Shown here piece after piece: positions 1 to 64,000 of a stretch of DNA of 64,000 nucleotides. Location: positions 280,379 through 344,378 of the forward strand of contig JAXHMH010000002.1 in NCBI GenBank assembly GCA_034521515.1, read 5' to 3'. The translations under genes were made by a program, and so were the position numbers. Each line of letters opens with the position of its first letter. Within the stretch, counting starts at the first letter, position 1. Under the pieces are notes generated by a model. It was not told the origin of the DNA. It saw only the letters and a program-made list of their open reading frames with translations, and searched no databases. The DNA comes from Candidatus Saccharimonadota bacterium (GTDB lineage Bacteria; Patescibacteriota; Saccharimonadia; Saccharimonadales; JAXHMH01).

Positions 1-183
1 CATAGAAACCGGCTTTTCCCCGACCATAGCTGTACCAAGAACAACTGTATCACCATAGCGCACAATAACTGACGCAGATGAGCGAAAACCAACACGCCCA
101 ACTTCGAGCGATAGCTGGCGGCCGCAGAATTCCGTTTCTACTTTAATAATGTCTTTACCAAAAGGGTTTATAGTTCGTCCCAT
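1..183 (-). CDS. pnp: polynucleotide phosphorylase, N-terminal fragment (gene runs off the window start)
   Basis: Reverse translation from the ATG at 183 gives MGRTINPFGKDIIKVETEFCGRQLSLEVGRVGFRSSASVIVRYGDTVVLGTA, a typical PNPase N-terminus. It lies directly downstream of rpsO, as in the conserved rpsO-pnp operon. Confidence 0.8.
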   Translation of the reverse strand, partial: MGRTINPFGKDIIKVETEFCGRQLSLEVGRVGFRSSASVIVRYGDTVVLGTAMVGEKPVSM

Positions 184-315
184 TTGTCTCTCTTTCTTCG
201 AAGTAGCCATCAACAAGGTGCAAATATACACTGACTACCCCTTGTGCGTAACTGGGTGCTGTATATCTGGTATCTGTTGACGTCTACTGTTTAGTATTTA
301 ATGTGCACAAGTTCA

Positions 316-339
316 TCCCTCACCTTAAGTGGTGAGGGA
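316..339 (-). promoter_or_regulatory. stem-loop between rpsO and pnp (attenuator or processing hairpin candidate)
   Basis: TCCCTCACC (316-324) pairs perfectly with GGTGAGGGA (331-339), a 9-bp stem. No U-run follows on the minus strand, so it is not a classic terminator. Confidence 0.4.
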
Positions 340-353
340 CTAATCTATGCAAA

Positions 354-620
354 TTACCTTCTAATACCGAGTTTCTTGATTAGATCTAGATACTCTTGAC
401 TATCATGTTTAGCGATGTATTTTAGCAATCGTTTGCGCTTCCCGACAGCCTGTAGCAAACCGCGACGAGCCATAAAATCATGTTTATGTGTCTTTAGGTG
501 CTCAGTGAGCTCCTTGACTCTTTCGGTTAAAATACCGGCCTGAACTGCAGCAGAACCAGTGTCTTTCTTGTCTTTTTGCAGACTAGCAACTACTTTGCTT
601 TTCTTCTCGGTTGAGATCAT
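354..620 (-). CDS. rpsO: 30S ribosomal protein S15
   Basis: 88-aa ORF with an S15-like sequence (GSAAVQAGILTERVKELTEHLKTHKHDFMARRGLL) sitting upstream of pnp. Confidence 0.95.
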   Translation of the reverse strand: MISTEKKSKVVASLQKDKKDTGSAAVQAGILTERVKELTEHLKTHKHDFMARRGLLQAVGKRKRLLKYIAKHDSQEYLDLIKKLGIRR

Positions 621-727
621 TCACTTCCTTAAACTCTTAGACTAATAATAAAGAGAACTGATGGCGTTACTCAGGATTCTACCATACCTGTCCCTGTTAC
701 GCAAGCCTAGTAACCTGAATTATGTGT

Positions 728-2386
728 TCAACTGCCCACGTAAACTGTTTCGCCACCAATATTGTTCACAAAATAGGTGTCATGGCTGATATATAAAATG
801 GCGCCATGATACTGGTTTAAGGCACTCTCCAATTCTTCAATACTGGGTAAATCAAGGTGGTTAGTCGGTTCATCTAAAATGAGTACCTGGGGGTCATTCG
901 CAAGCATGCTGATCAGTTGAAACCGAGCTTTTTGACCTCCGCTAAGCAGTTTGAGAGGCATTGCGCCGTCGGTTTGTGGGTTAAATAAATAGTCGCTTAA
1001 AAGCTGTTTGATTTTTTGACCACCAATTTTCACATCTTTTTGAAGATATACTTGTTCAATAGCCTGTTCCAGCGTTTTTTCAAGTAACTTTGGAGCAATT
1101 TCTTGCTCGTAATTACCTAAGGTCAGCTCTTTCTCGGTTAGTATATCGCCCGCCAGCATCTGGCTCTCTGTCTTTTCGTCACCTGCATGAGCCAAAATTG
1201 ACTTTACTAGCGTGGTTTTGCCTGCGCCATTACGACCATGCAAACGTAGCCTATCACCTTCCCGTAGCTGGAAGTTCATATCATTAAATAACGGTATCTT
1301 ATTATAGCCTAGTGATAATTTACTAGCCTCAACGAGCAAACGGTTGGATTTTGTTTCAGCAGTACGAGCCCTGATTCTAATGTTTCGAGTTTTGTGCTCC
1401 TCGTAGGAGGCGCTCATTTTAGTATTAAGCCCCTGCGCTGATTCTTTATCTATCCAAAACGACGGCTTATCAATCTGTTGCAGCTGAGCAAGTTCTTTTT
1501 TAGCTCGAGCTTCTAGTGATTTAAAACGAGCAATTGTACCTGGGTCGCGAGCTCGCTCTTTAAGCCTTTTAAATCGCAGGACATCGTCTTGCAGGTTGGC
1601 AATGCGTCGCTGAGTAACTTCGTATTCGTTAACTTCGGAAGTAATTTTAGATGTATTTATTTTTAGATACGCGTCGTAATTGCCCGGCGAGCTAATGGCT
1701 CGGCCGTCTCGGACTTCTACAATCCTATCAACCTTGCTCAATACATCGCGATCATGCGTAATCACTACCACTGCCTCTGGAGTCTTGCCAAACCAGCTCA
1801 AGAAACGTTCTTTTGCTATAAAATCCATGTGGTTGGTTGGCTCATCAATTAACGCCAAGTCGGCCTTAGCGTGCTGCACTTTAACGAGCTCCACGAACCG
1901 CTTTTGCCCTCCAGAAAGCTGACCAATCTGACCGCGAATTTGTAATTCATCCAAACCATACGCTTCTAGGCTCTGAATAATCTCCTCCTCAACCATAAAA
2001 TAACCAAGTGTAGAGAACTGCTCTAATGCATCGCTATATTGACTGATTTTTTTATTGTTTGGACTCATCGCATCGGGAAATGTGTCAATTATATGCTTCA
2101 GTTCAGCGTACTTAGGTAGGTCATCTAATATGTATCCCAATACAGGGGTGTCTTCAAGACCCTGATGCTCTTGCCGGGAAGAAATCGTGATAAGGTTTTT
2201 TCTATATTCAATCGTGCCGTCAAAGTCTTTATCTAGTCCAGTCATCATGTTAAACAACGTGGTTTTTCCCGTACCATTACGACCAATCAGCCCAACCTTT
2301 TCCTTAGATTGTAGCTGCAATGAAAGCCCTTGGTACAGGACATTACCTCCAAAGGATTTTTCAGCTATATTAATGTTGGCAATCAT
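728..2386 (-). CDS. ABC-F family ATPase (two tandem ABC domains, no transmembrane domain)
   Basis: Two Walker A sites (GRNGTGKTT, GRNGAGKTT), two LSGGQ signatures and an inter-domain charged linker. Confidence 0.85.
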   Translation of the reverse strand: MIANINIAEKSFGGNVLYQGLSLQLQSKEKVGLIGRNGTGKTTLFNMMTGLDKDFDGTIEYRKNLITISSRQEHQGLEDTPVLGYILDDLPKYAELKHIIDTFPDAMSPNNKKISQYSDALEQFSTLGYFMVEEEIIQSLEAYGLDELQIRGQIGQLSGGQKRFVELVKVQHAKADLALIDEPTNHMDFIAKERFLSWFGKTPEAVVVITHDRDVLSKVDRIVEVRDGRAISSPGNYDAYLKINTSKITSEVNEYEVTQRRIANLQDDVLRFKRLKERARDPGTIARFKSLEARAKKELAQLQQIDKPSFWIDKESAQGLNTKMSASYEEHKTRNIRIRARTAETKSNRLLVEASKLSLGYNKIPLFNDMNFQLREGDRLRLHGRNGAGKTTLVKSILAHAGDEKTESQMLAGDILTEKELTLGNYEQEIAPKLLEKTLEQAIEQVYLQKDVKIGGQKIKQLLSDYLFNPQTDGAMPLKLLSGGQKARFQLISMLANDPQVLILDEPTNHLDLPSIEELESALNQYHGAILYISHDTYFVNNIGGETVYVGS

Positions 2387-3168
2387 ACGCTGGCCTCTGG
2401 TAATCCTTTTAGATGTTCCTCGATAACATCAGCGTTTATGTTGTCCAAGGAAACGGCGTCATCAATGTTAAAGTCGCCCACTGCGGTGCGGCGTAAATCT
2501 GCCATGTACGCCCCCGTGCCAAGCTCTTTGCCTATGTCATCTACCAAACTTCTAATGTATGTACCAGAGGAAACGTCAGCCGTAAACGTAAGCTCTGGGT
2601 AATCGTAGCCCGTAACTTGTGCGCTATAGACTTTTGCTCGCCTTGGCTCTAGCTCTACCTTTTTACCAGCTCGAGCCAATTTATACGCTCGCTGACCATC
2701 CACCTTAATTGCCGAGTACGCCGGTGGCACCTGCCAATACTCATAACCCTGCCTCTCAATAAACTGTGCGATGGCATTTTTTATTGTGAGTTCTGTTGGT
2801 TGCGTAGAGGATATTGTGGTGAGTTGACCCTCTTTGTCGCCAGTTGTACTAGTTTTGCCTAGCTCTACAGTGACCTGATAGGTTTTATCAAGCTTAGAAA
2901 ACTCGCTGGCTCGTTTGCAATAGGTGCCGATTGTCAAAACCAACAATCCTGTTGCCAAAGGGTCAAGTGTCCCAGTATGACCAACTTTTGTCTTCGGTAA
3001 ACGAGTTGAGGGTTTAAAAGTTTGAAAGTCTAAGGGCTCTGAGCTCTTTTCACTTTCTACTTTATACCTTTCTACGAGCGCATGCTGTCTCAGCATGCCA
3101 CGTACTTTGGCGACCACATCAAAACTAGTCCAACCTTTGGGCTTATCAACCAATAGAATTCCATTCAT
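2383..3168 (-). CDS. truB: tRNA pseudouridine(55) synthase
   Basis: N-terminus GILLVDKPKGWTSFDVV plus the HTGTLDPLATGLL catalytic motif. Confidence 0.9.
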   Translation of the reverse strand: MNGILLVDKPKGWTSFDVVAKVRGMLRQHALVERYKVESEKSSEPLDFQTFKPSTRLPKTKVGHTGTLDPLATGLLVLTIGTYCKRASEFSKLDKTYQVTVELGKTSTTGDKEGQLTTISSTQPTELTIKNAIAQFIERQGYEYWQVPPAYSAIKVDGQRAYKLARAGKKVELEPRRAKVYSAQVTGYDYPELTFTADVSSGTYIRSLVDDIGKELGTGAYMADLRRTAVGDFNIDDAVSLDNINADVIEEHLKGLPEASV

Positions 3169-3183
3169 CAGGCGCAGTATAAC

Positions 3184-4986
3184 CTATAACGGCGCATCAA
3201 ACTGTGTGTTCGGCTTATCCTGATTATGGTTAGGCTGGTTTTTAGACTGGCCAAAAGATGGTGGCATCATAGGCGGCGGCACGGCTGGTGGAGCTGTTGG
3301 ATCATTTACCTGTGGCTTTTGCGGCGAAGGTGTGGAACCTTGCGAGTTAGCGTTTGGTTGCTGGCTAGAATTTGGTAAACCCGTGCTCTCATCAATGCTA
3401 GAAACGTCAAAATACTCTTGTTTTTGTGGTTTATTGTCGGGGCTCTGTTTTTCGTGAGATAGATTAAGCTCGCCAGTTGCTCCAATATCCTCTTTTGGTG
3501 TTGCAACCGGTCCCTCTGGTGCAGCCGACGTTGCTGCTTCAACCGCCTGGCGTGCTGAATCAAGATCCGGTGTCGCTGGCGGCGCTTCTGACGAAGAAGC
3601 ATCCTGTGTGCTGGGACTATCGTGTGGTGCATTATTTTTTACATGTGGACTATGTACAGACTGCTCAATTTCCTCGAGCGTTTGTTTTGGCTCCTGTGGC
3701 GAATTTAACTTTGGAGTATTATCAGACTTTTGATCTGTAGCTTTTTTAGCTGGAGTATCCGTGCTACTTGCAGGATTTACCCCATTTTTATGAATTGACT
3801 GTTTGTCGGTCTCGGGTGCCGGTGATTCAGCCTTATCACCACTTGATTGTGGTTTATTATTATCGTGACTTAAAATTGGCGCATCGACTGGTGGCAAGCT
3901 AAGAGGATCGACTGTTTGTTCTTTATCCTCATGCTGTGTACTGCCCGTCAATGTGCCGCCTCTCGACGGAGGCTCATTTGCAAACCGGTTTGATTGTTCT
4001 GTTGGTTTTGTTGGCTTTGATTCCGATTGTTGAGTTTCCTGAGCGGTTTGCTCAGTCGTACCAGCAGGCTCGTCGTGGTGTTTTAATGTACCTTCTTCGT
4101 CAATATGGATATTTTGCACTGGTTGTTCTTTAGGCTCTTTATCATGAGCAATACTCAGCGAGCCATCAGTAGCCGGCTTGGTCTGCTCTGATTTATCATA
4201 AGTGTCAGTATTTGTTTTTGTATCAGTCGACTCTGGTTTTGGTTCTGATTTTTGCAACTTACTAGCAACCAGTTGTTGGTTGGCACCAGCATTCATAAGT
4301 TGAGCACTAATGTTCATAGTTGCCGAGGAAGTTTTATCATTACTAAACCGATCGGTCTCAGCAACAATACCAGTAAGTAGTGCCGTTGCCATCTGTGCAT
4401 CAATAACATCTTTTTTCAGATTCATTATAATGTCGGTGAGCATTTCACTTAAACTACTCGCATTTTGATCCACCCAATCAACCGAACCTAACTGGCCGGC
4501 ATCTTTTGTATTAATTGTGATAACCGTCGCATCATGCAATATGCGCCCATGGGAAACAATTGCCTGATCTAAATCTTTTTGTTCATGTACCCCGAGCGCC
4601 AAAACTGCATCAACGTTAAAGTCGCCTTGACTAAACACAAGGTCTTTCTCGCTTATAGATGTGTGATATGGAGTAATAAAAATTTTGACCTGAGTGTCTT
4701 GAACTTTATAGCGTAGCTTGTCGGCTTTGGACTTATCGAGCGCAATAATAAAATCACGTAAACTGTCGGTGTTTTTCTCAATGGTGTCTTCTGGCTTCAA
4801 AAACTCGATAGTAGAAGGTATTGAACCACTAAAAACAGCCGTCGCGTGCTTGCCAAGCTTATTTAACGCCAAAGTTATACCGATAGCACTCGCTAGCTGA
4901 TCAACCGACGGGTCGGAACTCACGGTCACGAGGACATTGTTCGATTCCTTGACACGTTCAATAATTGAGGTTTTTGTATTTTCCAT
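3184..4986 (-). CDS. DHH/NrnA-like protein with degenerate catalytic motifs and a ~360-aa low-complexity C-terminal tail
   Basis: The first ~235 aa follow the NrnA layout (VLVTVSSDPSVDQLASAIG..., TALLTGIVAETDRFS). The DHH position reads NTK. The rest is a P/Q/S/T/K/E-rich tail. The position upstream of truB matches the common nrnA-truB linkage. Confidence 0.5.
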   Translation of the reverse strand: MENTKTSIIERVKESNNVLVTVSSDPSVDQLASAIGITLALNKLGKHATAVFSGSIPSTIEFLKPEDTIEKNTDSLRDFIIALDKSKADKLRYKVQDTQVKIFITPYHTSISEKDLVFSQGDFNVDAVLALGVHEQKDLDQAIVSHGRILHDATVITINTKDAGQLGSVDWVDQNASSLSEMLTDIIMNLKKDVIDAQMATALLTGIVAETDRFSNDKTSSATMNISAQLMNAGANQQLVASKLQKSEPKPESTDTKTNTDTYDKSEQTKPATDGSLSIAHDKEPKEQPVQNIHIDEEGTLKHHDEPAGTTEQTAQETQQSESKPTKPTEQSNRFANEPPSRGGTLTGSTQHEDKEQTVDPLSLPPVDAPILSHDNNKPQSSGDKAESPAPETDKQSIHKNGVNPASSTDTPAKKATDQKSDNTPKLNSPQEPKQTLEEIEQSVHSPHVKNNAPHDSPSTQDASSSEAPPATPDLDSARQAVEAATSAAPEGPVATPKEDIGATGELNLSHEKQSPDNKPQKQEYFDVSSIDESTGLPNSSQQPNANSQGSTPSPQKPQVNDPTAPPAVPPPMMPPSFGQSKNQPNHNQDKPNTQFDAPL

Positions 4987-5165
4987 TTTTTATTTTATTT
5001 GACCTCTGTTATTATCCTACCACAATTGCTTATGGTTGTCCATATCATTTAGCCATATATCGTAAAACTCCTATCAATCTCTTGAATCCTCTCTTTACAA
5101 TCAGAGGTAAAAGTGGTACATTCAATTCCGACATTTAATTATAAAATACGTAACTGAGGAACCAG

Positions 5166-5528
5166 ATGCCGATTATTCAGTCAGCCAAGAAGCGCGTGCG
5201 AGTCGCCCGCAAAGCAACCGTGCGGAACTTCAAAACTAAACGAACAATGCGTAGCGCAATAAAAGACTTTCAAGGTGCCCTATCCAGCGGTAAGAAAGTT
5301 GAGGAGGCACGAAAAACTGCCCAAAGCACTATCGATACTGCTGCCAAAAAAGGCATTATGCACAAGAACAAAGCTGCTCGTAAACAACGCCAGCTCGCAG
5401 CTCAAGCGAAAAATGCTAAAGGCGCCAAGAAAACAGCCAGCGCAGCAAAATCATCTACGAAGAAAACATCTACTGCTAAAAAACCAGCCTCAAAAAAGAC
5501 TACAACCAAGAAAACCACAAAAAAGTAG
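5166..5528 (+). CDS. rpsT: 30S ribosomal protein S20 with a lysine/alanine/threonine-rich C-terminal extension
   Basis: MPIIQSAKKRVRVARKATVRN is a canonical S20 start. At 120 aa it is longer than the usual ~86 aa, because of the tail AKKTASAAKSSTKKTSTAKKPASKKTTTKKTTKK. Confidence 0.9.
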   Translation: MPIIQSAKKRVRVARKATVRNFKTKRTMRSAIKDFQGALSSGKKVEEARKTAQSTIDTAAKKGIMHKNKAARKQRQLAAQAKNAKGAKKTASAAKSSTKKTSTAKKPASKKTTTKKTTKK

Positions 5529-5556
5529 ATAATTTATAGTCTACAATTAACAGCTT

Positions 5557-5581
5557 ACCCGCTCACCGGAGCGGGTTTTTA
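5557..5581. terminator. hairpin terminator shared by the convergent rpsT and holA genes
   Basis: ACCCGCTC (5557-5564) pairs with GAGCGGGT (5569-5576) and is followed by TTTT. Confidence 0.6.
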
Positions 5582-6499
5582 TGTACTAACCTGTAGTAAG
5601 TAGTATTGAATCGCTTCATCAGCATCAATCGATGTTGACTTAAGCCGAATATCGAGTATGTGCAATTCGTGAACGAGTTGTTTTATCCGAGAAAACGGTA
5701 TTTTTTTTGCAATTGTAGTGGTTTTTTGTAGAACAAAAGGGCTGATTTTCGCCTCTTTAACAATTTCTGATTGAGACTTCTGACCAGCAGCCTTAATAAC
5801 CGACAAGACATGTAATTGCCAGGCAATCATCGGCACAATTGCCATCGGATCAACGCCTTGTGATCGTTGGTCTTCATACAGTTGCTGCACACGCTTTTTA
5901 TCGCCCGAGAATGCGGCGTCAAGTAATTGGAAAATAGTGCTTTGTGGCATCCTCTCACATAAAAGCTCAATTGACTGGCGAGTTACATTAGTATCATAAG
6001 TAATAAGCTTGCGTAGCTCAGCATCAAGAAGCTGCTGATTTGCACCAACGCGGTCAATTAAGTATCTAGCGTCTGAAGACTTAAGCGTAGCTTTACGTTC
6101 TTTAGCTGTTTTAACCAACCAGTCTGCAAGTTGGTAAGTGTCTAGTTCGTTATACTCCTGATAGCTCGTCAATTTCTTTAAGTTTTTAAAGTAGCTCGAT
6201 CGCTTATCAAGTTTAGGCTCAATAATAAGTACGTCGTTGCTGTCTGGAATAATATCTAGCAACTGCTCAAGTTTTTCGGTAAACTCTTTCTGAGCACTGG
6301 GCTTATGTAGCACAATCAGTCTCTTGTCGGCCAAAAAAGGCAGCGCTTGAACCGCTTCCACAATGCGCTGATAACTAGCCTCTTCTCCGTCAACTCGCTC
6401 CAAAGCAATGTCGCCATACTTAGCCAAAAAGGCGTCGGTTTGCCGGCTAAGCTCTTGCTGTAGCAAAAAAGTATTCGACCCAGTTAACGTAGTAATCAT
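5579..6499 (-). CDS. holA: DNA polymerase III subunit delta
   Basis: The protein is about 306 aa and starts MITTLTGSNTFLLQQELSR. Size and layout fit the delta subunit. The ORF extends to 6529, but the internal Met at 6499 is the likelier start. Confidence 0.75.
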   Translation of the reverse strand: MITTLTGSNTFLLQQELSRQTDAFLAKYGDIALERVDGEEASYQRIVEAVQALPFLADKRLIVLHKPSAQKEFTEKLEQLLDIIPDSNDVLIIEPKLDKRSSYFKNLKKLTSYQEYNELDTYQLADWLVKTAKERKATLKSSDARYLIDRVGANQQLLDAELRKLITYDTNVTRQSIELLCERMPQSTIFQLLDAAFSGDKKRVQQLYEDQRSQGVDPMAIVPMIAWQLHVLSVIKAAGQKSQSEIVKEAKISPFVLQKTTTIAKKIPFSRIKQLVHELHILDIRLKSTSIDADEAIQYYLLQVST

Positions 6500-6590
6500 G
6501 CAGCTAGCTCCTGTTGGCATTTTAGGCATACGTGGGTTCCACCCCAGTAGTAAACTCCTCCTGAGTTACTACGAGGCAAGCGCCCAGCAA

Positions 6591-7640
6591 CTACTCTTTT
6601 TGGCATTTTGTACATATGTGCGTTCCTCTTCCAGCAACTCTTATTTTCTGAATGAATATACCCGGATGACGTGGGCATTGTTGCCCTTCGCGCCTAAATA
6701 CTCGCGCAAAACTGAGATAACTACCGCGCTTTCCCTCGGCGCTGACATAATCTTTATCAGTGCTGCCGCCTTTTTCTATAGCCAGCTCCAGCACATAGCG
6801 CAGTTCTTGAAATAATGTGTTCAGCTTGGCTGCAGGCACATTCTTGACCAGCGTTTTTGGATTAATTTTTGCCCCCCAAAGCGACTCGTCGGCGTAAATA
6901 TTGCCTACTCCGGCAAGAACCGTCTGGTCTAATATTGCTGCTTTTATGTTGGTGTTCTTACGCCGCTGCAAACGTTCTATAAATTGATCGGCAGTAAAAC
7001 TAGTTTCTAGCGGTTCTGGCCCAACTTTTTTCATAAAATCAATGTTAGGAACTTCAATTGTTGGGATAAGTTTGACCCACCCAAACTTGCGTTGGTCATT
7101 AAAGAAAAGATGCGCACCACACTGCTGTGCTTTTTGGCCAAGCCAAAAATCTTGCCAGTGTTCTTGACCTACTGCGGTGTCAACTGCTCCAGTACTCAGG
7201 CGCCGTACGTCATGTACGACTTCTTCCGTGCTTCGCAGTTTCCTTACATTAGACTCAAGTGCATCATCTCTTCCTTGCAGACAGAGTATTACCCTTGTTG
7301 ATTTATCCGGCAGTCTATCAACTAAGCTACTGTTAGGGTGTCCGGCACCAAACCGTTCCTCTTGACGCTTGACGCTTGACGCTTGACGCTTGACGTACAC
7401 CATCTGGCCGGTCATTTTCAAGTGACATACTAGTGAATACTGGCTATCCAGCTCAATCAATAAGACCTTAGCCCGACGCTTCACAGCCGTCACGCAAGCG
7501 CCAATTAAAAACTGCTCAACATCTGACTCGGCGTTCGGAAACGACTTAGCCCAATCATGCCAAACCGCAGCCACTCGTTTTCCAACAATTAGCTCTGATA
7601 ACCCACGCCTGACGGTCTCAACTTCAGGCAACTCTGGCAT
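6591..7640 (-). CDS. mutM: formamidopyrimidine-DNA glycosylase (Fpg/MutM) with a large internal insertion
   Basis: MPELPEVETVRRGL is the catalytic N-terminus (Pro2, Glu3). A C-terminal zinc-finger-like CPRH...CTKC is present. At 349 aa it exceeds the usual ~270-280 aa. Confidence 0.85.
   Translation of the reverse strand: MPELPEVETVRRGLSELIVGKRVAAVWHDWAKSFPNAESDVEQFLIGACVTAVKRRAKVLLIELDSQYSLVCHLKMTGQMVYVKRQASSVKRQEERFGAGHPNSSLVDRLPDKSTRVILCLQGRDDALESNVRKLRSTEEVVHDVRRLSTGAVDTAVGQEHWQDFWLGQKAQQCGAHLFFNDQRKFGWVKLIPTIEVPNIDFMKKVGPEPLETSFTADQFIERLQRRKNTNIKAAILDQTVLAGVGNIYADESLWGAKINPKTLVKNVPAAKLNTLFQELRYVLELAIEKGGSTDKDYVSAEGKRGSYLSFARVFRREGQQCPRHPGIFIQKIRVAGRGTHICTKCQKE
7363..7397. repeat. heptanucleotide tandem repeat (TTGACGC x4 plus one imperfect copy) inside mutM
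   Basis: Read directly from the sequence: ttgacgc ttgacgc ttgacgc ttgacgc ttgacgt. It encodes YVKRQASSVKRQ on the minus strand. Confidence 0.95.
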
Positions 7641-7824
7641 ACTCGCCCCTCACACCACACCAGCATACAACCGAACCAGTAGCCTGTCCTGTTGGTGTTC
7701 TTGACACATTTTGCATCTTTTCTCTCCAGTACTCAGTCACGGTACCTATTGTACCGCTAATTGCGGTGCTTCAAGAATAAAATCCAAACTGTACACAAGT
7801 GTGAAATGCGAAAGACAATATATA

Positions 7825-8070
7825 ATGGTCAACATGTCCGATAATATTGGCGATTTACTAAAGCAACGTAATTACGACGAGCCGCCAGAAGTTACGGCAA
7901 TCAAAAAGTTCATGCACGAAAAGTTTAATGCCGCTGGCACAGTTTCTGTACGCGACTCCCAAATTATTATCGCAGTCCAGTCTGCAGCACTCGCTGGTAC
8001 ACTCCGTATGCATCAGCCAGAGCTGCAAAAATTAGCCGGTGACAAAAAGGTTATTCTGCGGATTGGATAG
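7825..8070 (+). CDS. DUF721/DciA-like small protein
   Basis: From the internal Met the protein reads MVNMSDNIGDLL...VSVRDSQIIIAVQSAALAGTLRMHQPELQKLAG..VILRIG. This resembles the DUF721 pattern, recalled from memory. Confidence 0.5.
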   Translation: MVNMSDNIGDLLKQRNYDEPPEVTAIKKFMHEKFNAAGTVSVRDSQIIIAVQSAALAGTLRMHQPELQKLAGDKKVILRIG

Positions 8071-8272
8071 AACGAACTTCTGTTGACGCATGAATTACTA
8101 GTGCGCCTGCACACCACTCACCCTCTGGAACTCTTGTAACTTCTTGCCCTCGACGAAGAGCGATGAGGGCAGCACTATCCCAAGGCAAACCAGAGAACTC
8201 TGCTGGAACGTCTTCTTCCTGCTCATAGCTAAAGCTATCGGCTCCTGAACCAGCTTTTTCTAACAGTGACAT
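8051..8272 (-). CDS. hypothetical small acidic protein
   Basis: 73-aa ORF with an AAGGAA-like ribosome-binding site upstream of the ATG. No recognisable family. Confidence 0.35.
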   Translation of the reverse strand: MSLLEKAGSGADSFSYEQEEDVPAEFSGLPWDSAALIALRRGQEVTRVPEGEWCAGALVIHASTEVRSIQSAE

Positions 8273-8380
8273 ATTTGTTTTCCTTTTTTAATTTATAGGA
8301 ACTATATAACAGTAAAAACCTCGCTACATCCACTGTCAATAGCGTCCCATAAAGTTATCAAACAACCATCGTTTTTTATA

Positions 8381-8962
8381 TCACTTATGGTCTAAATCGG
8401 CCAATATTCGCTTAAGCTCTTGCTTAAGCTGTTTTAAATCACGGTAAACAACTGCCTGCATACCAATATCTCGAGCCGCCTCACAATAGCGCTCAATGTC
8501 GTCAATCATGACTGCTTCTTGTGGCTCGACATTAAGCTTTTTGCAAACCAATTCAAAAATCTGTGGATCCGGCTTTGTCATTCCCGTCTCATAAGAAAAC
8601 ACCATGGCATCAAATAACTCTTGCTCGTCTGGGGTTAAGAATGAATCGGTAATCCACGGGGTTGCCACGTTGCTAAGCAAACCGATTTTATAGCGCGGCT
8701 TTAACTGCTTAATATAAATAAGCAGTTGTTCATTTTTTATGGTGTTTTCTACCCTTATGTCTTCCAGCTCAGTGAAAGTACTTCCTGTTGCTTGTTTAAT
8801 CTGTTCTGCTGCCGTTTCTTTGTCTAGTAACCCAGCATCGTACGCCCTGTGTGTTTCACGTGCCGCATTAGTATCGGCGCTCTCTGGCAAGCTATCAATA
8901 AAAGCCCGCCACGTATCAGTAGTCAAAACACCGAAGCAATCAAAGATTATCGCTTTAATCAT
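8381..8962 (-). CDS. HAD-superfamily hydrolase
   Basis: Motif I IIFDCFGVLT, a later LLSN motif and a MIDD motif. Confidence 0.8.
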   Translation of the reverse strand: MIKAIIFDCFGVLTTDTWRAFIDSLPESADTNAARETHRAYDAGLLDKETAAEQIKQATGSTFTELEDIRVENTIKNEQLLIYIKQLKPRYKIGLLSNVATPWITDSFLTPDEQELFDAMVFSYETGMTKPDPQIFELVCKKLNVEPQEAVMIDDIERYCEAARDIGMQAVVYRDLKQLKQELKRILADLDHK

Positions 8963-8979
8963 ACCTCTAGTCTAGCAAA

Positions 8980-9582
8980 CTATCTGATGCCAAGACCGCT
9001 GGTAAGATCTCGGTAATCCGTAATCTGTGCCTCAAAGAGTTTCCGTACAGTACTCATGTCGCCACCGAAGCTTCCGTCTCTACGGGAACAAGATGTCGCC
9101 CACAATCTAGATACCTCATCGCCTTCTTCTTCAATTTCCATAATAAACCGGCGTCCAAAAGGACACATCCCACGTTCGTCATCGCTACGAGCTACCTGCT
9201 CCTCCGTATAACCGGCTTTGTCTAGAGCGTATAAGAACGCCTCGAACGCCGCCTGGTTATTTGGATAAGTTTGTCTGTTAACAACCGACCCTGTGTAACC
9301 ACTAAGCTGTTCGACAGTTCGTCGACCCTTAGTAACACTAATACGCACCGCGTTAAACTCATCTTGACCAACAATATTACCTTGCACCGTATAGCGCACA
9401 GTTGCTGAGGTATCAACATAATCAGTCACGTCAACTTGCTCGACTGGTATATCGGCACTGGGAGTCATTAACCTAACCGCAATCAATACAACGATTACGA
9501 TTACAGCAATTATTGCTCCCAATAGCGCCAATCCATACCTGTTCATAAGCATTATTATAACACGCTTATAGCTATTTTTCAA
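8980..9582 (-). CDS. membrane-anchored hypothetical protein
   Basis: N-terminal hydrophobic helix LALLGAIIAVIVIVVLIAV followed by a soluble domain. The start codon is uncertain (Met1, Met11 or Met13). Confidence 0.5.
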   Translation of the reverse strand: MKNSYKRVIIMLMNRYGLALLGAIIAVIVIVVLIAVRLMTPSADIPVEQVDVTDYVDTSATVRYTVQGNIVGQDEFNAVRISVTKGRRTVEQLSGYTGSVVNRQTYPNNQAAFEAFLYALDKAGYTEEQVARSDDERGMCPFGRRFIMEIEEEGDEVSRLWATSCSRRDGSFGGDMSTVRKLFEAQITDYRDLTSGLGIR

Positions 9583-10049
9583 TAGTTTCTACCCTTAAAT
9601 GTCACAAACATTCGTTATAAATTAACAATCGACGCCTACCTTAGTGGTAAACGCCGATTGTAAGCGGGTGTGACGGTGTAAGAATCCTATAAAACGTGTT
9701 TTACTCTCGCGGGGACAAGATTACGTAAAACAGCGATTTATAGTTGAGTTTTGGCCTGTCGTTCCCTAGCACACATCACCCTGCTGCAATTGAGTAAGAA
9801 GGGAGTTAGATCGGTTACGCCACTTGCTCGGTTATCACATAGGCGTCCATCTAATAGTGATAACGTCAACGCACCCTAACTCAATTGTGCCCACATTATA
9901 GTACTTTTTGTAATTTATGTCAATGCTTGAGCAGCGTTTACTTAAGCAGTTCCGTAAACTCTGCGGGATACTTATGACTTAGGCGTGTGACTGCCGCCTT
10001 CGCAAACCGGACACCAAAATCAATAATCTCTTTTTCTAGTACCTGCATA

Positions 10050-12712
10050 TTATAGTTCGCCCCAGTTTTTGCCGGTTACTACGTCTACATCTAGTTTTAC
10101 AGGTAAGGTGTGAATGCTTTCCATAGTGGTTTTTAGCATGTCGGCCATGCCTTCCGCCTCTGATTCCGGACATTCAATCAGGATACTGTCGTGGATTTGC
10201 AGCAGCTGCTTGCATGGCGTCCCTTCCAGCTTTTTCTGCACTTCTATCATGGCCATTTTCATCAAATCTGCCTCGGTACCTTGTATCGGCATATTAATGG
10301 CAGCGCGTTCAGCTGCTTGGCGCACCGCAAAATTACTAGAGTGAATATCCGGCATTGGGCGACGGCGACCAAACAGTGTCTCCACATAGCCGTCTTCACG
10401 AGCCTTTTCTTTAAGATGATTCATGTACTCCAAAAGTGGTTTGCGTAGCTCGAAATATTTTTCGATAAAGTGCTGGGCGGCATCGCGCGTCATACCCGTA
10501 GCAATACTTAACCCATGTGGGCTCATGCCATAAAGTACACCAAAATTAATCACTTTAGCGTCACGGCGCATGCTCTTGGTCACTTCATCCGGTTGACGAT
10601 TGTACACTTGGGCGGCGGTAGCGGTATGAATATCGGCACCACCATTAAACATCTCGATTAGCTCGGTGTCGTTTGCCAGATATGCTGCCAAGCGGAGTTC
10701 AAACTGCGAGTAGTCAGCACTGATAAGTACCTTGCCTTTGCCGGCCACAAAAGCAGTGCGAATTCTACGGCCGAGATCTGTGCGAGTTGGTATATTTTGT
10801 AAATTAGGGTCGGTGCTGGATAATCGGCCAGTCTGAGCAATTGTCAGGTTAAACGTGGTATGCAAACGCGAGTTCTCGTCAACCATTTCTGGCAAGGTAT
10901 CAACATATGTATTTTTAAGCTTGGTGACCTCACGATAGTGAGTAATTAAATCAATTATTTCATGCTGTCCACGTAGTTTATCTAACTCACTGGCAGCAGT
11001 TGAGTAACTGGTTTTTCCTTTTTTAATACCTTGAGTTGGCAACTTCAGTTTATTGAACAAAATTTCACTCAATTGTGCCGGGCTACCGATGTTAAACTCT
11101 TCGTCAGCATATCCATAAATCTGCTGCTGCAAATCGCTTATCATGTCATCCAGCTCGTCATTCATCTCTTTTAGGTATTTTGTATCTAGCTCAATACCCT
11201 CGTATTCCATGGCTGCAAGCACCGGAATTACTGGCCATTCTATATCGTGCGCAAGTTTTTTAACTTTTGGCAGACTTTCAAGATCTTTGGCTTGCTGTTT
11301 ATATAACTCATTTATAATCGACAGCACTTCACCGCTACGAGTCACCAAATCTTCGTTAGGCATCTCTTCTAGTGATGAGCCTTCGTAGCCCAGGTCAGCA
11401 CTGGCCAGTTCGGTAAGTGTTTGTTCTCTTCTTAAGCTATTAATCAAAAAGGCACCGACCAGTACATCATGGCCAACATTATGCAGTTGTACTCCAATCG
11501 AATAACAAGCCTTGATAAATGACTTAACATCATAGCCAACCAGCTTCATTGCCGGTAATAAAGCTGCCAAAACAGTCTTGAGCTTATCTGCCGACACCTT
11601 ATCTACGTCAATAACGTACACTGTCTTTCCATCAAAACTAAGTAGCAAGAATTTTGGGTCACGGCCGTGCTTACCAGCGCATCGAGCGTGCACCAGAACA
11701 CTTTCTGACTCAATCCCAGCTATTTTATCTAGAGCCTTGTCTGACTGAATCACAATATGTTTCAAGGGCTTGTTATTCGCATCAGACAAATCAACTTCAT
11801 GGTGTTCTAACACCTGCATAGCTTCAGGTAATTGCCTTACCAAAGTGCGAAACTCAAATTTTTGGAGTGATTCACGTATCTTGTGCGGATCGCAGTTTTT
11901 TACGTCTAAGTTCTTTAAATCAAGCTTGATAGGCGCATCCGTCCAGAGCGCTCCGATTTTTTTGCTCAAATATGCAAGATCTTTACCAGCTACTAATTTT
12001 TTGCGCACACTTTCTTTAATCAGGTCGATGTTTTCATAAACTCCGTCTAGAGTTTTATGATCCTGGAGCAAAGCAACGGCTGTTTTTTCACCAATTCCCG
12101 GAACACCTGGAATATTATCCGAACTATCGCCTTTGAGTGCTTTTAGATCCAAAAATTGTTCCGGCTCTAACCCATATTTCGCCGTGAAGCTTTTTGGACT
12201 GTATAGCTCAATGTTACTTAAGCCTTTTTTAAGCGCAAACACGTGCACGTGCGGATCGATTATTTGAAGCATATCCAGATCAGACGTTACCAACATTGTT
12301 TCGATGTCCTTTTGTTGTAGCTTGAACCGCTGAAGCTGCCCATAATATCGTCCGCCTCATAATCATCTAGCTCATATAGCGGCCAGCCAAAGGCCTGCAA
12401 TAACTCCTGTAATAATGGGATTTGTTCATAAAAATCTGGTGGTGGTGGTTTGCGGCCAGCTTTATATTCGGGGTATATCTCGACACGTTTACGTATATTA
12501 GTTTTGGGCTTATCCCACGCCACACAAACATAGTCTGGCTTAAGCCGCTTGATTACTTCTAGTGCCATAACCGCAAAACCAAAAACCCCGCCAGTTGGCG
12601 TACCATCTTTTGTGCTCAAATACGGCATCGCATAATAACCACGATAAAAAACACTCTTGCCATCTATAATGGCGAGTTTTTTCTTCCTAGTATTCACCGC
12701 CGACTCACTCAT
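10050..12712 (-). pseudogene. polA: DNA polymerase I, split into two ORFs by a frame break inside the 5'-nuclease domain
   Basis: ORF 12287-12712 carries the 5'-nuclease N-terminal half (ending EADDIMGS). ORF 10050-12296 continues with LVTSDLDMLQ, the H3TH motif GIGEKTA and polymerase motifs DYSQFELR and RRDAKVINFGVLYG. The frames join if one A is added to the AAAA run at 12310-12313. Confidence 0.7.
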
Positions 12713-12930
12713 ACTGCACCTCCTGTGGAGGTAATTTTCAATTTACAATTAACAATGTTCAATGATTTAACAATTTCCAGTCTACTCGCCCGGCTCTTGT
12801 ACGTTCTAACCACAAAGGTGTTCGCCGCTACTAAGAAACAGACATCCTGAATATATTGCACACATTTAGTACGACACCTAGCGTATATCATGCCTTCAAG
12901 TATACGCTACCGCCTTAGAGTTGAATATTA

Positions 12931-13449
12931 CTACTGGTTAGTCTTTTCAGTAACTATCCTATCTAGGCGCACATCATGAGCTTCAACTGGTATTTTATCT
13001 ACTTTGCTAAGCTCAAACGCCAGCCCAATTTTTTGTGCACTTAGATGCGATGCCAAAAACTTGTCGTAGTAACCGCCACCGTACCCAAGCCTATTATTAT
13101 TTGTATCAAATCCCAAGCAAGGCACTAAAACAACATCCAGCTTGGGCAGTTCAGATATTATTTTAAACTCGCCTGCTTCCAACAACCCGTGCTGCCAGCT
13201 ACTTTCAACTTTTCTTGACGTAAAAACTTTAATCTGCGGATAATTATCCTCAAGGTAAGCAAATATAGCGATAGTATCCGGTTCATTCATTTCAGCGATA
13301 GATGTAAAACAGTGCAGAGCCGAAACACTGCCCCAATCAATAATCTGCTTTACCCGCTCAACAATCACCCCACTTTTATTTCTCACATCATTAGGCATAA
13401 GAGATCGACGCTTGTTCAGTAGTTTTTGACGTAGTGATTTTTTAGTCAT
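12931..13449 (-). CDS. 5-formyltetrahydrofolate cyclo-ligase
   Basis: VLVPCLGFDTNNNRLGYGGGYYDKFL is the family signature. Confidence 0.85.
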   Translation of the reverse strand: MTKKSLRQKLLNKRRSLMPNDVRNKSGVIVERVKQIIDWGSVSALHCFTSIAEMNEPDTIAIFAYLEDNYPQIKVFTSRKVESSWQHGLLEAGEFKIISELPKLDVVLVPCLGFDTNNNRLGYGGGYYDKFLASHLSAQKIGLAFELSKVDKIPVEAHDVRLDRIVTEKTNQ

Positions 13450-13501
13450 ACAGACTAGTGTAATTTAAATGGTTCTTGAAACCATGCATATTTGCTACTC
13501 T

Positions 13502-14071
13502 ATGTCTGTGAAAGATGTAAAAATTATCGCTTTAGTGGGCATGCCGGGTTCTGGTAAAGGAACCTGTACGGATTATTTGCATGAAAAGTACGGTTATCCC
13601 GTCGTACATTTTGGCAATATGGTATATGAAGAGGTTCAGCGACGCGGACTAGATAACGTAAAAGATGAAAAGTTTGTCCGGGAAGACATGCGCAAACAAG
13701 AGGGGTCAGCTGTACTAGCCAAGCATGCGTCTAAAAAAGCTGATGACTACCTAGCTAATAATTTGGAAACGGTGGTATTTGACGGACTTTACAGTTGGAG
13801 CGAATTTAAGTACTTGTCAAAAAAATACGGATCTAGCCTGCTGGTTATCGCCGTTGCTGCCCCGCGCCAAGAACGCTACAGACGAATACTCGACCGACAT
13901 GATTCACATCGCAAGTACAAATCCCCAGACCAAATCGAAGAGCGCGACATTGCAGAAATAGAAAATTTAGAAAAAGGTGGCCCGATTGCTTTTGCAGACT
14001 ACACAATAGTAAACGACAAAACGCTTGATGATATGCTTATCAAACTCAAATCAATCATAGAAAACCAATGA
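13502..14071 (+). CDS. P-loop nucleotide kinase (UPF0200 / dephospho-CoA-kinase-like family)
   Basis: Walker A GMPGSGKGT near the N-terminus, and the size and layout of small nucleotide kinases. The ORF opens at 13469, but Met at 13502 is the likelier start. Confidence 0.55.
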   Translation: MSVKDVKIIALVGMPGSGKGTCTDYLHEKYGYPVVHFGNMVYEEVQRRGLDNVKDEKFVREDMRKQEGSAVLAKHASKKADDYLANNLETVVFDGLYSWSEFKYLSKKYGSSLLVIAVAAPRQERYRRILDRHDSHRKYKSPDQIEERDIAEIENLEKGGPIAFADYTIVNDKTLDDMLIKLKSIIENQ

Positions 14072-14252
14072 CTATCCCAAGGATGCGAGACGTTGCGCTT
14101 GGATGCAGTGCACGAAAAGGCGCGAAGCACGGATCAAGACGTATTGAAATACGGCGAGGGAGTACTGGAACGGCTGACACAGCAATGCGCCAAGAAGCCA
14201 GTAGTGTTTCTGGCTCTGCCAGAAAGCAGGCTGGCTGGGGCGCAGCGTCTCG

Positions 14253-15344
14253 CTATTTTATGTAATCGTGCAGTCGTTTACTGTCACGGTGTTTCCGCAG
14301 CTTGGCAAGAGCTTTGGCCTCGATCTGGCGAATACGTTCGCGGGTAACTGAAAATTCCTGGCCTACCTCTTCTAAAGTGTGGTTTTTGCCATCCTCTAGG
14401 CCGAATCGCAATTTTAGGATCTTTTGTTCGCGCTCGGTCAGACTACCTAACATATCTTTAACGTGCTCTTTAAGTAACTGTCCGGTAGCCGATTCTTCCG
14501 GGCTAGCCGTGTCTTCATCTTCAATGAAATCCCCAAGAACTGAATCTTCCTCATCGTCACGTACACTTGCATCAAGACTTGATATGTCTTGCTTAATTTT
14601 CATAATGTGTACCACTTTTTCGACCTCAATCTCCATCGCATCGGCAATCTCTTTGTTGGTTGGCTCACGGTTTAACTCCTGGGTTAACCGACGTTGAGTG
14701 CGTAAGAGCTTATTAATCGTCTCTACCATATGCACCGGAATGCGAATTGTTCGTGCTTGATCCGCAATTGCTCGAGTAATCGCCTGGCGTATCCACCACG
14801 TAGCGTAGGTGCTAAACTTAAAGCCTTTATCAGGATCAAACTTTTCAACTGCTCGCAACAGCCCGGTGTTCCCTTCTTGTATAAGGTCGAGCAAGTCAAG
14901 ACCACGGCCGACATAACGTTTGGCAATAGATACTACAAGCCGCATATTGGCTTCTGCCATTTTGTCTTTGGCGCGTTTATCGCCTGAAACGACTTTTTGC
15001 GCCAACTCCAGTTCTTCTTCGGCTGTCAGAAGAGGTATCTTCCCAATTTCGCGTAAATACAACCGTACAGAATCATCGGCCACGTCATCAATATAAGCTT
15101 GCGCTTGAGCGTTCACCTCATCTTCATCGTCTTCTACCCATTCATCTGTAAATGCGCCGCCAGCGACACCCGTGATAGCAATTCCAGAATCAGCCAACTC
15201 TGTATACAAGCTATCCAGCACGTCGGCGTTATCTGGTGTATCGGGTATGGCGGCAAAAATTTCCTTTTGATCTAATTTGTTTGCTTTTTTGGCCTTCTCA
15301 AGCAATTCATTCTTTGCGTTTTCTAAAGCGCCATCTTCAGCCAT
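14253..15344 (-). CDS. rpoD: primary RNA polymerase sigma factor (sigma-70 family)
   Basis: Region 2 [27 protein letters not shown], region 4 [24 protein letters not shown], and the position downstream of dnaG. Confidence 0.9.
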
Positions 15345-17310
15345 TCATGGCCTCCTTCTGTTTATCCATTAATAATGCATCAAGTTCTCGAACTTCTTCG
15401 AGTAATTGTTTTGTTCGTGTTTCATTTGCGTTTTCTAACTCTTTGGTTAGCGAAAGTTTTTTCGTTCTGACATATTGTTCTATCAGTCGAGTTCTAAGCC
15501 GCCGAGCTTCATACTCGAGCTCCAGCTCGTCGATATCTTGATAGAGTGTCTCGTATTGTAACCCCAATATTTTAACATACTCCTCCAAACCACGCAGCGT
15601 GTCGCCCTGCTGACGAGCAGAGCTCGACACTCTGGCGTCACTGTCGGCACTCCGCTGTGTTGTATCCTCCGCTACTCCCTCGCCGTATTCTATATGCGGC
15701 TCGATCCGTTGCTCGGTTTCGCCGTGCGTAGCACTCGGCTGCGTGTTTTGGGCTGCAGTTTTGAGTTTGGATAAATTTTTGCCGTTAAAGTCTGGATTGT
15801 TGCGCAAAAACTCAAGCAAAGTTCGAGCTTGTTCAACTGGAAGCATTTGCTTATCTATGCCCTGAATAAATGTGCGCAAAGACGGCTTATAAAACATAAT
15901 CGCAAGTAAGTGATCCTGTAATTTATTCAGTTCTACCAGTGCTTTTTCCGCCTGCTGCGGCGAAGCGGTCTTTTTCTGCTTTAGACGCGATTGATTATTA
16001 GTTGATGACTCACGCAATTTTGTACGCATAGCCTCCTCACTAACACCTACACGTTCAGCCAATTTTTGTAGGTAATGATCTTGTTCTACACTATCTTTGA
16101 GCTGGCGTACTACAGCTAGCAATGTATCGCTAAAACGACGTTTCCCTTCAGCGGTACTTAAGTTTTCGTTGACTGCGTGCCGCTCAATCAACCAGTCAAG
16201 CGCATACTGATTTTGTCCGAGTATCTTTTCCCAAAGCTTAGGATCTTTCTTAATTAAATCATCTGGGTCTTTGCCGTCTGGTATTGTAATGATACTTAGT
16301 GAAACGTCCGTTTTGCTAGCCAGCGGAATTGTACGTTCTGCAGCAGCCTGACCCGCTTTATCTTGATCAAATGCAATACGTATGTCCGTAGTTAAGCGTC
16401 CTAGTGTCTTAAGATGCGATTCTGTCATTGCGGTTCCTGCAGTAGCTACAACCTGTTTAATGCCGGCTTGGTGGCTGGCAATAACATCCAAGTTCCCTTC
16501 AACCACAACTGCAAACTTACTTAGCCTAATAGCCTCTTTAGCCAGATGCAAACCAAACACATGTCGACCTTTGTCATACAGTAGTGTCTGCGGTGTATTG
16601 ATGTACTTTGGTGCATCGGGGTCATCGACCAATAATCTTGCCGTAAACCCAATCACTCTACCCTGCGCATCCATTAGCGGTACCATAATCCGGCCTCTAA
16701 ACATATCTCCTGCCCCACGATATCGATGCGTGATTAGACCGGCTTTTTTCATTTCTTCTTCAGAAAAGCCTTGTTTTTTTAGAAATTTCATAAGCGCATC
16801 GCCAGTATTTGGTGCATAGCCAAGCCTAAATGCCAGCGCCACTTCCTTAGTAAATTTCCGCTTTTTAAAAACATAATCAAGTGCGTTGCTGTTCTTAGAA
16901 AACTGTACCTGATAAAACTTAGCCGCCTGATCAAGAGCTGAATATAATCGTTCTTTTAGCTTACTTCTGTCGGCCGAGTGACCGCTACGATATTGGCTCA
17001 AGTCAAGTCCGGCTTTACGGGCAAGCAGTTCCAGTGCACCCTTAAAATCAAGCCCCTCCATCTCCATGACAAAGCTAAACGCATCACCGCCTTTACCGCT
17101 GCTAAAATCGTGCCATATCTGTTTTTCTGGGCTAACCATAAAACTCGGCGTCTTCTCGTTACTAAACGGGCTGAGCCCTTTATAGTTACGCCCAGAACGT
17201 TTTAATTGCACGTATTCGCTTACTACGTCCTCAATACTCAAACGAGTCTTTATGTCTTCTACAGCATCCATCAGTCGCTCCCCCCAGGAGCCCCAATTTT
17301 CAATGTCCAA
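15337..17310 (-). CDS. dnaG: DNA primase
   Basis: Primase N-terminal domain [30 protein letters not shown] and Toprim region [10 protein letters not shown], in the dnaG-rpoD operon order. The start could be Met14 (17271). Confidence 0.9.
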
Positions 17311-17495
17311 TTTTCAATAGCCGATAAAACATCGGGTAGCAACTTATGATATTCCCAGAAAGACCTCTCAACCATCATACCCACAGTTTAAAGTGAAACG
17401 GATAAAGTAGAAAGCATGAAAGGAAAGCTTGGTTTCTGCAAAGTGAATTTACTCTATTTTTAACTTTTAACTTTATGACTTTCCACTCTTAAGCT

Positions 17496-18095
17496 ATGCT
17501 TATGGTAATGCAAAACGAACAAGATCAATACGATTTTATTTTAAACGATAAAAAAGGTTCCAAAAAAAGCTTACTACCCGCCATGGATCCCAAAAAGAAA
17601 CGCCTGCTCTTAATATTTGGGGGTGGCGTATTATTTATCACACTTATAGTTATTATTTTTGGACTCATTAGCAGCTTAAACAACAAAGACCGAGAGTTTT
17701 TAATTAACATGGTGCAACAACACGCTGAGATTGTGCGCGTGGCAGAGATTGGGGAGGATAAAGCACGCAATCAGGCAACCCGTAATCTTGCCGTTACTAC
17801 TAAACTAGCCCTGCAATCATCACAAGACGACATAGTAAACATAGCTAATAAAACTGGTAAAGTCAGCAGCGCGGATATTGCTGGCGGCATGAGCGTTCAA
17901 ACAGACGAAGAGCTCGAAACCGCCGAACAAAACAACAGTTTTGACGAGGCGTTCGAAGAGATATTGTATGAACTCCTTGAAGAATATCGGGCAACTCTTG
18001 TTGAAGCTTATGATATTTCCACCTCAGAAGCTAACAAGCAAGTTTATAGCGATACTTTCAATCAAATTCGCGCTCTACTCCCGCCTGAAGATTAA
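17496..18095 (+). CDS. membrane-anchored hypothetical protein
   Basis: A single N-terminal transmembrane helix (LLLIFGGGVLFITLIVIIFGLI). No recognisable family. Confidence 0.5.
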   Translation: MLMVMQNEQDQYDFILNDKKGSKKSLLPAMDPKKKRLLLIFGGGVLFITLIVIIFGLISSLNNKDREFLINMVQQHAEIVRVAEIGEDKARNQATRNLAVTTKLALQSSQDDIVNIANKTGKVSSADIAGGMSVQTDEELETAEQNNSFDEAFEEILYELLEEYRATLVEAYDISTSEANKQVYSDTFNQIRALLPPED

Positions 18096-18203
18096 CCAAA
18101 TAAAACTCTAGCAACTTATTAAATAATCGCTAATCAGTGCCGAGTTAAAGGCGCTTCACCCGATAAAAATACTGCTTATTGATACAGTTGTTTTGCAGTG
18201 GTG

Positions 18204-18611
18204 TCAAATTTTTGGAATTTCGGTTCCGGCTTTTGTAACTAAATCGTAGCTATGCCTAATAAAACCTTGAATTTCTTCCCACGGCAATTGGCCACTTAAA
18301 ATAATCGTGTTCCAGTGTTTTTTGTTTAGATGATAACCCTCCAGCACGGTCTCGTATTTTTCACGTAGTAGCTTGGCGAGCTGCGGATCACACTTGAGAC
18401 TTAGCCGAACTGGGTCTTTCCCCTCCGCCACCAATGCAAACATCTTCCACTCGCCCTGCGCTACATCAACGTCCGCGCCACCGGACGGCACAAAAACTTT
18501 ATACACGGCCACTTCCTCGCCAAAAGGATAATCCAACTTGGTATTTGGCATACTTAGTAAGTACTCTTCAACAGTCTTATGATCCACAGTTAACTTTGCT
18601 CCTTGAGCCAA
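18204..18611 (-). CDS. YjbR/MmcQ family protein
   Basis: KLDYPFGEEVAVYKV...KMFALV...LKCDP...GYHLNKKHWNTI matches the family pattern. Confidence 0.7.
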   Translation of the reverse strand: MAQGAKLTVDHKTVEEYLLSMPNTKLDYPFGEEVAVYKVFVPSGGADVDVAQGEWKMFALVAEGKDPVRLSLKCDPQLAKLLREKYETVLEGYHLNKKHWNTIILSGQLPWEEIQGFIRHSYDLVTKAGTEIPKI

Positions 18612-19147
18612 TTTAGGTAGTGCTCTAGCTCGGCTATTGAGGCTTGTATGTCATCGAAGGCGCGATGAACTTCTTGTTTTTCAAACACTACGCCGTATTT
18701 GCCTTGCATTAGAACCTTAAGGGCACTTACATCCAACATGCGGTAATGAAGCTTTAAATCAAGCGACGGCCACCAACGGGCAATAAATTTTCGATCATTA
18801 TGGATCGAGTTACCCGCTAGTATTGCCGGTTCATCGCCAAAATGTTTCTTAACCAGCTCTATAAGCTCATCCTCGACCACCCCAAGCGGCTGAGCCTCGT
18901 TAAGCTTATCCAAAAAATCGTCACGGTTTGCTGGGTAATCCTTCCACCAGACATTGGCTTGCATGCGGTTGACCACCGTATTGCGGTTGCCGCCGCGCAC
19001 TCGCGCCTCATAAGACTCTAGTGTCTTGAAGTTAAAATCCGTCACCTCCACGGCGACCTCCAAAATCACGTCCTTATCAGGGTCAAGCCCAGTCATCTCC
19101 AAATCCATCCATAGTAACTTCGTTGGTACAGGGTTTGTGTTCTTCAT
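18590..19147 (-). CDS. orn: oligoribonuclease
   Basis: LLWMDLEMTGLDPDKDVILEVA (DEDD exo I motif) plus the later H-x4-D motif HRAFDDI. Confidence 0.85.
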   Translation of the reverse strand: MKNTNPVPTKLLWMDLEMTGLDPDKDVILEVAVEVTDFNFKTLESYEARVRGGNRNTVVNRMQANVWWKDYPANRDDFLDKLNEAQPLGVVEDELIELVKKHFGDEPAILAGNSIHNDRKFIARWWPSLDLKLHYRMLDVSALKVLMQGKYGVVFEKQEVHRAFDDIQASIAELEHYLNWLKEQS

Positions 19148-19809
19148 TTAATTCTCCTTATAAGTCTCGGGTTTTTCTGGACAAATCTATGCACCCAGGG
19201 CGCAATAAAACCTCTCTTTGGTTTATCAATATACTGTACTGCAGCAACTGCCACAACCAATGCGCCTACAGCATTCACAATCATATCCCACATTGTATCG
19301 TCGAGATCACGCTGCATATTAAATCCAAGCAAACCATCAACCACAAATTCATAAATCTCCCAGATAGCTCCTAGAGCTACCGCAAACAAAAATATACATA
19401 TGCCGATAAACCACCTGCCAGCACGAATTTTTCTCTGACGCATGTTCAGGTACAGTGCCAAAAATCCGGCAAACCCAAGTATAAATCCTGCACTTATATG
19501 CAGCATTGCATCCCACCACCAAAACTGGTAATAAGCCCCGCCAACACTACCTAAAAATACCGACAGATAGACAAACAGCGCCAGAATCAGATCAAACTCA
19601 ACCGGTAATTTAATACTTATCTTTGAACTAATAAACGCCGGAAGAAGCATAAGTATAAGAGTTAACATATAAAAGAAAAGCTCTTCCCACATACTGGCGC
19701 TAAAGGCCACAAAAATTGCTGCCACAACCGAAAGACGCAAAAATGTCACAAAATAATGCATTATCCGATGTTCAATCGGCCACTCACGTTTCGGCAATAT
19801 ACCAATCAT
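19144..19809 (-). CDS. multi-pass membrane protein (possibly DUF2238/YjdF-like)
   Basis: Several hydrophobic helices. The motif DDTMWDMIVNAVGA resembles the YjdF family, recalled from memory only. Confidence 0.5.
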   Translation of the reverse strand: MIGILPKREWPIEHRIMHYFVTFLRLSVVAAIFVAFSASMWEELFFYMLTLILMLLPAFISSKISIKLPVEFDLILALFVYLSVFLGSVGGAYYQFWWWDAMLHISAGFILGFAGFLALYLNMRQRKIRAGRWFIGICIFLFAVALGAIWEIYEFVVDGLLGFNMQRDLDDTMWDMIVNAVGALVVAVAAVQYIDKPKRGFIAPWVHRFVQKNPRLIRRIK

Positions 19810-19833
19810 GCCTTGATTATACCCTAACCTGCC

Positions 19834-21012
19834 TTAGCGAAGCTGCTGTAATGTTTGTTGCCAATTCATACGCTCCTCAACCGCTCGTTGAACCTCAGCT
19901 GGTGCGCGTTCTGTTACAATCTTATATCCGTTTACACTAGCTATCATGTCAAACTCAAAATCCGGGTTAAACTTTTCTAGCCTTTGATCACGAGCCATCT
20001 CTAAACAATTATTTATTCGTTTATGAGCTTCACATTTATCACCAAGTTCGACCCAACGCTTAATATTATCGGTATAGTCAAGCTTCATTGTTACGTCAAT
20101 ATTGGCAGCTCGATTAGTCTCCTTATCAAGCTGATCAAAAATAAAATTACCGGTTGAATACACAATCAACTTGTCTTTATACGCCTCAGTATTTTGTACC
20201 CAATGTGGGTTGTTGCCTATAACAAACTCGGCTCCGAGGTCAATTAGTTTACGATTAAGCTCCACTTGGTCTGACTGCGCCGTTGCATAGTATTCAAGAC
20301 CCGAGTGAGTAAAAGCAAACACCGGCATAACTTCTGCGTAATCTTCCATAACCTCGAGCTCACCGGGCTGCGGTTCACGTAAAAAATAGTGCCAGGCACA
20401 GAATGCAAACGGCAAAGCTGAGGCTTGTTCAGCTCCATCAGACATCTGTAGTCTGACTGGCAGGTCAACAACCCTGCAGGTTTCGTCTTTTACCGCTGGA
20501 TCATAGTGGCCAAATGCCTGGCTCTCTGTCTCATCAAACCGCTCCTGTGTCTCGCGGAAGGCCTCCTCACCCAGGTCTCCAGAGTGATTATTGGCGAGAT
20601 TTATCAGATTAAAATACTTAGTCACACCGGGCATGAATTTAGGAGGACAATTAAACGTTAGTGTGTTCACTTGCTCACGGAAAGACAGTTGCCTGTCAGT
20701 TACGGGACACTCAAAATCCACAGACCAAGCGTCGTATTTTTCCGGCGAAAACGTATCAAGCCTAGAGAACGGTTGCATAGGATCACCGAAAGCTTGCTGC
20801 TCAACACCACGAGCCGGCACGATAGTTCCGCTTAATAGGTACCGCCCTTCAACTGTTTCAAATTGAAGCTCCTCGCTATTGGCCGGTGTTTTCTTCGTGA
20901 CACTCTCATCACTGGTTGATGAGTTTAGATCAGCATAATAGTACATAGCAACAAAGCCGGCCGCTACAAGCAGACCAATAATAACGATAATTCCAAGTGT
21001 CTTGCGCTTCAT
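19834..21012 (-). CDS. CapA-like metallophosphoesterase, membrane-anchored
   Basis: N-terminal transmembrane helix, LANNHSGDLGEEAF, and a later GNNPHWVQ motif. Confidence 0.6.
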   Translation of the reverse strand: MKRKTLGIIVIIGLLVAAGFVAMYYYADLNSSTSDESVTKKTPANSEELQFETVEGRYLLSGTIVPARGVEQQAFGDPMQPFSRLDTFSPEKYDAWSVDFECPVTDRQLSFREQVNTLTFNCPPKFMPGVTKYFNLINLANNHSGDLGEEAFRETQERFDETESQAFGHYDPAVKDETCRVVDLPVRLQMSDGAEQASALPFAFCAWHYFLREPQPGELEVMEDYAEVMPVFAFTHSGLEYYATAQSDQVELNRKLIDLGAEFVIGNNPHWVQNTEAYKDKLIVYSTGNFIFDQLDKETNRAANIDVTMKLDYTDNIKRWVELGDKCEAHKRINNCLEMARDQRLEKFNPDFEFDMIASVNGYKIVTERAPAEVQRAVEERMNWQQTLQQLR

Positions 21013-21056
21013 TACTCCCCTTATAATGTTCTATTATAACGTGACCTTGCCATGAG

Positions 21057-21941
21057 ATGGCGTATTATATATATATGACTCGCATCAAAACTAAATTTGT
21101 TCGTTATTTGCTTACTGTTTTTGGGATTTTATTCATTGCGACCATAATTGCGTTATTTTGGACAAACAATACCGGCGCTCCCGGCCAAAACGAATCTCAA
21201 CAGAACTCTCAGCCTGCCGCTATTGAAGAAGTGGAAGTAGTTGAGCCCCTTGAACCGGTTGTCGATTTACAACCTACGGTTGATACATGGACTTCTGAGC
21301 AATCCGGTGTTGCAAGTGTTGTAATCTATGACCTGACCGCCGAGGAAGAGGTAGCGTCGCATAATCCAGACAAGATTTACTTTGGTGCCAGTATCTACAA
21401 ACTTTATGTAGCTTATATCGGCTACCAGAAGATTGCCGACGGTACATATAGTCAAGCTGAACCTTATTATGGAGATTTGACCCGTGGAGATTGCTTGGAC
21501 GAAATGATACGGACATCTCATAGCCCTTGCGCAGAAAAGATGCGCTTGGAGCTTGGAATAGATTGGCTCGATAAAACTTTGCAGGACTACGGTATTCAAC
21601 ACTCCGCTATGGGTGATATTAGTACATCGGCTAGTGACGTATCGCGTATACTTCGCCGCTTATACGAACGCCGTGATCTTACCAATGAACACGCGGATGC
21701 AATGCTCGCATCCTTGAAAGACCAGATATATCAAGATGCACTAAAGGCTGGTTTTTCAGAGTCAACCGTACATAACAAAGTGGGCTTTCGAGGGTTAGTC
21801 GAGTACCATGATGTTGCAGTTGTGGAGTTCCAAAGTGGACAAGCTTATGTTATGAGCGTCCTTTCAGAAAATATCGGCGCACAAAATATTGCAGATCTGG
21901 CTACTCGCGTTGAGACAGCCGTGCTAGATGCAATCGAATAA
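21057..21941 (+). CDS. serine hydrolase, class A beta-lactamase-like
   Basis: N-terminal transmembrane helix and the S-x-x-K motif in FGASIYKLYVA. Confidence 0.55.
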   Translation: MAYYIYMTRIKTKFVRYLLTVFGILFIATIIALFWTNNTGAPGQNESQQNSQPAAIEEVEVVEPLEPVVDLQPTVDTWTSEQSGVASVVIYDLTAEEEVASHNPDKIYFGASIYKLYVAYIGYQKIADGTYSQAEPYYGDLTRGDCLDEMIRTSHSPCAEKMRLELGIDWLDKTLQDYGIQHSAMGDISTSASDVSRILRRLYERRDLTNEHADAMLASLKDQIYQDALKAGFSESTVHNKVGFRGLVEYHDVAVVEFQSGQAYVMSVLSENIGAQNIADLATRVETAVLDAIE

Positions 21942-21971
21942 GCCATAAATATATCGTATACTTGACTATAC

Positions 21972-22739
21972 ATGTCAAAAAAAGCTGTACTAATCACCTC
22001 TATTGTTAGCCTAGGCCTTCTGTTAGCCGGATTGTTTTTATACTTCACACAAATAGTAAAAGAGGATGCGCCACGTGAGACTTCTCACCAAGCTCCTGTT
22101 TCTAATACAGAGGAGGAGTCAAATGATGAACCGGACGAAGCGGCGTTTGATAAGACAACTTACTCGCTAACCGAACCCGGCAGTATCTGGCAGGTTGTTA
22201 ATAAGCAACGAGCCATATCAGCCAATTATGTGCCTGACGATCTTGTGGTGCCAAATGTTCGCCTACGTTTAGCGGCTAGCGCTGAACAAATGCAATTTAG
22301 AGAGGTGGCTACTGACGACCTAGAAACTATGTTTTCTGCAGCAGACCAAGAAGATATCATTTTGGTGTTTGGTAGCGGGTATCGTTCATACCAGCTACAA
22401 AAACAGTTCTACGACAGCTACGTTGCTCGTGATGGTCAAGCTGCGGCCGACCGTTACTCTGCCAGACCAGGAACCAGCGAACACCAAACTGGTATAAGTT
22501 TTGATGCCACTATCCCAGACCAGACATGCCACCTAGAAATTTGTTTTGAGGATACACCACAAGGCCAGTGGTTGGCTGAAAATGCTCACAAATACGGCTT
22601 TCATTTGCGCTACCGTGAGGGCAAGGAAAGCATTACTGGCTACCAGTACGAACCGTGGCACTTCCGCTACGTCGGCAAGGATCTCGCCAACGAGCTTCAC
22701 CGGCTCGATCTCACCATGGAAGAATTCTTCAACCTCTAA
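21972..22739 (+). CDS. D-alanyl-D-alanine carboxypeptidase, M15B/VanY family
   Basis: SGYRSY, ARPGTSEHQTGISFD and EPWHFRYVG are the metal-site motifs. Confidence 0.8.
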   Translation: MSKKAVLITSIVSLGLLLAGLFLYFTQIVKEDAPRETSHQAPVSNTEEESNDEPDEAAFDKTTYSLTEPGSIWQVVNKQRAISANYVPDDLVVPNVRLRLAASAEQMQFREVATDDLETMFSAADQEDIILVFGSGYRSYQLQKQFYDSYVARDGQAAADRYSARPGTSEHQTGISFDATIPDQTCHLEICFEDTPQGQWLAENAHKYGFHLRYREGKESITGYQYEPWHFRYVGKDLANELHRLDLTMEEFFNL

Positions 22740-22786
22740 AAAGGCTTATGCTTGCGGTGCGCCCCTTGAAAGCGTACTGTAAAAAT

Positions 22787-23053
22787 ATGGAGAATATCAC
22801 AGAACAACCATTCGATGCCTCACTGGGTGAAACAACCGTTGCACGACACCCAGGCGTATTTGGTAGATTGGGTAACCTCGTATGCTTACCTGACAATAAC
22901 GAAGAATACTCTACCTACCGCGAAAAGCGCGATATGGCCTGGGAGTCAACATTCGATGCAGACGGTCAAGCGCCGCACTGGGTACATGACTATCGCTACG
23001 AACCGGCTGACTGCCCCCGTTTAAATAAATGCGGCGACTGCCCAAACAAATAG
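22787..23053 (+). CDS. hypothetical small protein
   Basis: 88 aa counted from the internal Met (MENITEQPF...). The upstream part of the ORF overlaps the VanY gene. No family recognised. Confidence 0.35.
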   Translation: MENITEQPFDASLGETTVARHPGVFGRLGNLVCLPDNNEEYSTYREKRDMAWESTFDADGQAPHWVHDYRYEPADCPRLNKCGDCPNK

Positions 23054-23059
23054 AACCAA

Positions 23060-23850
23060 TAATTGTATAGTTTGTCGGCTTCATGCCGAACAGTCTGAAT
23101 ACGCAAGTCGGCTTGCGTATTCAGCAAATTCGAAATTTTAGGCTAGCGAAAGACGTTTCGACGGTCGCTTACAGCGACCTGTCCGACATACTTTCTTGTG
23201 TTGACAAGAAAGTAAGCAAAGAAACAACTGGCGACTGAAAAACACTGTAGCCTGTCTGAGCACGTCCAGGTCGCGGTCGCAAAGAACTCCCGCTGGTCGG
23301 TTCTGTTCTATTTTCTTAGTTACCTCGAACAGAACTGACTTTGCAGCAATTACTCGACCTGGTCGAACTCGCCAGGCTCCGGTTTTTCAGAGCCAGAACT
23401 CCGTGATGTACCAAACGGTACATCACGTATAGGAGTGTTCTTAGTTAAGAACACATTTAGTTGGGGTCACATCTGAAAGACAGAAGCGAAGGAGTGCTGG
23501 TTGGACGAGTCAAGCCGGTAGTCAAGCTCCGCCAAAGTAACTAGAAAAACTGGCGGAGCCGCTTGTCGTTCTGCCGGCGCGGCCAACCAGTGCTGCTTCG
23601 TGCTCTTGTTCTTTCAGTCGTGACGAGGTTTTTGGTTACTTTTGTCGGTAAAAAAGTAACAGGGTATTTGATTCTCCCGGCCTTCGCAGCAGTAAGCCTA
23701 TTTCCAAGACCTGGTCTTGGAAATAGCGATAATATTGTATAACTATCTTGTTGTTCGCTATGGCGGAGTAGGCTTGGAAGAGAAGGTTAACAGAAGCTTT
23801 CGTTTGCGGTGTTTTACTAAACGCGCCAGTCGAGTGGCGCGTTTAAATTG
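23060..23850. other. hairpin-dense non-coding tract (candidate large structured RNA or decayed palindromic-element cluster)
   Basis: At least 11 perfect or near-perfect stems were read directly. They lie at 23095-23124 (13 bp), 23163-23179, 23190-23213, 23300-23335, 23402-23427 (11 bp), 23435-23454, 23526-23559, 23635-23660, 23698-23726 (14 bp) and 23818-23845. A long imperfect pair joins 23466-23504 with 23583-23624. Confidence 0.6.
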
Positions 23851-24039
23851 CAGGCTATTAACGCTGCGTTGTTAGGTGATAGCCAGAACAAACCGGGCAT
23901 CTGTAGACACGGGTAGGTTTTTGGATATTTTTTAAGGTAAAAATTCAACGAGATAGAAGGTCGCCTAGGAGACAGCCGAAAGTATTGCTGAATCAAAGTG
24001 GAATATATTTTGTATTCTAGAATAAGCTGAAAAACAATT

Positions 24040-25227
24040 TTAGTATTCATCCGAACCAATAACCGGTACCTCTATATATCGGTTGAGAATTTGTTGCACC
24101 CATTGCGTCTGAGCTTCAACCGTAGTGTCGTGCGTACTTTGACGCAAAAGCTCGTCAGCTTGGTCTAGTGGCACCATAGAAAAGTTGTGGCGAGATAATA
24201 AATCTTCTTCTTCGCGCTGCTGAGCCGTCCATTCATAGTGTTGATACACCGGCATAAATTCTACGTTTTCGACAAATAGCTCCTCCTGATTGATATCAAT
24301 TATTGCAAAGCCACCTATCAAAGTCTCAATATCAATCTGGGAGTTTAAGAAGTTACCAAGTGAGAACCAAACAATCCCTTCCCGGCCGTTTGTGTCAGCT
24401 ATTCGTTTAACTGGTTGCAACACATGTGGGCCGTGTCCAAAAACAAAATCCGCGCCGGCGTTCACAACTTCTTGGGCAATCTCATTTTGCTCAGTATTTA
24501 TTTCAGTGCTGTACTCGGTGCCCCACCGCATACTCACGATTACAAAATCAACTTCGTCACGAGCGGCAGAGATTTCTTGCTGTGCCGTCTGTGAGTCATA
24601 CATGTTTAGCCCGTACGGCGTTAGATTCTGGTTATTGCTATAGGTTGTGTAAGCCAAAAAGCCAAAACTTACGCCATCAACTGTAAAAGTTCTAAGCTGT
24701 GCCTGTTCTTCTGCCGATCTGTTAGCTCCAGCATACGCCAAAACACCATCTTGGCGCTCCCATTCAGCTACCGTAGCATCAATCTGTCGCTTCCCCTTAT
24801 CGTTAATGTGATTTGACGCTAAATTAACGACGTTGCAACCAACTTTCACCATGTCTTGAGTGAATGCAAATGGTGCATTAAATACCGGGTAACCACTGAT
24901 GCCAAGCCTTTCGCCCCCTGCAGCGGTAGCTTGGTTGCAAAATCTCACATCAGCTTGCTGAAAGAAAGGTTGCATATCACTCATAAGCGATAAATAATCA
25001 TAGCTACCATCATCTTGACGAGCGTTTTCATTGATAGAGTCATGGGCGATCATGTCACCGGTCGCCACAATTCTGAGCAGACCATCGTCAGCCTCTGTTT
25101 CAGACTGCCCAGACTCAGGCTGCTCACTCATTTCCGTACTGTCATCACGAATCGCAAACCACCAGCCGGTAAAAACTAATCCGCCGGCCACAAGAGCAAC
25201 CAGTACGATTAAAGCAATCTTTTTCAT
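24040..25227 (-). CDS. CapA-like metallophosphoesterase, membrane-anchored (paralog of 19834-21012)
   Basis: N-terminal transmembrane helix, IVATGDMIAHD, NLASNHINDKG and FGHGPHVLQ motifs. Confidence 0.65.
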   Translation of the reverse strand: MKKIALIVLVALVAGGLVFTGWWFAIRDDSTEMSEQPESGQSETEADDGLLRIVATGDMIAHDSINENARQDDGSYDYLSLMSDMQPFFQQADVRFCNQATAAGGERLGISGYPVFNAPFAFTQDMVKVGCNVVNLASNHINDKGKRQIDATVAEWERQDGVLAYAGANRSAEEQAQLRTFTVDGVSFGFLAYTTYSNNQNLTPYGLNMYDSQTAQQEISAARDEVDFVIVSMRWGTEYSTEINTEQNEIAQEVVNAGADFVFGHGPHVLQPVKRIADTNGREGIVWFSLGNFLNSQIDIETLIGGFAIIDINQEELFVENVEFMPVYQHYEWTAQQREEEDLLSRHNFSMVPLDQADELLRQSTHDTTVEAQTQWVQQILNRYIEVPVIGSDEY

Positions 25228-25230
25228 AAA

Positions 25231-25620
25231 CTACTTGACCTCCTCTGACTTAAAATCAAGACTAAGTGAATTTACGCAAAACCGCATACCAGTCGGCTGA
25301 TCCGGAGCATCGTTAAACACATGGCCCAAATGCCCGCCACAATTCACGCAAGTTATTTCAACGCGATGCATACCCTGGCTGGTATCGTGAGTTAATTTTA
25401 CCGCTTTGGGATCTGCCACATCATAAAAGCTTGGCCAGCCCGATCCTGAGTCAAATTTTGTTTCACTATGAAACAGCTTGTTGCCACAAGCTGCGCAGAC
25501 ATACAGGCCAGCAGATTTATTGTGCAAAAATGCGCCAGAAAAGGGTGTCTCGGTTTGGCGGTTAAAAAGCACGTCTTTTTGCTCCGGTGTAAGGTGTGTG
25601 TACTTTCGCTTACTAGCCAT
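25231..25620 (-). CDS. msrB: peptide-methionine (R)-S-oxide reductase
   Basis: Two CxxC pairs (CAACGNKLF, CVNCGGHLGHVF) and the catalytic RFCVNS. Confidence 0.9.
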   Translation of the reverse strand: MASKRKYTHLTPEQKDVLFNRQTETPFSGAFLHNKSAGLYVCAACGNKLFHSETKFDSGSGWPSFYDVADPKAVKLTHDTSQGMHRVEITCVNCGGHLGHVFNDAPDQPTGMRFCVNSLSLDFKSEEVK

Positions 25621-25732
25621 TGTTACCTCTATAAGTTTGCAATGATAGCGTTTTTAATTTTGAGACAGCTTGTATAGTTAATCTATCTCGCCAACTTCTC
25701 GCTATCTATGAGGTGCATTATAACTTGGTTGA

Positions 25733-26974
25733 TTAGTTTGGCAACTGCGCCTCTCTTTGGCGTTTGGCAGCAATAATTCGTTCGACTGCAACCGTATAGG
25801 CCGCCTCCTTGAATGAGCAACTATGTTGTTGGCTGGCCTTATAAATTGATTCAGTGGCTGACTCCAGATATTCACGAAGCATTGTATTAACTCGGTTTTC
25901 TTCCCAGTGCTCCCGCTGCTTGTTTTGCAGCCACTCGATGTAGCTTACTGTAACACCACCAGCATTAGCTAGGATATCTGGTATAACGTCTACACCCCTG
26001 TTCGTGAGTAACTCATACGCCTCACCATCAACAGGCCCATTAGCAAGCTCGAGTACATAACGTGCTCGTATATCGTGGGAATTTTTTTGTGTAACCACTC
26101 CAGCAGCAGCAGCCAGCACCATTACATCACAATCAATACTGTAGATACTCTCCGGCTCAATCTCCTCACTACTGTCTGTCTTATAGCCGGCAAAGCTTCG
26201 ATTATTGTTTTGCTTATATTCCAGTAAATCTTGAGCATCAAAGCCATTTTCATCATACAAACCGCTGACTGAATTGGTTACTGCCACAAGCTTCCATTTG
26301 GGGCGTTCTTCCTGCATAACAGTTGCGAAAAATGAGCCGACATTACCGTACCCCTGCAAAGCAATCTTTAGAGGTTTATTGCCCTTTCCAGTTAGATCTA
26401 ACAAGCGCTCCAAAACCATCAGCCCGCCTCGCCCGGTTGCTGCCTCACGCCCTTGGCTACCATTATTGTTAAGCGATTTACCTGTAAAACTTGCTTTGGT
26501 TTTATCTCCGGTTTTCTTCTCAAACTCGTCTACCATCCAGTCAATAACTTTGGCGTTGGTATTCATATCAGGAGCTGGGATGTCCTTATCAGGTCCAATG
26601 TACTCATATAATTGAGCAACATACTTGCGCGAGACTTCCTCTAGCTGCTTATCGTCCAAATGTCTGCCGTCAATCTGCACTCCCCCTTTCGCTCCGCCCA
26701 AAGGCAGGCCTATTGCAGCTGTTTTAAGGGTCATAAGCAATGCTAACGCACGTACCTCATCAAGTGTGACGCCTAAACTAAACCTGATTCCTCCCTTATA
26801 CGGACCCAGTTCGTTGTTATGCTGCACGCGATAAGCCTTATGTATATTTCCATCATCAAGCTTAAACTTGAAACTATGCTCCGCATTTGCTTTCAACAAG
26901 TAATCTGTTTCTTGGTTTGTTAGATCGAGTTTTTTGGCAACACGACGAACGGCCTCATGAGCGGTTTGAAGCAT
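25733..26974 (-). CDS. Glu/Leu/Phe/Val-family amino-acid dehydrogenase
   Basis: GPYKGGIRF, GLPLGGAKGG and the Rossmann motif QGYGNVG. Confidence 0.85.
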   Translation of the reverse strand: MLQTAHEAVRRVAKKLDLTNQETDYLLKANAEHSFKFKLDDGNIHKAYRVQHNNELGPYKGGIRFSLGVTLDEVRALALLMTLKTAAIGLPLGGAKGGVQIDGRHLDDKQLEEVSRKYVAQLYEYIGPDKDIPAPDMNTNAKVIDWMVDEFEKKTGDKTKASFTGKSLNNNGSQGREAATGRGGLMVLERLLDLTGKGNKPLKIALQGYGNVGSFFATVMQEERPKWKLVAVTNSVSGLYDENGFDAQDLLEYKQNNNRSFAGYKTDSSEEIEPESIYSIDCDVMVLAAAAGVVTQKNSHDIRARYVLELANGPVDGEAYELLTNRGVDVIPDILANAGGVTVSYIEWLQNKQREHWEENRVNTMLREYLESATESIYKASQQHSCSFKEAAYTVAVERIIAAKRQREAQLPN

Positions 26975-27029
26975 CTGTCATTTCTCCTCAGGATTTATAA
27001 TTTTTAAAATGGAGCGGTGCATGATCGTT

Positions 27030-28688
27030 TTATAGCCTATCTGGCGCCGGTATACCAAGAAGCTGCAAACCATCTTTTAAAACGTCGGCATATTGTTTAA
27101 CTATCGCCACCCGGATAGATTCTCGCTTATCACCGATAACTCGGTTGTGTTCATAAAACCGATTAAACTGCTGCGCAAGTTCATATAGATAGTTACAAAC
27201 ATGGTGCGGCATTAATTCTACGACAGCTTTTTGTAACATATCTTCGTATTCAGTAATCTTGCGGACAAGTGTTCGCTCATCTGATTCAAGTTCAACTTCC
27301 TGTTTTGTAGTCTGTTTGGCTTTCGCAAGAACACTTCGAGCTCGAGCGTGGGCATATTGCAAATACGGGCCAGAGTTACCTTCCAGGCTTATAGCATCGT
27401 TAATGTCAAAAATAACATCGCCACCAACACGTACCCTCAACATTGTGTAGCGTAAGGCACCGATAACTCCGTCAGCAACAGTTGATTCATTTTTAGTCCG
27501 ACGACGAATCGCCTTTTCAAGCTCATCAAACAACCAACCAATATTTATGGCTGTCCCTTTACGTGAACTCATTTTTCCAGTAGCCAACTTCACCATACCG
27601 GTCGATATATTATACGTCTCGCTGTTGATATCCGTCATAGAAAGCTCGGCTGCTTTTAAAACAACTTTAAAATATTCTTGTTGTTCATTGGCTGTCACAA
27701 CGTAACTTGATTGCGGGCGAAACTCGTACTCTTTCAATTGTATAAGACCGAGATCGCGAGCTTCATAAAGCGTGTTGTCACGAGCATTGATAAAAACCCT
27801 GGTGTGTAAATCGTACTTCTCGCCTGGGAAAATCACTGCACCATCGCTTTTTTCAAAAACCTTTCCAATATGACGTTCCACGATAGATCGACCTACTCGG
27901 TCTGTTTCGCGTTCCAGATATTGTCGTTTTGTAGGCTTACTGCCCAACGCTTTAAAAGCTTGGTTAAAATAATCAAAACTCCATTGCTTACAAGTTTCGT
28001 AAACTTGTTCAAACAACGGGTCATCAAGCACAAAGGATTGTTGAGCCAACACTTCAATTTGCTCCTTTGCCAAATCATCTTTTTCGTAGGTGTCAGCTCC
28101 TTCAGCATACATTTTGCTCAGAAACGTCGAGCGCTCGCTTTCTGCTATAGCACCAAGCGAAGCCGGATTATTATCAATTGATCTGAGTATCGCCCACATG
28201 CTTTTGCCAACATGTAAACCAACGTCGCCGTGATAGCTAACTCGATGAACGCTACCTTGACCCGCCTCAAGTAAATTGGCAATGCTATCAGCAACAATGG
28301 AATTGTAAGCATGGCCTATGTGTAAATCCTTGAACGGATTAGGGTTATTTGTCTCGATGACAATATCTTGTTCAAAATAATTTACTGGTGGCCTTATACC
28401 GGCATACAACTCGTCTAGTAACGCTTGGTCGCTTAACCTAAAGTTTATAAAACCCGGCCCGGCAACACTAATGTCATCAATATCTGTATTTAGTATATCT
28501 CGTAATTTACCAACTAACTCTTCGGCGACTGTTTGTGGTGATTTACCGACTTTTTTACTCAACTGCAGTGCAATATTGGTTGCATAATCACCAAATTGTT
28601 CATCCGTACGATTCAGTTCCGGATTTATGTCAATATTGTATACATTTTTTGCTGTTTCCCGTAAGCTGGTGGATATTTTTTTCCTCAT
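27030..28688 (-). CDS. argS: arginine--tRNA ligase
   Basis: HIGH-type motif NPFKDLHIGHAYN, an MSSRKG (KMSK-like) motif, and a C-terminal anticodon-binding domain with a terminal RL. Confidence 0.9.
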   Translation of the reverse strand: MRKKISTSLRETAKNVYNIDINPELNRTDEQFGDYATNIALQLSKKVGKSPQTVAEELVGKLRDILNTDIDDISVAGPGFINFRLSDQALLDELYAGIRPPVNYFEQDIVIETNNPNPFKDLHIGHAYNSIVADSIANLLEAGQGSVHRVSYHGDVGLHVGKSMWAILRSIDNNPASLGAIAESERSTFLSKMYAEGADTYEKDDLAKEQIEVLAQQSFVLDDPLFEQVYETCKQWSFDYFNQAFKALGSKPTKRQYLERETDRVGRSIVERHIGKVFEKSDGAVIFPGEKYDLHTRVFINARDNTLYEARDLGLIQLKEYEFRPQSSYVVTANEQQEYFKVVLKAAELSMTDINSETYNISTGMVKLATGKMSSRKGTAINIGWLFDELEKAIRRRTKNESTVADGVIGALRYTMLRVRVGGDVIFDINDAISLEGNSGPYLQYAHARARSVLAKAKQTTKQEVELESDERTLVRKITEYEDMLQKAVVELMPHHVCNYLYELAQQFNRFYEHNRVIGDKRESIRVAIVKQYADVLKDGLQLLGIPAPDRL

Positions 28689-28730
28689 TGTTCATTTAGT
28701 ATAACAGGATACGCTATACTAAAGCCTATC

Positions 28731-29375
28731 GTGGCCATAATTGATAATGTTTTAGACATACCTAGAGATCTTATTCGCTCTCTTATGCGAAGAGTGGCTA
28801 GCTGGCTTCATGCCGTTAGTGGCGGTAGGTTAAGTCCTAACCTAGTAACGTACACCGGGCTAATTGCCCACTTGCCAATCGCCTGGCTTATATCCCAAGG
28901 TTACTTTGGATATGCGGCTTTTGGTTTAGTTTTTTTTGGTCTGTTTGACACGCTCGATGGCGAACTGGCACGCCTGCAAAACAAAGCCAGCAATGCTGGT
29001 ATGTTGCTAGATGCCACCACTGACCGCATGAAAGAAACCATCCTATACGCTGGTGTTGCCTACGTGTTTGTTTTGAGCGGACAGCCATACTACGCAGTTT
29101 GGGCTGTGACTGCTGTAGGCGGTAGTATATTGGTTAGCTACGTCAAAGCAAAAGGCGAAACCGCCGTAAAAGACCTGAAACTAACACCGAACCAAATTAA
29201 CCGGTTATTTTCTGATGGACTTATGAGATTTGAGGTTCGTATGGCCTTACTGGTTGTTGCGCTACTTCTAAACTACCTGGCGGCAGCAATCGTTATTATC
29301 ACGTTGCTGACTTGGGTAACAGCGTTGGGGAGACTTTTCAAAATTAGCCGAAAGCTGACCGCTCATGAAGATTGA
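28731..29375 (+). CDS. CDP-alcohol phosphatidyltransferase
   Basis: DTLDGELARLQNKASNAGMLLDATTDRMKE matches D-G-x2-A-R-x8-G-x3-D-x3-D. Multi-pass membrane protein with a GTG start. Confidence 0.8.
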   Translation: MAIIDNVLDIPRDLIRSLMRRVASWLHAVSGGRLSPNLVTYTGLIAHLPIAWLISQGYFGYAAFGLVFFGLFDTLDGELARLQNKASNAGMLLDATTDRMKETILYAGVAYVFVLSGQPYYAVWAVTAVGGSILVSYVKAKGETAVKDLKLTPNQINRLFSDGLMRFEVRMALLVVALLLNYLAAAIVIITLLTWVTALGRLFKISRKLTAHED

Positions 29376-30015
29376 TCTCCACACTCATTCTATTGCTTCG
29401 CATGACGGCGGCATTTCCGCCGAACAGTATAAAAATTCTCTCCACAACGGACAGCTAGACTATATTGCCATTACTGACCATAATCGCATAGATTTTGCGA
29501 CACGACTTAATGATGAACTCGGCGAACAAATCATCGTTGGCGAAGAAATCATGACTACGGCTGGTGAAGTTATTGGTTTATATCTAAAAAAGCCAGTGTT
29601 GGCTGGACTATCACTGCGTCAAGCGGTTGATGAAATCAAAAAGCAAGACGGGCTGGTTTATATACCCCACCCGTTTGAAAATGCCCGCAAAGGTCTTCAG
29701 TCTGAAGCTCTCGAACAAATCTTGGATGACATTGATATTTTTGAAGTTTGTAATGGACGAGCCTTTTTGCAAAATCGTGGCCAACAAGCGGTGGTTTGGG
29801 CACGACTCAATCGTGTAGCTACAGCTGCCAGTAGTGACGCTCATGGGTCACGTGGTCTGGGCAAGACTGCCACACTCATAGATGAACCACCTGCCCGAGA
29901 TAACTTAGTCCAAGTTCTCGGCAGAGGAACGCTACTGACTGACCGACCAGGAATCCGAAGTCTCCTCTATCCGAAGTATCATCGTTTACGTAAAAAAATA
30001 GGACGAACGGAATGA
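29365..30015 (+). CDS. PHP-domain phosphoesterase
   Basis: MKIDLHTHSIASHDG, ITDHN and a later SDAHG metal-ligand motif. It overlaps the upstream gene by 11 nt, which suggests translational coupling. Confidence 0.75.
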   Translation: MKIDLHTHSIASHDGGISAEQYKNSLHNGQLDYIAITDHNRIDFATRLNDELGEQIIVGEEIMTTAGEVIGLYLKKPVLAGLSLRQAVDEIKKQDGLVYIPHPFENARKGLQSEALEQILDDIDIFEVCNGRAFLQNRGQQAVVWARLNRVATAASSDAHGSRGLGKTATLIDEPPARDNLVQVLGRGTLLTDRPGIRSLLYPKYHRLRKKIGRTE

Positions 30016-30100
30016 GAAATTTTACATTTTATATTTTACATTTCACAATTAATTATCATTGGGTACGCAAGGATAATTTCAAAATGGCAACTGCAAAATC

Positions 30101-30128
30101 AATGGCAAATGGCCAATGGCCAATGGCC
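30101..30128. repeat. heptanucleotide tandem repeat (AATGGCA, then AATGGCC x3) at the 5' end of the CarS-like gene
   Basis: Read directly from the sequence: aatggca aatggcc aatggcc aatggcc. Each unit contains an ATG. Confidence 0.9.
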
Positions 30129-30151
30129 AAATCTTACCTTGGAGGTGCAAG

Positions 30152-30676
30152 GTGAATGAATGGTGGGAAGCGTTTTGGTTCTTTTTACCAGCCGGCTTTG
30201 CTAATATGAGTCCGATTTTGGCCGCACGACTGCCTCTTTTAAGACACTGGGGCACACCGATTGACTTCGGTGTTAAGTACAAAGGCGAACGATTACTGGG
30301 TGCCAACAAAACCTGGCGTGGCTTATTGTTTGGCGTGCTGGTTGGAGTTTTAGTAGCACTATTTCAATATCGTTTCATTGCCAGCAGTGCAGAATCAGTC
30401 GGTTTTATTGTTTTAGTTGGGGCGGCGCTAGGCTTTGGCGCACTGGTTGGCGATGCGGTTGAAAGTTATTTTAAGCGTCGCAGCCAGGTACCGGCCGGTG
30501 AAAGCTGGTTTCCATTTGACCAAACCGACTATATCGTCGGTGGCGTATTATTCGCTAGCTTGTTTGTCTCACTTGGTCTAGCTGACATTCTCCGTATCAC
30601 ACTCATATATTTCGGACTGCACCTAATGATGAGTTATGTCGGCTACCTAACGGGAGTCAAAAAGCGCCCTATCTAG
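30152..30676 (+). CDS. CDP-archaeol synthase-like protein (CarS/DUF46 family)
   Basis: FLPAGFANMSP, GANKTWRG, GDAVESYFKRR and FDQTDY match the CarS pattern as I recall it. The GTG at 30152 follows GGAGG by 6 nt. The ORF itself opens at 30116, inside the heptamer repeat. Confidence 0.65.
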   Translation: MNEWWEAFWFFLPAGFANMSPILAARLPLLRHWGTPIDFGVKYKGERLLGANKTWRGLLFGVLVGVLVALFQYRFIASSAESVGFIVLVGAALGFGALVGDAVESYFKRRSQVPAGESWFPFDQTDYIVGGVLFASLFVSLGLADILRITLIYFGLHLMMSYVGYLTGVKKRPI

Positions 30677-31446
30677 TGTTCTGACCGAGGTCTGCTCCAA
30701 GTGATATCAGCTCTGTCCGCTCGCACGTAACCTTCTTTTGACAACGCTTCGCATAGCCGTTTGGCGCCAACCTGTTTAAACATACCCTCGGTTTGCGAGG
30801 GCATTACCCTAAGAGCCTCACACTTAGTCCGCGCGATATTCTCGGGCAACTGTAAGAACATGTCGCAATCTTTTGCCTTAACAAGATTAGGCTCTTCTAA
30901 GTTGAAGTAGATGTCAAATTGCTCATCCAACTCTTTAAAATAACGTTCGTATTGTTCTTTGAGATCTACCGTAAAATATACTGTTGCTGACGGGCAATAC
31001 TGCTCAGCAGCTTGGAGCGCCCAGCGCGAAACACTCACGTGATCCATATGCCCTGTGCCGCCGCTTGGCGGAAAAGTAATAATACTATCCGGCTGATAAA
31101 TTTTTAATAGCTCACCGATCTTACTGATTGCTTCATGGTGCGGCACGTCTTGACAGGCACCGTCTTTATATCCTAGCCAGTGGTGATGCTTAACACCGAT
31201 TACCTTCATCGCTGCGTTCATCTCAGATTCACGTACAGCGTGAAGTTTGTCGGCTGGCCATTTAATCTCATCCTGCACGCCAGCCTCGCCTCGCGTTGCA
31301 GTTATACAGGCGACTGATTGCTCATTGGCTGTTGCAATAGACATTAACCCGGCAGATGTGAAAGATTCATCATCAGGATGCGCCCACACACCAACAATTG
31401 TGCCGAGATTTGCAACGCGTTGTCTAATATCTGACATACCGGTCAC
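30673..31446 (-). CDS. PIG-L/LmbE family deacetylase
   Basis: VGVWAHPDDESF signature plus a later HMDH motif. Confidence 0.8.
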   Translation of the reverse strand: MTGMSDIRQRVANLGTIVGVWAHPDDESFTSAGLMSIATANEQSVACITATRGEAGVQDEIKWPADKLHAVRESEMNAAMKVIGVKHHHWLGYKDGACQDVPHHEAISKIGELLKIYQPDSIITFPPSGGTGHMDHVSVSRWALQAAEQYCPSATVYFTVDLKEQYERYFKELDEQFDIYFNLEEPNLVKAKDCDMFLQLPENIARTKCEALRVMPSQTEGMFKQVGAKRLCEALSKEGYVRADRADITWSRPRSEH

Positions 31447-31452
31447 ACCTAT

Positions 31453-32493
31453 TTACTTATTTAATTGCTTTTTGAATTTTTCTATCAAATCAACAGGAGC
31501 TGGATCAAGCCCGTTAAGTAAACCTAGATACATACTGACAAAATCACCAAGCATCATTGTCCACAGCAGTTGTTCAAGTAACGTGCTGCCTTTGGCTTGC
31601 ACGATTTCCGGAGCTGGTCGTTTACCAGATAGTAGACGCTCAGTTACCTCAAAACGTTTTTGAACTCGTTCGTGCTCCAGATCGCTGCGTAAATCTATGA
31701 CTGTGTATGGTTTATCCACCGGGTGCGATGACCAGCCTAAAAACTCGTTATGATTAAACTCCGGAAACGCGTTACACCACGCCACATTTTTGGCATTCTC
31801 GTTAAAATTTATCTTCCATTTATATGCCGCCGGATAGAGTTTTGGACCCGCGTAAATCACCGGTGATCGACCCATACATTCTTGTGCAAGACGTTTAGCG
31901 GGATTCTTTGCCGTTGGCACTGTTGGCAACCAGTCGGCAGTTTGGTTGCTCAACCATTTTGCAGCCTCGTGCAGCTCGTTCTCTGTTTTATCATTCGCCG
32001 TAATACCAGCACGCTCTAAAATAGTAATCAGTGCTTTAAAGTTATACAGCACCGCGTGACGTGGCTGAATACCGGATGGCAGCTGAGCCAGTGGGTAATT
32101 ATGCTCTTTGGCAATTTCTGCTAGCTTACCACCTGCACTAATAACTGCAACGTGGGCACCCTTGTCTGCCGCTTGCTTAAGAGCGCTGATAGTTTCCTCG
32201 GTGTTACCAGAGTAACTACTGGCGATAAATAACGTTTTGTCAGATACGTAAGCTGGAACGTCGTAGTTCCTGCAGATTTCAAACGGTAGATTATAGCCCG
32301 GCCAACTCAAAGATAACGTGGCCGCCAAAGCTGATCCACCCATACCGGCAAACACGATATTATCTACCGGAAACTTCATCTCAGGCAGATCAAACTCATG
32401 CAACAACTGCTGAGCTTGTTTTTCGGTTATGCCAAGCGCGTCACTTTTATCTTTGTCGTGTATGTATTTAATATCATCCAGCATATTACCCAT
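31453..32493 (-). CDS. bifunctional phosphoglucose/phosphomannose isomerase (SIS domain)
   Basis: GMGGSALAA and SYSGNTEET SIS motifs. The size and C-terminal region are typical of the PGI/PMI family. Confidence 0.7.
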   Translation of the reverse strand: MGNMLDDIKYIHDKDKSDALGITEKQAQQLLHEFDLPEMKFPVDNIVFAGMGGSALAATLSLSWPGYNLPFEICRNYDVPAYVSDKTLFIASSYSGNTEETISALKQAADKGAHVAVISAGGKLAEIAKEHNYPLAQLPSGIQPRHAVLYNFKALITILERAGITANDKTENELHEAAKWLSNQTADWLPTVPTAKNPAKRLAQECMGRSPVIYAGPKLYPAAYKWKINFNENAKNVAWCNAFPEFNHNEFLGWSSHPVDKPYTVIDLRSDLEHERVQKRFEVTERLLSGKRPAPEIVQAKGSTLLEQLLWTMMLGDFVSMYLGLLNGLDPAPVDLIEKFKKQLNK

Positions 32494-32617
32494 TCTACCC
32501 TCACCTCTTTGAAATTACTATTTATGACTTTATTTAATATCGCTTATGCCGTATTATAGGACTCGTAACATTAGAAGTTTTGGAACAGCCGTTACAGCGG
32601 TATAAGGGGGTGGAAAT

Positions 32618-33136
32618 ATGTTTGGTGACGATAAACAAAAAAATGATGAGCAATCGCAGGATATGAGCACAATGGCGCTGCCTCCACAGCAGCAACCGGA
32701 ATCTCCTGACAGCTCTGAAGATAGCAATGGGCAAACACCAACAGATTCGAACCAATCAGATAATTCGACTCCGCCAGCCGATCAACCAAAAAAATCTGAT
32801 GACAAAAAAATCGATGATATACAAATGACTGCCCCAGAACCCGTAGCTGACACAAACACTCCCCCACAAGCCTCTCATGACGATGACGAAACAGGCCTGC
32901 TGGACATCAAAAAAGAAGCTTTATCACAACTCGGACCATTAGTTGGGCACCTAGATCAGTCGCCGGAAGAAAAGTTCCGCACCACTATGATGATGATTCA
33001 GGCGACCGATGATCAAAGCATGGTCAAAGACGCGTATGATGCCGCCCAGGCAATATCTGATGACAAAGCTCGCGCCCAGGCACTCCTGGATGTTATCAAC
33101 GAAATCAACTACTTCACCCAAAAAGATAGTAACTAG
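32618..33136 (+). CDS. hypothetical acidic protein
   Basis: 172-aa ORF with a low-complexity D/E/P/Q N-terminal half and a helical C-terminus. No family recognised. Confidence 0.45.
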   Translation: MFGDDKQKNDEQSQDMSTMALPPQQQPESPDSSEDSNGQTPTDSNQSDNSTPPADQPKKSDDKKIDDIQMTAPEPVADTNTPPQASHDDDETGLLDIKKEALSQLGPLVGHLDQSPEEKFRTTMMMIQATDDQSMVKDAYDAAQAISDDKARAQALLDVINEINYFTQKDSN

Positions 33137-33207
33137 TAGACAGAAACTAGCGGGTAAACACTCCTGTAAAATGCTAGTTTCTAGTTGCTAATTCCTGATT
33201 ACCGCAA

Positions 33208-33651
33208 TCAAAGATTGCTTGAAGGGCCGGTGCTCGGTAACGCACTCGGGCCAGTTGTTGGCGTTGTGGTCGGTGTGGATTCTGATTGCGTTGCATCGTC
33301 CTGATCAGCGTCCGTATCGTTATCATTGTCGTCGCTCTCGTCAACATCATCGCCTGGCAAACGAACCGGTTCATCGGTCGAACGCGGCGCGTTATCAACA
33401 CTACCGTCGTCCTGAACTTCTTGCTCCATCTCTGTCTCGGTTGTTGTGTCGTTATCAAAAACCGCGCGGTATGCCCAACGCCCACCAAGAAAAATTCCTA
33501 GTGCAATCAGGAGTGTTGCAAGCAAAGTAACGACCGCCAATAGCCATGCCATGCCAGTTTTTTCACGTCGTTGTGCTTGATAATACTCCTGCGCTTCATC
33601 AGGCAGAGGTTGCTGATCTTGTTTGGTTCGCCTAAAAGGTAGTCGTGCCAT
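33208..33651 (-). CDS. membrane-anchored acidic hypothetical protein
   Basis: A transmembrane helix (WLLAVVTLLATLLIALGIFLGG) followed by a D/E/T-rich tail. The overlapping ORFs in other frames are rejected. Confidence 0.5.
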   Translation of the reverse strand: MARLPFRRTKQDQQPLPDEAQEYYQAQRREKTGMAWLLAVVTLLATLLIALGIFLGGRWAYRAVFDNDTTTETEMEQEVQDDGSVDNAPRSTDEPVRLPGDDVDESDDNDNDTDADQDDATQSESTPTTTPTTGPSALPSTGPSSNL

Positions 33652-33795
33652 AATTTCTCCCGTTATTCTCTAACTCTACCATAGTACAAATTGGCATATA
33701 TTGCAACTTTTTATAAAACCTACTTTTTGTTTAATAAAAGAAGGCTCGGGCATTACACCCGAGTCTTCTGCAAAACCTAACGATGTGGCGGACTT

Positions 33796-35457
33796 TTACA
33801 TGCCCATCATACCGCCGCCCATACCACCCATTCCACCTGGGTCAGGCGCTGCTGCAGATTCTTTGTTTTCAGGCACGTCAACTACCAACGCACCCATTGT
33901 TATTGCCGTACCGGCAATACTTGTAGCGTTCTGAATCGTCCCTTTTGTGACACGAGCTGGATCAACCACGCCAGCTGTTTTAAGATCAACCAGTTTTTTT
34001 GGATTGTTGACGTCCAGACCTTGACCGGCTTTAGCTGCTTTGACCAGCGGCAACCATTCATCTGCATTGAGCCCAGCATTTTCTAGCAGGTTCCTAAACG
34101 GTTGTTCAAGCGCCTTCTTTAGCAATTGAGCACCAGCGTCGGCTGAATCACTTCCACCTGCCTTGATTTCTTTTATAAGATTAACTAGCGTTACGCCGCC
34201 ACCGGGAACAATACCTTCATCCAAAGCAGCTTTCACAGCTGCCACGGCATCATCAACCCTAAACTTCTTCTCTTCGATCTCTGTCTCGGTTGCCCCGCCA
34301 ACTTTAATGACTGCAACCTTACCTTGAAGTGCCGCACGGCGCTTTTCAAGGTTTTCTTTATCGTATTCGCTGGTTGCTGCCTCAGCTTGGGCACTAATTT
34401 GATCAATCCGTGCTTTTAGCTCGGTGACCGTGCCGTCACCCTCAATTATCGTCGTCTCGTCCTGGGTAACGATAACACGACGCGCCGAACCAAAATCATT
34501 GTCCGTAAAGTCGTCAAAGTTACCGGCTGTATCATCGCTAATTACGCTACCGCCAGTTAGTATGGCAATATCGTTCAGTACATCCTTACGGCGGTCACCA
34601 AATGCCGGTGCTTTAACAGCCACAACGTTGAGTACGCCTTTGAGCTTGTTTAATACCAAAGTGCCTAGCGCCTCACCTTCGAGATCTTCGGCGATCAAGA
34701 TGATATCTTTTTTGCCAGCCTGGGCGGCACGCTCTAATACCGGCAAAAATTCTTGAATAGAACTGATTTTCTTATCGGTTATGACGATTTGTGGCTTATC
34801 AAGCACTGCTTCCATGCGAGCCGTATCAGTAACCATGTACGGGCTAACAAACCCACGGTCAAACGTAAATCCTTCTACCACTTCTGATTCAAGCGCCAAG
34901 CCTTGACCTTCTTCGACAGTCACCACGCCGTCTTTGCCAACCTGGTCAATTACGTCAGCGATTAGCTTACCGATTTCGCCGTCACCGGCACTGATAGTGG
35001 CAACTTCAGCCACGCGCTCTTTGTTGGCCTTAATGTCCTCGGCCATAGTCCCAAGTTTTTTAATGACGTCCTGGGATGCAGCTTCTAACCCTTTCCTAAG
35101 CTCCATTGGATTGTGCCCAGCAGCAATCAACTTGTTGGCTTCACTCAAAATATGGTAGGTCAGTACAGTTACGGTGGTGGTCCCATCACCGGCTACATCA
35201 TTCATTTTGTTAGCGGCTTGTTTGATAAGCTCAGCGCCAACTTTATAGCCAAGCGTTTCGTCATCAACATCGGCAATCTCAACACCTTTGGCGACCGTAA
35301 CACCGTCGTGCGTTACAGTTGGCCCACCATATGATTTACCAATCACCGCGTTGCGACCCTTCGGCCCCATTGTCGTCTTTACTGCGTCGTATAGTATTTG
35401 TGCTCCGCCAAGAATTCGGCGACGAGCGTCATCATCGTAAAATACTTTCTTTGCCAT
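33796..35457 (-). CDS. groL: chaperonin GroEL
   Basis: MAKKVFYDDDARRRILGG...AVKAPAFGDRRK, with a C-terminal GGM repeat. Confidence 0.95.
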   Translation of the reverse strand: MAKKVFYDDDARRRILGGAQILYDAVKTTMGPKGRNAVIGKSYGGPTVTHDGVTVAKGVEIADVDDETLGYKVGAELIKQAANKMNDVAGDGTTTVTVLTYHILSEANKLIAAGHNPMELRKGLEAASQDVIKKLGTMAEDIKANKERVAEVATISAGDGEIGKLIADVIDQVGKDGVVTVEEGQGLALESEVVEGFTFDRGFVSPYMVTDTARMEAVLDKPQIVITDKKISSIQEFLPVLERAAQAGKKDIILIAEDLEGEALGTLVLNKLKGVLNVVAVKAPAFGDRRKDVLNDIAILTGGSVISDDTAGNFDDFTDNDFGSARRVIVTQDETTIIEGDGTVTELKARIDQISAQAEAATSEYDKENLEKRRAALQGKVAVIKVGGATETEIEEKKFRVDDAVAAVKAALDEGIVPGGGVTLVNLIKEIKAGGSDSADAGAQLLKKALEQPFRNLLENAGLNADEWLPLVKAAKAGQGLDVNNPKKLVDLKTAGVVDPARVTKGTIQNATSIAGTAITMGALVVDVPENKESAAAPDPGGMGGMGGGMMGM

Positions 35458-35567
35458 AATTGTTCTCCTTTCAGTCAAGAATTGTCACTTTGCATTTACC
35501 ATTTTTCAATGCCTAACAAATGGTAATTTGGTAAATAAATGAAAATTGTAAACTGTTAAATGTTAAA

Positions 35568-35840
35568 TTATTTTATCGTTGCAACAATATGCTCTTGTTT
35601 GATAATAGTATAGTCTTGTTTATTCATAGTCACGGTCTTGGTTTTACCATACTCTTCTACGAATAAAACCATGTCGCCAATTTTTACGTCTTTGACGTCT
35701 TTACCGACTGCTATAACTTTGGCAGCTTCAGGTTTTTCCTGGGCACTGCCAGCTAATAAAATGCCGCTGGCGGTTTTTTCGGGTGCCTTTTCTTGTTGAA
35801 GCACCACATAACCAGCTCGGGGCTGAATCTTTACGCTCAT
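35568..35840 (-). CDS. groS: co-chaperonin GroES
   Basis: MSVKIQPRAGYVVLQ...ASGILLAGSA, with a GGAGGA ribosome-binding site upstream of the ATG at 35840. Confidence 0.9.
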   Translation of the reverse strand: MSVKIQPRAGYVVLQQEKAPEKTASGILLAGSAQEKPEAAKVIAVGKDVKDVKIGDMVLFVEEYGKTKTVTMNKQDYTIIKQEHIVATIK

Positions 35841-35877
35841 TGGTTCCTCCTCTGTTTTACCCTGTCTTTTCACAAAA

Positions 35878-35904
35878 TTAGCACTTCCACATTGAGAGTG
35901 CTAA
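35878..35904. promoter_or_regulatory. CIRCE operator (HrcA binding site) upstream of groES
   Basis: TTAGCACTT-N9-GAGTGCTAA, a near-perfect match to the CIRCE consensus TTAGCACTC-N9-GAGTGCTAA. Confidence 0.85.
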
Positions 35905-36025
35905 TATCACCTTCAATCATACGAACGCGCGCTACGACTGTCAAGACCCCAGGCAGAACACAGGCAGTAGTTAGGGATAAAGGTCGTATACTTTTGGGTC
36001 GCCTTCAATGATGCGTCGCTGCGGG

Positions 36026-36298
36026 CTAGCATTCTCCGTTAACTGCGTGCATCTGAATAAGCGTGCTACATACCGGTAATTTAGTGTCTACACGTTTGGG
36101 CTCTGTTATCCAACGAATAATTTCATCTTCTACATCAATCACGCTAGTATCGAGTATCGCTTCAACCACACCTTGTTTTGAAATTACACGCCTCTCAACT
36201 CCGTTTTTCCAAACTTGTTCAACAAATATTTCGTTGGATTTGACAGCCCACAAATAGTGTCTGGTTCCCAATATCAGCTTCTGTGGGTACTGGCACAT
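36026..36298 (-). CDS. hypothetical protein (possibly the 3' part of the same gene)
   Basis: 90-aa ORF. A 1-nt shift near 36255-36265 would fuse it to 36219-36620. Confidence 0.3.
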   Translation of the reverse strand: MCQYPQKLILGTRHYLWAVKSNEIFVEQVWKNGVERRVISKQGVVEAILDTSVIDVEDEIIRWITEPKRVDTKLPVCSTLIQMHAVNGEC

Positions 36299-36620
36299 AC
36301 GCCTTAACGGCTTCTAGTACCCCTGTTTTATCAAAATCTTTGAGACGTACAAGCATTGATAATGTGAGTTTTGTCGCGTCTTCTACCTGAGAGGCATTAA
36401 AGGGCTCAACGACTGTGTATAACTCCGTTTCCTGACCTAGTGTTTTTGATTTATTAATCTCTTCAATATCCTCAAGCCTTAGCACGCAAACGGCGTCAAA
36501 TACAAAATCGAGCACCTGCTCACGCATTCGCTCAGCTTCTACATTAAGCTCTTCGCTGCCCCTCTCATTGAGCCTTTTTAGCTCAAAAGAGCGCCCTGAC
36601 TCTGGATAATGTTCTGTCAT
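36219..36620 (-). CDS. hypothetical protein (possibly the 5' part of a frame-broken gene)
   Basis: 133-aa ORF whose last 80 nt overlap the next ORF in a different frame. Confidence 0.4.
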   Translation of the reverse strand: MTEHYPESGRSFELKRLNERGSEELNVEAERMREQVLDFVFDAVCVLRLEDIEEINKSKTLGQETELYTVVEPFNASQVEDATKLTLSMLVRLKDFDKTGVLEAVKAYVPVPTEADIGNQTLFVGCQIQRNIC

Positions 36621-36720
36621 TGTTTATATATAACACCAAATATTTTTGGTATTGTCAATTATTATTTGCGGGTGTCATGATCCCAGTCATCCTGCCCCTA
36701 CAACAGTAAGGATGCACCTT

Positions 36721-37038
36721 ATGGGTTCAAGAACAGCGCCAGCAGTGAGCCAGTCGAAGCGCTTCAAGACGAAGGGTGTTCGTCCAATTGATCGAGATGC
36801 TCTCGCAAAATCGATCATGAACATTCGGGAGGTCTGCGAGGTCAGCATCGACGGCAACCACATGGTGGTCGTGTACGATACGACTGGCTGGAGCCGCCAG
36901 ACACGCAAGAAGCGAATTCCCGACTTGGACAGCATGGTTTGCAAGCTGATCGCACACCGGTCAGCCAATCCGCGACCAACCAAGAAGCGAGGGAACAAGT
37001 TCAACAACCGACCGCCAGCAATGCTGGGCAAGAAGTAG
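36721..37038 (+). CDS. hypothetical basic protein in a locally GC-rich segment
   Basis: AAGGA lies 9 nt upstream of the ATG at 36721. The protein is K/R-rich. A 168-aa ORF on the opposite strand makes the strand assignment uncertain. Confidence 0.35.
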   Translation: MGSRTAPAVSQSKRFKTKGVRPIDRDALAKSIMNIREVCEVSIDGNHMVVVYDTTGWSRQTRKKRIPDLDSMVCKLIAHRSANPRPTKKRGNKFNNRPPAMLGKK

Positions 37039-37204
37039 GGCCGGAACCCGGACGGGCGACGTTGCAAACACGTGATGCAACGAAACCCGTCCGGGACCCG
37101 GGCTTGGTAGAAGAACGTCTTTTGGACAAAACGTCGCAGGCCATCGCCTCCGTTTCTTCTCACTATTACCAATTCAACCAAGCCCACACTCACTTTTTGT
37201 ATTT

Positions 37205-37232
37205 AAACAGCCCCTAAAGCTAGGGGCTGTTT
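37205..37232 (+). terminator. hairpin terminator candidate
   Basis: AAACAGCCCCTA (37205-37216) pairs with TAGGGGCTGTTT (37221-37232), a 12-bp stem, followed by a T-rich tail. Confidence 0.5.
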
Positions 37233-37356
37233 ATATTTAGCGTTCAGTTTATTACTGTCTACGGCCAGATGAATATGCTCCACTCTGTTCTTGATCGCCA
37301 CTAAGAATGGGCTCCGCCTCTTTCGTGGAAGCTATAGCTCCGTCAGGTTAGCTGAA

Positions 37357-37512
37357 CTAGCTCCACGGAAGTGGCTGCGCTCCCGATCCAGCAGCACGGT
37401 CTTGCGCGACTTCTTCACGCCAAGCCTCAACCGTAGCTACCTCATCTGGAGTTTTTGCTCCAGCTGCTAATTCATCAACAGCTAATTCTGCGGGAGATTT
37501 TTCTGCACTCAT
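37357..37512 (-). CDS. small ORF (51 aa), hypothetical
   Basis: Hand translation gives MSAEKSPAELAVDELAAGAKTPDEVATVEAWREEVAQDRAAGSGAQPLPWS, with AAAGGAA upstream of the ATG. It falls below the ORF-track length cut-off. Confidence 0.25.
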   Translation of the reverse strand: MSAEKSPAELAVDELAAGAKTPDEVATVEAWREEVAQDRAAGSGAQPLPWS

Positions 37513-37599
37513 TTGTAGTTCCTTTTTGATTTTTTATGTTAGTGATAACGATAACTATACTATCAGTTGTTTATCGTTTTGTCAAGTTTGTGTTATTAA

Positions 37600-37887
37600 C
37601 TACTCCTTCGTCGGTGAGCAGTTTCTGTCATACTTCTTCGTTATTTGGTGTCTGTGATCGAAGATGCGCCTCCAGAGCCCAGTTTGAGCAAGCCGCAAGC
37701 CCGCAATAAGACCTTGAGCATAATTATAATCAGGATCAGTGTCAGGTAACCTGGTAGCCGGAGAGGCTTGAAGTGAGTCTATCCTATTCTGACGCTGGTC
37801 TGTTGATCTCTTTAATTCGTTATGTAAATCAACCGTGTCGTCAACAAATTGGCGTAGTTCTGGGTTTACTTTTCCATTGTTAAGCAT
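37600..37887 (-). CDS. hypothetical protein
   Basis: 95-aa ORF with no recognisable family. Confidence 0.35.
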   Translation of the reverse strand: MLNNGKVNPELRQFVDDTVDLHNELKRSTDQRQNRIDSLQASPATRLPDTDPDYNYAQGLIAGLRLAQTGLWRRIFDHRHQITKKYDRNCSPTKE

Positions 37888-37920
37888 TTCTATACTATAA
37901 CTGAGTAATTTGCAAGCTTT

Positions 37921-39216
37921 CTACTCCTCCGTTAATGCGCTTCTGCGGGCAATCTCCCGTTCATCCCACTCCTGCTTTTCGCCACCCATATTGCGGTAAT
38001 TTTGATGCCCTATGCCTGTTAGCAGCACCGTGTCTCCTGGTTTCGCAGAGCCCAGAGCTGTCTTAATGGCCTCTAGCCTGTCGTCGATCACCGTAGTTTT
38101 TGACTTGCCACCAGCTTGCTCTATACCGGCAAACACCGCCTGACGAATAGCTTCTGGAGCCTCGGTGTAAGTTTCATCGTCTGTTAAGTAAACTTTATCG
38201 GCCAGCTCAGCGGCAATTTTACCCATAATCGGTCGCTTGTCTTTATCTCTATCGCCAGTTGCGCCAAAAACCAAGTGAACATTACCTTTGGTGACAGACT
38301 GCACAGTGGTAAGCACCACTTTGAGAGCCTCTGGCGTGACGGCGTAATCCACAATCACATTAAACGGCTGACCAACCTCAATCCGCTCCATCCGCCCCGC
38401 CACACTTTGCAGTGAAGCAATACCACGCTCTATATCTGTTTTGTTCAAGCCAACTGCACGGCCAACCGCTACCGCGGCCAGAGAGTTATAGATGTTAAAA
38501 TCACCTGGCAACCGGCACTCAATATCATAAGATTCATCTTTAATAACCGCTTTATAGGTGCTGCCATCCGGCCGCAGTTGAATATTTTGCGCCTGCAATT
38601 CACCATCTTTAGTGCCATAAGTTACTGGATTCTTGATAGCTCCGGCAAACTTCCGAGCACTTGGGTCATCAACGTTCACTACCCCTGTCTTAAGCCCTCG
38701 GTGGTGATTTGCTTGCTTAAATAATTTAACTTTAGCGGCCACGTAGCGCTCAAACGTTTTATGATAATCCAGGTGCTCGTGCGTCACATTGGTCATTACG
38801 GCAATTTCATATGGCACGGCCCATACCCGGTGCTGCGCCAAAGCATGGCTGGAGGTCTCTAATACTACCCACTCTGCGCCGTTTTGCCGGCACTTTTTTA
38901 ACATCCCCAGTAGCTGCCTCACGCTTGCTGTAGTCAGCCCAACGGTGCTAGGGCGCTCACCTTTGCCGTCCGCTATGTCTACCGATACGGTTGTCAGCAA
39001 CGAAGCTTTTACGCCCGATTCTCGCAACATCTGATAAATCATGGTGCACGTTGTGGTCTTACCGTCCGTACCAGTCACACCAATTACTTTGAGCCCACGT
39101 GTGGGCATACCCATGGCAAGGTTTACTAAGACCGCCTCACCCCAGTGACCAAGCGGCTCGATTTTCTCAAATACACCTTTGGGTATAAGTTTTTTTACAA
39201 TACTCCGTATTCTCAT
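37921..39216 (-). CDS. murE: Mur ligase, MurE-like
   Basis: VIGVTGTDGKTTT P-loop plus the Mur ligase middle and C-terminal domains. The likely start is MRIRSIVKK at 39216. The residue-specificity motif is atypical (TDDETYTE where DNPR is usual). Confidence 0.7.
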   Translation of the reverse strand: MRIRSIVKKLIPKGVFEKIEPLGHWGEAVLVNLAMGMPTRGLKVIGVTGTDGKTTTCTMIYQMLRESGVKASLLTTVSVDIADGKGERPSTVGLTTASVRQLLGMLKKCRQNGAEWVVLETSSHALAQHRVWAVPYEIAVMTNVTHEHLDYHKTFERYVAAKVKLFKQANHHRGLKTGVVNVDDPSARKFAGAIKNPVTYGTKDGELQAQNIQLRPDGSTYKAVIKDESYDIECRLPGDFNIYNSLAAVAVGRAVGLNKTDIERGIASLQSVAGRMERIEVGQPFNVIVDYAVTPEALKVVLTTVQSVTKGNVHLVFGATGDRDKDKRPIMGKIAAELADKVYLTDDETYTEAPEAIRQAVFAGIEQAGGKSKTTVIDDRLEAIKTALGSAKPGDTVLLTGIGHQNYRNMGGEKQEWDEREIARRSALTEE

Positions 39217-39238
39217 AACTTCAAGTATACTAGTTAAC

Positions 39239-40504
39239 GTGAAAATACTAGGGATTGAAACCAGTTGTGATGAAACTGCAGCTGCGGTAGTTGAGGATGG
39301 CAAGCGACTATTGTCTAATGTTGTACTGTCTAGCATGGACTTACACGCAGCCTACGGCGGCGTAGTCCCGGAGATTGCCGCCCGCAGCCATATAGAGTCA
39401 ATCATCCCAGTTATCGAAAAGGCTCTTGCTGACGCTTTTTCTCTAGAGAATGGAGGAAAGAGGTTAGAGGTTAGAGATAATAGTCCGAACTCCAATCTCT
39501 CTACTCCATCCTCTACTTCTGATCCGTGGGATCAGATAGACGGCATTGCGGTGACATATGGTGCTGGACTCGGCGGCAGTCTACTCGTCGGCGTCATGAC
39601 CGCTCGTACCTTGGCGATTACTAAAAACAAGCCGCTGTACGCTGTTAACCACGTAGAGAGCCACATCTACGCCAATTTCTTAACAGAGACTTCCCCTTCC
39701 CTATCTACTAGCTACCAACTACCAACAACCAACCCTAAGTTCCCGATGCTTGGGCTGATAGTCAGCGGTGGGCACTCGCAAATCGTCTTGTGGCGCGACC
39801 ATTTTGACTACACTTTACTTGGTCAGACCCGCGATGACGCCATCGGCGAAGCGTTTGATAAAGTCGCTAAAATCATCGGCCTACCCTACCCTGGCGGCCC
39901 GAGCATCAGCGAATATGCCAAAAAGGGCGATCCGCATAAGTTCAAATTCCCAAAAGCAAAAGTCAACTCTGTATCTCCAGCTCTTGAGAAGCTTAGAAAT
40001 GAAATGCAAGCCACCAGCACCTTGCGCCACAACAGCAATGGCAGGAGCTTTGCTTCAGGGAGGACTGGTGTGGCGCAAGGTGCTGGGTATGATTATAGCT
40101 TTTCTGGGGTCAAAACAGCCGTCTTAAGGGCTGCTCAAGAGCTAATCGGTGAAGATCACCACTTCCCTTCCCATAAGCTATCAGAGCGGCTCTCTGACAC
40201 CCAGAAGGCAGACATTGCAGCCAGCTTCCAGCGTATAGCCGTCGAAACAGTGGTAGATAAGTTAGTCGAAGCCTTTGACGAGTTCCAGCCCAAATCGGTT
40301 GTGATCGGCGGCGGTGTGGCCGCCAACACTGAACTACGACGCCAACTGGCGGATCGATTACCGCTACCAATTGAGTATACAGACATGAAACTCTGCACCG
40401 ACAACGGCGCCATGATCGCCACCCTTGGCTGCTATAAAGTGGCGCTGAATCAACCCGCAGCCGATCCATTTACGCTAGATATCGCTCCCAATCTCAGTAT
40501 GTAG
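39239..40504 (+). CDS. tsaD: tRNA N6-adenosine threonylcarbamoyltransferase with several insertions
   Basis: The GTG start gives KILGIETSCDETAAAVV, followed by HIESI and GGVAAN motifs. Low-complexity inserts (for example ENGGKRLEVRDNSPNSNLSTPSSTSD) bring the length to ~421 aa. Confidence 0.85.
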   Translation: MKILGIETSCDETAAAVVEDGKRLLSNVVLSSMDLHAAYGGVVPEIAARSHIESIIPVIEKALADAFSLENGGKRLEVRDNSPNSNLSTPSSTSDPWDQIDGIAVTYGAGLGGSLLVGVMTARTLAITKNKPLYAVNHVESHIYANFLTETSPSLSTSYQLPTTNPKFPMLGLIVSGGHSQIVLWRDHFDYTLLGQTRDDAIGEAFDKVAKIIGLPYPGGPSISEYAKKGDPHKFKFPKAKVNSVSPALEKLRNEMQATSTLRHNSNGRSFASGRTGVAQGAGYDYSFSGVKTAVLRAAQELIGEDHHFPSHKLSERLSDTQKADIAASFQRIAVETVVDKLVEAFDEFQPKSVVIGGGVAANTELRRQLADRLPLPIEYTDMKLCTDNGAMIATLGCYKVALNQPAADPFTLDIAPNLSM

Positions 40505-40619
40505 CCGTACCCTCCCGTTTGCCGATTCCGAGCAGCAAGCAATCAGGTTGTGAAAAAATGAAAAAGCGCGGGAATCCTTACACCCTAGCCATCGCTGCCC
40601 ATATTTCCGTGTAGATAAA

Positions 40620-41174
40620 CTATACTTCGTCAGGCAACAATAACTCGACACTGTTATGAAAAATCAATCTCAACACCTCTGTATAGCCATAAATATGCTG
40701 AGGTTGCAATTTCTCTCCATATACTGCGTCAAGTAATTCGCCTGCTTGTAGCATACGCGCCATATAGGCATTGCCATATAGACCTATATCATCAGGAGTT
40801 GCTTCTGCTACGTCAGGCATTTTTGGTATGTATGTAAACCAATCCCCTCCGGGCTGTGCTGGTTTATAAATTGCAAATTCTTCGTATGCTGCCGGTTCAT
40901 CACCTTTCGGCTCGTATGTTATATGAACAGAACTTTCTACCGTTTGCTCACCGGCAACAATTCGCCCTACTTCAACCGCTGCGTCAGTATCAGGGTGTTT
41001 ATAGCGTTTCAGCAGTACTGACCGGTTGAAGCGAAGCGGTGCGTGCATAAGCTCCTCGTCTGTAACGAGCATACGCACGATGCCATGAAACCGCCGCGCT
41101 TGATCACGAAGTTCAGCCTCATATTTAGCTCCAGATTCGTCGGGGTTTTCTTGTGAATGACATACATCCCGCAT
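40620..41174 (-). CDS. hypothetical protein
   Basis: 184-aa ORF with no recognisable family. Confidence 0.45.
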   Translation of the reverse strand: MRDVCHSQENPDESGAKYEAELRDQARRFHGIVRMLVTDEELMHAPLRFNRSVLLKRYKHPDTDAAVEVGRIVAGEQTVESSVHITYEPKGDEPAAYEEFAIYKPAQPGGDWFTYIPKMPDVAEATPDDIGLYGNAYMARMLQAGELLDAVYGEKLQPQHIYGYTEVLRLIFHNSVELLLPDEV

Positions 41175-41281
41175 AATATCATATTAGCATAAGTAGTTCA
41201 GTTTGTCAATGTTGCGCCTCTGTTACATTTTTGTTATGCTTATTTTTGAAAACAAAAACCATGATCCCCATTTGTCCGGGG

Positions 41282-41369
41282 TTTTCGACAAGAACGTATC
41301 GTAAAAAGGGTTCACCCTGAGCCAGTTGAAGGGTTCATCCTGAGCGAGCGAAACGAGTCGAAGGGTGGG
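41282..41369. repeat. dispersed short-repeat copy related to the tRNA-Ser trailer units
   Basis: ttttcgacaag followed by gggttcaccctgagcc...gggttcatcctgagcg...tcgaagggtggg. The cores ttcgacaag and ccctgag also occur in the units at 47275-47424 and 60084-60240. Confidence 0.5.
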
Positions 41370-41685
41370 CATGTACTTTGTGAAAGAAAAACCGGTTGTG
41401 GACAGTTTGATTGAGAGGTTTCTTGTGAAAACCTTTGAGTTATTTTGTTCAAATTTCACATGAAAATTACCTCTGTTTTACCTTTTGATAACTGAGGCGA
41501 GTCGTGTTATTCTGTTAGTGATACACGCTTCTTGCACGTAAGTGCAATACACGGAAGATGTGAGTAGCAAAACGAGGCATACAATCACAACAATACGCCA
41601 GCGAGCAACAAAACATTTGACACAGTAACATGCAGAGTCACGAGCTCTGCTCAGAAGCAAGCAAGCGTGATGCAAGGAGTTAGCC

Positions 41686-44247
41686 ATGAAGCTGCCAAAG
41701 GTATACGAACCACATTTATACGAATCTGATATATACGCACTCTGGGAAAAAACCGAGTCTTTCAAGCCAAAACATCGTGGATCCAAAGATAATTACAGTA
41801 TTGTCGTACCTCCACCAAACGCAAACGGCGATTTACATCTTGGCCACGGCTTAACGCTGGCTCTTGAAGATATCGCTATTCGCTATCATCGGCTAAAAGG
41901 AGATGCAACATTGTTCGTACCCGGGGCAGATCATGCCGGGTTTGAAACCCAGGTTGTTTATGAGAAGCAGCTGGCCGCAGAAGGGAAGAGTCGGTTCGAT
42001 TTTACCCGAGAAGAGCTCTACGACCGTATATGGGATTTTGTTGCCCAAAACAAGCAAAACTACCTGTCACAGTTCCGTAAATTAGGCGCTAGTGCCAGCT
42101 GGGATCACTATACATTTACACTGGATGAAAAAATTGTTAAACAGGCCTACGGCAACTTTAAAAAGATGTGGGACGAAGGTCTAGTTTACAGAGGTGAAAG
42201 ATTGGTTAACTACTGTACACATCACCGCACAGGATTTGCCGATGTCGAGGTAGTCTATGAAGACGAAACTACTCCGCTATATTACATGCAATACGGGCCG
42301 TTTGAGCTGGCAACTACCCGACCAGAAACTAAGTTTGGCGACACCGCAGTAGCAGTACACCCTGAGGATGACCGCTATAAGCAATATGTTGGACAAGTCA
42401 TAACCGTCGAGGGCGTCAACGGTCCGTTTGAGATCCAAGTCTTGGCCGACGAAATGGTCGACAGAGAATTTGGAACAGGGGTAGTTAAGATAACACCAGC
42501 CCATGACCCTAACGACTGGGAGGTTGCCCAGCGCCATAATCTACCCGCCGTACGCGTTATAAATCATGACGGCACCATGAACGAACACGCCGGACGTTTC
42601 CGAGGAATGACAGTTATGGATGCCCGCCAAGCCGTTGTTGATGCGCTCAAAGAAAAGAATCTGCTCATTAAGGTAGACAAAGATTATACCAACAGAGTAG
42701 GGAAGTGCTATAAATGCGGTACAGTAATCGAACCAATGTTGATGAAACAGTGGTTCATTAATATGCAACCACTAGCCAAACCTGCCATCAAAGCTCTTAA
42801 ACAAAAGAAGATTATGTTCTATCCAGACTCTAAGAGAAAACAACTCATCAGCTATCTAGAGGGGTTGCACGACTGGAACATTAGCCGTCAAATAGCCTGG
42901 GGTATCCCTATCCCGGCTTTCCAGAACGTTGATGACGAGGATGATTGGATTTATGACGAGCACGTAACAGAGGAAATCATAACCGTAGACAACAAAACTT
43001 ATCATCGTGATCCGGACGTCTTTGACACTTGGTTTTCTAGCAGCAGCTGGCCGTACGCCACACTTGGCGGATCGGGCACCAAGGACTATGAACAGTTCTA
43101 CCCATTGAGCCTGATGGAAACCGGTGCCGATATTCTCTACCCCTGGGTAAGTCGCATGATAATGTTCGGCCTATACAACACCGGTAAAGTACCGTTTGAA
43201 TCAGTATATCTGCACGGTTTAGTACTGGATCCGCACGGCGCCAAAATGAGCAAAAGCAAGGGCAATGTCGTCGACCCGATGGAAAAGATAGATACGTTTG
43301 GTTCTGACGCCTTTAGGATGGGGATTGTCGCTGGCCAAACACCTGGTAACAACCAACCATATGACGAAAGTAAATTGATTGGCGCGAGAAATTTTTGTAA
43401 TAAATTATGGAACATTGCCCGCTACGTTGAAGGCAAGCTTGGCGATGAATTTAAGCCGGGTAACTCACCTCATCCCAAATCGGTGGCCGATTACTGGGTG
43501 ATTAATAGAATTAATTATATTTCCAAGCAAGTTTCGTCTCTGTTAGATGAATACCGCTTTAGCGAAGCCTACGAAACGCTCTATCATTTCGTGTGGGACG
43601 ATTTTGCCGACTGGTATATCGAGGCATCTAAAGTACATCTCAACAAAGACACCATAGCCTACGGGTTAGAATCTATCCTCAAACTGGCACATCCGTTCGC
43701 ACCATTCGTAACCGAAACAGTCTGGCAAACCCTCGGCTGGCGCGGCGATAAGCCGTTAGCAATTTCTGACTGGCCAAAAACAAGCGATTCAAATACCACA
43801 AAAGCTGATACTTTTGAAGAAATTAAGCTCATTGTGAACGAAGTACGATTTATTAAAAACGAGCTTGGTGATGCCGATTTACAGCTGTTTTACACCGATG
43901 AGAAATTCTTGGACGAAAACGGCATTTTAATTCAGAAACTTGCCAAACTCAAAGGCGTACAAAACGTGAAAGACGGTTATGGATTGCACCTAACCCAAAC
44001 CCGCTATCAATGTTGGCTCAACGTTGATGAACAAGCCGCTCAACGATTTATAACCTCGCTGGCTAATAAAAAAGCTCAGCAAGAAAAGAACGTCGATCAA
44101 CTGGAAAAGCGCCTAGCTAACAAAGCCTACGTAAAACAGGCACCTAAGGAGTTAGTCGCACAAAGTAAACAGCAGCTAAAAGAGGCTAGGGAACTGCTCG
44201 AAAAAGTCACCGAGGAATATAAACGATTCAATAAACCGAGCGCGTGA
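41686..44247 (+). CDS. valS: valine--tRNA ligase
   Basis: PPPNANGDLHLGH (HIGH motif), KMSKSKGN, and a C-terminal coiled coil. Confidence 0.95.
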   Translation: MKLPKVYEPHLYESDIYALWEKTESFKPKHRGSKDNYSIVVPPPNANGDLHLGHGLTLALEDIAIRYHRLKGDATLFVPGADHAGFETQVVYEKQLAAEGKSRFDFTREELYDRIWDFVAQNKQNYLSQFRKLGASASWDHYTFTLDEKIVKQAYGNFKKMWDEGLVYRGERLVNYCTHHRTGFADVEVVYEDETTPLYYMQYGPFELATTRPETKFGDTAVAVHPEDDRYKQYVGQVITVEGVNGPFEIQVLADEMVDREFGTGVVKITPAHDPNDWEVAQRHNLPAVRVINHDGTMNEHAGRFRGMTVMDARQAVVDALKEKNLLIKVDKDYTNRVGKCYKCGTVIEPMLMKQWFINMQPLAKPAIKALKQKKIMFYPDSKRKQLISYLEGLHDWNISRQIAWGIPIPAFQNVDDEDDWIYDEHVTEEIITVDNKTYHRDPDVFDTWFSSSSWPYATLGGSGTKDYEQFYPLSLMETGADILYPWVSRMIMFGLYNTGKVPFESVYLHGLVLDPHGAKMSKSKGNVVDPMEKIDTFGSDAFRMGIVAGQTPGNNQPYDESKLIGARNFCNKLWNIARYVEGKLGDEFKPGNSPHPKSVADYWVINRINYISKQVSSLLDEYRFSEAYETLYHFVWDDFADWYIEASKVHLNKDTIAYGLESILKLAHPFAPFVTETVWQTLGWRGDKPLAISDWPKTSDSNTTKADTFEEIKLIVNEVRFIKNELGDADLQLFYTDEKFLDENGILIQKLAKLKGVQNVKDGYGLHLTQTRYQCWLNVDEQAAQRFITSLANKKAQQEKNVDQLEKRLANKAYVKQAPKELVAQSKQQLKEARELLEKVTEEYKRFNKPSA

Positions 44248-44257
44248 CCCTAAATAA

Positions 44258-45115
44258 TCAGTTGTCAAACTCTAGGGCAGAACGTACTCGTTCTGAACTC
44301 TCATCGGGACGGTAATCGTCAAACCACAACACCTTCCAGCCAATGCGTTGTGCAGCCATAATATTAGCTCGCGAATCATCGACCAACAGTATTTCCTCTG
44401 GTGAAACTGCCGCTTTAGTGGTAGCTATCGCAAAAATCTGCTCTTCTGGCTTGATACTCCCGACCTCTGATGAATCAACAATCGCATCGTAATCCAGCTT
44501 GGGCAATAAACCATTCTCTAACATTGATGCTATCAACCCCGGCATGATATTACTCAACAGACCAACACGGTAGTGTTTAGCTACCCACTCAGCCAGTTCA
44601 TGCATTTCCTGAATTGGTTCGATTGCTTCCAGATAATAGTCCCGCCAATCGAACTCGGCCAACCTAAAACGCCCGCCTAGTGTCTCGTTGAACTCTTCCA
44701 TAGACAGCTCGCCGCGACATACCGCATCATTAAAATGCCAGAATGTAGTTTCAATAATATCTGCCGAGAGGCCGCTCGCCTCTGATACTTTGCTGAACGC
44801 CCGATGATAAAACCTAACCAGACAACCGTTGACATCAAAATAAACAAACCGAACACCGCTTTTTGAACGTTTCTTAGCGTCTACAGGCTCTTGTACGTCA
44901 GCAGGCGGTAAATCACCCACCAAACCGCTTAAAGTCACTCCAAGCACTGCCGCAATGCTCTGAATCGTAAAGATTGAGGGTGCCTTGATCGCTCCGCGCT
45001 CAATCTTAGCTAGTGTCGAGTAGCTGAGATCGGCTTTTTGGCACAGTTCTTGCTGCGTAATACCCGCCTTTTTGCGCGCAGTTTGCAGTGTTTTTCCAAG
45101 GCTTATCTCATCCAT
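44258..45115 (-). CDS. XRE-family HTH domain fused to a HAD-like hydrolase domain
   Basis: N-terminus LGKTLQTARKKAGITQQELCQKADLSYSTLAKIERG. The C-terminal half carries FDVNGCLV, LLSN and LVDDS HAD motifs. The likely start is MDEISLG at 45115. Confidence 0.65.
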   Translation of the reverse strand: MDEISLGKTLQTARKKAGITQQELCQKADLSYSTLAKIERGAIKAPSIFTIQSIAAVLGVTLSGLVGDLPPADVQEPVDAKKRSKSGVRFVYFDVNGCLVRFYHRAFSKVSEASGLSADIIETTFWHFNDAVCRGELSMEEFNETLGGRFRLAEFDWRDYYLEAIEPIQEMHELAEWVAKHYRVGLLSNIMPGLIASMLENGLLPKLDYDAIVDSSEVGSIKPEEQIFAIATTKAAVSPEEILLVDDSRANIMAAQRIGWKVLWFDDYRPDESSERVRSALEFDN

Positions 45116-45279
45116 GCCGCGTCTCACTTGTGCGAATCGATACAACACCACCACTGTCACACTGTTTCATCGTTTACATTCCACCCTTAACTACTATTCC
45201 TGCCAAAACTGCAGGTTGATAGCTCCATAATACTGATTACGGCGCAAAAAAGCTAGCAAAACTAGCCATTTAGTACTAA

Positions 45280-45453
45280 TTACATAATAAAGCCCAGCAA
45301 CGTAACTACAAATAGAAACGTGCCAAAGCCGGCAATTGCAGCAACAATCAATGCATTCTGAATATTACTACCGGTTTTTTGATAAGTCTTAGAATAAACC
45401 CAGGCTGCAAAACCTAGACCGGCGAATAACCCCACAACAGCGTTAGATAGCAT
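45280..45453 (-). CDS. small membrane protein (57 aa), hypothetical
   Basis: Hand translation gives MLSNAVVGLFAGLGFAAWVYSKTYQKTGSNIQNALIVAAIAGFGTFLFVVTLLGFIM, with two hydrophobic helices. Confidence 0.35.
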   Translation of the reverse strand: MLSNAVVGLFAGLGFAAWVYSKTYQKTGSNIQNALIVAAIAGFGTFLFVVTLLGFIM

Positions 45454-45517
45454 ACGCCCATTTTACACTGACTCGTTTTAACTCGCCAGAGTTTTACTTG
45501 CCAAATTACGAGTAACC

Positions 45518-45913
45518 CTAGAATGCCAACTTCTTAGCAGTTTTAGCAAGCGCTTCATGATCTGGTTCCTTTGAGGCTCGGTTCTTATCACCGTAAAAAT
45601 CTTGAGCATTATCGCAAGGATATACGTGTACGTGAGCGTGCGGTACATCAAAGCCTTCAATACGCAAACAGGCTCGCTGTCGTCCGAATATTCGCTTCTG
45701 TCGCTGCGCAATTTTTCGAACGACATCAAAAACCGCTTCATAAACCTCGTCCGGCAGCTCGTCAAACTGGTCAACCTGAACTTTTGATACCACTAAAACA
45801 TGCCCGGTCTGTATTGGGTGAATATCCAAAAAAGCCAGCACTTTGTCATCCTCATATACCTTATGGCAAGGAATCTCCCCCTTAATAATCCGCGTAAATA
45901 ATGAATCTTCCAT
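45518..45913 (-). CDS. HIT (histidine triad) family protein
   Basis: MEDSLFTRIIKGEIPCHKVYEDD plus the HAHVHV triad. The ORF extends upstream, but Met at 45913 fits the family N-terminus. Confidence 0.85.
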   Translation of the reverse strand: MEDSLFTRIIKGEIPCHKVYEDDKVLAFLDIHPIQTGHVLVVSKVQVDQFDELPDEVYEAVFDVVRKIAQRQKRIFGRQRACLRIEGFDVPHAHVHVYPCDNAQDFYGDKNRASKEPDHEALAKTAKKLAF

Positions 45914-45959
45914 ACGTTTAGTATAGCGCGCAGTGCAAAATATAGGGTAGACTGGGGGC

Positions 45960-47039
45960 ATGAAAGCCGCGCGTAAACTTGGCCGCATCCTTAGTGCCAT
46001 AGTTCTCAAACTGAGCCTGGTTGGGTTTGCCGTGGCATTTGCCCTATTAGCGGTTATCGGCACGCCAGAACCACTAAAAACTAGCCTGGGACAATCCGGA
46101 GTCTACTCTGCGGCCGTTGATAGTGTTATAGAAGCGTCAGCTGAAGAAACTGATCAGAGCTTGCCACTCGACGAGCCGGCTATACAACAAGCTGCCCGTG
46201 ACGCCTTCAATCCTTGGCTTCTGGAGCAATCGGCTCACCGCATGATTGACGGGCTTTATGCTTGGCTAGAAGGGGATACCGATGAGATAGAGTTTACGAT
46301 TGACTTAAGTGACGCCAAAGCTTTATTCATCGAACGTGTTGCCGATTATGCTGAGCAGCGTGTCAACAATCTACGTCCTTGCACGCAAGCCGAGGCCTTT
46401 CAGCTAGCCCAGCAAGACTCAATAGATCCGTTTGAGCTTGATTGCCGGCCGCCAGTGGTTATAAGTCAATACCGAGACGACATAATTCGTGAACTCGAAC
46501 AATCCGAGGATTTTTTGGACGACCCGGTTATCACAGCTGAATCACTTGCCGACCAAGAAGGAGCAACGACTAATGAACCGTGGCAAGAAGCACCGGCAGC
46601 ATTTCAACGGCTGCAATGGATGCCACTCGCGACAGGGTTATTTGCTTTTGCAGCCGCCGTATTCCTAATAGCATTGCACGCCAATCGCCGAAGCGGCTTG
46701 AGGCAGGTCAGCATGATTATCTTTTCTACTGGTGTATTGGTGCTCATCAGTGCACTTGTCTTGGACTATTTAATACGTCACAACATAGCTCAAGGCATGT
46801 TGTTTGATATGCAGGATACTGTCCTACAGGGCGCACTGGTAAGTACATCTGTGGCACTTTACGGTTACTTTAGCCGCGCTTTTATTCTCATATCAGCAAT
46901 TTACCTTATGTCTGGTGCAATTTCCCTCGGTATCTTTTGGTTACTCAGAAAACCAAAAAACACTCCAGATACAAGCCAACCTCCCCGCCAGCCAAACTCA
47001 GCCTCTCATGGCAAAAAGCCCACAAAAAATACCAGATAA
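45960..47039 (+). CDS. multi-pass membrane protein, hypothetical
   Basis: An N-terminal helix and three or four C-terminal helices. No family recognised. Confidence 0.5.
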   Translation: MKAARKLGRILSAIVLKLSLVGFAVAFALLAVIGTPEPLKTSLGQSGVYSAAVDSVIEASAEETDQSLPLDEPAIQQAARDAFNPWLLEQSAHRMIDGLYAWLEGDTDEIEFTIDLSDAKALFIERVADYAEQRVNNLRPCTQAEAFQLAQQDSIDPFELDCRPPVVISQYRDDIIRELEQSEDFLDDPVITAESLADQEGATTNEPWQEAPAAFQRLQWMPLATGLFAFAAAVFLIALHANRRSGLRQVSMIIFSTGVLVLISALVLDYLIRHNIAQGMLFDMQDTVLQGALVSTSVALYGYFSRAFILISAIYLMSGAISLGIFWLLRKPKNTPDTSQPPRQPNSASHGKKPTKNTR

Positions 47040-47115
47040 AATACGTGTACTTCGACTACGTACTCGACAATTAGCTACATAGCTTTCATAAATGAACCTC
47101 AAATAATCTCTTAAT

Positions 47116-47156
47116 CTCCCCCTTTGTTCACGATCGTGAACAAAGGGGGAGGTTTT
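47116..47156 (+). terminator. rho-independent terminator of the 45960-47039 gene
   Basis: CTCCCCCTTTGTTCACG pairs with CGTGAACAAAGGGGGAG (17 bp), followed by GTTTTT. Confidence 0.8.
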
Positions 47157-47219
47157 TGGTTGATAGTTTTATCTATTTGAACCTGCTAATTGCCTGATTG
47201 TTTAGATCTAAATTCAAAT

Positions 47220-47443
47220 CCACCGTTTCAACAGAAACAAAAAAACCCACCTGAACAGTGGGTTCTTTTCTTCCTGGCTTGTCACCCATCGATCTTGAGC
47301 CTCAGGGTCGAAAGATGAGCCTGTCGAATGGGCTTGCCGTGAGCCTGTCGAATGGACTTGCCATGAGCTTGTCGAATGGGCCTGCCGTGAGCCTGTCGAA
47401 TGGGCTTGCCATGAGCCTGTCGAATGGCGGAAGGAGAGGGATT
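47220..47443 (-). repeat. orphan tRNA-Ser trailer
   Basis: On the tRNA-sense (minus) strand the order is as follows. First ATCCCTCTCCTTCCGCCA-type 3' end (47425-47443). Then four TTCGACAGGCTCAYGGCARGYCCA units (47317-47424), then one long unit (47275-47316). Last comes a 58-bp block that also occurs at 47546-47603. Confidence 0.9.
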
Positions 47444-47600
47444 ATAGCCTCAGGCCAGGCAGCCTATTTTGTCTAGTTACTTTGGCTGCTTGGCTTCAGC
47501 ATATAATCTCGCTAACCGCTCGATTATCTGAACCCGGGTTCGAACCCACCGTTTCAACAGAAACAAAAGAACCCACCTGAACAGTGGGTTCTTTTCTTCC

Positions 47601-47691
47601 TGGCGGAAGGAGAGGGATTCGAACCCTCGGTGCCGTTGCCGGCACAACTGTTTTCGAGACAGTCCAGTTCGACCACTCCTGCACCCTTCCA
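47601..47691 (-). tRNA. tRNA-Ser (anticodon CGA), CCA encoded
   Basis: Hand fold: acceptor GGAAGGG/TCCTTCC, anticodon stem ACTGT/ACAGT, loop CTCGAAA, long variable arm, T-arm GAGGG TTCGAAT CCCTC. Confidence 0.9.
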
Positions 47692-47713
47692 CGGTTGCTA
47701 TTCTAACAAAAGA

Positions 47714-48223
47714 CTAACTTAGCGACACAATAGCGCCCATGTAGCTCGTCGGGATACGTCTTTTACAGATTTCTACCCGTCCGCGTTTTGCACTGGCGTG
47801 TATATACCTGACCGTTTCATCTTCTACCGTCAACACTATACCCATATGCCCTGGCATTTCAGTTTGCTGGTCGCCAATATCGTAGTACTTTTGTGTGATT
47901 AATAACGCTCCTGCCTCTAGAGCAGATTGCTTAAACATTACTTGCTCAGTTTGTGCGTCATTCCACATATCTCGCACATGCCGCACTTGATCAGGCCAAT
48001 CACTAGGCCTCAACCCTTTCACGTCGCAGATAGATTTTATAACAAAGCCTGAGCAATCAAATTCATCTGGTCCAATCCCTATTTCTGGGCAGTTTTCACG
48101 GGGCAGTGCAATACAATCACCGGCTACAAAATGATGGTAAATTGCCGGCTTATACAGGTACGCACCTGATGCTTGAATGAGTTCTTGCCCGAAGGTCTCA
48201 ATCTTGGTTTTGATATCCCCCAA
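47714..48223 (-). CDS. NlpC/P60 family cysteine peptidase
   Basis: FDCSGFV (catalytic Cys), PGHMGIV (His) and IHAS. No obvious signal peptide. TTG start. Confidence 0.6.
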   Translation of the reverse strand: MGDIKTKIETFGQELIQASGAYLYKPAIYHHFVAGDCIALPRENCPEIGIGPDEFDCSGFVIKSICDVKGLRPSDWPDQVRHVRDMWNDAQTEQVMFKQSALEAGALLITQKYYDIGDQQTEMPGHMGIVLTVEDETVRYIHASAKRGRVEICKRRIPTSYMGAIVSLS

Positions 48224-48282
48224 ATAAATTACAGCAAGTCTAGCACCGATATATACGTACAGTAAATTGCTCCCGCTTAAAG

Positions 48283-50016
48283 TTAAGAGCTATCAATAGG
48301 CTGCTTCTTAGTAAAACGCTCCTTTAGGTTAGCGATGTCATAACGCCATTCCCATACTCCATAGCCTGCAGCTAACGCCACCATAAAGCCGGCAAACCAC
48401 CAACTCAGCGGTGTCGGACGCGCCACCGTTGTAACATCACGCACGTTCATCTCCGGCAGTTCGGTCATCGCTGCTGCCACATTCCGGCAGCGGTTAGTTT
48501 CTGGATTGCGTTCTTGCCCAGGACTACACGGCTTTAGCCCGGACGTTTGATTAATATTACGGCAACGGTTAGTTTCTGGGTTTCTTTCCTGGTGAGGCTT
48601 ACAAGGTACCAGTTGGCGGGTACTACTTGTTACAGAACGGCATCTGTTTGTTTCTGGATTGCGTTCTTGCCCAGGACGGCATGGCACTAGGGAAGAGCCA
48701 GAGTCAATCTTCCGGCAACGGTTCGTCTCTGGATTGCGTTCTTGATCCGAATCACACGGCTTGAGCTCAGAGGTGCTGCTCACGATATTGCGACAACGAC
48801 CGGTATCTGGATTGCGCTCCTTACCTTCCTTGCAATCGGCGTATTCTTGATATTTATTCTCTTGACCCAGGGTTAGTTCATAAGTCTGCCGCCAGTCATC
48901 ATCACCAAACCAAGCCCATGAGGTTTCCGGCCGTAAATCAGAATATTTCTGGGCATCAACCTCTTCTTGTCCGTCAGATGACAATACATATACTGTGCCG
49001 GTAGTTGTTTTGGTAAGTGTCAGTTCCGTGTTTGCAATCTGTATCGTCAAATAATCATGCGGCTCTACAACCTCATCGGCAAACACATAGGTGTTATCGT
49101 TGCGATTGGTTTGCAACTGGCAACCATCCAACTCAGCTTCCTGGTTGGTCAGATTATGCAGCTCTATGAACTGTTCGTCTAAGTTAGCTCCAATTTCAGA
49201 TATCACTACACCCTCGCAAATGTTTATGTCGTCTTCTGGTGCCGTTTCTTGATCAGTATCGAGCTCTTTATCAACCTTTTGGCTTAAATCATCGTCGGGT
49301 TCATCCTCAGGCTTTTCACCGGACTGTTCTTCAGGTTCTTCCTCATCGTCTGGCTCAGGATCAGGCTCAGGCAAGGGACATTCCAGACCAGCTCCGGGCA
49401 TAGGTATCTCGTTGATGGTAAAATCAAGCGCGTTATTACCGGTATCAACTATCAGGCCATCCTGGCCAAAACACCGTATAAGGGACTGGTCTGGCTGCGG
49501 CGCCCCAGCTGGGCTCGTAAGGTAATGCTCGGGGTCACCGTAGCCAACCATATCTACAAGCTCCCCGTCGTTATCAAACAGCCTGATAGTCCCATCATGG
49601 TAGTTTAAGTAACCTGAGGCTGTCCGAGAATCGAGTAGGAAATTCGCCTCCGGCAGATAGCTTTCATAGCTCACCACAAAAAACCCATCAGGCTGTATTT
49701 CGTAACCTACATCTGCATCAGAATCATCCTCAAACAAGACTATAGAACGGGTTGTTGTGCCCTTTTCATTTGCAAACTCTAGCTCCCACCCATCAAGCGA
49801 TACGGTCTCATTGTGCGGGTTATATAGCTCTATAAACTCGTGAGTTCCAACTACGCTACCAGCATCTTCTCCGTCATCTACTGTGCCTCTGTTTTGAAAC
49901 TCACTAATCAAAATCAATGTTTCCGTTGCCGGGGAGTCCTCTGCAACGGCACCGGCAGCCCAAAATAACGGCAAAACAAATCCCAAAACCAGTGCCCATA
50001 CCCACCGTTTGTTCAT
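48283..50016 (-). CDS. surface protein with two lamin-tail-like domains, five Cys-bracketed repeats and a C-terminal membrane anchor
   Basis: Signal peptide. LTD-like segments (HEFIELYNPHNETVSLDGWELEF and EQFIELHNLTNQEAELDGCQLQ). Five copies of C-x4-(Q/K)ERNP(E/D)T(N/G)RCR. A terminal transmembrane helix. Confidence 0.7.
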   Translation of the reverse strand: MNKRWVWALVLGFVLPLFWAAGAVAEDSPATETLILISEFQNRGTVDDGEDAGSVVGTHEFIELYNPHNETVSLDGWELEFANEKGTTTRSIVLFEDDSDADVGYEIQPDGFFVVSYESYLPEANFLLDSRTASGYLNYHDGTIRLFDNDGELVDMVGYGDPEHYLTSPAGAPQPDQSLIRCFGQDGLIVDTGNNALDFTINEIPMPGAGLECPLPEPDPEPDDEEEPEEQSGEKPEDEPDDDLSQKVDKELDTDQETAPEDDINICEGVVISEIGANLDEQFIELHNLTNQEAELDGCQLQTNRNDNTYVFADEVVEPHDYLTIQIANTELTLTKTTTGTVYVLSSDGQEEVDAQKYSDLRPETSWAWFGDDDWRQTYELTLGQENKYQEYADCKEGKERNPDTGRCRNIVSSTSELKPCDSDQERNPETNRCRKIDSGSSLVPCRPGQERNPETNRCRSVTSSTRQLVPCKPHQERNPETNRCRNINQTSGLKPCSPGQERNPETNRCRNVAAAMTELPEMNVRDVTTVARPTPLSWWFAGFMVALAAGYGVWEWRYDIANLKERFTKKQPIDSS

Positions 50017-50063
50017 ATTATAAACAGCATACCGTTTATGCTTACTTTATGTCAAAAAGCTTA

Positions 50064-51518
50064 CTAAATCGGTGTTTCTTTTCTAAAATCATGGCCTGTT
50101 TTACGCCATATATACACCGCAACAAGCACCATAGCGATGTAGCTCATAACTAAACCAGGTATCGATAGCGAAGATTCATGATGCGCCCACGGTATTGATG
50201 ACAGCCAACCTGTCAGACTTGTCATATACCACAACACAGCGTAGGCCGGCAGTCCGATTAATCCCGCTAGCATTGGTAGTAGTGCGCTGCTCATGCCAGC
50301 CACTACCGTCAGTAGCATGACAACTGGCACCAGGGGTAGGATCAAAAGGTTAGACAACAACGCCAATGGCGAATAAAAACCAAAGGTCACTAAGACAATC
50401 GGCAGGGTGGTAATCTGTGCCGCTGTTGTCGCCACCAGCAAATCACGCACGTAACCCGGTTTTTTACTGCCCCAAAAATAACGGTGCAGTAACGGTGCCA
50501 GGATAATGACGCCCGAAAATGCTGCAAACGATAAAAACCAACCAACATCTCCCCATATAAACGATGGGTTTATCAGCAAGGTCATAGCAGCAACCAGTAA
50601 CAGCAAAACAACTGGGTGAACCACCCGTCCGTAATACCACGCGGTTAAACTCAAGCCTGCTACAAGCGAGGCTCGCGTCATGGACGTGCTAAAACCAGTT
50701 AGTAGTAAAAACCCTCCGATCATCAAGCCACTAAAAAACATTGCTAGATACTTGGAACGACCAGCCAATGCTTTACGCGTTGCTTTCACAATAATAGTCA
50801 GATGAAACCCGCTGGCAACCACCAAATGCGACAAGCCCAGAAGCCTAAACTCGTCGCTAAGGGTTTGTGGTAATGCTCGCTTTTGGCCGGCAACGTAACT
50901 CACTCCCAGGCTGGCTTCCGGCTCCGGTACGCTGCCGCGGACTTGCTCGGTAAACCAATCACGAACTTGCCGGGCAACATCTCCCGGCTCAGGCCGCTCG
51001 GCCTCAATAAGTTCTGCCCTAAACATCGAGCCTGACAAGGTACCGAAACCATCATTCAAAACCCCTTTCACGACCACTACGTCGCTACGTTTAATCTCGG
51101 CATTTGAGGTCGTACTAATCCAAACGTATCCAGGCAAAGGCTCGCCATCAATCACGACGTCACCTAATCTGAGCCGCTGATCACCGCTGGATCCGCGCGT
51201 TGTGTCATCGGCCACAACACCTTGCAGCCTAACTTGACGGCCATAAAATGGTTCGTAGCTTTGTAGCTGCCATAGCTCTGAAGTACCTCTATACAACCCG
51301 ACAAAACAACCGCTTATGAACGCCAAAAGCACAAACAATAACTCTCGCTTTAATAGCGCAATACTCAATAGTGCGCCAGCTACCACGAGCCAGGGCAGGG
51401 CGGCAAACAAGCCCGGTGGTATAAGCAACGAACCAGCTGCACCGACAAGCACGCCACCGGCAGTTGCAGCAAAAATCCATGACACATGAATCGGTTTATG
51501 GAACAGCCTGGCTCGCAT
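50064..51518 (-). CDS. comEC: ComEC/Rec2 DNA internalisation channel (membrane core only)
   Basis: Multi-pass membrane protein with LGLSHLVVASGFHL, the competence-domain signature. Confidence 0.8.
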   Translation of the reverse strand: MRARLFHKPIHVSWIFAATAGGVLVGAAGSLLIPPGLFAALPWLVVAGALLSIALLKRELLFVLLAFISGCFVGLYRGTSELWQLQSYEPFYGRQVRLQGVVADDTTRGSSGDQRLRLGDVVIDGEPLPGYVWISTTSNAEIKRSDVVVVKGVLNDGFGTLSGSMFRAELIEAERPEPGDVARQVRDWFTEQVRGSVPEPEASLGVSYVAGQKRALPQTLSDEFRLLGLSHLVVASGFHLTIIVKATRKALAGRSKYLAMFFSGLMIGGFLLLTGFSTSMTRASLVAGLSLTAWYYGRVVHPVVLLLLVAAMTLLINPSFIWGDVGWFLSFAAFSGVIILAPLLHRYFWGSKKPGYVRDLLVATTAAQITTLPIVLVTFGFYSPLALLSNLLILPLVPVVMLLTVVAGMSSALLPMLAGLIGLPAYAVLWYMTSLTGWLSSIPWAHHESSLSIPGLVMSYIAMVLVAVYIWRKTGHDFRKETPI

Positions 51519-51521
51519 GCC

Positions 51522-52268
51522 TTAAAAATCTCCAACAACTGGGAGTATTTGACCTGGGCAAGTTTGTAGCACTCGTTTTATCGCGTTATGCTCATTACGA
51601 GTTACCCATAGATCATACTCCAGCTTTATAGCAATTTGGCGAGCAACATATTGGCACCTATATCTTTCGTGGGGCAGCCAGTCGGCGGCATCTTTGTCGC
51701 CTTTCTCCATATTGGACGCACCATCAACCGCTATTAAAATGAGCGGGTCGTTATAGAACTCTTGTCTGCGTTTGTAATCAAGCTGCTGAGCTCCTTTCTG
51801 CCAAGCGTCCGAGACCGCCACTATATGCTCGATATGGATATCTCCGCTTGTTTCACGACCACGCTGGAAGGGGATTGTCTGGGCAGTAAACGGATCATCC
51901 GGCAAAACCCCCGACAAAACGGTACAATTATCATCATCCAACACAACTTCCTGTAGGTCGCGCTGCAAGATACGATTGCGCATATCACAACCAGCAACTT
52001 CCGCCCAGCCTGGGCTAAACTTATCACGTGCATAACCATCTAGCGATACACGATCTTTAACCGCCAGCTTTCCAAGCGATTCTATGGCTGACACGCGTAG
52101 CTCTTGGGGAACGCTTTGGACAGACAAGGTCTGCGGCGATTCAACAACTTGTTGGGGTTGAAGATAATCAAGCAAGGCTACGATTAAAAACCCCACAGCT
52201 AATAACAAAACTACCGTAAACCGTCGCCGTCTATGCGGCGAGGCTCGTCCCACCAACTTCATGCCCAA
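51522..52268 (-). CDS. membrane-anchored extracellular nuclease, DUF1524/HNH-type
   Basis: N-terminal transmembrane helix, then IHIEHIVAVSDAWQKG...NDPLILIAVDGASNMEKGDKDAADWLP, typical of the DUF1524 nuclease fold. Confidence 0.65.
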   Translation of the reverse strand: MGMKLVGRASPHRRRRFTVVLLLAVGFLIVALLDYLQPQQVVESPQTLSVQSVPQELRVSAIESLGKLAVKDRVSLDGYARDKFSPGWAEVAGCDMRNRILQRDLQEVVLDDDNCTVLSGVLPDDPFTAQTIPFQRGRETSGDIHIEHIVAVSDAWQKGAQQLDYKRRQEFYNDPLILIAVDGASNMEKGDKDAADWLPHERYRCQYVARQIAIKLEYDLWVTRNEHNAIKRVLQTCPGQILPVVGDF

Positions 52269-52312
52269 AACTATAACATAACACTAACTAAGCTGTTCTA
52301 ATCATCGATTAA

Positions 52313-52349
52313 GCTAAACGCGCCAGTCGAGTGGCGCGTTTAGCTTTTT
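52313..52349. terminator. hairpin (GCTAAACGCGCCA / TGGCGCGTTTAGC) with a T-run; its 29-nt core is also present at 23817-23845
   Basis: A 13-bp stem read directly, with TTTTT on the plus side. It lies 18-23 nt downstream of the minus-strand gene 52367-52696. Confidence 0.55.
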
Positions 52350-52366
52350 CAACAAATACCCTAACT

Positions 52367-52696
52367 TTAAGCCGCTCTATCTTGATCTTCAGCAGCTCGC
52401 TCAAGAACTGCTGCTGCATCCTCAAATCTTTGATAGTTGCCACCAATAAAATCTGGTGATAACTGGTTATCGTTATGTACGTTAATGTATACGTCGTACA
52501 CGTCGTCTTCTTCGACAAACCCACGAAGCCTACCGCCAGAATAGTAACCGTAAACTGCACCTAGACCAGCGTCAGGATTAACATACGCCCATATATCTTC
52601 GTTATTCTTTATTCGCACATGCGTCTCACTGGCACCGAACTCTAAAATTTCTATTTTACTCTGTTTATTTTCTTGTGGCTGTAGAGTTTCTCCCAT
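52367..52696 (-). CDS. hypothetical protein
   Basis: 109-aa ORF with no recognisable family. Confidence 0.45.
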   Translation of the reverse strand: MGETLQPQENKQSKIEILEFGASETHVRIKNNEDIWAYVNPDAGLGAVYGYYSGGRLRGFVEEDDVYDVYINVHNDNQLSPDFIGGNYQRFEDAAAVLERAAEDQDRAA

Positions 52697-53022
52697 GTTT
52701 TCTCCCTACATATGTTGTATACCAACCACAAACAAACCGCAAGGCGATACAGCAATATAAACCAGCCGACAAAGGCTAGTATTTACCTCTGTTCTATGCT
52801 AAAATCCACCCTGTTCGAGCCAGTTTGAGGCGAGTCATCGCCAATTGCGCACCCGTAGCCCCGCCTGCCTGTTCGAGCCCCCTGTCTTTCTGACAAGAAG
52901 GCCAGGCAGAACGGGCAGGTCAGCTGCCCCGATAGGGTAAAGACAATTAGCGTCACGCGCTCTATCCAGCTGATTTGCGAGAAGCAAGGTTAACAATCAA
53001 CGGTAAATTATTGCCAATTTAA

Positions 53023-53099
53023 GCACCCGTAGCTCAGCTGGATAGAGCGTCTGTTTGCGGTACAGGAGGTCGTAGGTTCGAATCCTGCCGGGTGTACCA
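53023..53099 (+). tRNA. tRNA-Arg (anticodon GCG by hand fold), CCA encoded
   Basis: Acceptor GCACCCG/CGGGTGT, D-arm GCTC AGCTGGATA GAGC, anticodon stem TCTGT/ACAGG, loop TTGCGGT, T-arm GTAGG TTCGAAT CCTGC. Confidence 0.85.
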
Positions 53100-53105
53100 C
53101 GTTAA

Positions 53106-53130
53106 AACCCGCCCATTTGGTCGGGTTTTT
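53106..53130 (+). terminator. rho-independent terminator after tRNA-Arg
   Basis: AACCCG pairs with CGGGTT, followed by a T-run. Confidence 0.7.
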
Positions 53131-53144
53131 GCGTGGTTCTTTTC

Positions 53145-53287
53145 GGCAGGTTCGGTTCTACGACTCAGCAGCTTGCTGATGAAAGTCGTAGGTTCGGCGT
53201 AGCGAAGTGCAGAAAAGAAAGCACCGTAGGTATTTTCTTTTCAAGCTAGCGGAGGAGGCTTTAGCCGCTATCCTGCCGGGTGTACCA
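53145..53287 (+). repeat. tRNA-Arg-derived structured module M1 (T-arm split by a 73-nt two-hairpin insertion, ends in the tRNA-Arg 3' end with CCA)
   Basis: gtcgtaggttcg (53185-53196) equals tRNA positions 53069-53080. atcctgccgggtgtacca (53270-53287) equals tRNA positions 53082-53099. The insertion 53197-53269 lies inside the T-loop. Confidence 0.8.
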
Positions 53288-53300
53288 GGAGAAATATAAG

Positions 53301-53323
53301 CCACCTTGCAAAAGGTGGTTTTT
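53301..53323 (+). terminator. rho-independent terminator directly after module M1
   Basis: CCACCTT pairs with AAGGTGG, followed by TTTTT. It starts 14 nt after the M1 CCA. Confidence 0.7.
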
Positions 53324-53372
53324 ATTTCTGCTCGATGCTCGAGCCGGGATTTGAACCGTCAAGCGAGCTTAT

Positions 53373-53523
53373 GCGGGCGGAAGGTTCGGTGTAGCGCCGC
53401 TCAGCCGAGAAAGCGCTTTAGCATTTTCTCGGCAAGCAAGCGGAAAAGGACTTTAGTCCGCTATCCTGCCGCCCGCCTGTCTTTCTGGCAAGAAGGCCAG
53501 ACAGGACGGACAGGGGTGTACCA
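53373..53523 (+). repeat. tRNA-Arg-derived structured module M2 (homolog of M1, with an extra 38-nt hairpin element before the final GGTGTACCA)
   Basis: gcgggcgg-aaggttcgg, then a 73-nt insertion, then atcctgccgcccgc. The 38-nt element follows at 53477-53514, then ggtgtacca at 53515-53523. Confidence 0.75.
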
Positions 53524-53687
53524 CTACTGAGTTTTCTGTCATTATGTTATTAAACATCCCCATAGAGCGGGGTCAATATGTCCTGGACGGATGTAAATGT
53601 AAAATATTGATATATATCGATGATTTTGCTAGTATTTCTGGTAAGACCTTCGGCCGTGGTTTCTAAGCCACACTGCGGAAGGCCTTT

Positions 53688-54065
53688 TTAATTTGCGTTT
53701 TTAATTGGGAAAACGGACATGAACTCTTTACGATTTGTACGCTTATTTTCTTTTATTTGCACACAAAAGCGTTCTCCGGTTGCGTTTTGACCATAGAACC
53801 TATGAAGTAATATATTTTTCTCTAAGTTGCTAAAAATAGTATCAGGCGTTTCTGTTGTATTGCGCATTACATCAATTGCACATACGTAGAGCTTGAGGCG
53901 TCTGATTCGTTCTTTTGGCGATTTTTGGTTTAGGTGCTCCCAAAAATTGTTAATAAATATCTTGTCTTTTGTAAAATACTTTGAACGAACATAGGGTGCT
54001 CTGCGCGGTGACCGTTTTTGAATGGCATGATATTTCCCACGCGCTAATTTCGTAAGTTCTTTCAA
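53688..54065 (-). CDS. hypothetical basic protein
   Basis: 125-aa ORF with no family that I can name confidently. Confidence 0.45.
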   Translation of the reverse strand: MKELTKLARGKYHAIQKRSPRRAPYVRSKYFTKDKIFINNFWEHLNQKSPKERIRRLKLYVCAIDVMRNTTETPDTIFSNLEKNILLHRFYGQNATGERFCVQIKENKRTNRKEFMSVFPIKNAN

Positions 54066-54358
54066 GTCAGTACCAGGCAGTTCTCCGTATTTTGATTTAT
54101 ATACACTAATCGGTTCATTCTAGCAGTTTAAATCTATTGCACAGTCATAACATCTCTTGCCATGCATAACACCTTACATATCTACATCCTAGCTTAGTTA
54201 CTCGCGTAAGGGAGTTCGAACCGTAAAAGGTTCGGCATATGTGAGTCCGCTAGCCAGCGGACGAACGAAGAAGCCCATCTTTTAGGGGAGCCCTGCCGCA
54301 GACATGAATAAATAGCTCATGCTTGTTATAAACCCCGATGCTCGTTTAAATTAAGTCT

Positions 54359-55057
54359 ATGGAGCATGGACAAAAGGCAACGCTACCATCAACTGAGCTA
54401 GGCGACTCTAGGTGTTTCCAGATCGAGTACTTTGGGCATGGCGATATATTTATGGTTGCCTGGGAGGGCTCTATTGACTTTGAACCATCTGCCGACGACT
54501 CTACATCTGCTTGCTTTGGGTTTTCACACGGCAGCGATGTGACAATACTTGCGGCACTGGGTGGATATTTGAGGCGTATAGGACACACCGTAGACGAAAC
54601 AAGAGATGTACTTCTTGAAGCCGGTACTGACGTATTAACCGCCAACTATCCTGAGTACCAGCTTGACCGCAGCAGGCACAATAGTTTGCTCGGGAAAGTT
54701 GCAGTCGGTCAGGAGTTTAGGAATTATGACCTCGATGGCATCACAGGTTTTGAGCACTCTTTATCCTGCCTTCTTCCTCCTGTGCCAGACAGACCCGGTC
54801 AAATTGGAAAAACAGGGGGAACCGGTATTTACACAACTCCGTCGCAGGCAGACCAAGAACATCTTGTCTTTGTGTCGCTTGCCCCAAACACAGCCTTACC
54901 GCACGAAGAAAACTTAACGGTCAGCCATACGGCCGAGTTCTGCGAGCAAGACGTCCAAACAATCGCTAAACTGGTGTGCGACGTTGCATTAGGTGAGTAC
55001 CGGATAGACGTCTATGCGTTTTTAAAAAATTTCGGGATGGGGAGTGAAGAAGCCTAG
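54359..55057 (+). CDS. hypothetical protein
   Basis: 232-aa ORF with no recognisable family. Confidence 0.45.
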   Translation: MEHGQKATLPSTELGDSRCFQIEYFGHGDIFMVAWEGSIDFEPSADDSTSACFGFSHGSDVTILAALGGYLRRIGHTVDETRDVLLEAGTDVLTANYPEYQLDRSRHNSLLGKVAVGQEFRNYDLDGITGFEHSLSCLLPPVPDRPGQIGKTGGTGIYTTPSQADQEHLVFVSLAPNTALPHEENLTVSHTAEFCEQDVQTIAKLVCDVALGEYRIDVYAFLKNFGMGSEEA

Positions 55058-55091
55058 ACTACTATCCGTTTATACTTTTTTGCCGTAGGGG

Positions 55092-56252
55092 TTACTCCCC
55101 AGCCAGAGCAACATCGCCGAGCTGGTTGACGTAGCCTATCTCTAAAACGCGCTTACACAACACTATGTATTGATAGAATGTTTCGGTAGTTTCTGGTGGC
55201 AAATTATGTATGTGGCTGCGCACATGGGAAAAGAATGTGTCTGAGATAAAATCACCATATTGCTTACGAATCTCATTACCGTCATGAAAGTGCATGAAAG
55301 CCTCGTGCAGCTTATCTAAGGTGTTTTTATCCTGTATGCCGGCTAGCTCAAACAACGTTCGCAGAAAGGCTTCATTTGGCTGGTTAAACGGATTGAGCGT
55401 AAAAACGCCGTACTCTGGATTGTGGCCAGCATCGGTATCCCAATCGCCAAGCTCATCAGCAATCCGCACCACCACGTTACATATCTGGATCAACTCCACC
55501 ATTATCGGGTCATCATAAACTTCCTGCAGGGAAGGTAGCGAAGAATCGTGCTGCCGATAGATTGCGTAAAGTGAGGATGAGACGCTTGGGAACCCCGCAT
55601 CCACCGTAATAAGCTGAGCTAACCTCTTGCCGTGCTCGTCCATAAAAGCTTGTTTATCAACTGCTCCTTGATAATCTTCACTTAAGTTACGCACATATAC
55701 TTCGTTGAGTAGCACCTGTTCACTAAAACAAGCCAAAACAAACGGGTAATCTTCTGGTAGTGCCAGCTCATCAATTTTGGTCTCTATGTTTTTTAGAGAG
55801 GCTAAACGTGCCTGAACTTTATCGGCTATATCTTTTGGAACAGGAATGTCTTGACCGGCCAACAGCTGCACAGCGTATGACATAATGTCGTCGCCTCTAT
55901 CCATTGTTTGATCTCCCCAATACATCAGCCCTATTGCTACCGATATGGCCTGAAGACGTGTAGTGTCGTCCAGTTCACCAGCAACCAAGGCAGGACAAAA
56001 GCCTACGGTTTTTGGCGCAATCTGCCCGACAAGGTCAGCTACTTCTTTTGCTGAAAATTCTGGCACGCCTTGAGCTATAAATTGCTGTAACTCATTACTA
56101 AACCCACTAGAAATAGTGGCAATTTGGTGTTTTATGTCGTCCATTTTAGCCATCGATTCTGAATCAAAGGAGTCACCGAAAATCGGGCTTTTGTAGGTTT
56201 CTTCTAGTAACTTCTGTAAAATTTTGGCAGACATTAAATATAGAACTTTCAA
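55092..56252 (-). CDS. terpenoid-synthase-fold protein (candidate class I terpene synthase or head-to-head prenyltransferase)
   Basis: Asp-rich segment YWGDQTMDRGDDIMSY and a second acidic segment RIADELGDWDTD about 150 aa later. Predicted to be all-helical. It lies in a cluster with idi and a polyprenyl synthase, separated from them by a small opposite-strand gene (56302-56709). Confidence 0.35.
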   Translation of the reverse strand: MKVLYLMSAKILQKLLEETYKSPIFGDSFDSESMAKMDDIKHQIATISSGFSNELQQFIAQGVPEFSAKEVADLVGQIAPKTVGFCPALVAGELDDTTRLQAISVAIGLMYWGDQTMDRGDDIMSYAVQLLAGQDIPVPKDIADKVQARLASLKNIETKIDELALPEDYPFVLACFSEQVLLNEVYVRNLSEDYQGAVDKQAFMDEHGKRLAQLITVDAGFPSVSSSLYAIYRQHDSSLPSLQEVYDDPIMVELIQICNVVVRIADELGDWDTDAGHNPEYGVFTLNPFNQPNEAFLRTLFELAGIQDKNTLDKLHEAFMHFHDGNEIRKQYGDFISDTFFSHVRSHIHNLPPETTETFYQYIVLCKRVLEIGYVNQLGDVALAGE

Positions 56253-56301
56253 GTATTATTTTGTTGTTTACTCGTTACGTTTATGCCTATAGTATACCTG
56301 T

Positions 56302-56709
56302 ATGGGTGCGAAAAATACTGACAAAAACAAAACTGTAGATAAAGGTGACCACGGCTACTCAGTCGAACATAAAGGTGATTACATTCACCTAAAGACATGG
56401 GGGCGTCTCCATCTAGAAGATTTAAGTGAACCGGCTGAAACCGCACTTAAACTTGCTAAAAAAGAGAAGGCCAAAATGTTGATAGATGATATCCGTGAGG
56501 TTCACTCCCCATTTGTTGACCTGCAAGTTCAAGCCAAAGGTGTCAGTGTTTTGTGGAAACTAAAAGAATTCCACAAGGTCGCGATTGTTTTTAACGAAGG
56601 TGAGCTAGAGAAATTGTTTTTCTCCTCATTAGAAGCACTGCGACTGGGCGGTAATTTCAAAGGCTTTGATAACGTTGACGATGCAGTTGCCTGGCTAAAA
56701 GAAGATTAA
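56302..56709 (+). CDS. STAS/SpoIIAA-like small protein, hypothetical
   Basis: 135 aa. The layout KMLIDDIREV...KVAIVF... resembles the SpoIIAA-like fold families. Weak call. Confidence 0.3.
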   Translation: MGAKNTDKNKTVDKGDHGYSVEHKGDYIHLKTWGRLHLEDLSEPAETALKLAKKEKAKMLIDDIREVHSPFVDLQVQAKGVSVLWKLKEFHKVAIVFNEGELEKLFFSSLEALRLGGNFKGFDNVDDAVAWLKED

Positions 56710-57278
56710 ATAGCCGCTTCATTTAGTTGCTTGAGCCATGTGTTGAAAGCAGACGAATTCTCCAGGTGCTGGAGTTGATCTTTAGCCCAGTAAGAATATT
56801 CAGCTGCTCTTTCACGTAGCTCTGTTTTGTAAACTTCCCAATTGAGCCACTTATAATTAGCAACTTCCTCAAAGTTCAAGGCTGGGTCGGTGGTGGTTCG
56901 GGACACATAAATCGGACAAAACTCGTGTTCTATCACGCCATTCATAGCCGGAGTTTTATAGATATAATCTGGCACAACGCAGGTGAGGTCTGTAAGATCC
57001 GTTAAGCCGAGCTCATGTGCTGCCCGGCGGCTAATAGCGTCTTGTTGCGGCTCTCCCGGAGCAGGGTGGCCACAGACGCTGTTTGTGAGCACACCCGGCC
57101 AGACCTTTTTACTCAACGCGCGCTGCGTGACCAGAAATTGGCCTTTATCGTTAAAAATGTAGCAGGAAAATGCCAGGTGTAGCCGCGTCTTCATGTGGTG
57201 GCTAGCCAGTTTGGGACCAGTTTCGCCAGTAGGCTGACCGGACTCGTCTACAAATACAATACGTTCTTCTTCGGTCAT
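56706..57278 (-). CDS. idi: isopentenyl-diphosphate delta-isomerase, type 1 (Nudix)
   Basis: LHLAFSCYIFN, TNSVCGHP (catalytic Cys) and EHEFCPIY (catalytic Glu). Confidence 0.8.
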   Translation of the reverse strand: MTEEERIVFVDESGQPTGETGPKLASHHMKTRLHLAFSCYIFNDKGQFLVTQRALSKKVWPGVLTNSVCGHPAPGEPQQDAISRRAAHELGLTDLTDLTCVVPDYIYKTPAMNGVIEHEFCPIYVSRTTTDPALNFEEVANYKWLNWEVYKTELRERAAEYSYWAKDQLQHLENSSAFNTWLKQLNEAAI

Positions 57279-58381
57279 CGGTCGCGTTTCTCCAGAAACT
57301 CCACAAAACCGCGCAAAAAACGGCGCAAATCTTCCGGAATATCAATTTCATCCAACTGCTGTAAACACTCTGTTTTATAGTGTGACATCAACGCTTCTGT
57401 CTGGGATAACCCACCACTACGGTCAACGATATCGCGCACCTGTTGGGCTTGCTCTTTGGTAATATCAGGCTTGCCAACCAACTCGTTAAGTACTTGCTTA
57501 TCTTCGGCCGTGGCGCTAGAGAAAGCTAACCACATCGGCAGCGTTTTTTTGCCTTGTGATATATCGCCATCATTAGATTTACCGGTGTCATCAGGCTTGC
57601 CAAACAACCCAATTATGTCATCGCCGGTCTGAAACAATAGACCAAGCGTATCGGCTAGTTTTTCTAAGCCGGCTGGCGGGGGAACACCAGCAACTCCGTA
57701 GCCAAATAACAGTGGTAATTTTATAGAATATTTTCCAGTCACCCAGGCCATAGAGGTTTCTATACGCCCTTGGCTTAACTCCTCTGAGTCAAGCGGCAGA
57801 TAGTCCATTAAGAACTGGTCGTACCAACCCCAAGCTACTTCTTCCGTGGCCTCAATCAGTAAGCTTATGAGCTCAAGCTTGTTAGCGTTTGTCAGATGAC
57901 TGTTTAATACAATCTTATATGACCCAGCTGCAAGCAGGTCGCCACCAATAATTGCTAATGAATTACCAAAATGCTCCTGATCTGCCTTTTTACGGCACAA
58001 TTTGGCCAGATTTGCATGAACAGTTGACGCATTATAACGAACATCATCTCGATCAATAATATCGTCGTGAGTTAATAGAAACTTATGGAACGCCTCCAGT
58101 GCGAGATGAGGGGCGATATCTGACTTACCGAAGCTTGAGGCGGTCACATAAGCTAAAGCTGGACGGAACCGCTTACCTCCCTCTGTAGCAAACCGGCATA
58201 TTTTATCTCTTAACACGTCTTGTTCAGGAAACGAAGTCGCCAAGTACTGCTTAAGCTTCATATTCTGTTCCAATTGAGACACAGCATTTTTGTAGGTTGC
58301 CCAAAAGTAGCCCTGGCCAGATACGTTTTTTTCAGACTTTGACACGTTGTTGTCTTTTTTGTTTTGTGGGCTGGTCTTCAT
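57275..58381 (-). CDS. polyprenyl diphosphate synthase (short-chain, GGPP/FPP-synthase-like)
   Basis: GGKRFRPAL, first Asp-rich motif HDDIIDRDD, and a second motif FQTGDDIIG in which Gly replaces the usual third Asp. Confidence 0.75.
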   Translation of the reverse strand: MKTSPQNKKDNNVSKSEKNVSGQGYFWATYKNAVSQLEQNMKLKQYLATSFPEQDVLRDKICRFATEGGKRFRPALAYVTASSFGKSDIAPHLALEAFHKFLLTHDDIIDRDDVRYNASTVHANLAKLCRKKADQEHFGNSLAIIGGDLLAAGSYKIVLNSHLTNANKLELISLLIEATEEVAWGWYDQFLMDYLPLDSEELSQGRIETSMAWVTGKYSIKLPLLFGYGVAGVPPPAGLEKLADTLGLLFQTGDDIIGLFGKPDDTGKSNDGDISQGKKTLPMWLAFSSATAEDKQVLNELVGKPDITKEQAQQVRDIVDRSGGLSQTEALMSHYKTECLQQLDEIDIPEDLRRFLRGFVEFLEKRDR

Positions 58382-58399
58382 TACAGTAGATACTCTAGC

Positions 58400-59335
58400 T
58401 CAAAACCGGACTTTGCGCATCAGTTTATCGACCGTGTCTGGCGGACGATCTTCGTGCGGCAAGAAATTAGCAAGTGTCTCTACAATTTGATCGCCTTGCT
58501 CTGGCGGGAAATAGATTGTTATGCCGGGCATGAACCGTTTGAGCGGCATAAGCATAATCGACTCGATACCGCCTTCATCCTGAACAGTGAAGGTTCGAAA
58601 CATTTCATACGGATAATGATTTTGAGAAATAGTGATACCGCTGTCATCGATTTGATAATTTAGAACCTGTGGTTTACGCATCGCAAAAACTCCAAAAGTT
58701 ATCGCCACTACAATAATGACAATCGGCGTTATTAAATCACCAGTCAGTGCATAAAGACCGCCGGCCACTATCAGCGAAATAACGCCGAGAGCTACGTACC
58801 AGCCGGCGCCCTTATCATGGGCAACATATTCCGAGGCAGACCATTGGATCGCGGGTATATCGTCTTGAGTATCTGCACCAGCTTGATTGTTATTTGCTGG
58901 CGTCCAGGAAGGAGGGTTAGCCTCTGCCTGAGTTCTACCTGGCGGTTCTGTTGCAGGCTGGGTTTCATCCGCTTGAACCTGATTTGTAGCCGGTTGTATT
59001 GCCTCCGTAGCTGGTTTCTGCTCCATAGGTTGAGCTGGCTGAACTGGCTGTGTATCCTGCACACTTGAAGTATCTGTAGCATTATCAGCAGATGGTTGGC
59101 TATCTTGGCTTGATGCTGGGGTATTATTCGTGGCAGTTGGTTGTTGTATCGAAACATTATCCGTAGAAGACTGTTTTTCTGCCAAATCAGGGGTTGATGG
59201 TGCTGGCTGAGGAGACGGCTGCGCAGCAGGAGCGACCGGTTCTGGAGTCTTTGCCGGTTCAGTGCCGTTATTATCCGACTTATTAATGGGGTTGATTGTT
59301 TCACCTGGCTGCATACTAACCATATTGTACCGCAA
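58400..59335 (-). CDS. membrane protein with a P/Q/T/A-rich N-terminal region and a bacterial-PH-like C-terminal domain
   Basis: Two adjacent transmembrane helices (WYVALGVISLIVAGGLYAL, ITPIVIIVVAITFGVFA) followed by a ~90-aa domain. The family call is weak. Confidence 0.45.
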   Translation of the reverse strand: MRYNMVSMQPGETINPINKSDNNGTEPAKTPEPVAPAAQPSPQPAPSTPDLAEKQSSTDNVSIQQPTATNNTPASSQDSQPSADNATDTSSVQDTQPVQPAQPMEQKPATEAIQPATNQVQADETQPATEPPGRTQAEANPPSWTPANNNQAGADTQDDIPAIQWSASEYVAHDKGAGWYVALGVISLIVAGGLYALTGDLITPIVIIVVAITFGVFAMRKPQVLNYQIDDSGITISQNHYPYEMFRTFTVQDEGGIESIMLMPLKRFMPGITIYFPPEQGDQIVETLANFLPHEDRPPDTVDKLMRKVRF

Positions 59336-59563
59336 AGCCTTTTATGCTTACACCTCTTTACGAAACAGATGGAATACAAGCGGGTAGTTTGTTATAATCT
59401 ACTTCTGTTACAATCTGTAATTACAGCCCGGCCAATTGGCCAAACCAGGCAGCCTGCCCGCTGTTTGGAATTTTGAGAGGAGAAGACTTGTTTGGATAGC
59501 TATTTTTGCCGAGTAAACTTGTTTTGTCGGCGAATGAGCTATCCAAGCTTCACACTTCGACGA

Positions 59564-59869
59564 GGAGAGGTACCCAAGTGGCTGCTGCGTGAAACGTGAA
59601 TTGTTCGACGGTTTGCGGCAAACCAGATAAGGTAACAGGTATACTGCACATTACAATTCAAATACGGATAAATACCCGAGTGGCTGCTGCGTGAAACGTG
59701 AATTGTTCGACGGTTTGCGGCAAACCAGATAAGGTAACAGGTATACTGCACATTACAATTCAAATACGGATAAATACCCGAGTGGCTGCTCAAGTGAAAC
59801 GTGAATTGTTCGACGGTTTGCAGCAAACCAGATAAGGTAACAAGTATAATGCACGTACAGCTAGAATAC
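59564..59869 (+). repeat. three tandem 102-bp units, each beginning with a tRNA-Ser 5' acceptor/D-arm-like sequence
   Basis: The units span 59564-59665, 59666-59767 and 59768-59869. Unit 1 starts ggagaggtacccaagtggctg, identical to the first 21 nt of the adjacent tRNA. Units 2 and 3 start ggataaatacccgagtggctg. All three contain gacggtttgc, which also occurs in the tRNA anticodon arm. Confidence 0.95.
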
Positions 59870-59962
59870 GGAGAGGTACCCAAGTGGCTGAAGGGGACGG
59901 TTTGCTAAATCGTTAGGGGGTGGAAACACCCCGCGAGGGTTCGAATCCCTCTCTCTCCGCCA
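59870..59962 (+). tRNA. tRNA-Ser (anticodon GCT), CCA encoded
   Basis: Acceptor GGAGAGG/TCTCTCC, anticodon stem ACGGT/ATCGT, loop TTGCTAA, long variable arm, T-arm GAGGG TTCGAAT CCCTC. Confidence 0.9.
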
Positions 59963-59993
59963 TGAACCATATGGTTCATAGCTATGGTAGTAC

Positions 59994-60083
59994 GGAAGGG
60001 TGACCGAGTGGTTGAAGGTACTTGTCTTGAAAACAAGCGTGCCGGCAACGGTACCGTGGGTTCGAATCCCACCCCTTCCGCCA
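59994..60083 (+). tRNA. tRNA-Ser (anticodon TGA), CCA encoded
   Basis: Acceptor GGAAGGG/CCCTTCC, anticodon stem CTTGT/ACAAG, loop CTTGAAA, long variable arm, T-arm GTGGG TTCGAAT CCCAC. Confidence 0.9.
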
Positions 60084-60240
60084 TTCGACAAGCTCATGAC
60101 AAGCCCATTCGACAGGCTCATGGCAAGTCCATTCGACAAGCTCATCTTTCGACCCTGAGGCTCAAGATCGATGGGTGACAAGCCCGTTCGACAGGCTCAT
60201 CTTTCGACCCTGAGGCTCAAGATCGATGGGTGACAGGCCA
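60084..60240 (+). repeat. tRNA-Ser trailer repeats: two 24-nt units and two ~54-nt units, three of the four ending in CCA
   Basis: TTCGACAAGCTCATGACAAGCCCA (60084-60107), TTCGACAGGCTCATGGCAAGTCCA (60108-60131), and long units at 60132-60185 and 60187-60240. Confidence 0.95.
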
Positions 60241-60251
60241 GGAAGAAAATT

Positions 60252-60277
60252 ACCCGCCATGCAGGTGGGTTTTTTTG
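60252..60277 (+). terminator. rho-independent terminator of the tRNA-Ser operon
   Basis: ACCCGCC pairs with GGTGGGT (one G-U pair), followed by TTTTTTT. Confidence 0.75.
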
Positions 60278-60401
60278 TTTCTGTTGAAATGGTGGATATT
60301 AATTTAAATCCAAGCAAACAAGCTATTAGTCGATTCATACGGATAAACCGATCAATCAAAAAACACCCCTTTTGTTCACGATCGTGAACGGAGAGGGTAG
60401 T

Positions 60402-61064
60402 TTATTGTTTTTGGGCAAAGGCGGTAGCGTATACCTTTTTGGTGCCAGCTTGTTTAAGTTCTCTAGCAGCTGCTTCCAGAGTAGCCCCAGTGGTTGTTAT
60501 GTCATCAACCAACAGCACTGGTGACTTTATAACAGAAACTGGACGGAAGGCTCCTTGTAGCTGCTCAACTCGCGTCGTTTTATCAGATCCAACTTGCCGG
60601 CTGTGACCCTTCCTGGCCAACAAAGTTTTATGCCTTAATCCGCAACTGTTGGCTAACGACCTAGCAAGCAACTCTGCTTGATCATAGCCTCGCTGACGTC
60701 GCCTGCTAGTGGCAGTCGGCACATGAGTTACTAGAACATCCTTAGAAATATATGGCAGAGCCTCTATCATTAAACCGCTAATCACTTCCGCTGCAGCAAC
60801 TGTACGCTCAAACTTAAGCTTGTGGGTAAGATGGCGGGCGAGCGGAGTATAATCGGTGCGTATCCATACATGCTTTAACACTGATTTCTTTCGGCAACGC
60901 GAACAGGTTGCCGATTCTGTAGTCTGTGCCTGACACATATAACAACGTGGGGGCAGAGGATCGAATGCTTCAAACTCACACCACCTACACAGCAAGCTTC
61001 CTTCTTTCTTGCACAAGACACATCGATGAGGCGCCACCAAACCAATAAGCTTATCCACTATCAT
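60402..61064 (-). CDS. comF: ComF family protein (phosphoribosyltransferase-like, ComFC type)
   Basis: N-terminal Cys clusters (CVLCKK...CRWC, CYMC...CSRC) and the PRTase motif VLLVDDITTTGATL. Confidence 0.8.
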   Translation of the reverse strand: MIVDKLIGLVAPHRCVLCKKEGSLLCRWCEFEAFDPLPPRCYMCQAQTTESATCSRCRKKSVLKHVWIRTDYTPLARHLTHKLKFERTVAAAEVISGLMIEALPYISKDVLVTHVPTATSRRRQRGYDQAELLARSLANSCGLRHKTLLARKGHSRQVGSDKTTRVEQLQGAFRPVSVIKSPVLLVDDITTTGATLEAAARELKQAGTKKVYATAFAQKQ

Positions 61065-61089
61065 GTACGAGACATCGTACCATCAATCA

Positions 61090-61370
61090 CAAAGCTTCAG
61101 GCTTGAGTGCAGCATCCAGAGCCACGTGCTTGGTGGCTCTGCGCGGCGCAAATGAAGCACGGACCGGGTTCGTTGAACGAACACCGTAAGGCTCCGAACA
61201 GTGCGTCCAGAGGTTCAGGCTTGAGTGCGGTGTGGTCATATGACTGAGGAGGCGCAGTAAAGCGTACATTTAGTACGCTGCACGAGCACCGGAAGTCATA
61301 TGGCCGCAATGCGCCAAGAATATCGGCAGAGCTCGTGGCTCGGCCACGAGACAGACCGATATGACCTGAA
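61090..61370. other. GC-rich multi-hairpin intergenic segment (candidate ncRNA, strand unknown)
   Basis: Stems at 61120-61140 (GAGCCAC/GTGGCTC), 61168-61183, 61262-61278 and 61331-61349 (CTCGTGGC/GCCACGAG). The last of these is nested inside ATATCGG/CCGATAT at 61321-61361. The 15-mer ttcaggcttgagtgc occurs at about 61096 and 61213. Confidence 0.4.
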
Positions 61371-61508
61371 TCTCTGGGGTGTTGTTATTAATGTGTTGTA
61401 AATAATAGCTCAAACTGTTGCTACTCCGGCCCCATTCAAGCTATACTTACAACTAACAAAAAACGCAAACTGATTAACATATAATCTGAAACGTGGAGGG
61501 TACCACTT

Positions 61509-61997
61509 ATGGCGCGGAAAGATCGCGATGAAGATCTATTAATGGAAGACGAGCTGACAGCAGCTTTTCTTGGTGATGAAGATATGGCACCGGCACAAAC
61601 CGACAACGGACAACAAGCTCCTCAAGCGGGCGATGGCGGAGTTACAGAGGATTGGGACGAGGACGATGCAGTCCCAGGACAATTAGCAGTAGACGTATAC
61701 GAGACTAAAGAGAAGCTCGTCGTCAAAGCTCGAACTGCTGGCGTCAACAAGAGTGAACTAGATGTCAGTATCGCCGACAATACACTTAGTATCCGCGGAA
61801 CTCTGTCTGCAGGTAACGAGGAAGATGTTGAGAATTATTTTGTTCAAGAGTGTTACTGGGGCGAATTTAGCCGCAGCATCGCCTTGCCAGTACCCGTCAA
61901 AGAAGAAGAGATTGAGGCAGTCCTAAAAGACGGTGTGCTTACTATCAGCTTTACTAAGGTCAAGCAAGATACCGTCAAGAAAATTCAAATCCAGTAA
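61509..61997 (+). CDS. small heat-shock protein (Hsp20/alpha-crystallin)
   Basis: DVYETKEKLVVKARTAGVNKSELDVSI...GEFSRSIALP...GVLTISF. GGAGGG ribosome-binding site, and TATAAT at 61480-61485. Confidence 0.85.
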   Translation: MARKDRDEDLLMEDELTAAFLGDEDMAPAQTDNGQQAPQAGDGGVTEDWDEDDAVPGQLAVDVYETKEKLVVKARTAGVNKSELDVSIADNTLSIRGTLSAGNEEDVENYFVQECYWGEFSRSIALPVPVKEEEIEAVLKDGVLTISFTKVKQDTVKKIQIQ

Positions 61998-62021
61998 AAC
62001 AAACACTGATTACATAAAAAC

Positions 62022-62056
62022 ACCCGCAGCTACACGCAGCCGCGGGTGTTTTTATT
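62022..62056 (+). terminator. rho-independent terminator of hsp20
   Basis: ACACCCGC pairs with GCGGGTGT, followed by TTTTT. Confidence 0.8.
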
Positions 62057-62297
62057 TGGCGTGAGCACTTATTATAGCGTCAGCTTTAGTGACTATAATA
62101 TAGAACCACTGTGTCGCATGGACACCAGTAAACTACCCGTGTGAACCTCAGCTGAAACGTAAAAAAACGCAAACCATACATATAGACGCATAAACACCGG
62201 CTAAACCCAACAAAAGGCAGAATCAGAAGGTAGACTAGCCAAACATAAACCCCGCTAAAATTGAGCGGGGTTTATGATCTAGATCGAGTATTACTGT

Positions 62298-62717
62298 CTA
62301 GACATTACCGGCTACTTGGCCGAGCACGAACCGCACAATAATTTGCGCCAACGCTACCACGACTAGACCGACAATAGCATAGAGTATGGTGTTCTTAGCC
62401 CCAGTAACATTACCGGCATCACCGCCAGATATAATGTACTTAAGACCACCGATGATTATCATGATGACCGATACAACACCGACTACTAGTGAGAAAATAT
62501 TAATAACCAGCTGAATAAGATCCGAGACTCTTTCTTCTGCATTTGGATCAGCATCTGGATCGGTAGCTACGGCTCCTCCTGATAGACACTCCCCAATGCC
62601 GTCACAGTCTTGCAAGTTCTGTGCCCCTACGCCAGCTGGCGCAACCAATGCAAGTGGCGCAGCCAATAGACCAAAGATACCTATACTTAAAATCATCTGT
62701 TTCATTCTTCTCATCAT
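62298..62717 (-). CDS. VirB2/TrbC-like pilin paralog 1
   Basis: Signal peptide, two hydrophobic helices, and the shared motif IIGGLKYIISGGDAGNVTGAKNTILYAIVGLVV. Confidence 0.65.
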   Translation of the reverse strand: MMRRMKQMILSIGIFGLLAAPLALVAPAGVGAQNLQDCDGIGECLSGGAVATDPDADPNAEERVSDLIQLVINIFSLVVGVVSVIMIIIGGLKYIISGGDAGNVTGAKNTILYAIVGLVVVALAQIIVRFVLGQVAGNV

Positions 62718-62809
62718 TCTTTTTATGCCTTTCTTAGTTTGTTACTTACTTTATAGCAGGATTTCACATCTTAAACAACCCAAAAACATCATCTTATTGG
62801 CTTGTAGAC

Positions 62810-63187
62810 TTAGGAAAGCCTCCCAAGCACAAACCGCACCAATACCTGAGCAAGCGCGGCTATTACTAAACCGATAATCGCATATAAAATTGTGTTTTTG
62901 GCGCTGTTAATATTATTACTGTCACCGCTGGATATAATGTACTTAAACCCGCCAATGATGAGCATGATAACTGCAGCAATACCAACCACTAAGCTAAATA
63001 AGCTTATCGCGGTTGCAACAACACTTTCAACTTCCGGGGTACCACCAGGAGATAGGTCATCGACCCCACCACGAGCGCTGTCTATAGCAGACTGAGCCTG
63101 CACGGCAACAGTAAACAGGGCGCTGTATATTACCCCCAAGCTACTGGCCAACATAATTTGTTTAGTTTTATACTTTAGTTTCGTCAT
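62810..63187 (-). CDS. VirB2/TrbC-like pilin paralog 2
   Basis: Same architecture. Motif IIGGFKYIISSGDSNNINSAKNTILYAIIGLVI. Confidence 0.65.
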   Translation of the reverse strand: MTKLKYKTKQIMLASSLGVIYSALFTVAVQAQSAIDSARGGVDDLSPGGTPEVESVVATAISLFSLVVGIAAVIMLIIGGFKYIISSGDSNNINSAKNTILYAIIGLVIAALAQVLVRFVLGRLS

Positions 63188-63200
63188 CTATATATAGCTC

Positions 63201-63614
63201 CTATAATCTATTTAACACAAACAGTACAATAGCTTGAGCCATCGCTGCAACCGCCAGACCTACAATAGCGTAGAGTATAGTGTTCTTAGCTGCATTAATA
63301 TTGTTTGGATCTCCACTGGCTAGTATGTAGCGTAGACCGCCAATCATAATCACGACTACCGAGGCAAAACCTATAACGATACTTAGCAAGTTTAAAACTG
63401 TAGCTACTATACCGCCCGAGCCAAACACGCTTTCGGTTCCGCCGCCTTCACGGAGCTCTGTACAAAACGCCGCATCCGGGTTATCTTCACAGATCTCCTG
63501 ATTAAAACTTGTGCCTGCATTCTGAGATTGATCCTGTGCTTGCACGGGCAGAGCAGGGCTAAACAAAAACATGCTAGAAATTAGGCCTATGATTGTAAGC
63601 TTTACATATCTCAT
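63201..63614 (-). CDS. VirB2/TrbC-like pilin paralog 3
   Basis: The start MRYVKLTIIG gives a signal peptide. Motif MIGGLRYILASGDPNNINAAKNTILYAIVGLAV. Confidence 0.65.
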   Translation of the reverse strand: MRYVKLTIIGLISSMFLFSPALPVQAQDQSQNAGTSFNQEICEDNPDAAFCTELREGGGTESVFGSGGIVATVLNLLSIVIGFASVVVIMIGGLRYILASGDPNNINAAKNTILYAIVGLAVAAMAQAIVLFVLNRL

Positions 63615-63904
63615 AGCGCATCCAGCACAAAAGTTACAATCGCAAACGCCATTATACAAACCACCAGCCCAATAAGTGCATACAGTATGGTGTTCTTAGC
63701 CTTAGCCGTAGATTGCGGGTCGCCCATTGATAAAACATATTTAAGCCCAGCAATCATTATTATTATGACCGCTACCGCACCAGCCGTAGCAAATACAATT
63801 TGTAATACATTTTCCACAGTAGCATCGTTAAATGTTGCCTCTGGAATATTCACATCATCAGAGCTCAGTTGAGCCAATTTTGTAAGTGCTACCGGTATGT
63901 TCAC
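63611..63904 (-). CDS. VirB2/TrbC-like pilin paralog 4
   Basis: Motif MIAGLKYVLSMGDPQSTAKAKNTILYALIGLVV. GTG start with a 4-nt overlap with the upstream paralog. Confidence 0.6.
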   Translation of the reverse strand: MNIPVALTKLAQLSSDDVNIPEATFNDATVENVLQIVFATAGAVAVIIIMIAGLKYVLSMGDPQSTAKAKNTILYALIGLVVCIMAFAIVTFVLDAL

Positions 63905-64000
63905 GACAATATTGCTCCTGCTACAATATTTATAATTATAGTGCCTGATACGGCAATACCAAGTCCGATTAGCGCATTGATGATTGTGGTGCGGGCGCCT
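63901..64000 (-). CDS. VirB2/TrbC-like pilin paralog 5, C-terminal fragment (gene runs off the window end)
   Basis: Hand translation gives GARTTIINALIGLGIAVSGTIIINIVAGAILS followed by a stop, matching the C-terminal helix pattern of the paralogs. Confidence 0.5.
   Translation of the reverse strand, partial: GARTTIINALIGLGIAVSGTIIINIVAGAILS

Follow-up and report, generated by a model that had tools for sequence, protein, structure and literature searches.

The window analysed here is a 64,000-nt stretch of a Candidatus Saccharimonadota bacterium (GCA_034521515.1, contig JAXHMH010000002.1, positions 280,379-344,378 of the forward strand). Within it, two homologous blocks in inverted orientation, block A (47100-47443) and block B (60065-60412), lie on either side of a 12.6-kb segment. 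Pfam matches in this segment were to NlpC/P60, LTD, ComEC, a GmrSD-type nuclease, NUDIX and polyprenyl synthetase, and ARAGORN called a tRNA-Arg, in agreement with the gene content given in a preliminary description of this DNA. The blocks, reported there as ~320 bp long, were real and could be aligned end to end over ~330 bp, and every sequence element quoted from them was found. Alignment of the reverse complement of A with B (MAFFT) gave 272/333 identical positions (81.7%), with a longest identical run of 49 nt (47280-47328 and 60187-60235). The repeat search recovered inverted arms of 219 nt (47118-47336 and 60179-60397, 85%), 104 nt (47276-47379 and 60081-60184, 95%) and 81 nt (47363-47443 and 60065-60145, 91%), and when all 64 kb of the window were scanned, this was the sole inverted repeat reaching 40 nt.

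The two blocks share one order of parts. Units of 24 nt (CCATTCGACNNGCTCATGRCAAGY) in an array come first, then a 55-nt composite unit, and after an intrinsic terminator serving the tRNA transcript come a spacer and a palindromic terminator. Each trailer starts with the CCA of a tRNA, from which the 24-nt units (TTCGAC..GCTCATGGCAAG..CCA) run head-to-tail, one or two of the copies being broken by a reverse-oriented unit, and the final palindrome doubles as the end of a converging protein gene. Between A and B, 17/19 positions of the tRNA 3' end were identical, with 83% identity in the unit region (where indels were whole units), 88% in the terminator module, 74% in the spacer and 78% in the terminal palindrome. 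Since the likeness continues into terminator and spacer, what was copied is larger than the repeat family itself.

At locus A, tRNA-Ser(CGA) (47601-47690, minus strand) is separated by a 157-bp insert (47444-47600, minus) from an orphan 19-nt copy of its 3' end (47425-47443, minus), which runs from T-loop position A58 to CCA and is 100% identical to 47601-47619. The insert contains a second T1 copy (terminator-like hairpin 47595-47565, minus, with its T tract) as well as a spacer copy that has diverged. Block A follows this orphan end, which lies 157 bp beyond the real tRNA, and goes on along the minus strand with four 24-nt F units in tandem (CCATTCGACAGGCTCAYGGCARGY; 47332-47427; period 24, 4.7 copies, 88% matches). 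The composite unit follows (47277-47331), in which a 24-nt F unit is split by a 31-nt reverse-oriented (R-type) unit, CCCTGAGGCTCAAGATCGATGGG, and which contains the 49-nt run identical to block B. Beyond it lie the terminator module T1-A (47220-47279; CCAGGAAGAAAA, then hairpin 47269-47239 and a U tract) and the spacer (47155-47219). Palindrome T2-A (47113-47154; hairpin read on the plus strand), with 21-nt arms that are 95% complementary around gttcacgatcgtgaac, has a 19-pair stem and then a T tract, and is the terminator-like outer end of the block, 74 nt past the stop of the converging ORF 45960-47039 (plus). A 58-bp direct duplication (47220-47277 and 47546-47603) and the duplicated 19-nt tRNA 3' end had been pointed out here as footprints of past recombination; both were recovered in our repeat search, and the reading holds, in the form of a 157-bp insertion bounded by 19-nt tRNA 3'-end copies.

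Locus B lies on the plus strand and opens with three 102-bp tandem units (59564-59869; tandem-repeat score 519) upstream of tRNA-Ser(GCT) (59870-59962). The initial 21 nt of that tRNA recur at the start of every one of these units, as an identical copy in the first and at 81% identity in the next two. The CCA of tRNA-Ser(TGA) (59994-60083) forms the opening three bases of the first of two 24-nt F units (60081-60128), and these are followed by two 55-nt composite units, each an F unit into which an R-type unit is nested (60129-60238; period 55, 2.1 copies, 93% matches), terminator module T1-B (60239-60295; hairpin 60252-60270, then a U tract), the spacer (60296-60359) and palindrome T2-B (60360-60403), which adjoins the ComFC stop codon (gene 60402-61064, minus). 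The blocks had been described as 3' trailers of outward-facing tRNA-Ser genes, which they are, although block A does not directly follow tRNA-Ser(CGA), the orphan 3' end intervening. The two blocks are thus paralogous (sister) 3' trailers of tRNA-Ser genes facing away from each other, and they form an inverted repeat because these genes point in opposite directions; orientation alone suffices.

The preliminary description captured this anatomy but missed that the units belong to a cross-phylum family that abuts tRNA 3' ends and is linked to a small GIY-YIG nuclease gene. A search of metagenome contigs with the pattern CCATTCGACN{0,30}GCTCATGRCAAG matched at least 120 contigs with GC contents of 34-71%; the fixed CCA and two conserved cores of the pattern bias this sample to that subtype. 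Among the 125 matches listed, 42 begin on CCA, 35 of them at ARAGORN tRNAs (with at least 21 anticodons) and 7 at tmRNA, and many of the remaining matches sit after degenerate or orphan tRNA 3' ends. Elements in this listed set were found at a tRNA or tmRNA 3' end on the same strand in 42 cases vs 3 elsewhere. Near-identical copies inside one genome were observed in L022 (after tRNA-Ile and tRNA-Ala), in L113 (two copies) and in the two blocks of the window, while L127 carries window-like tandem 23-24-nt F units after tRNA-Asn. Orphan tRNA 3' ends of 17-21 nt, starting in the T loop, occur 96-171 nt downstream of complete tRNAs at the window tRNA-Ser(CGA) and tRNA-Arg and in L001, L024, L030, L083 and L089. 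Rfam 15 held no family for the element at the gathering threshold, nor at E <= 0.05 in related loci, and the two window blocks gave weak sub-threshold matches only, to unrelated families, at E <= 10. The repeat family is widespread, cross-phylum and apparently undescribed.

In its complete form the element runs from the tRNA CCA through F1 and the 3' strand of a long stem, paired with the last bases of the tRNA, to the R2 hairpin. An example from the same lineage as the window, L001, carries after its tRNA-Ser(GCT) a palindrome of F1 + R2 (fold z -4.9). Across 22 aligned leaders, 86.8% of cells pair vs at most 47% when partners are slid; both sides change in nine pairs, and the observed covariation score was reached by 0/500 shuffles. 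The junction triplet also covaries (CCA/TGG, CAC/GTG, CCC/GGG). The covariation takes in the tRNA's own last bases, which points to selection on structure; a host RNA-processing role would fit such selection equally.

At 17 loci the element is followed on its own strand by a GIY-YIG ORF at a distance of 93-236 nt. These ORFs encode 78-126 aa comprising the catalytic domain only, without a DNA-binding domain, making them a poor fit to classical homing endonucleases. Ten domain regions, nine from the 17 loci plus the L001 ORF, which adjoins tRNA-Arg, were tested against Pfam and all matched PF01541 above the curated cut-off (E 2e-10 to 6e-18). The gene follows 16 of the 31 elements with an R2 hairpin vs 1 of 43 without R2. 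As an independent test we examined five GIY-YIG homologues from the candidate phyla radiation (CPR), selected solely by how long their contigs were, and in 5/5 a tRNA-end sequence lay 90-200 nt upstream on the same strand with F/R units filling the gap; ARAGORN called a tRNA in four, and just the 3' end was recognisable in the fifth (L130). The same layout (tRNA-SeC, element, GIY-YIG) was present in one Vicinamibacterales locus, a relative of the motif-derived L042, and a distant Syntrophus homologue (L140) had neither tRNA nor element upstream. The window holds no GIY-YIG gene or remnant of one and all of its copies are ORF-less, so that it is by inference that we call them remnants.

It had been suggested that the repeats can invert the enclosed segment, in which case homologous recombination between the blocks would leave it present both ways round in the population. 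The long inverted arms, unmatched by any other large inverted repeat in the window, are compatible with this, and the 49-nt identical run makes RecA-type inversion possible in principle. Assemblies also break within the repeat (L003 stops in the 55-nt unit, and L126 stops 51 nt past ComFC), but any tandem repeat is expected to break assemblies and such breaks are uninformative on orientation. Two Saccharibacteria relatives, distant ones whose ComFC is 52-59% identical, leave the proposal unsupported, since they retain the same gene frame and orientation. This frame, common to the window, L001 and L124/L125, runs from pilins through Hsp20, ComFC, tRNA-Ser(TGA, GCT) and a homologue of 58400-59335 to variable DNA, and on through tRNA-Ser(CGA), a homologue of 45960-47039, HIT and HTH/HAD to ValRS, and the gene adjoining junction B keeps its side and strand in the window, L001 and L124. 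GC skew over 47-53 kb has the same sign as in the left flank, and a Pfam search of the window ORFs found no recombinase or invertase gene inside or beside the segment. The arrangement resembles inversions between repeats such as rRNA operons or IS copies, and site-specific invertase switches such as Hin, Gin and Fim, in having two inverted homologous blocks around a segment. It differs in that an invertase gene is lacking, the arms far exceed invertase sites in length, relatives show no alternative orientation and a flip would change nothing regulatory. We do not read the blocks as a dedicated inversion switch, and we regard a segment inverting by homologous recombination as improbable.

The repeats themselves might be explained in other ways. 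Their 24-nt period equals 8 codons, and an ATG-initiated frame opposite the tRNA (47315 onward, plus strand) stays open through the locus A array as MSLSNGLA repeats, with 2/4 variable unit positions synonymous. A repeat peptide is effectively refuted by comparison of frames between the loci, however, as in one unit of locus B the frame is closed by a stop after 12 codons and elsewhere it lies antisense to two tRNA genes (ORF 59861-60181); the variable inserts of family members are not multiples of three, and a ribosome-binding site was not evident. Units could instead be att-like fragments left by repeated integration and excision at tRNA 3' ends. The orphan 3' ends are of the kind expected around tRNA-targeting tyrosine-integrase islands, with the 19-nt direct repeat of locus A (T loop to CCA) flanking inserted DNA and the same architecture at the window tRNA-Arg and six other loci. 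Yet the locus A insert is just 157 bp with no integrase gene, a Phage_integrase match was found in one of 94 downstream ORFs and so without enrichment, and the F/R units are not tRNA copies: they lack acceptor-stem sequence of the preceding tRNA, lie outside the att-bounded insert beyond the orphan end, and occur as one type after tRNAs of many anticodons and tmRNA. An origin as integrase debris is accordingly highly improbable. The element could also serve the host, as a conserved structured 3' trailer pairing with the tRNA CCA end in 3' processing, termination or the release of small CCA-ended RNAs, with the GIY-YIG gene just exploiting a strong tRNA promoter. External transcribed spacers at tRNA 3' ends can act as small RNAs, such as 3'ETS-leuZ of E. 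coli, which is likewise co-transcribed with its tRNA between CCA and terminator. Covarying helices that include terminal tRNA bases, a constant orientation to the tRNA, a CCA terminating every unit and, in L022, placement within an rRNA operon spacer all favour such a role. Against it, the relative L124 has the same tRNA-Ser genes without the element, the complete form is tightly linked to the nuclease gene, and the family is repeated and cross-phylum. Its patchiness over tRNAs and genomes, the nesting of units in units (L061, L095, L111, L117, L120) and near-identity within genomes with divergence between them are hallmarks of selfish repeats, and we consider a host RNA function rather unlikely.

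Among known repeats, a close likeness may be drawn to REP/REPIN elements, whose RAYT partner is a Y1 (IS200-like) transposase (PMC3116915, PMC3337134). Both are short extragenic imperfect palindromes with near-identical copies within a genome and an associated small nuclease-type gene, and in both the functional unit is an inverted pair forming a long hairpin (F1 of L001 pairs with R2 over ~22 bp). The present family differs in its GIY-YIG partner, its placement on tRNA/tmRNA 3' ends where REPs spread through intergenic DNA, its occupation of two sites only in the window, a core sequence that recurs over phyla where REPs are lineage-specific, and the absence of the GTAG tetranucleotide. Phage T4 carries a free-standing GIY-YIG homing endonuclease gene, segB, in a tRNA gene cluster (PMC2330249). 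There too the gene lies between or after tRNA genes that are left intact; a conserved tRNA gene would make an ideal homing target, and co-conversion of flanking DNA could account for near-identical flanks. The candidate cassette described here, with putative cleavage and homing, differs in its very short ORFs limited to the catalytic domain and in carrying a leader of conserved structure, paired with the end of the tRNA.

Taken with the linkage to the nuclease gene, these observations make it fairly probable that the window blocks represent either remnants of a tRNA-flank nuclease cassette or non-autonomous copies of it, and that they came to resemble each other within this genome. Their units are short members of the cross-phylum family of structured palindromic elements on tRNA/tmRNA 3' ends. 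The two tRNA-Ser trailers may have been homogenised by intragenomic copying or gene conversion and unit number then altered by slippage, while a separate 157-bp insertion, bounded by the 19-nt tRNA 3' end, would have pushed block A off its tRNA. The complete element serves as leader to a very small GIY-YIG nuclease gene read in the same direction as the tRNA, and element and gene together may form a cassette that spreads among tRNA loci, within genomes and between lineages.

The preliminary description had proposed that homologous blocks of about 320 bp in inverted orientation bracket a 12.6-kb segment, and these blocks proved to be real. The reverse complement of block A (47100-47443) aligned end to end with block B (60065-60412) in MAFFT, with an identity of 272/333 (81.7%). 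The terminator module (88%) and the unit region (83%, with whole units inserted or deleted) were more alike than the terminal palindrome (78%) and the spacer (74%), and the longest run identical in both blocks was 49 nt (47280-47328 and 60187-60235). The repeat search reported the pair as three inverted arms that overlap one another: 47118-47336 with 60179-60397 (219 nt, 85%), 47276-47379 with 60081-60184 (104 nt, 95%) and 47363-47443 with 60065-60145 (81 nt, 91%). Across the full 64 kb scanned, every inverted repeat of at least 40 nt belonged to the A/B pair. Direct duplications of 58 bp and 19 nt claimed for locus A (the surroundings of block A) were also recovered by the repeat search, and Pfam agreed with the gene content described for the segment (NlpC/P60, the LTD protein, ComEC, a nuclease and isoprenoid genes), as ARAGORN did with its tRNA-Arg. 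Blocks A and B are sister tRNA-Ser trailers containing terminators.

The tRNA genes called by ARAGORN, with Rfam in agreement, were tRNA-Ser(CGA) (47601-47690, minus strand), tRNA-Arg(GCG) (53023-53099, plus strand), tRNA-Ser(GCT) (59870-59962, plus strand) and tRNA-Ser(TGA) (59994-60083, plus strand). The first unit of block B opens on the CCA of tRNA-Ser(TGA). Read in the tRNA sense, this block contains two 24-nt units (CCATTCGACAAGCTCATGACAAGC and a variant) followed by two 55-nt units, in each of which a 31-nt insert interrupts a 24-nt unit; the core of the insert (CCCTGAGGCTCAAGATCGATGGG) resembles a unit in reverse orientation. Next come CCAGGAAGAAAA, its hairpin (60252-60270) and U tract, then about 65 nt of spacer, and finally a palindrome touching the ComFC stop codon. 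Block A keeps this order, its units numbering four of 24 nt and one of 55 nt, and ahead of its array stands a 19-nt orphan copied from the 3' end of tRNA-Ser(CGA) (47425-47443), with the real gene 157 bp upstream. Directly 3' of that real gene we observed a second terminator module (hairpin 47595-47565) and then a diverged copy of the spacer. Predicted hairpins with U tracts at 47595-47565 (minus), 47269-47239 (minus) and 60252-60270 (plus) are the intrinsic terminators of the tRNA-Ser transcripts, on the same strand as these.

In tRNA orientation, the unit TTCGAC..GCTCATGRCAAG starts at 60081, the true tRNA end, and at 47427, the orphan end, and units were observed at only these two places within the 64-kb window. 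Reverse-oriented (R-type) units occurred in the window solely as nested copies, without a canonical R2, the hairpin that closes a complete leader. Folding gave z = -3.6 for block B and z = -2.0 for block A. A CRISPR array was rejected because no spacers separate the units, which adjoin one another at periods of 24 and 55 nt, and a coding repeat (antisense MSLSNGLA) because the frame is kept neither at locus B, the surroundings of block B, nor across the family.

Other features of the window were noted. Immediately upstream of tRNA-Ser(GCT), three 102-bp tandem units (59564-59890) each open with a copy of the first 21 nt of this tRNA, identical in the first unit and 81% in the other two; they form a 5'-end equivalent to the orphan 3' ends and may duplicate the promoter region of the tRNA. 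Five imperfect tandem repeats of 75-78 bp (48479-48819) lie within the gene for the LTD-domain protein and form a coding repeat. A c-di-GMP-II riboswitch aptamer was found in this Saccharibacteria genome at 9800-9885 on the minus strand (Rfam score 58.8 bits, gathering threshold 53.5). The organism is a Saccharibacterium, with a gene set typical of Saccharibacteria (T4SS pilins, ComEC, ComFC, LTD protein), and its ComEC relatives among the matches listed were two Candidatus Saccharibacteria MAGs.

Inversion of the 12.6-kb segment, as suggested in the preliminary description, is physically possible, since a 49-nt identical run and 81.7% identity over 333 nt are long enough for RecA-type recombination, but our comparisons gave it no support. 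The window and the contigs L001 and L124 were collinear, a comparison confined to distant Saccharibacteria relatives (L001, with ComEC 61% and ComFC 52% identical; L124/L125, with ComFC 59% identical), and the protein database held no ComFC relative above 59% identity. Their common frame has the order pilins, Hsp20, ComFC, tRNA-Ser(TGA) and tRNA-Ser(GCT), a homologue of the gene at 58400-59335, variable DNA, tRNA-Ser(CGA), a homologue of the gene at 45960-47039, HIT, HTH/HAD and ValRS. The gene neighboring junction B was observed on the same side and the same strand in all three, while the DNA between the tRNA-Ser genes varied from about 3 kb in L124 to 8 kb in L001 and 12 kb in the window. 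The sign of the GC skew at 47-53 kb equals that of the left flank. The chromosomal order of tRNA-Ser(TGA) and tRNA-Ser(GCT) was equal in L001 (7837-8051), the window (59870-60083) and L124 (11025-11326), with the pair on the opposite strand in L001; a simple inversion would have swapped the gene order too and therefore does not explain this strand difference.

No recombinase or invertase gene was observed in or near the segment (Pfam, 19 ORFs of 44-64 kb), and a site-specific invertase switch was rejected on this ground and because the arms are about 330 bp rather than short sites. The only other assembly with the ComFC of the window was a 924-bp contig (L003), identical to 61129-60206 and ending inside a 55-nt repeat. 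Recombination within the units would leave the outer part on ComFC either way, so this contig is uninformative on orientation. Two short-read contigs with ComFC, L003 and L126, stop within the repeats of the tRNA-Ser trailer or shortly before them; such repeats thus break short-read assemblies at tRNA genes. Recognizing the suspected invertible segment as two sister tRNA trailers removes a false lead.

The repeats of the window belong to a structured, cross-phylum family at tRNA ends. The pattern CCATTCGACN{0,30}GCTCATGRCAAG, which the window sequence also fits, matched at least 120 metagenome contigs with GC contents from 34% to 71%, while fewer than 10 chance matches were expected for 21 specified bases by our own arithmetic estimate; the pattern fixes CCA, which introduces an ascertainment bias into the sample. 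Forty-two of the 125 matches listed start exactly on CCA (35 ARAGORN tRNAs and 7 tmRNAs), with at least 21 anticodons among the tRNA-abutting matches listed. Another three of the 125 lie against the 5' end of a tRNA and are oppositely oriented, and many of the remaining matches follow degenerate or orphan tRNA ends or lie within hairpin loops. The canonical form passes from tRNA-NCCA directly into TTCGAC(T/G)CG, a variable hairpin and C(T)(C/T)GCTCATGGCAAGCCA, and then through a spacer to CGAG(T/G)CGAATG and CCCTGAGCGAGCGAAGCGAGTCGAAGGGC. In L001 the tRNA-Ser(GCT) trailer opens with TTCGAC..GCTCATGGCAAGCC right after CCA and is a full palindrome, with a 22-bp hairpin starting 3 nt past CCA (z = -4.9). 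Units were often nested in units (L061, L095, L111, L117, L120), and tandem arrays were observed elsewhere (L027, L097, L106, L127).

Two near-identical F1 units in L022 (966-1139) follow tRNA-Ile and tRNA-Ala in the 16S-23S rRNA spacer, so that transcription of this rRNA operon includes the element. In L128, reverse-type units (GTGGTGAG..CGAACCA; about 1280-1307 and 1760-1790) were observed directly before the 5' end of tRNA-Gln and after a GIY-YIG stop codon, so that a block of tRNA plus cassette can have units on both sides. In L094, a tRNA-end element is followed after about 400 nt by an Acido-Lenti-1 RNA (Rfam, 46.1 bits; 3516-3561, minus strand).

No Rfam 15 family covered the element at the gathering threshold in the window and 20 related loci, the matches reaching threshold being tRNA, tmRNA, rRNA, one c-di-GMP-II riboswitch and one Acido-Lenti-1. 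Relaxed searches (E <= 10 for the two window blocks, E <= 0.05 for 12 loci) yielded nothing but unrelated families with weak scores below threshold. By eye, the consensus cores of a hammerhead or other ribozyme, a T-box-like UGG/CCA contact and a tRNA-like minihelix were unmatched. A limited search of the open-access literature found no description of the element. Many database entries for 'hypothetical proteins' contain strings such as PFDKLR, SLSNH or PELVEG, which we take to be translations of these units.

The structure was examined in 22 aligned complete leaders for three helices: P0, a long stem in which CATTCGAC with variable bases pairs with variable bases and G(T/G)CGAATG, and two hairpins, one apical and the other R2. 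In these leaders 86.8% of cells pair, compared with 29-47% when the partners were slid, both sides changed in nine pairs, and the observed covariation score was reached by none of 500 shuffles. An alternative local hairpin on the same 5' bases covaries too (e.g. GC 11, CG 8 and UA 2 at one pair), and the leader may for this reason alternate between two folds or be palindromic as DNA. The triplet ahead of TTCGAC is part of the tRNA gene, and it covaries with the far strand (CCA/TGG, CAC/GTG, CCC/GGG), which argues for selection on pairing across the junction of tRNA and element. In a longest-helix test, 31% of 86 elements had at least 10 uninterrupted pairs versus 8% after shuffling.

The complete form of the family precedes a small gene consisting only of a GIY-YIG nuclease domain (PF01541). 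GIY-YIG was the commonest Pfam family among 94 ORFs of at least 110 aa downstream of elements, and a family HMM placed such an ORF 93-236 nt downstream on the same strand at 17 loci. Ten domain regions (nine from the 17 loci and one from an L001 ORF) all matched PF01541 above the cut-off (E 2e-10 to 6e-18), alone except for a weak T5orf172 match in two of the ten. The link to the nuclease depends on the completeness of the element: with 420 nt or more available downstream, 16 of 31 elements that have the R2 hairpin were followed by the gene, versus 1 of 43 that lack it. L037 is a leader without an ORF, shared with the filled tRNA-SeC loci up to R2 and continuing into unrelated DNA beyond. A phage integrase-type gene was found for 1 of the 94 downstream ORFs and was not enriched, and transposase, reverse transcriptase and IS200-like families were absent from the 25 commonest Pfam families of this set. 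L001 contains a GIY-YIG ORF beside its tRNA-Arg, and none was found in the window (family HMM, E <= 1e-3).

Homologues of one such ORF are 78-132 aa long, annotated 'GIY-YIG nuclease family protein', and come from several candidate phyla radiation (CPR) phyla; no DNA-binding domain was seen, PF01541 being the sole precomputed Pfam domain in almost all of them. As an independent, protein-first test we took five CPR homologues chosen for long contigs only. All five had a tRNA-end sequence 90-200 nt upstream on the same strand, with F (24-nt) and R units filling the gap. ARAGORN called a tRNA in four of these loci (Asn-GTT, Gln-CTG, Met-CAT, Gln-TTG), and in the fifth (L130) the tRNA was recognizable by its 3' end only. 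Four 23-24-nt units stand in tandem after tRNA-Asn in L127, the same design as in the window, while in L130 the 20-nt tRNA 3' end recurs just past the nuclease stop codon, so that this cassette has tRNA-end repeats on both sides. Another subfamily, to which the motif-derived L042 is related, shares 80% identity with a protein from a Vicinamibacterales (Acidobacteriota) MAG, whose locus has the order tRNA-SeC, element, GIY-YIG. A more distant homologue from Syntrophus had neither tRNA nor element at its locus.

A second type of footprint was observed at seven places (tRNA-Ser(CGA) and tRNA-Arg in the window, L001, L024, L030, L083 and L089), where a complete tRNA is followed by an insert of 96-171 nt and then by a 17-21-nt copy of the tRNA 3' end, from T loop to CCA. 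At locus A, 47425-47443 equals 47601-47619 in 19 of 19 positions, a direct repeat of the tRNA 3' end flanking inserted DNA. The position of the repeat corresponds to the classical T-loop crossover of tRNA-targeting integrases. No integrase gene was present at any of the seven layouts, and the locus A insert is 157 bp without an ORF. F units follow the orphan end at four of the seven (tRNA-Ser(CGA) in the window, L030, L083, L089), so the units formed the flank originally, before the small insert arrived.

The tRNA-Arg(GCG) island (52878-53514) is flanked by 42-nt direct repeats (52878-52919 and 53473-53514, 88%). Its orphan 18-nt 3'-end copy is found 170 nt past the gene and precedes a terminator, and the insert contains a 12-nt copy of the 5' half of the T arm (GTCGTAGGTTCG). 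The tRNA-Arg of L001 has the same orphan-end layout. Inserts of 96-171 nt in L024, L030, L083 and L089, which are unrelated contigs, share a motif like GATTGGGACGAGAACC / GGAGGGACGAGAA and may represent a second family of miniature tRNA-targeted insertions.

We consider it somewhat more likely than not that the tRNA-flank element and the nuclease gene make up a cassette spreading among tRNA flanks, of which the window would retain ORF-less remnants or non-autonomous copies. The two trailers would have been made alike by intragenomic copying or gene conversion, as near-identical copies in other genomes (L022, L113) suggest, and unit numbers would drift by slippage. A more far-reaching reading, which we consider somewhat unlikely, is that the element and the domain-only GIY-YIG gene form a previously undescribed mobile or domesticated system in which the leader gives specificity. 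The leader, as structured RNA or single-stranded DNA, would pair with the last bases of the tRNA or tmRNA gene and would supply the target or structure specificity absent from the tiny nuclease. Such specificity would let the cassette of element and GIY-YIG gene spread among tRNA 3' flanks across phyla, including CPR and Acidobacteriota, and leave ORF-less unit arrays behind, e.g. both in the window.

The main rival to the cassette reading is a host RNA-processing role for the structured trailer, which the covariation would fit equally well. The closest known systems include REPIN-RAYT pairs (PMC3116915) and T4 SegB, a free-standing GIY-YIG homing gene in a tRNA cluster (PMC2330249). The element system differs from both REPIN-RAYT and SegB-type homing genes in having another kind of nuclease, without a DNA-binding domain, and in standing strictly at the tRNA end with a conserved leader. 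Unlike REP/REPIN-RAYT systems, it has no Y1 (IS200-like) transposase among the commonest families and only two unit sites in 64 kb, and the window differs from a free-standing GIY-YIG homing cassette in lacking the GIY-YIG ORF. Locus A resembles an integrase-type tRNA island in its direct repeat of the tRNA 3' end but contains no integrase.

The unit family recurs beside the tRNA and tmRNA genes of very different bacteria, has a covarying structure and no Rfam entry, and is linked to a nuclease gene that ranks among the smallest known. Should the cassette be mobile, many stray 'hypothetical' peptide tails would presumably be explained as translated repeats, the pair of compact nuclease and structured leader would be worth biochemical testing, and the system would represent a new way to exploit a safe insertion point, the tRNA end, which is conserved universally.

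Follow-up and report, generated by a model that had tools for sequence, protein, structure and literature searches.

Tandem CCA-ended units in tRNA-Ser trailers of a Saccharibacteria genome as probable fragments of a bracketed-core repeat family

We analyzed a 64,000-nt stretch of a 706-kb Saccharibacteria genome (hereafter the window, meaning the whole stretch), in which two arrays of short head-to-tail units lie between a tRNA-Ser CCA and an intrinsic terminator. These arrays are probably slipped-out fragments of a trailer-resident member of a repeat family built on a bracketed 13-nt core, and the array behind tRNA-Ser(TGA) is probably cotranscribed with its tRNA and discarded. The core itself has no matching family in Rfam 15 or in the literature searched, and this is a more surprising result than the arrays.

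Unit arrays at the two tRNA-Ser loci

The features of the two loci, with the analyses by which they were located, are as follows.

47601..47690, minus strand: intact tRNA-Ser(CGA) with zero units, its CCA abutting the terminator module (ARAGORN; Rfam tRNA, 50.3 bits; sequence)
47546..47600, minus strand: terminator module T1, GGAAGAAAAGAACCCAC-loop-GTGGGTTCTTTT..., with its stem at 47595-47565 (terminator scan; inverted repeat I3)
47444..47545, minus strand: spacer from T1 to the orphan, a diverged copy of the region 3′ of T1′ (direct repeat D2, 124 nt, 76%; sequences)
47425..47443, minus strand: the orphan, an exact 19-nt copy of the tRNA-Ser(CGA) 3′ end, terminated by CCA (direct repeat D4, 100% identity, spacing 176)
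47329..47424, minus strand: four 24-nt units made of the TTCGACARGCTCA core, YGG, the linker CARGY, and CCA (Tandem Repeats Finder, period 24, score 191; cross-phylum layout)
47275..47328, minus strand: long 54-nt unit made of the core, a nested reverse-type unit CCC-TGAGGCTCAAGATCGAT-GGG, and TGACAAGCCA (sequence; contigs L165, L202, and L221)
47220..47274, minus strand: terminator module T1′, a paralogue of T1, hairpin at 47269-47239 (repeat search; terminator scan)
59994..60083, plus strand: intact tRNA-Ser(TGA), with its CCA flanking the second array's first unit on the 5′ side (ARAGORN; Rfam)
60084..60240, plus strand: second array, with units of 24, 24, 55, and 54 nt ending in CCA, CCA, CCG, and CCA (sequence; Tandem Repeats Finder; core search)
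60241..60290, plus strand: terminator module after the second array, hairpin at 60252-60270, homologous to T1 and T1′ (terminator scan; sequences)

On the minus strand, the terminator scan placed an intrinsic-terminator hairpin (GGAAGAAAAGAACCCAC...) directly 3′ of the CCA of tRNA-Ser(CGA), so this gene carries zero units, as an earlier note on this DNA had stated. That note had also described the orphan trailer as a 19-nt tRNA-Ser end followed by four 24-nt units and one 53-nt unit, all ending in CCA, and the description stands except that the long unit measures 54 nt. The four short units occupy 47424-47401, 47400-47377, 47376-47353, and 47352-47329, the CCA of the orphan forms the 5′ flank of the first of them, and all five units of this array terminate in CCA, with T1′ coming next. 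Tandem Repeats Finder described the array as 4.7 copies of a 24-nt period with a score of 191. The related contig L165 has a lone unit behind its tRNA-Ser(TGA), and the long unit (47275-47328) was near-identical to it. On the plus strand, tRNA-Ser(TGA) is followed by two short and two long units, three with CCA and one with CCG at the end, exactly as previously read: 60084-60107 (CCA), 60108-60131 (CCA), 60132-60186 (55 nt, CCG), and 60187-60240 (54 nt, CCA). Here Tandem Repeats Finder returned a period of 24 with 2.7 copies and a period of 55 with 2.1 copies. The fixed junction proposed earlier, in which the units follow the tRNA CCA without a gap and precede the terminator, was therefore found at both arrays.

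A larger duplication includes the orphan, as 47155-47278 and 47481-47604 are 76% identical over 124 nt (direct repeat D2), and the spacer includes a T-arm-like GGGTTCGAACCC, with a mutated T-arm, GAGGCTATAATCCCTC, as its final bases. These repeats demonstrate a duplication of the tRNA 3′ end together with its trailer, and the orphan presumably originated in that process. Since the orphan 3′ end is 100% identical to its source while the surroundings are only about 76% identical, gene conversion or selection is needed in addition. A −35 element was sought for a promoter formed from the mutated T-loop of the orphan (GGCTATAAT), and none was present in the scan.

The 13-nt core, TTCGACARGCTCA, occurred in nine exact copies in the 64-kb window, all of them inside the two tRNA-Ser arrays. 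When up to two mismatches were allowed, 16 matches were obtained in the window against a shuffle mean of 2.5, and none of 100 shuffles reached 16. The sole near-match outside the arrays (36746-36758) lies inside a gene, has no complementary flanks, and is a chance match. Within the arrays, GCCA or CCCA precedes every TTCGAC, and the core is flanked by the complementary triplets CCA and TGG in four of the nine units; two CGG units and one TGA unit retain two of the three flank pairs, and the 4 long units (TCT) are unpaired. The Rfam 15 search of the window matched only tRNA and a c-di-GMP-II riboswitch, and at E ≤ 10 the arrays gave only weak, chance-level matches; a sub-threshold match to sX4 covers the tRNA-Ser body only. 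BLAST of the window array against plasmids and phages gave no match. A self-cleaving ribozyme at the CCA edge, such as a hammerhead, was considered and rejected, as CUGAGCGA...GUCGAA misfits the hammerhead core and the Rfam ribozyme models did not score.

On the opposite strand, open reading frames span both arrays (47258-47476, plus strand, and 59861-60181, minus strand), and the 24-nt period equals eight codons, as would fit a SLSNG repeat peptide. However, one of these frames is antisense to the orphan tRNA 3′ end and T1′ and the other to two intact tRNA genes, five of the six core frames are open by construction, the long units interrupt the peptide repeat, and no ribosome-binding site is evident. 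We thus rejected the SLSNG frames as coding and regard a peptide product as scarcely credible. The core is probably behind many spurious repeat ORFs in annotations, of which the SLSNG-repeat frames of the window would be an example.

The trailer element in relatives and the wider family of bracketed cores

A metagenome scan for TCCGCCA followed by the core yielded 59 stretches with 53 distinct junctions, about 30 of which came after a tRNA-like 3′ end, 3 after another copy of the element, and about 20 in other contexts. The core directly followed the CCA of 16 intact tRNA-Ser genes (gct, tga, gga, and cga) and one intact tRNA-Asp gene, and the same CCA-core arrangement was present at a tRNA-like gene on a GC-rich phage contig. 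The junction described in the earlier note thus recurs in metagenomic tRNA-Ser genes. In these relatives, the full element is 65 to 100 nt in length and starts at the first base after the CCA and ends before the terminator, and terminator-like hairpins with T-runs could be read from the sequences 3′ of the elements. Its parts are the TTCGACAAGCTCA core; a small hairpin that covaries, TGGnn...nnCCA; a stretch conserved as GAGAUUGGAGAAUG or GAGAUUGUCGAAUG, with the block GAGAUUG(G/U)(A/C)GAAUG; and a reverse core, nCC-TGAGC-(0-11 nt)-GTCGAA-GGn, which is able to pair with the first core. An optional module ending in ...CCGCCA completes some elements, and a further copy can come after it. As an account of this 3′ module (GUUCCAGACCC...CCGCCA), decay of a local tRNA 3′ end was judged insufficient on its own, because the modules are closer to each other than to the adjacent tRNA.

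Covariation was observed in the small hairpin and in the flanks of the reverse unit (columns 17-23, CG:8/UA:7; columns 18-22, CG:4/UA:4; columns 43-70, UA:9/CG:5), and shuffle and slide controls gave far lower scores. The long pairing between core and reverse core is invariant, so covariation neither supports nor contradicts it. No Rfam 15 family matched the full elements or the arrays of other phyla in either gathering-threshold or permissive searches.

The short window unit corresponds to the first 23 to 24 nt of this element, for example TTCGACAAGCTCATGGCAAGCCA|GGAGATTG... in contig L166, where GGAG... comes after the bar. The long unit is a variant that was found once after an identical tRNA-Ser(TGA) 3′ end in L165, and also in L202 and L221. 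Judged by their sequences, the window arrays are 5′ pieces of the element that have been truncated and amplified, and in Saccharibacteria and related uncultured bacteria the element occupies tRNA 3′ trailers, mostly those of tRNA-Ser.

Presence of the element was patchy. The paralogous sites of the window carry zero units after tRNA-Ser(CGA), five after the orphan, and four after tRNA-Ser(TGA), and the close relative L165 carries one long unit after the same tRNA-Ser(TGA) 3′ end. As the neighboring NlpC/P60 gene had too few relatives, the convergent comF gene was chosen as an anchor independent of the motif, and eight further lineages shared the synteny (pilin genes, hsp20, comF, and tRNA-Ser(tga)/(gct)). 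The element was detected in only two of these eight syntenic Saccharibacteria lineages, L248 (with a split core) and L246 (at the contig end). On the contigs selected by the motif, 17 tRNA-Ser genes had the element and 17 did not, and two tRNA-Arg(gcg) genes had degenerate versions.

A scan for two cores spaced 11 to 41 nt apart, for which we estimated a chance expectation well below one, listed 42 viral contigs and at least 120 genome loci (162 loci), the latter from Actinomycetota, Pseudomonadota, Bacteroidota, Chloroflexota, Cyanobacteria, Verrucomicrobiota, Eremiobacterota, and one Saccharibacteria MAG, with cultured isolates among them. In 581 distinct copies, the bases flanking the core were Watson-Crick complementary at a frequency of 91% at −1/+13 (65% expected), 91% at −2/+14 (41% expected), and 86% at −3/+15 (36% expected); this signal was lost when the register was shifted by ±1, and G-T pairs were not enriched. 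CCC/GGG were the commonest flanks, and an independent single-copy viral scan found CCC-core-GGG at at least 120 loci versus 1 for the control CCC-core-CCC. The sole universal feature of the family, as read from these copies, is a 13-nt core bracketed by three complementary bases.

Copies of the family are mostly solitary, with no conservation upstream and the consensus GGG-CGARCGG downstream. They occur in either orientation relative to neighboring ORFs, some of them inside ORFs of viral contigs, and inverted pairs, which form long hairpins, are found in convergent intergenic regions, for example in Sphingobium replicons, at up to 33 places per megabase. BLAST with an 82-nt idealized hairpin revealed REP-like clusters, without annotation, in Sphingobium, Comamonas, and Moraxella plasmids. 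A 31-nt idealized unit gave no match in E. coli genomes and, against cultured phages, only a 19-nt match in LIT1-like Pseudomonas phages. All-against-all BLASTP of the ORFs within ±4 kb of the 162 listed loci revealed no protein or transposase family that recurs across taxa; the sole ORF cluster came from a single set of related prophage contigs. In the literature, searches with DNA or RNA sequences and with translated repeat peptides returned no description of the core, and topic searches returned nothing on tRNA trailer repeats in Saccharibacteria.

The earlier note had reasoned that units found abundantly away from tRNA genes, with no CCA phasing, would be an ordinary dispersed REP-like family. 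This applies to the family core, which mostly has CCC/GGG flanks and no CCA phasing and, among the matches listed, lies with a tRNA gene of any kind in only 12 of the 162 loci; it does not apply to the 64-kb window, where many dispersed extragenic copies of the REP or REPIN kind are absent and the motif is found in the two tRNA-Ser trailers only.

CCA phasing and the origin of the arrays

The layout of the units offers an account of why they end in CCA. Arrays in other phyla most often have a period of 24 nt, and their 24-nt units have the layout N3-core-N3′-CARGN-N3. The window unit, cca-TTCGACAGGCTCA-TGG-CAAGC-cca, is identical in layout, which 30 distinct 24-nt units of other phyla match (for example ccc-TTCGACAGGCTCA-GGG-CAGGC-ccc and tgg-...-CCA-CAGGT-tgg), and these arrays carry CCC/GGG, TGG/CCA, or TGC/GCA where the window has CCA/TGG. 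The trailing N3 plays a double part, as it closes a small hairpin with N3′ and is also the 5′ bracket of the next core. Where a core comes after a CCA flank, TGG was the next triplet in 39 of 54 distinct sequences, while T was found at +13 in only 1% of the family at large, although among trailer elements the TGG after CCA may partly reflect common descent instead of repeated selection. The CCA of a unit is thereby paired in the conserved pairing of the family, as the 5′ arm of the next flank pair and as the 3′ arm of the TGG...CCA hairpin.

We propose that the tRNA's own CCA would serve as the 5′ bracket of the first core and the TGG of the element as its 3′ bracket. Upon head-to-tail duplication of the core and hairpin, each new core would require a CCA bracket of its own, and this would come from the 3′ arm of the preceding TGG...CCA hairpin, so that every unit would end in CCA. 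The CCA rhythm would then reflect a bracketing rule shared by the family and seeded by the tRNA CCA, and not a tRNA-like 3′ end. With such a simple structural cause, no new class of CCA-ended small RNAs is needed.

Such small RNAs had been suggested in the earlier note, in which a unit was taken as a degenerate copy of the segment from the T-loop to the CCA end and the arrays as a source of minihelix-like products. The TTCGA start, the CCA end, and the length of 24 nt, compared with 23 nt for the T-loop-to-CCA segment, agree with this idea. However, the units show no likeness to the tRNA 3′ segment beyond TTCGA and CCA, being instead the 5′ part of a longer trailer element, and the same 24-nt layout is found in unrelated phyla with CCC, TGG, TGC, or GGG in place of CCA; moreover, one unit ends in CCG. 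A minihelix has a stable helix of about 7 to 12 bp and an unpaired NCCA, whereas the single unit was predicted to form a 4-bp stem (minimum free energy, −4 kcal/mol; z = −0.13) with only CA free, the whole array folded with a z-score of −1.78, and the CCA itself is engaged in the conserved pairing. Both the descent of the units from a T-loop-to-CCA segment and their release as minihelix-like RNAs are therefore very improbable.

The reading that we favor, arrays as slipped-out fragments of a trailer-resident element, accounts for the numbers and placement of the units. The repeated GCCA|TTCGAC junctions would be where copy number changes, most likely by slipped-strand mispairing or unequal recombination. 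The patchy presence, the copy numbers of 0, 5, 4, and 1, and the GCCA or CCCA flanking every unit point to local amplification and loss, and the arrays display the traits of slippage-type tandem repeats, namely, head-to-tail copies, copy-number differences between related sites, and microhomology at the unit ends. Given that copy number differs between the paralogous sites and from L165, slippage or recombination at the CCA, one of the two sources named in the earlier note, would be the most economical origin of the arrays. The array behind tRNA-Ser(TGA) would be transcribed within the tRNA 3′ trailer and discarded at 3′ maturation; the orphan array lies beyond T1 and so would be transcribed only by read-through. 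The window arrays would be truncated and presumably nonfunctional remnants, a reading that covers the window copies only. Two observations run against the remnant reading and could indicate an RNA function of the full element: its sharp, recurrent start at the CCA, and a handful of G-U pairs that can form on the tRNA-sense strand only (among them UGGC/GCUA in L194 and three G9-U50 pairs in A1). The favored explanation also leaves the invariance of the 13-nt core across phyla unaccounted for.

An RNA function of the full element would mean that it folds on the pre-tRNA after the CCA and defines or assists 3′ maturation, either as a helix recognized by RNase P or another endonuclease cutting at CCA|U+1 or as a CCA-sequestering switch, which is conceivable because UGG can pair with the tRNA CCA or with a downstream CCA; in that case, the window arrays would represent the element in expanded or decayed form. 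At least 17 intact tRNA genes, of five kinds, have the element starting at CCA+1 and lying upstream of a terminator, and the GC-rich phage tRNA-like gene has the same arrangement. In addition, covariation is seen in the small hairpin, conservation extends to single-stranded blocks (GAAUG, for example), some G-U pairs can form on the sense strand only, and in the alifold consensus the 5′ core and the reverse core are paired. We nevertheless consider this function unlikely. The main helices are invariant and so lend no covariation support, the folding z-scores are modest (−1.6 to −3.5), the wider family has no orientation bias relative to genes, and the window copies lack the 3′ half required for the fold of the full element. 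The patchy presence of the element, in two of the eight syntenic lineages and with as many tRNA-Ser genes without it as with it (17 each) on the same contigs, argues against its necessity for tRNA maturation.

A second alternative, possible but doubtful, is that the core with its 3′ bracket is the end of a tiny nonautonomous mobile element of the single-stranded DNA kind, mobilized by an HUH/Y1 transposase (IS200/IS605 or RAYT type) acting in trans. Its target would be the 5′ triplet, which is CCA at tRNAs and CCC elsewhere, and its guide the 3′ triplet (TGG, GGG), and the arrays would result from repeated insertion or local amplification. Consistent with this, conservation is asymmetric, with nothing conserved upstream of the 5′ triplet and GGG-CGARCGG downstream; the left boundary falls exactly at the CCA of many independent tRNAs; the difference between filled and empty paralogous sites is exactly the units, and apart from GCCA no target duplication is obvious; the long unit contains a nested reverse unit; both orientations occur, and some copies lie within ORFs on viral contigs; and the lack of G-T enrichment at the flanks is as expected for a rule acting at the DNA level. 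On the other hand, no transposase family recurs within ±4 kb of the 162 listed loci, and the autonomous parent element was not found. To our knowledge, a 3-nt guide and a 19- to 26-nt element would also be far below the size of any known member, and the ends of IS200/IS605 elements are not mutually inverted copies, while forward and reverse cores here can often pair. An equally tentative and broader proposal is that N3-TTCGACARGCTCA-N3′, often with CGARCGG or CARGN, is an undescribed, near-universal bacterial and phage element, either the smallest known mobile DNA unit or a structured RNA or single-stranded DNA signal read by a conserved machine, which would have been recruited in Patescibacteria to mark the exact 3′ end (CCA|U) of tRNA-Ser precursors, the window arrays being its footprint.

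Relation to known repeat systems and orphan tRNA 3′ ends

REP sequences are species- or genus-specific. The present family resembles REP, BIME, and REPIN sequences in that its members are short imperfect palindromes that occur in both orientations, form inverted pairs as long hairpins, gather in convergent intergenic clusters (Sphingobium), reach many copies in some genomes, and lie upstream of terminators. Unlike REP sequences, this core is identical across Actinomycetota, Bacteroidota, Cyanobacteria, Chloroflexota, Saccharibacteria, and viral contigs, its stem is 3 bp with a fixed 13-nt interior, and it is also found inside ORFs and in head-to-tail arrays. A further difference is that the motif is confined to two tRNA trailers in the window and that no protein recurs within ±4 kb of the 162 listed loci.

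The rtT region of E. coli tyrT reportedly contains 178-bp units, each starting with the 19 nt at the tRNA 3′ end, CCA included. In a similar manner, the 19-nt end of tRNA-Ser(CGA) and its trailer recur 176 nt downstream. However, only this single large 176-nt duplication carries a tRNA 3′ end here, which falls short of the tyrT arrangement, and the 24- and 54-nt units contain no tRNA sequence, sharing only TTCGA and CCA with it and coming from an unrelated dispersed family.

IS608 is said to insert immediately 3′ of a short target, which an internal guide recognizes by pairing. Known IS200/IS605 elements either have 4- to 5-nt targets together with subterminal hairpins and a transposase gene or belong to the PATE derivatives, with lengths of at least 100 bp. 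The unit likewise directly follows a short candidate target, and its putative guide, complementary to that target, sits at a fixed distance inside it, with no target duplication; in contrast, its bracket is 3 nt and its length 19 to 26 nt, no transposase is linked to it, and the compatibility is one of sequence pattern only. With slippage minisatellites, such as those of the mycobacterial MIRU type, the arrays share head-to-tail units, copy-number differences, and GCCA microhomology at both ends, but the window unit is not locus-specific and is part of a motif that spans phyla and follows an internal pairing rule.

A 13-nt core with strict 3-bp bracketing that is common to very distant bacteria and phage contigs may be worth following up. 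The start of the element at the tRNA-Ser CCA, together with the orphan 3′ ends, suggests that recombination or processing at tRNA 3′ ends is unusual in this little-studied group.

Orphan tRNA 3′ ends located about 80 to 240 nt 3′ of an intact gene were common in Saccharibacteria-like genomes. The window contains two, that of tRNA-Ser(CGA) at +176 and one of tRNA-Arg(gcg) at +188 (53270-53287), and others were present on contigs L165, L166, L169 (twice), L178, L185, L190, L213, and L249. The orphan 3′ ends look like scars of duplication or recombination at the T-loop. Their spacers contain partial T-arm copies in both orientations as well as a conserved CAGCTTGCTG loop and are homologous between lineages.

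The bracketed 13-nt core and its tRNA junction

The 13-nt core TTCGACARGCTCA heads the units of both arrays behind tRNA-Ser in the window (47275-47424, minus strand; 60084-60240, plus strand). It is shared by phyla that are very distant from one another and also by viral contigs (viral and genome loci L001-L162 and L260-L374). Exactly three complementary bases bracket the core; in the scan of viral sequences, CCC-core-GGG occurred at at least 120 loci, versus a single locus for CCC-core-CCC. Its copies are solitary, arranged as inverted pairs or gathered into arrays, the modal array period being 24 nt. The bracketed core matched no Rfam family, and no description of it was found in literature searches.

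Full-length trailer elements, the hairpin repeats that start directly after a tRNA CCA and end before the terminator, stand in tandem at four loci (L179, L193 at 762-960, L202 and L221). Each is about 100 nt long and ends in ...CCGCCA or ...CGTCA, with the TTCGAC or TTTGAC of the next element directly after it, indicating that the CCA-then-core junction is also kept between whole elements. Furthermore, a phage tRNA-like gene carries core-TGG-CGGCC-reverse core from CCA+1, and thus the tRNA junction extends beyond Patescibacteria.

L227 5100-5235, minus strand: tRNA-like gene between the terminase and portal genes of a GC-rich phage contig

Arrays and reading frames

In four viral contigs (L030, L031, L001 and L019), arrays of the 24-nt unit apparently lie in frame within genes or near N-termini. 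Judged by reading the translated flanks, these genes look like phage portal and lysozyme genes, to which the arrays would contribute 8-residue repeats, e.g., FDRLTTGW. The window arrays are opposed by antisense ORFs, which are spurious by-products of the repeat and which gene callers may label as hypothetical proteins.

47258-47476, plus strand: ORF antisense to an array
59861-60181, minus strand: ORF antisense to an array

Orphan tRNA 3' ends and their spacers

The order tRNA, terminator, spacer of 100-200 nt, orphan tRNA 3' end (a stand-alone copy) and terminator is repeated in several Saccharibacteria lineages. At the window tRNA-Arg(gcg), the orphan is followed by its own terminator, and the spacer holds the T-stem 5' half as direct and inverted copies (GTCGTAGGTTCG, CGGTTCTACGAC); L165, a related contig, shares this +188 arrangement.

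53023-53099: tRNA-Arg(gcg)
53270-53287, plus strand: orphan tRNA-Arg 3' end, 18 nt, ATCCTGCCGGGTGTACCA, 188 nt past that gene
L169 4255-4495 and 7638-7790: same order of elements
L248, L249, L251 and L256: same order, downstream of tRNA-Ser(gct)

The spacers are homologous across lineages, with a CAGCTTGCTG loop and T-arm-like pieces in common, and the recurrent arrangement could be either the scar of past recombination or an RNA gene that has escaped recognition. In three lineages, the orphan T-loop TTCGAAT is replaced by a TATAAT-like sequence. This sequence may serve as a -10 box or may simply have decayed; in the window, it is not accompanied by a -35 element.

47444-47452, minus strand: TATAAT-like replacement, GGCTATAAT
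L169: TATAAT-like replacement, AAGATAATCCC
L249: TATAAT-like replacement, CTTAGTAATCCC

Other features

A tandem repeat adjoins tRNA-Ser(GCT) upstream and extends into the gene; every unit carries a copy of the tRNA 5' segment TACCCAAGTGGCTG plus upstream sequence. In one Saccharibacteria lineage, a gene faintly matching LAGLIDADG sits between comF and the tRNA-Ser pair, abutting the tRNA-Ser(tga) start. The window, itself from a Saccharibacteria contig, also contains a riboswitch aptamer.

59571-59890, plus strand: tandem repeat, 102 bp, 3.1 copies, 92% identity
L249 3151-3744 and L250 1495-2088: gene with the faint LAGLIDADG match
9800-9885, minus strand: cyclic-di-GMP-II riboswitch aptamer (Rfam, 58.8 bits, above the gathering threshold)

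Follow-up and report, generated by a model that had tools for sequence, protein, structure and literature searches.

What kind of sequence interrupts tRNA-Arg-like DNA at two different positions within less than a kilobase, and how did it come to be there? This question is raised by a Candidatus Saccharimonadota genome (GCA_034521515.1), of which we analyzed a stretch of 64,000 nucleotides (hereinafter the window). A preliminary description of this DNA had reported two near-identical 38-nt segments, one forming part of a 60-nt insert within a tRNA-Arg 5′ fragment and the other splitting the 3′ end of a tRNA-derived module, each preceded by cccgc, and had likened them to a tiny mobile or intron-like element, with a single local duplication as the alternative. 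The sequences that it listed were all recovered at their positions. Based on the comparisons below, we consider it probable that both segments belong to one selfish DNA element (hereinafter E), a non-coding palindrome of 60 nt (20 codons) that is restricted to Saccharibacteria and functionally analogous to the Rickettsia palindromic elements (RPEs) and the MITE/REPIN-type repeats.

The tRNA-Arg locus and the interrupting element

The intact tRNA-Arg(GCG) gene of the window is surrounded by partial copies of itself (Table 1). On the 5′ side, about 10 nt of the upstream flank were duplicated along with the tRNA relic (52842-52858 versus 53016-53032). On the 3′ side are tandem units of ~190 nt (53082-53278 and 53270-53471, 65% identity), each comprising a tRNA 3′ end from the T-loop to CCA, a terminator hairpin, an antisense T-arm, a sense T-stem 5′ copy and a T-loop insert of ~72 nt. 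The hairpins of the inserts in modules M1 and M2 differ by paired changes on both arms, and the same insert family (family A) recurs in a tRNA-Asp relic of another contig (L012), where the sequence of the main hairpin differs and the pairing is kept. The relic modules yielded no Rfam match at either gathering or permissive thresholds. A further local repeat links 52751-52800 with 53290-53339. The window also codes for the competence protein ComEC.

Table 1. Features of the tRNA-Arg locus, in window coordinates.
Feature	Position	Strand	Evidence
GmrSD_C protein, 100% identical to one from a Candidatus Saccharibacteria MAG	51522-52268		
Relic of tRNA-Arg positions 1-11 (gcacccgtagc), E1 left flank	52849-52859	+	identical to 53023-53033
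E1, full-length 60-nt palindromic element	52860-52919	+	nhmmer model positions 1-60, E=1.3e-20
Relic of tRNA-Arg positions 12-18 (tcagctg), E1 right flank	52920-52926	+	contiguous with 52849-52859 in the real tRNA
Antisense tRNA-Arg D-arm copy (positions 12-27)	52958-52973	-	16/16 complementary to 53034-53049
Intact tRNA-Arg(GCG), CCA encoded	53023-53099	+	ARAGORN; Rfam tRNA 62.7 bits vs gathering score 29
Terminator-like hairpin 3′ of tRNA	53104-53130	+	inverted repeat I2, then T run
Relic module M1	53185-53287	+	
M1: tRNA-Arg raw positions 47-58	53185-53196	+	
M1: 73-nt family A insert in T-loop	53197-53269	+	
M1: tRNA 3′-end duplicate with CCA, raw positions 60-77 of the 77-nt gene (canonical 59-76)	53270-53287	+	
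Second terminator-like hairpin	53288-53332	+	
Relic module M2: T-stem 5′ copy (cggaaggttcgg), 72-nt family A insert, first 9 nt of 3′-end copy (53463-53471)	53378-53471	+	hairpins I5/I6; alignment with M1 and L012 tRNA-Asp relic
E2, 43-nt copy	53472-53514	+	nhmmer model positions 20-60, E=1e-10; direct comparison with E1
Remainder of third tRNA 3′-end copy (ggtgtacca), E2 right flank	53515-53523	+	repeat family D11
125-aa ORF between M2 and M3	53688-54065	-	
Degenerate third relic module M3 (anti-T-arm, aaggttcgg, insert, ccctgccg)	54210-54299	+	repeats D6, D10, D17

Both copies of E lie within non-functional partial tRNA-Arg copies flanking the intact gene, and, as the preliminary description had noted, the tRNA sequence resumes exactly after each of them. 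The two flanks of E1 rejoin as tRNA positions 1-18, which are contiguous in the intact gene, while those of E2, atcctgccg and ggtgtacca, rejoin as the last 18 nt of the tRNA and are contiguous in the 3′-end duplicate of M1. The compared 38-nt parts (52882-52919 and 53477-53514) agree at 34 of 38 positions, bearing out their reported near-identity, and a degenerate 38-nt pattern finds just these two sites in the window, with 0 expected in shuffles. The unit itself is larger than the 38 nt first proposed, the entire 60-nt insert being one full element from which E2 differs in missing 17 nt between the two internal CCTGTCT repeats. Likewise, the cccgc preceding both segments is present as described, yet it is the 5′ end of E itself and not a target motif. 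No orthologous empty site for E1 or E2 was obtained, the synteny of the tRNA-Arg locus not being kept in the nearest relatives, and the fetched loci contained no "empty" outer hairpin (gtcatcctgaac..gttcaggatgac).

An alignment of copy contexts and the nhmmer model built for E give the 60-nt consensus CCCGCCTGTCTGATCGAGCCCCCTGTCTTTCTGACAAGAAGGCCAGGCAGAACGGGCAGG. It takes the form of one long imperfect hairpin (E1: -36.1 kcal/mol, z=-4.5), for which two alternative registers are each 95-98% paired across 15 distinct copies. Its ends, CCCGCCTGTCTG and CAGGCAGAACGGG, pair imperfectly and do not constitute clean terminal inverted repeats. Internally deleted derivatives of 30-43 nt retain both ends, with the 30-32-nt mini-forms in L016 (two copies) and L020 keeping nothing else. 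Corresponding to 20 codons, E is open in 5 of its 6 frames. The 15 distinct copies show a mean column identity of 91%, and E stays strongly conserved even where the genomes compared share only ~60% identity in their proteins; part of the conservation of its core reflects ascertainment, because copies were collected by means of patterns anchored in the central 21-29 nt. A covariation test in the two registers detected no paired (compensatory) changes above shuffled controls. Hence, the hairpin is compatible with the data but unproven, and it is by inference that we assign the action of E to the DNA rather than the RNA level. Rfam 15 holds no match to E at E-values up to 10 for the window or up to 1 for ten related loci. 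Examined by eye, E does not fit the HDV-like or twister ribozymes, and a hammerhead reading (CUGAUCGAG...AGAAC) would need two 1-nt insertions in the core.

Distribution and insertion sites

A scan with the 21-nt core across 185,579 species genomes, one per species, matched 11 contigs. Ten of these are from Saccharibacteria/Saccharimonadales MAGs, several of them from one genome; the other is from a gammaproteobacterial MAG and matches in the 21-nt core only, with about one chance match expected. A metagenome scan contributed 11 further contigs with E. Thus, the search for further copies proposed at the outset recovers full-length versions with 82-98% identity to E1 in ~20 contigs, drawn from at least eight Saccharibacteria genome assemblies and from metagenomes. 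At least 2-3 copies are present per genome; overall, the number per genome looks low (2 to ~10). No copy was found in viral contigs, phage records or plasmids, and the sources searched gave no earlier description of E.

The most frequently recurring site is in the D-stem, between tRNA positions 11 and 12 (11/12; the slash marks the insertion point), which E splits in four tRNAs: Arg in the window, Lys (L009), Ala (L020) and Gly(CCC) (L021, L022 and L026). In L009, E separates gggccatagc from ctcagctg upstream of a tRNA-Lys(TTT) gene with the 5′ end gggcccatagctcagctg; in L020, it separates ggggcattagc from ttagttggtttag ~47 nt upstream of tRNA-Ala(TGC). The tRNA-Gly(CCC) case differs from these in that E sits between T11 and T12 of a complete gene, which was missed by ARAGORN. 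A second site, 67/68 on the 3′ strand of the acceptor stem, is shared by E2 and a copy in opposite orientation in the tRNA-Asp 3′-end duplicate of L012, and a mini-copy in L020 splits a tRNA-Ile relic at 45/46. Wherever E splits Arg, Lys or Ala, an intact gene is found ~50-190 nt downstream; accordingly, the pattern fits inactivation of the copy hit and not splicing. For the interrupted tRNA-Gly(CCC), no intact copy was seen in the fetched locus, and this isoacceptor is probably dispensable.

The tRNA-Gly(CCC) gene also furnishes the empty sites that had been proposed as a test of mobility. Relatives fetched via the adjoining cob(I)alamin adenosyltransferase gene include four contigs (L030, L031, L038 and L039) with an uninterrupted tRNA-Gly(CCC), gcgagtgtagt/tcagtg..., and a neighboring protein 80-86% identical; in L030 and L038 the upstream flank is the same as in the filled L022. 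Filled and empty versions differ by exactly 60 nt, with neither target duplication nor loss of bases, and the filled contigs are ~99% identical to each other in the neighboring gene. Similarly, in L016 the motif cgtga/ctgaccgctca occurs once uninterrupted and twice with a 30-nt mini-element inside, again with no target duplication. The window junctions are also devoid of one, so that the proposed test for target duplication is negative at these sites. E is therefore dispersed and multi-copy, is present or absent at orthologous sites, and is exactly inserted; E1 and E2 are two independent insertion events.

Across 17 copies the flanks show a bias, with T at both -4 and +1 in 11/17 and G at -2 and C at +2 in 10/17 each, which the D-arm site TAGC/TCAG fits. 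Sequence derived from tRNAs, estimated at ~1% of such a genome, holds about 8 of the 19 independent insertions, suggesting, by informal comparison rather than a formal test, that insertions are strongly enriched there.

Other copies reside in protein-coding genes. In L018, the ORF of a 696-aa RecG (...QLKPARPAWPSCQKDRGLGQTGGSGSEF...) runs through a reverse-strand copy of E; the wedge domain of this protein has a Pfam match of 174 residues on 153 profile positions, with gaps at this point against PDB 1gm5. A YjbR-family protein in L025 and L027 has a 26-aa insertion containing E relative to a 62%-identical homologue (L005), while in L023 and L017, the leader peptides of type IV pilins terminate in residues encoded by E (..AWPSCQKDRGL..TGG/FTIVELLVV). 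A peptide-level census of in-frame copies, using a concatenated five-frame query and a 34-aa translation from the window, returned no significant matches. Overall, E is found in both genic and intergenic DNA without a consistent position or orientation relative to genes.

Mobilization and competing explanations

We propose that E moves as DNA and is mobilized in trans by an enzyme not encoded beside it, which probably recognizes the folded hairpin and its ends. Judging from the occupied sites, it would prefer tRNA-gene sequence, above all ..TAGY/TCAG.. at the 11/12 position of the D-stem, with T at +1 and C at +2 favored more weakly at sites in general. Insertions into the sole working copy of an essential tRNA would be lost by selection, with E surviving where the harm is likely to be small, namely in intergenic DNA, in-frame protein loops, pilin leaders, tRNA-Gly(CCC) and non-functional tRNA copies. 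In the window, E1 would then have landed in a displaced tRNA-Arg 5′ fragment upstream of the gene and E2 at 67/68 of the third 3′-end copy downstream. The ~300 kb of related DNA inspected yielded no candidate transposase or recombinase and no autonomous insertion sequence with the same ends. When ORFs within 4 kb of 17 copies were clustered, only the pilins recurred, and neither Pfam nor PHROGs searches detected a transposase or integrase among the neighbors of E in the window, L006 and L016. Of the known families considered, the IS200/IS605 type was set aside: E has no separate left- and right-end hairpins and no fixed 4-5-nt target.

In the window and L009, in L017 and in L025, extra flank bases accompany E, hinting at recombination with flank transfer and not at clean transposition. 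Therefore, recombination-driven spread stays a rival, albeit one that we regard as improbable. Here, E would have no transposition machinery of its own, and a stable hairpin would be copied around passively as short conserved sequences, such as tRNA D-arms and pilin N-terminal codons, recombine or undergo gene conversion with one another, with natural competence helping and bits of flank being carried along. This would account for the identical position in four tRNAs that have TAGCTCAGCTGG in common and for the location directly before the FTIVEL codons in two pilin genes. Consistent with it are the tcagctgccc that follows E in both the window and L009 though their tRNAs differ there, an FTIVEL relic in L017 with 6 synonymous differences from the resident copy, 18 extra nt beside E in L025, and the ComEC gene noted above. 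However, the single-copy recG and yjbR genes and the unrelated intergenic sites have no paralogous donor, the shared homologies of 4-12 nt are too short for RecA-type exchange, and the mini-derivatives keep exactly the two ends.

A broader proposal concerns the partial tRNA copies with other small inserts that surround many tRNA genes in the loci of this lineage. Such relics are also seen at tRNA-Ser(CGA) in the window, at tRNA-Ile and tRNA-Ala in L020, and at tRNA-Phe and tRNA-Gly in L022 and L038. In L006, tRNA-Leu has three modules, the last of which is also split by E, and an upstream pseudo-tRNA-Leu has two copies of an 85-105-nt insert (family B). Family B, known from L006 and L020, has CCCGCCTGT in common with E and is inserted in the T-loop and at position 39/42. 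In L028, a relic of tRNA-Gly(CCC) positions 1-11 is separated from the intact gene after it by 57 nt that include a TATAAT box; this relic breaks at 11/12 without E. Because relics also occur without E, as in L028, we take them to be independent of E, which landed in them. One could conceive of E and at least two other families of small structured inserts as a guild specifically attacking tRNA genes in Saccharibacteria. The relic arrays would then be either traces of regeneration, in which every insertion is answered by the rebuilding of an intact gene next to it, or decoys that take the insertions instead; we offer this only as a speculation with a low likelihood. Its sharper form, in which E is removed from the pre-tRNA-Gly(CCC), appears very unlikely; if true, it would be the first bacterial tRNA intron other than group I.

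The corresponding intron-like reading, in which E is removed at the RNA level and the interrupted tRNA-Gly(CCC) stays functional, is that part of the original mobile or intron-like interpretation which the comparisons do not support, and we give it little chance. In three related contigs E interrupts a complete tRNA-Gly(CCC) whose cloverleaf is intact in all other respects, and in the predicted fold E forms a hairpin of its own that leaves the acceptor, anticodon and T arms in place. Moreover, near-identical short introns interrupt different tRNA genes of Thermoproteales archaea at non-canonical positions, whether the same or not, a precedent for small introns at many tRNA positions. Those introns carry a bulge-helix-bulge cut by the splicing endonuclease, whereas E lacks this motif and is also found in protein genes and intergenic DNA. 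The motif calls for two 3-nt bulges at the splice junctions with a 4-bp helix between them. When drawn by hand at 11/12 of Arg or Gly, no bulge-helix-bulge forms: the central helix has 2 to 3 of 4 standard or wobble pairs, the number varying with the junction, and a flanking exon helix is missing. A group I intron can be set aside too: the 60 nt of E cannot hold its core of ~200 nt or more, the sites are in the D-stem and acceptor stem rather than in the anticodon loop, where group I tRNA introns usually lie, and there is no Rfam intron match. Further, the intact Arg, Lys or Ala gene downstream of each hit is what would be expected if E inactivates the copy it enters, and the ORFs containing E stay open through it. 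The intact cloverleaf of the interrupted tRNA-Gly(CCC) itself says little because the filled alleles are very recent, their neighbor genes being ~99% identical while the relatives at 80-86% are empty.

We find it highly unlikely that E is instead a host cis-element under selection, such as a protein-binding site, a stability or termination hairpin, or a small RNA. The very high cross-species conservation, low copy number, stable hairpin and presence of several copies in tRNA-gene leaders are features that such an element might display. They are countered by the inconsistent placement and orientation relative to genes, the copies inside coding sequences and tRNA bodies, the presence or absence at orthologous sites in close relatives, and the lack of an Rfam family match or a covariation signal. 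Finally, the origin of E1 and E2 from one local duplication with nothing mobile involved, for which the local repeats of the region and the count of just two copies in the window might be invoked, has a negligible probability, since E1 is closer to foreign copies (95-98% identity to those in L017, L013, L015, L014 and L018) than to E2 (88%), the two interrupt different parts of the tRNA, and dozens of copies elsewhere and empty sites have already refuted it.

Relation to known elements and implications

The closest counterparts of E as a selfish palindromic element are the RPEs, which are described as short palindromic selfish repeats inserted in frame into unrelated protein genes, adding a peptide segment to their products (PMC10969869). 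Like them, E is short and palindromic, has no transposase of its own, inhabits a small-genome host-dependent bacterium, and has in-frame copies (in RecG, YjbR and two pilins). However, E has 60 nt as opposed to ~100-150 nt for the RPEs and belongs to a different phylum; the likeness is one of behavior, that of an analogue only. A further difference is the strong enrichment of E in tRNA genes and fragments at fixed positions, as the part of the RPE account available to us makes no mention of tRNA targeting (PMC10969869).

With the MITEs and Correia-type elements, E shares a small, non-coding, dispersed, hairpin-forming and non-autonomous character as well as deleted derivatives that keep the ends. 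In contrast to MITEs, it generates no target-site duplication, its ends are only an imperfect inverted repeat, and no parent insertion sequence was seen; it does not count as a classical MITE. The REP/REPIN repeats, associated with RAYT (HUH Y1) transposases, resemble E, of which a 30-nt minimal hairpin form exists, in being hairpin repeats without target duplication; moreover, they are mobilized in trans, as we propose for E. REPs are extragenic, number hundreds per genome and are species-specific, whereas E is low-copy (two in 64 kb), crosses species and is also genic.

The relics themselves invite comparison with integrating islands, which displace a tRNA 3′ fragment on insertion, a principle exploited by Islander (PMC4383910). 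The tRNA-Arg 3′-end duplicates, extending from the T-loop to CCA downstream of the intact gene, resemble such island-displaced fragments as depicted there (PMC4383910), and the same layout is seen after other tRNAs. Nevertheless, a check of the neighboring ORFs found no integrase or cargo between the tRNA gene and the displaced fragments. Unlike islands, the intervals are only ~190 nt and non-coding, there are 70-100-nt inserts in the T-loop and antisense copies of the T-arm, and 5′ fragments have been displaced too.

Taken together with these comparisons, E is best filed as a new variety of palindromic selfish DNA that combines RPE-like behavior with an unusual affinity for tRNA genes. Saccharibacteria have genomes of roughly 0.7 Mb and are thought to carry few mobile elements; E indicates that selfish DNA persists even in such minimal genomes, where proteins such as RecG and the pilins gain peptides of 20 residues from it. 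For annotation, it implies that tRNA genes interrupted by E can escape ARAGORN, as did tRNA-Gly(CCC). The splitting and rebuilding of tRNA genes have so far been discussed mainly for archaea. The recurring 11/12 breakpoint, together with the halo of interrupted partial copies around the genes, provides a bacterial case for tRNA gene splitting, interruption and rebuilding.

Relic arrays around tRNA genes

Downstream of many tRNA genes in the Saccharibacteria loci lies an array of partial-copy relics. Its order 3′ of the tRNA is a terminator, copies of the T-arm (antisense) and of the T-stem 5′ side, a structured insert of 40–100 nt and a duplicate of the tRNA 3′ end, the last being near-perfect and spanning the T-loop to CCA. 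Such arrays are present also without E, the 60-nt palindromic insertion element, and some tRNA genes have a unit of this kind upstream as well.

Coordinates of features in the window and in related loci (L-numbered)
Feature	Location	Positions	Strand	Score
Relic arrays	window	53100-53471; 54210-54299		
Relic array	window	47425-47600	(-)	
Relic array	L006	1330-2135		
Relic array	L020	1739-1955		
Relic array	L022	324-805		
Relic array	L038	240-390		
24-nt tandem repeats TTCGACAGGCTCATGGCAAGCCCA	window	60081-60239; 47315-47427		
Family B insert	L006	1372-1586; 1795-1884; 1982-2071; 2905-2990		
Family B insert	L020	1815-1908		
Cyclic di-GMP-II riboswitch	window	9800-9885	(-)	58.8 bits vs gathering score 53.5
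ORF, 125 aa	window	53688-54065	(-)	
ORF, 232 aa	window	54359-55057	(+)	

The tRNA-Arg of the window (53023-53099) carries the anticodon GCG and not ACG, the usual one in bacteria. The two ORFs were reported as lying between M2 and M3, the relic modules downstream of this gene; searches of both against Pfam and PHROGs returned nothing above threshold. The corresponding interval of the related locus L006, flanked by the module that carries E and by a third one, contains a LOG-family gene.

At a further related locus (L028, 795-862), positions 1-11 of tRNA-Gly(CCC) form a relic, separated from an intact tRNA-Gly(CCC) downstream by 57 nt that include TATAAT and two small hairpins. Compared with the relic, the intact gene has a matched pair of changes in its acceptor stem. 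The relic breaks at 11|12, the D-stem position at which E splits tRNAs; E itself is absent there. The tRNA-Ala of L020 has a 5′ leader (1447-1480) and a 3′ trailer (1567-1592) complementary over ~25 nt, the pairing of which would form a long processing-type stem enclosing the tRNA.

Tandem repeats at tRNA-Ser genes

The 24-nt repeats begin immediately 3′ of the tRNA-Ser(TGA) CCA and also 3′ of a duplicated tRNA-Ser(CGA) 3′ end. Each unit has CCA at its end and can fold into a hairpin of 4 bp closed by a 7-nt loop; resembling units of the form TTCGAC...CCA occur downstream of tRNAs in two related loci (L001 and L030). Upstream of tRNA-Ser(GCT) lie 3.1 copies of a 102-nt unit (window 59571-59890). 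Each unit combines a -10-like box with the tRNA's first ~21 nt, an insert of 22 nt and positions 27-36 of the same tRNA; these repeats are thus promoter-plus-5′-fragment copies in tandem.

Further small inserts in tRNA relics

Family B, a structured insert of 85–105 nt of the form RGAGACCCGCCTGTGGCGGGTYGCAAGG ... ACGGGGTCGC(loop)GTGACC, occupies the T-loop and 39|42 in tRNA-Leu and tRNA-Ile relics of two genomes. Its first hairpin varies in sequence between loci while the pairing is kept, and it has CCCGCCTGT in common with the 5′ end of E. Additionally, a 22-nt palindrome, CACGGCATGTCGCCATGGCATG, interrupts a tRNA-Ile 3′-end relic at 65|66 (L020 1919-1940) and also adjoins E in another genome (L013); it may represent one more tiny insertion family.
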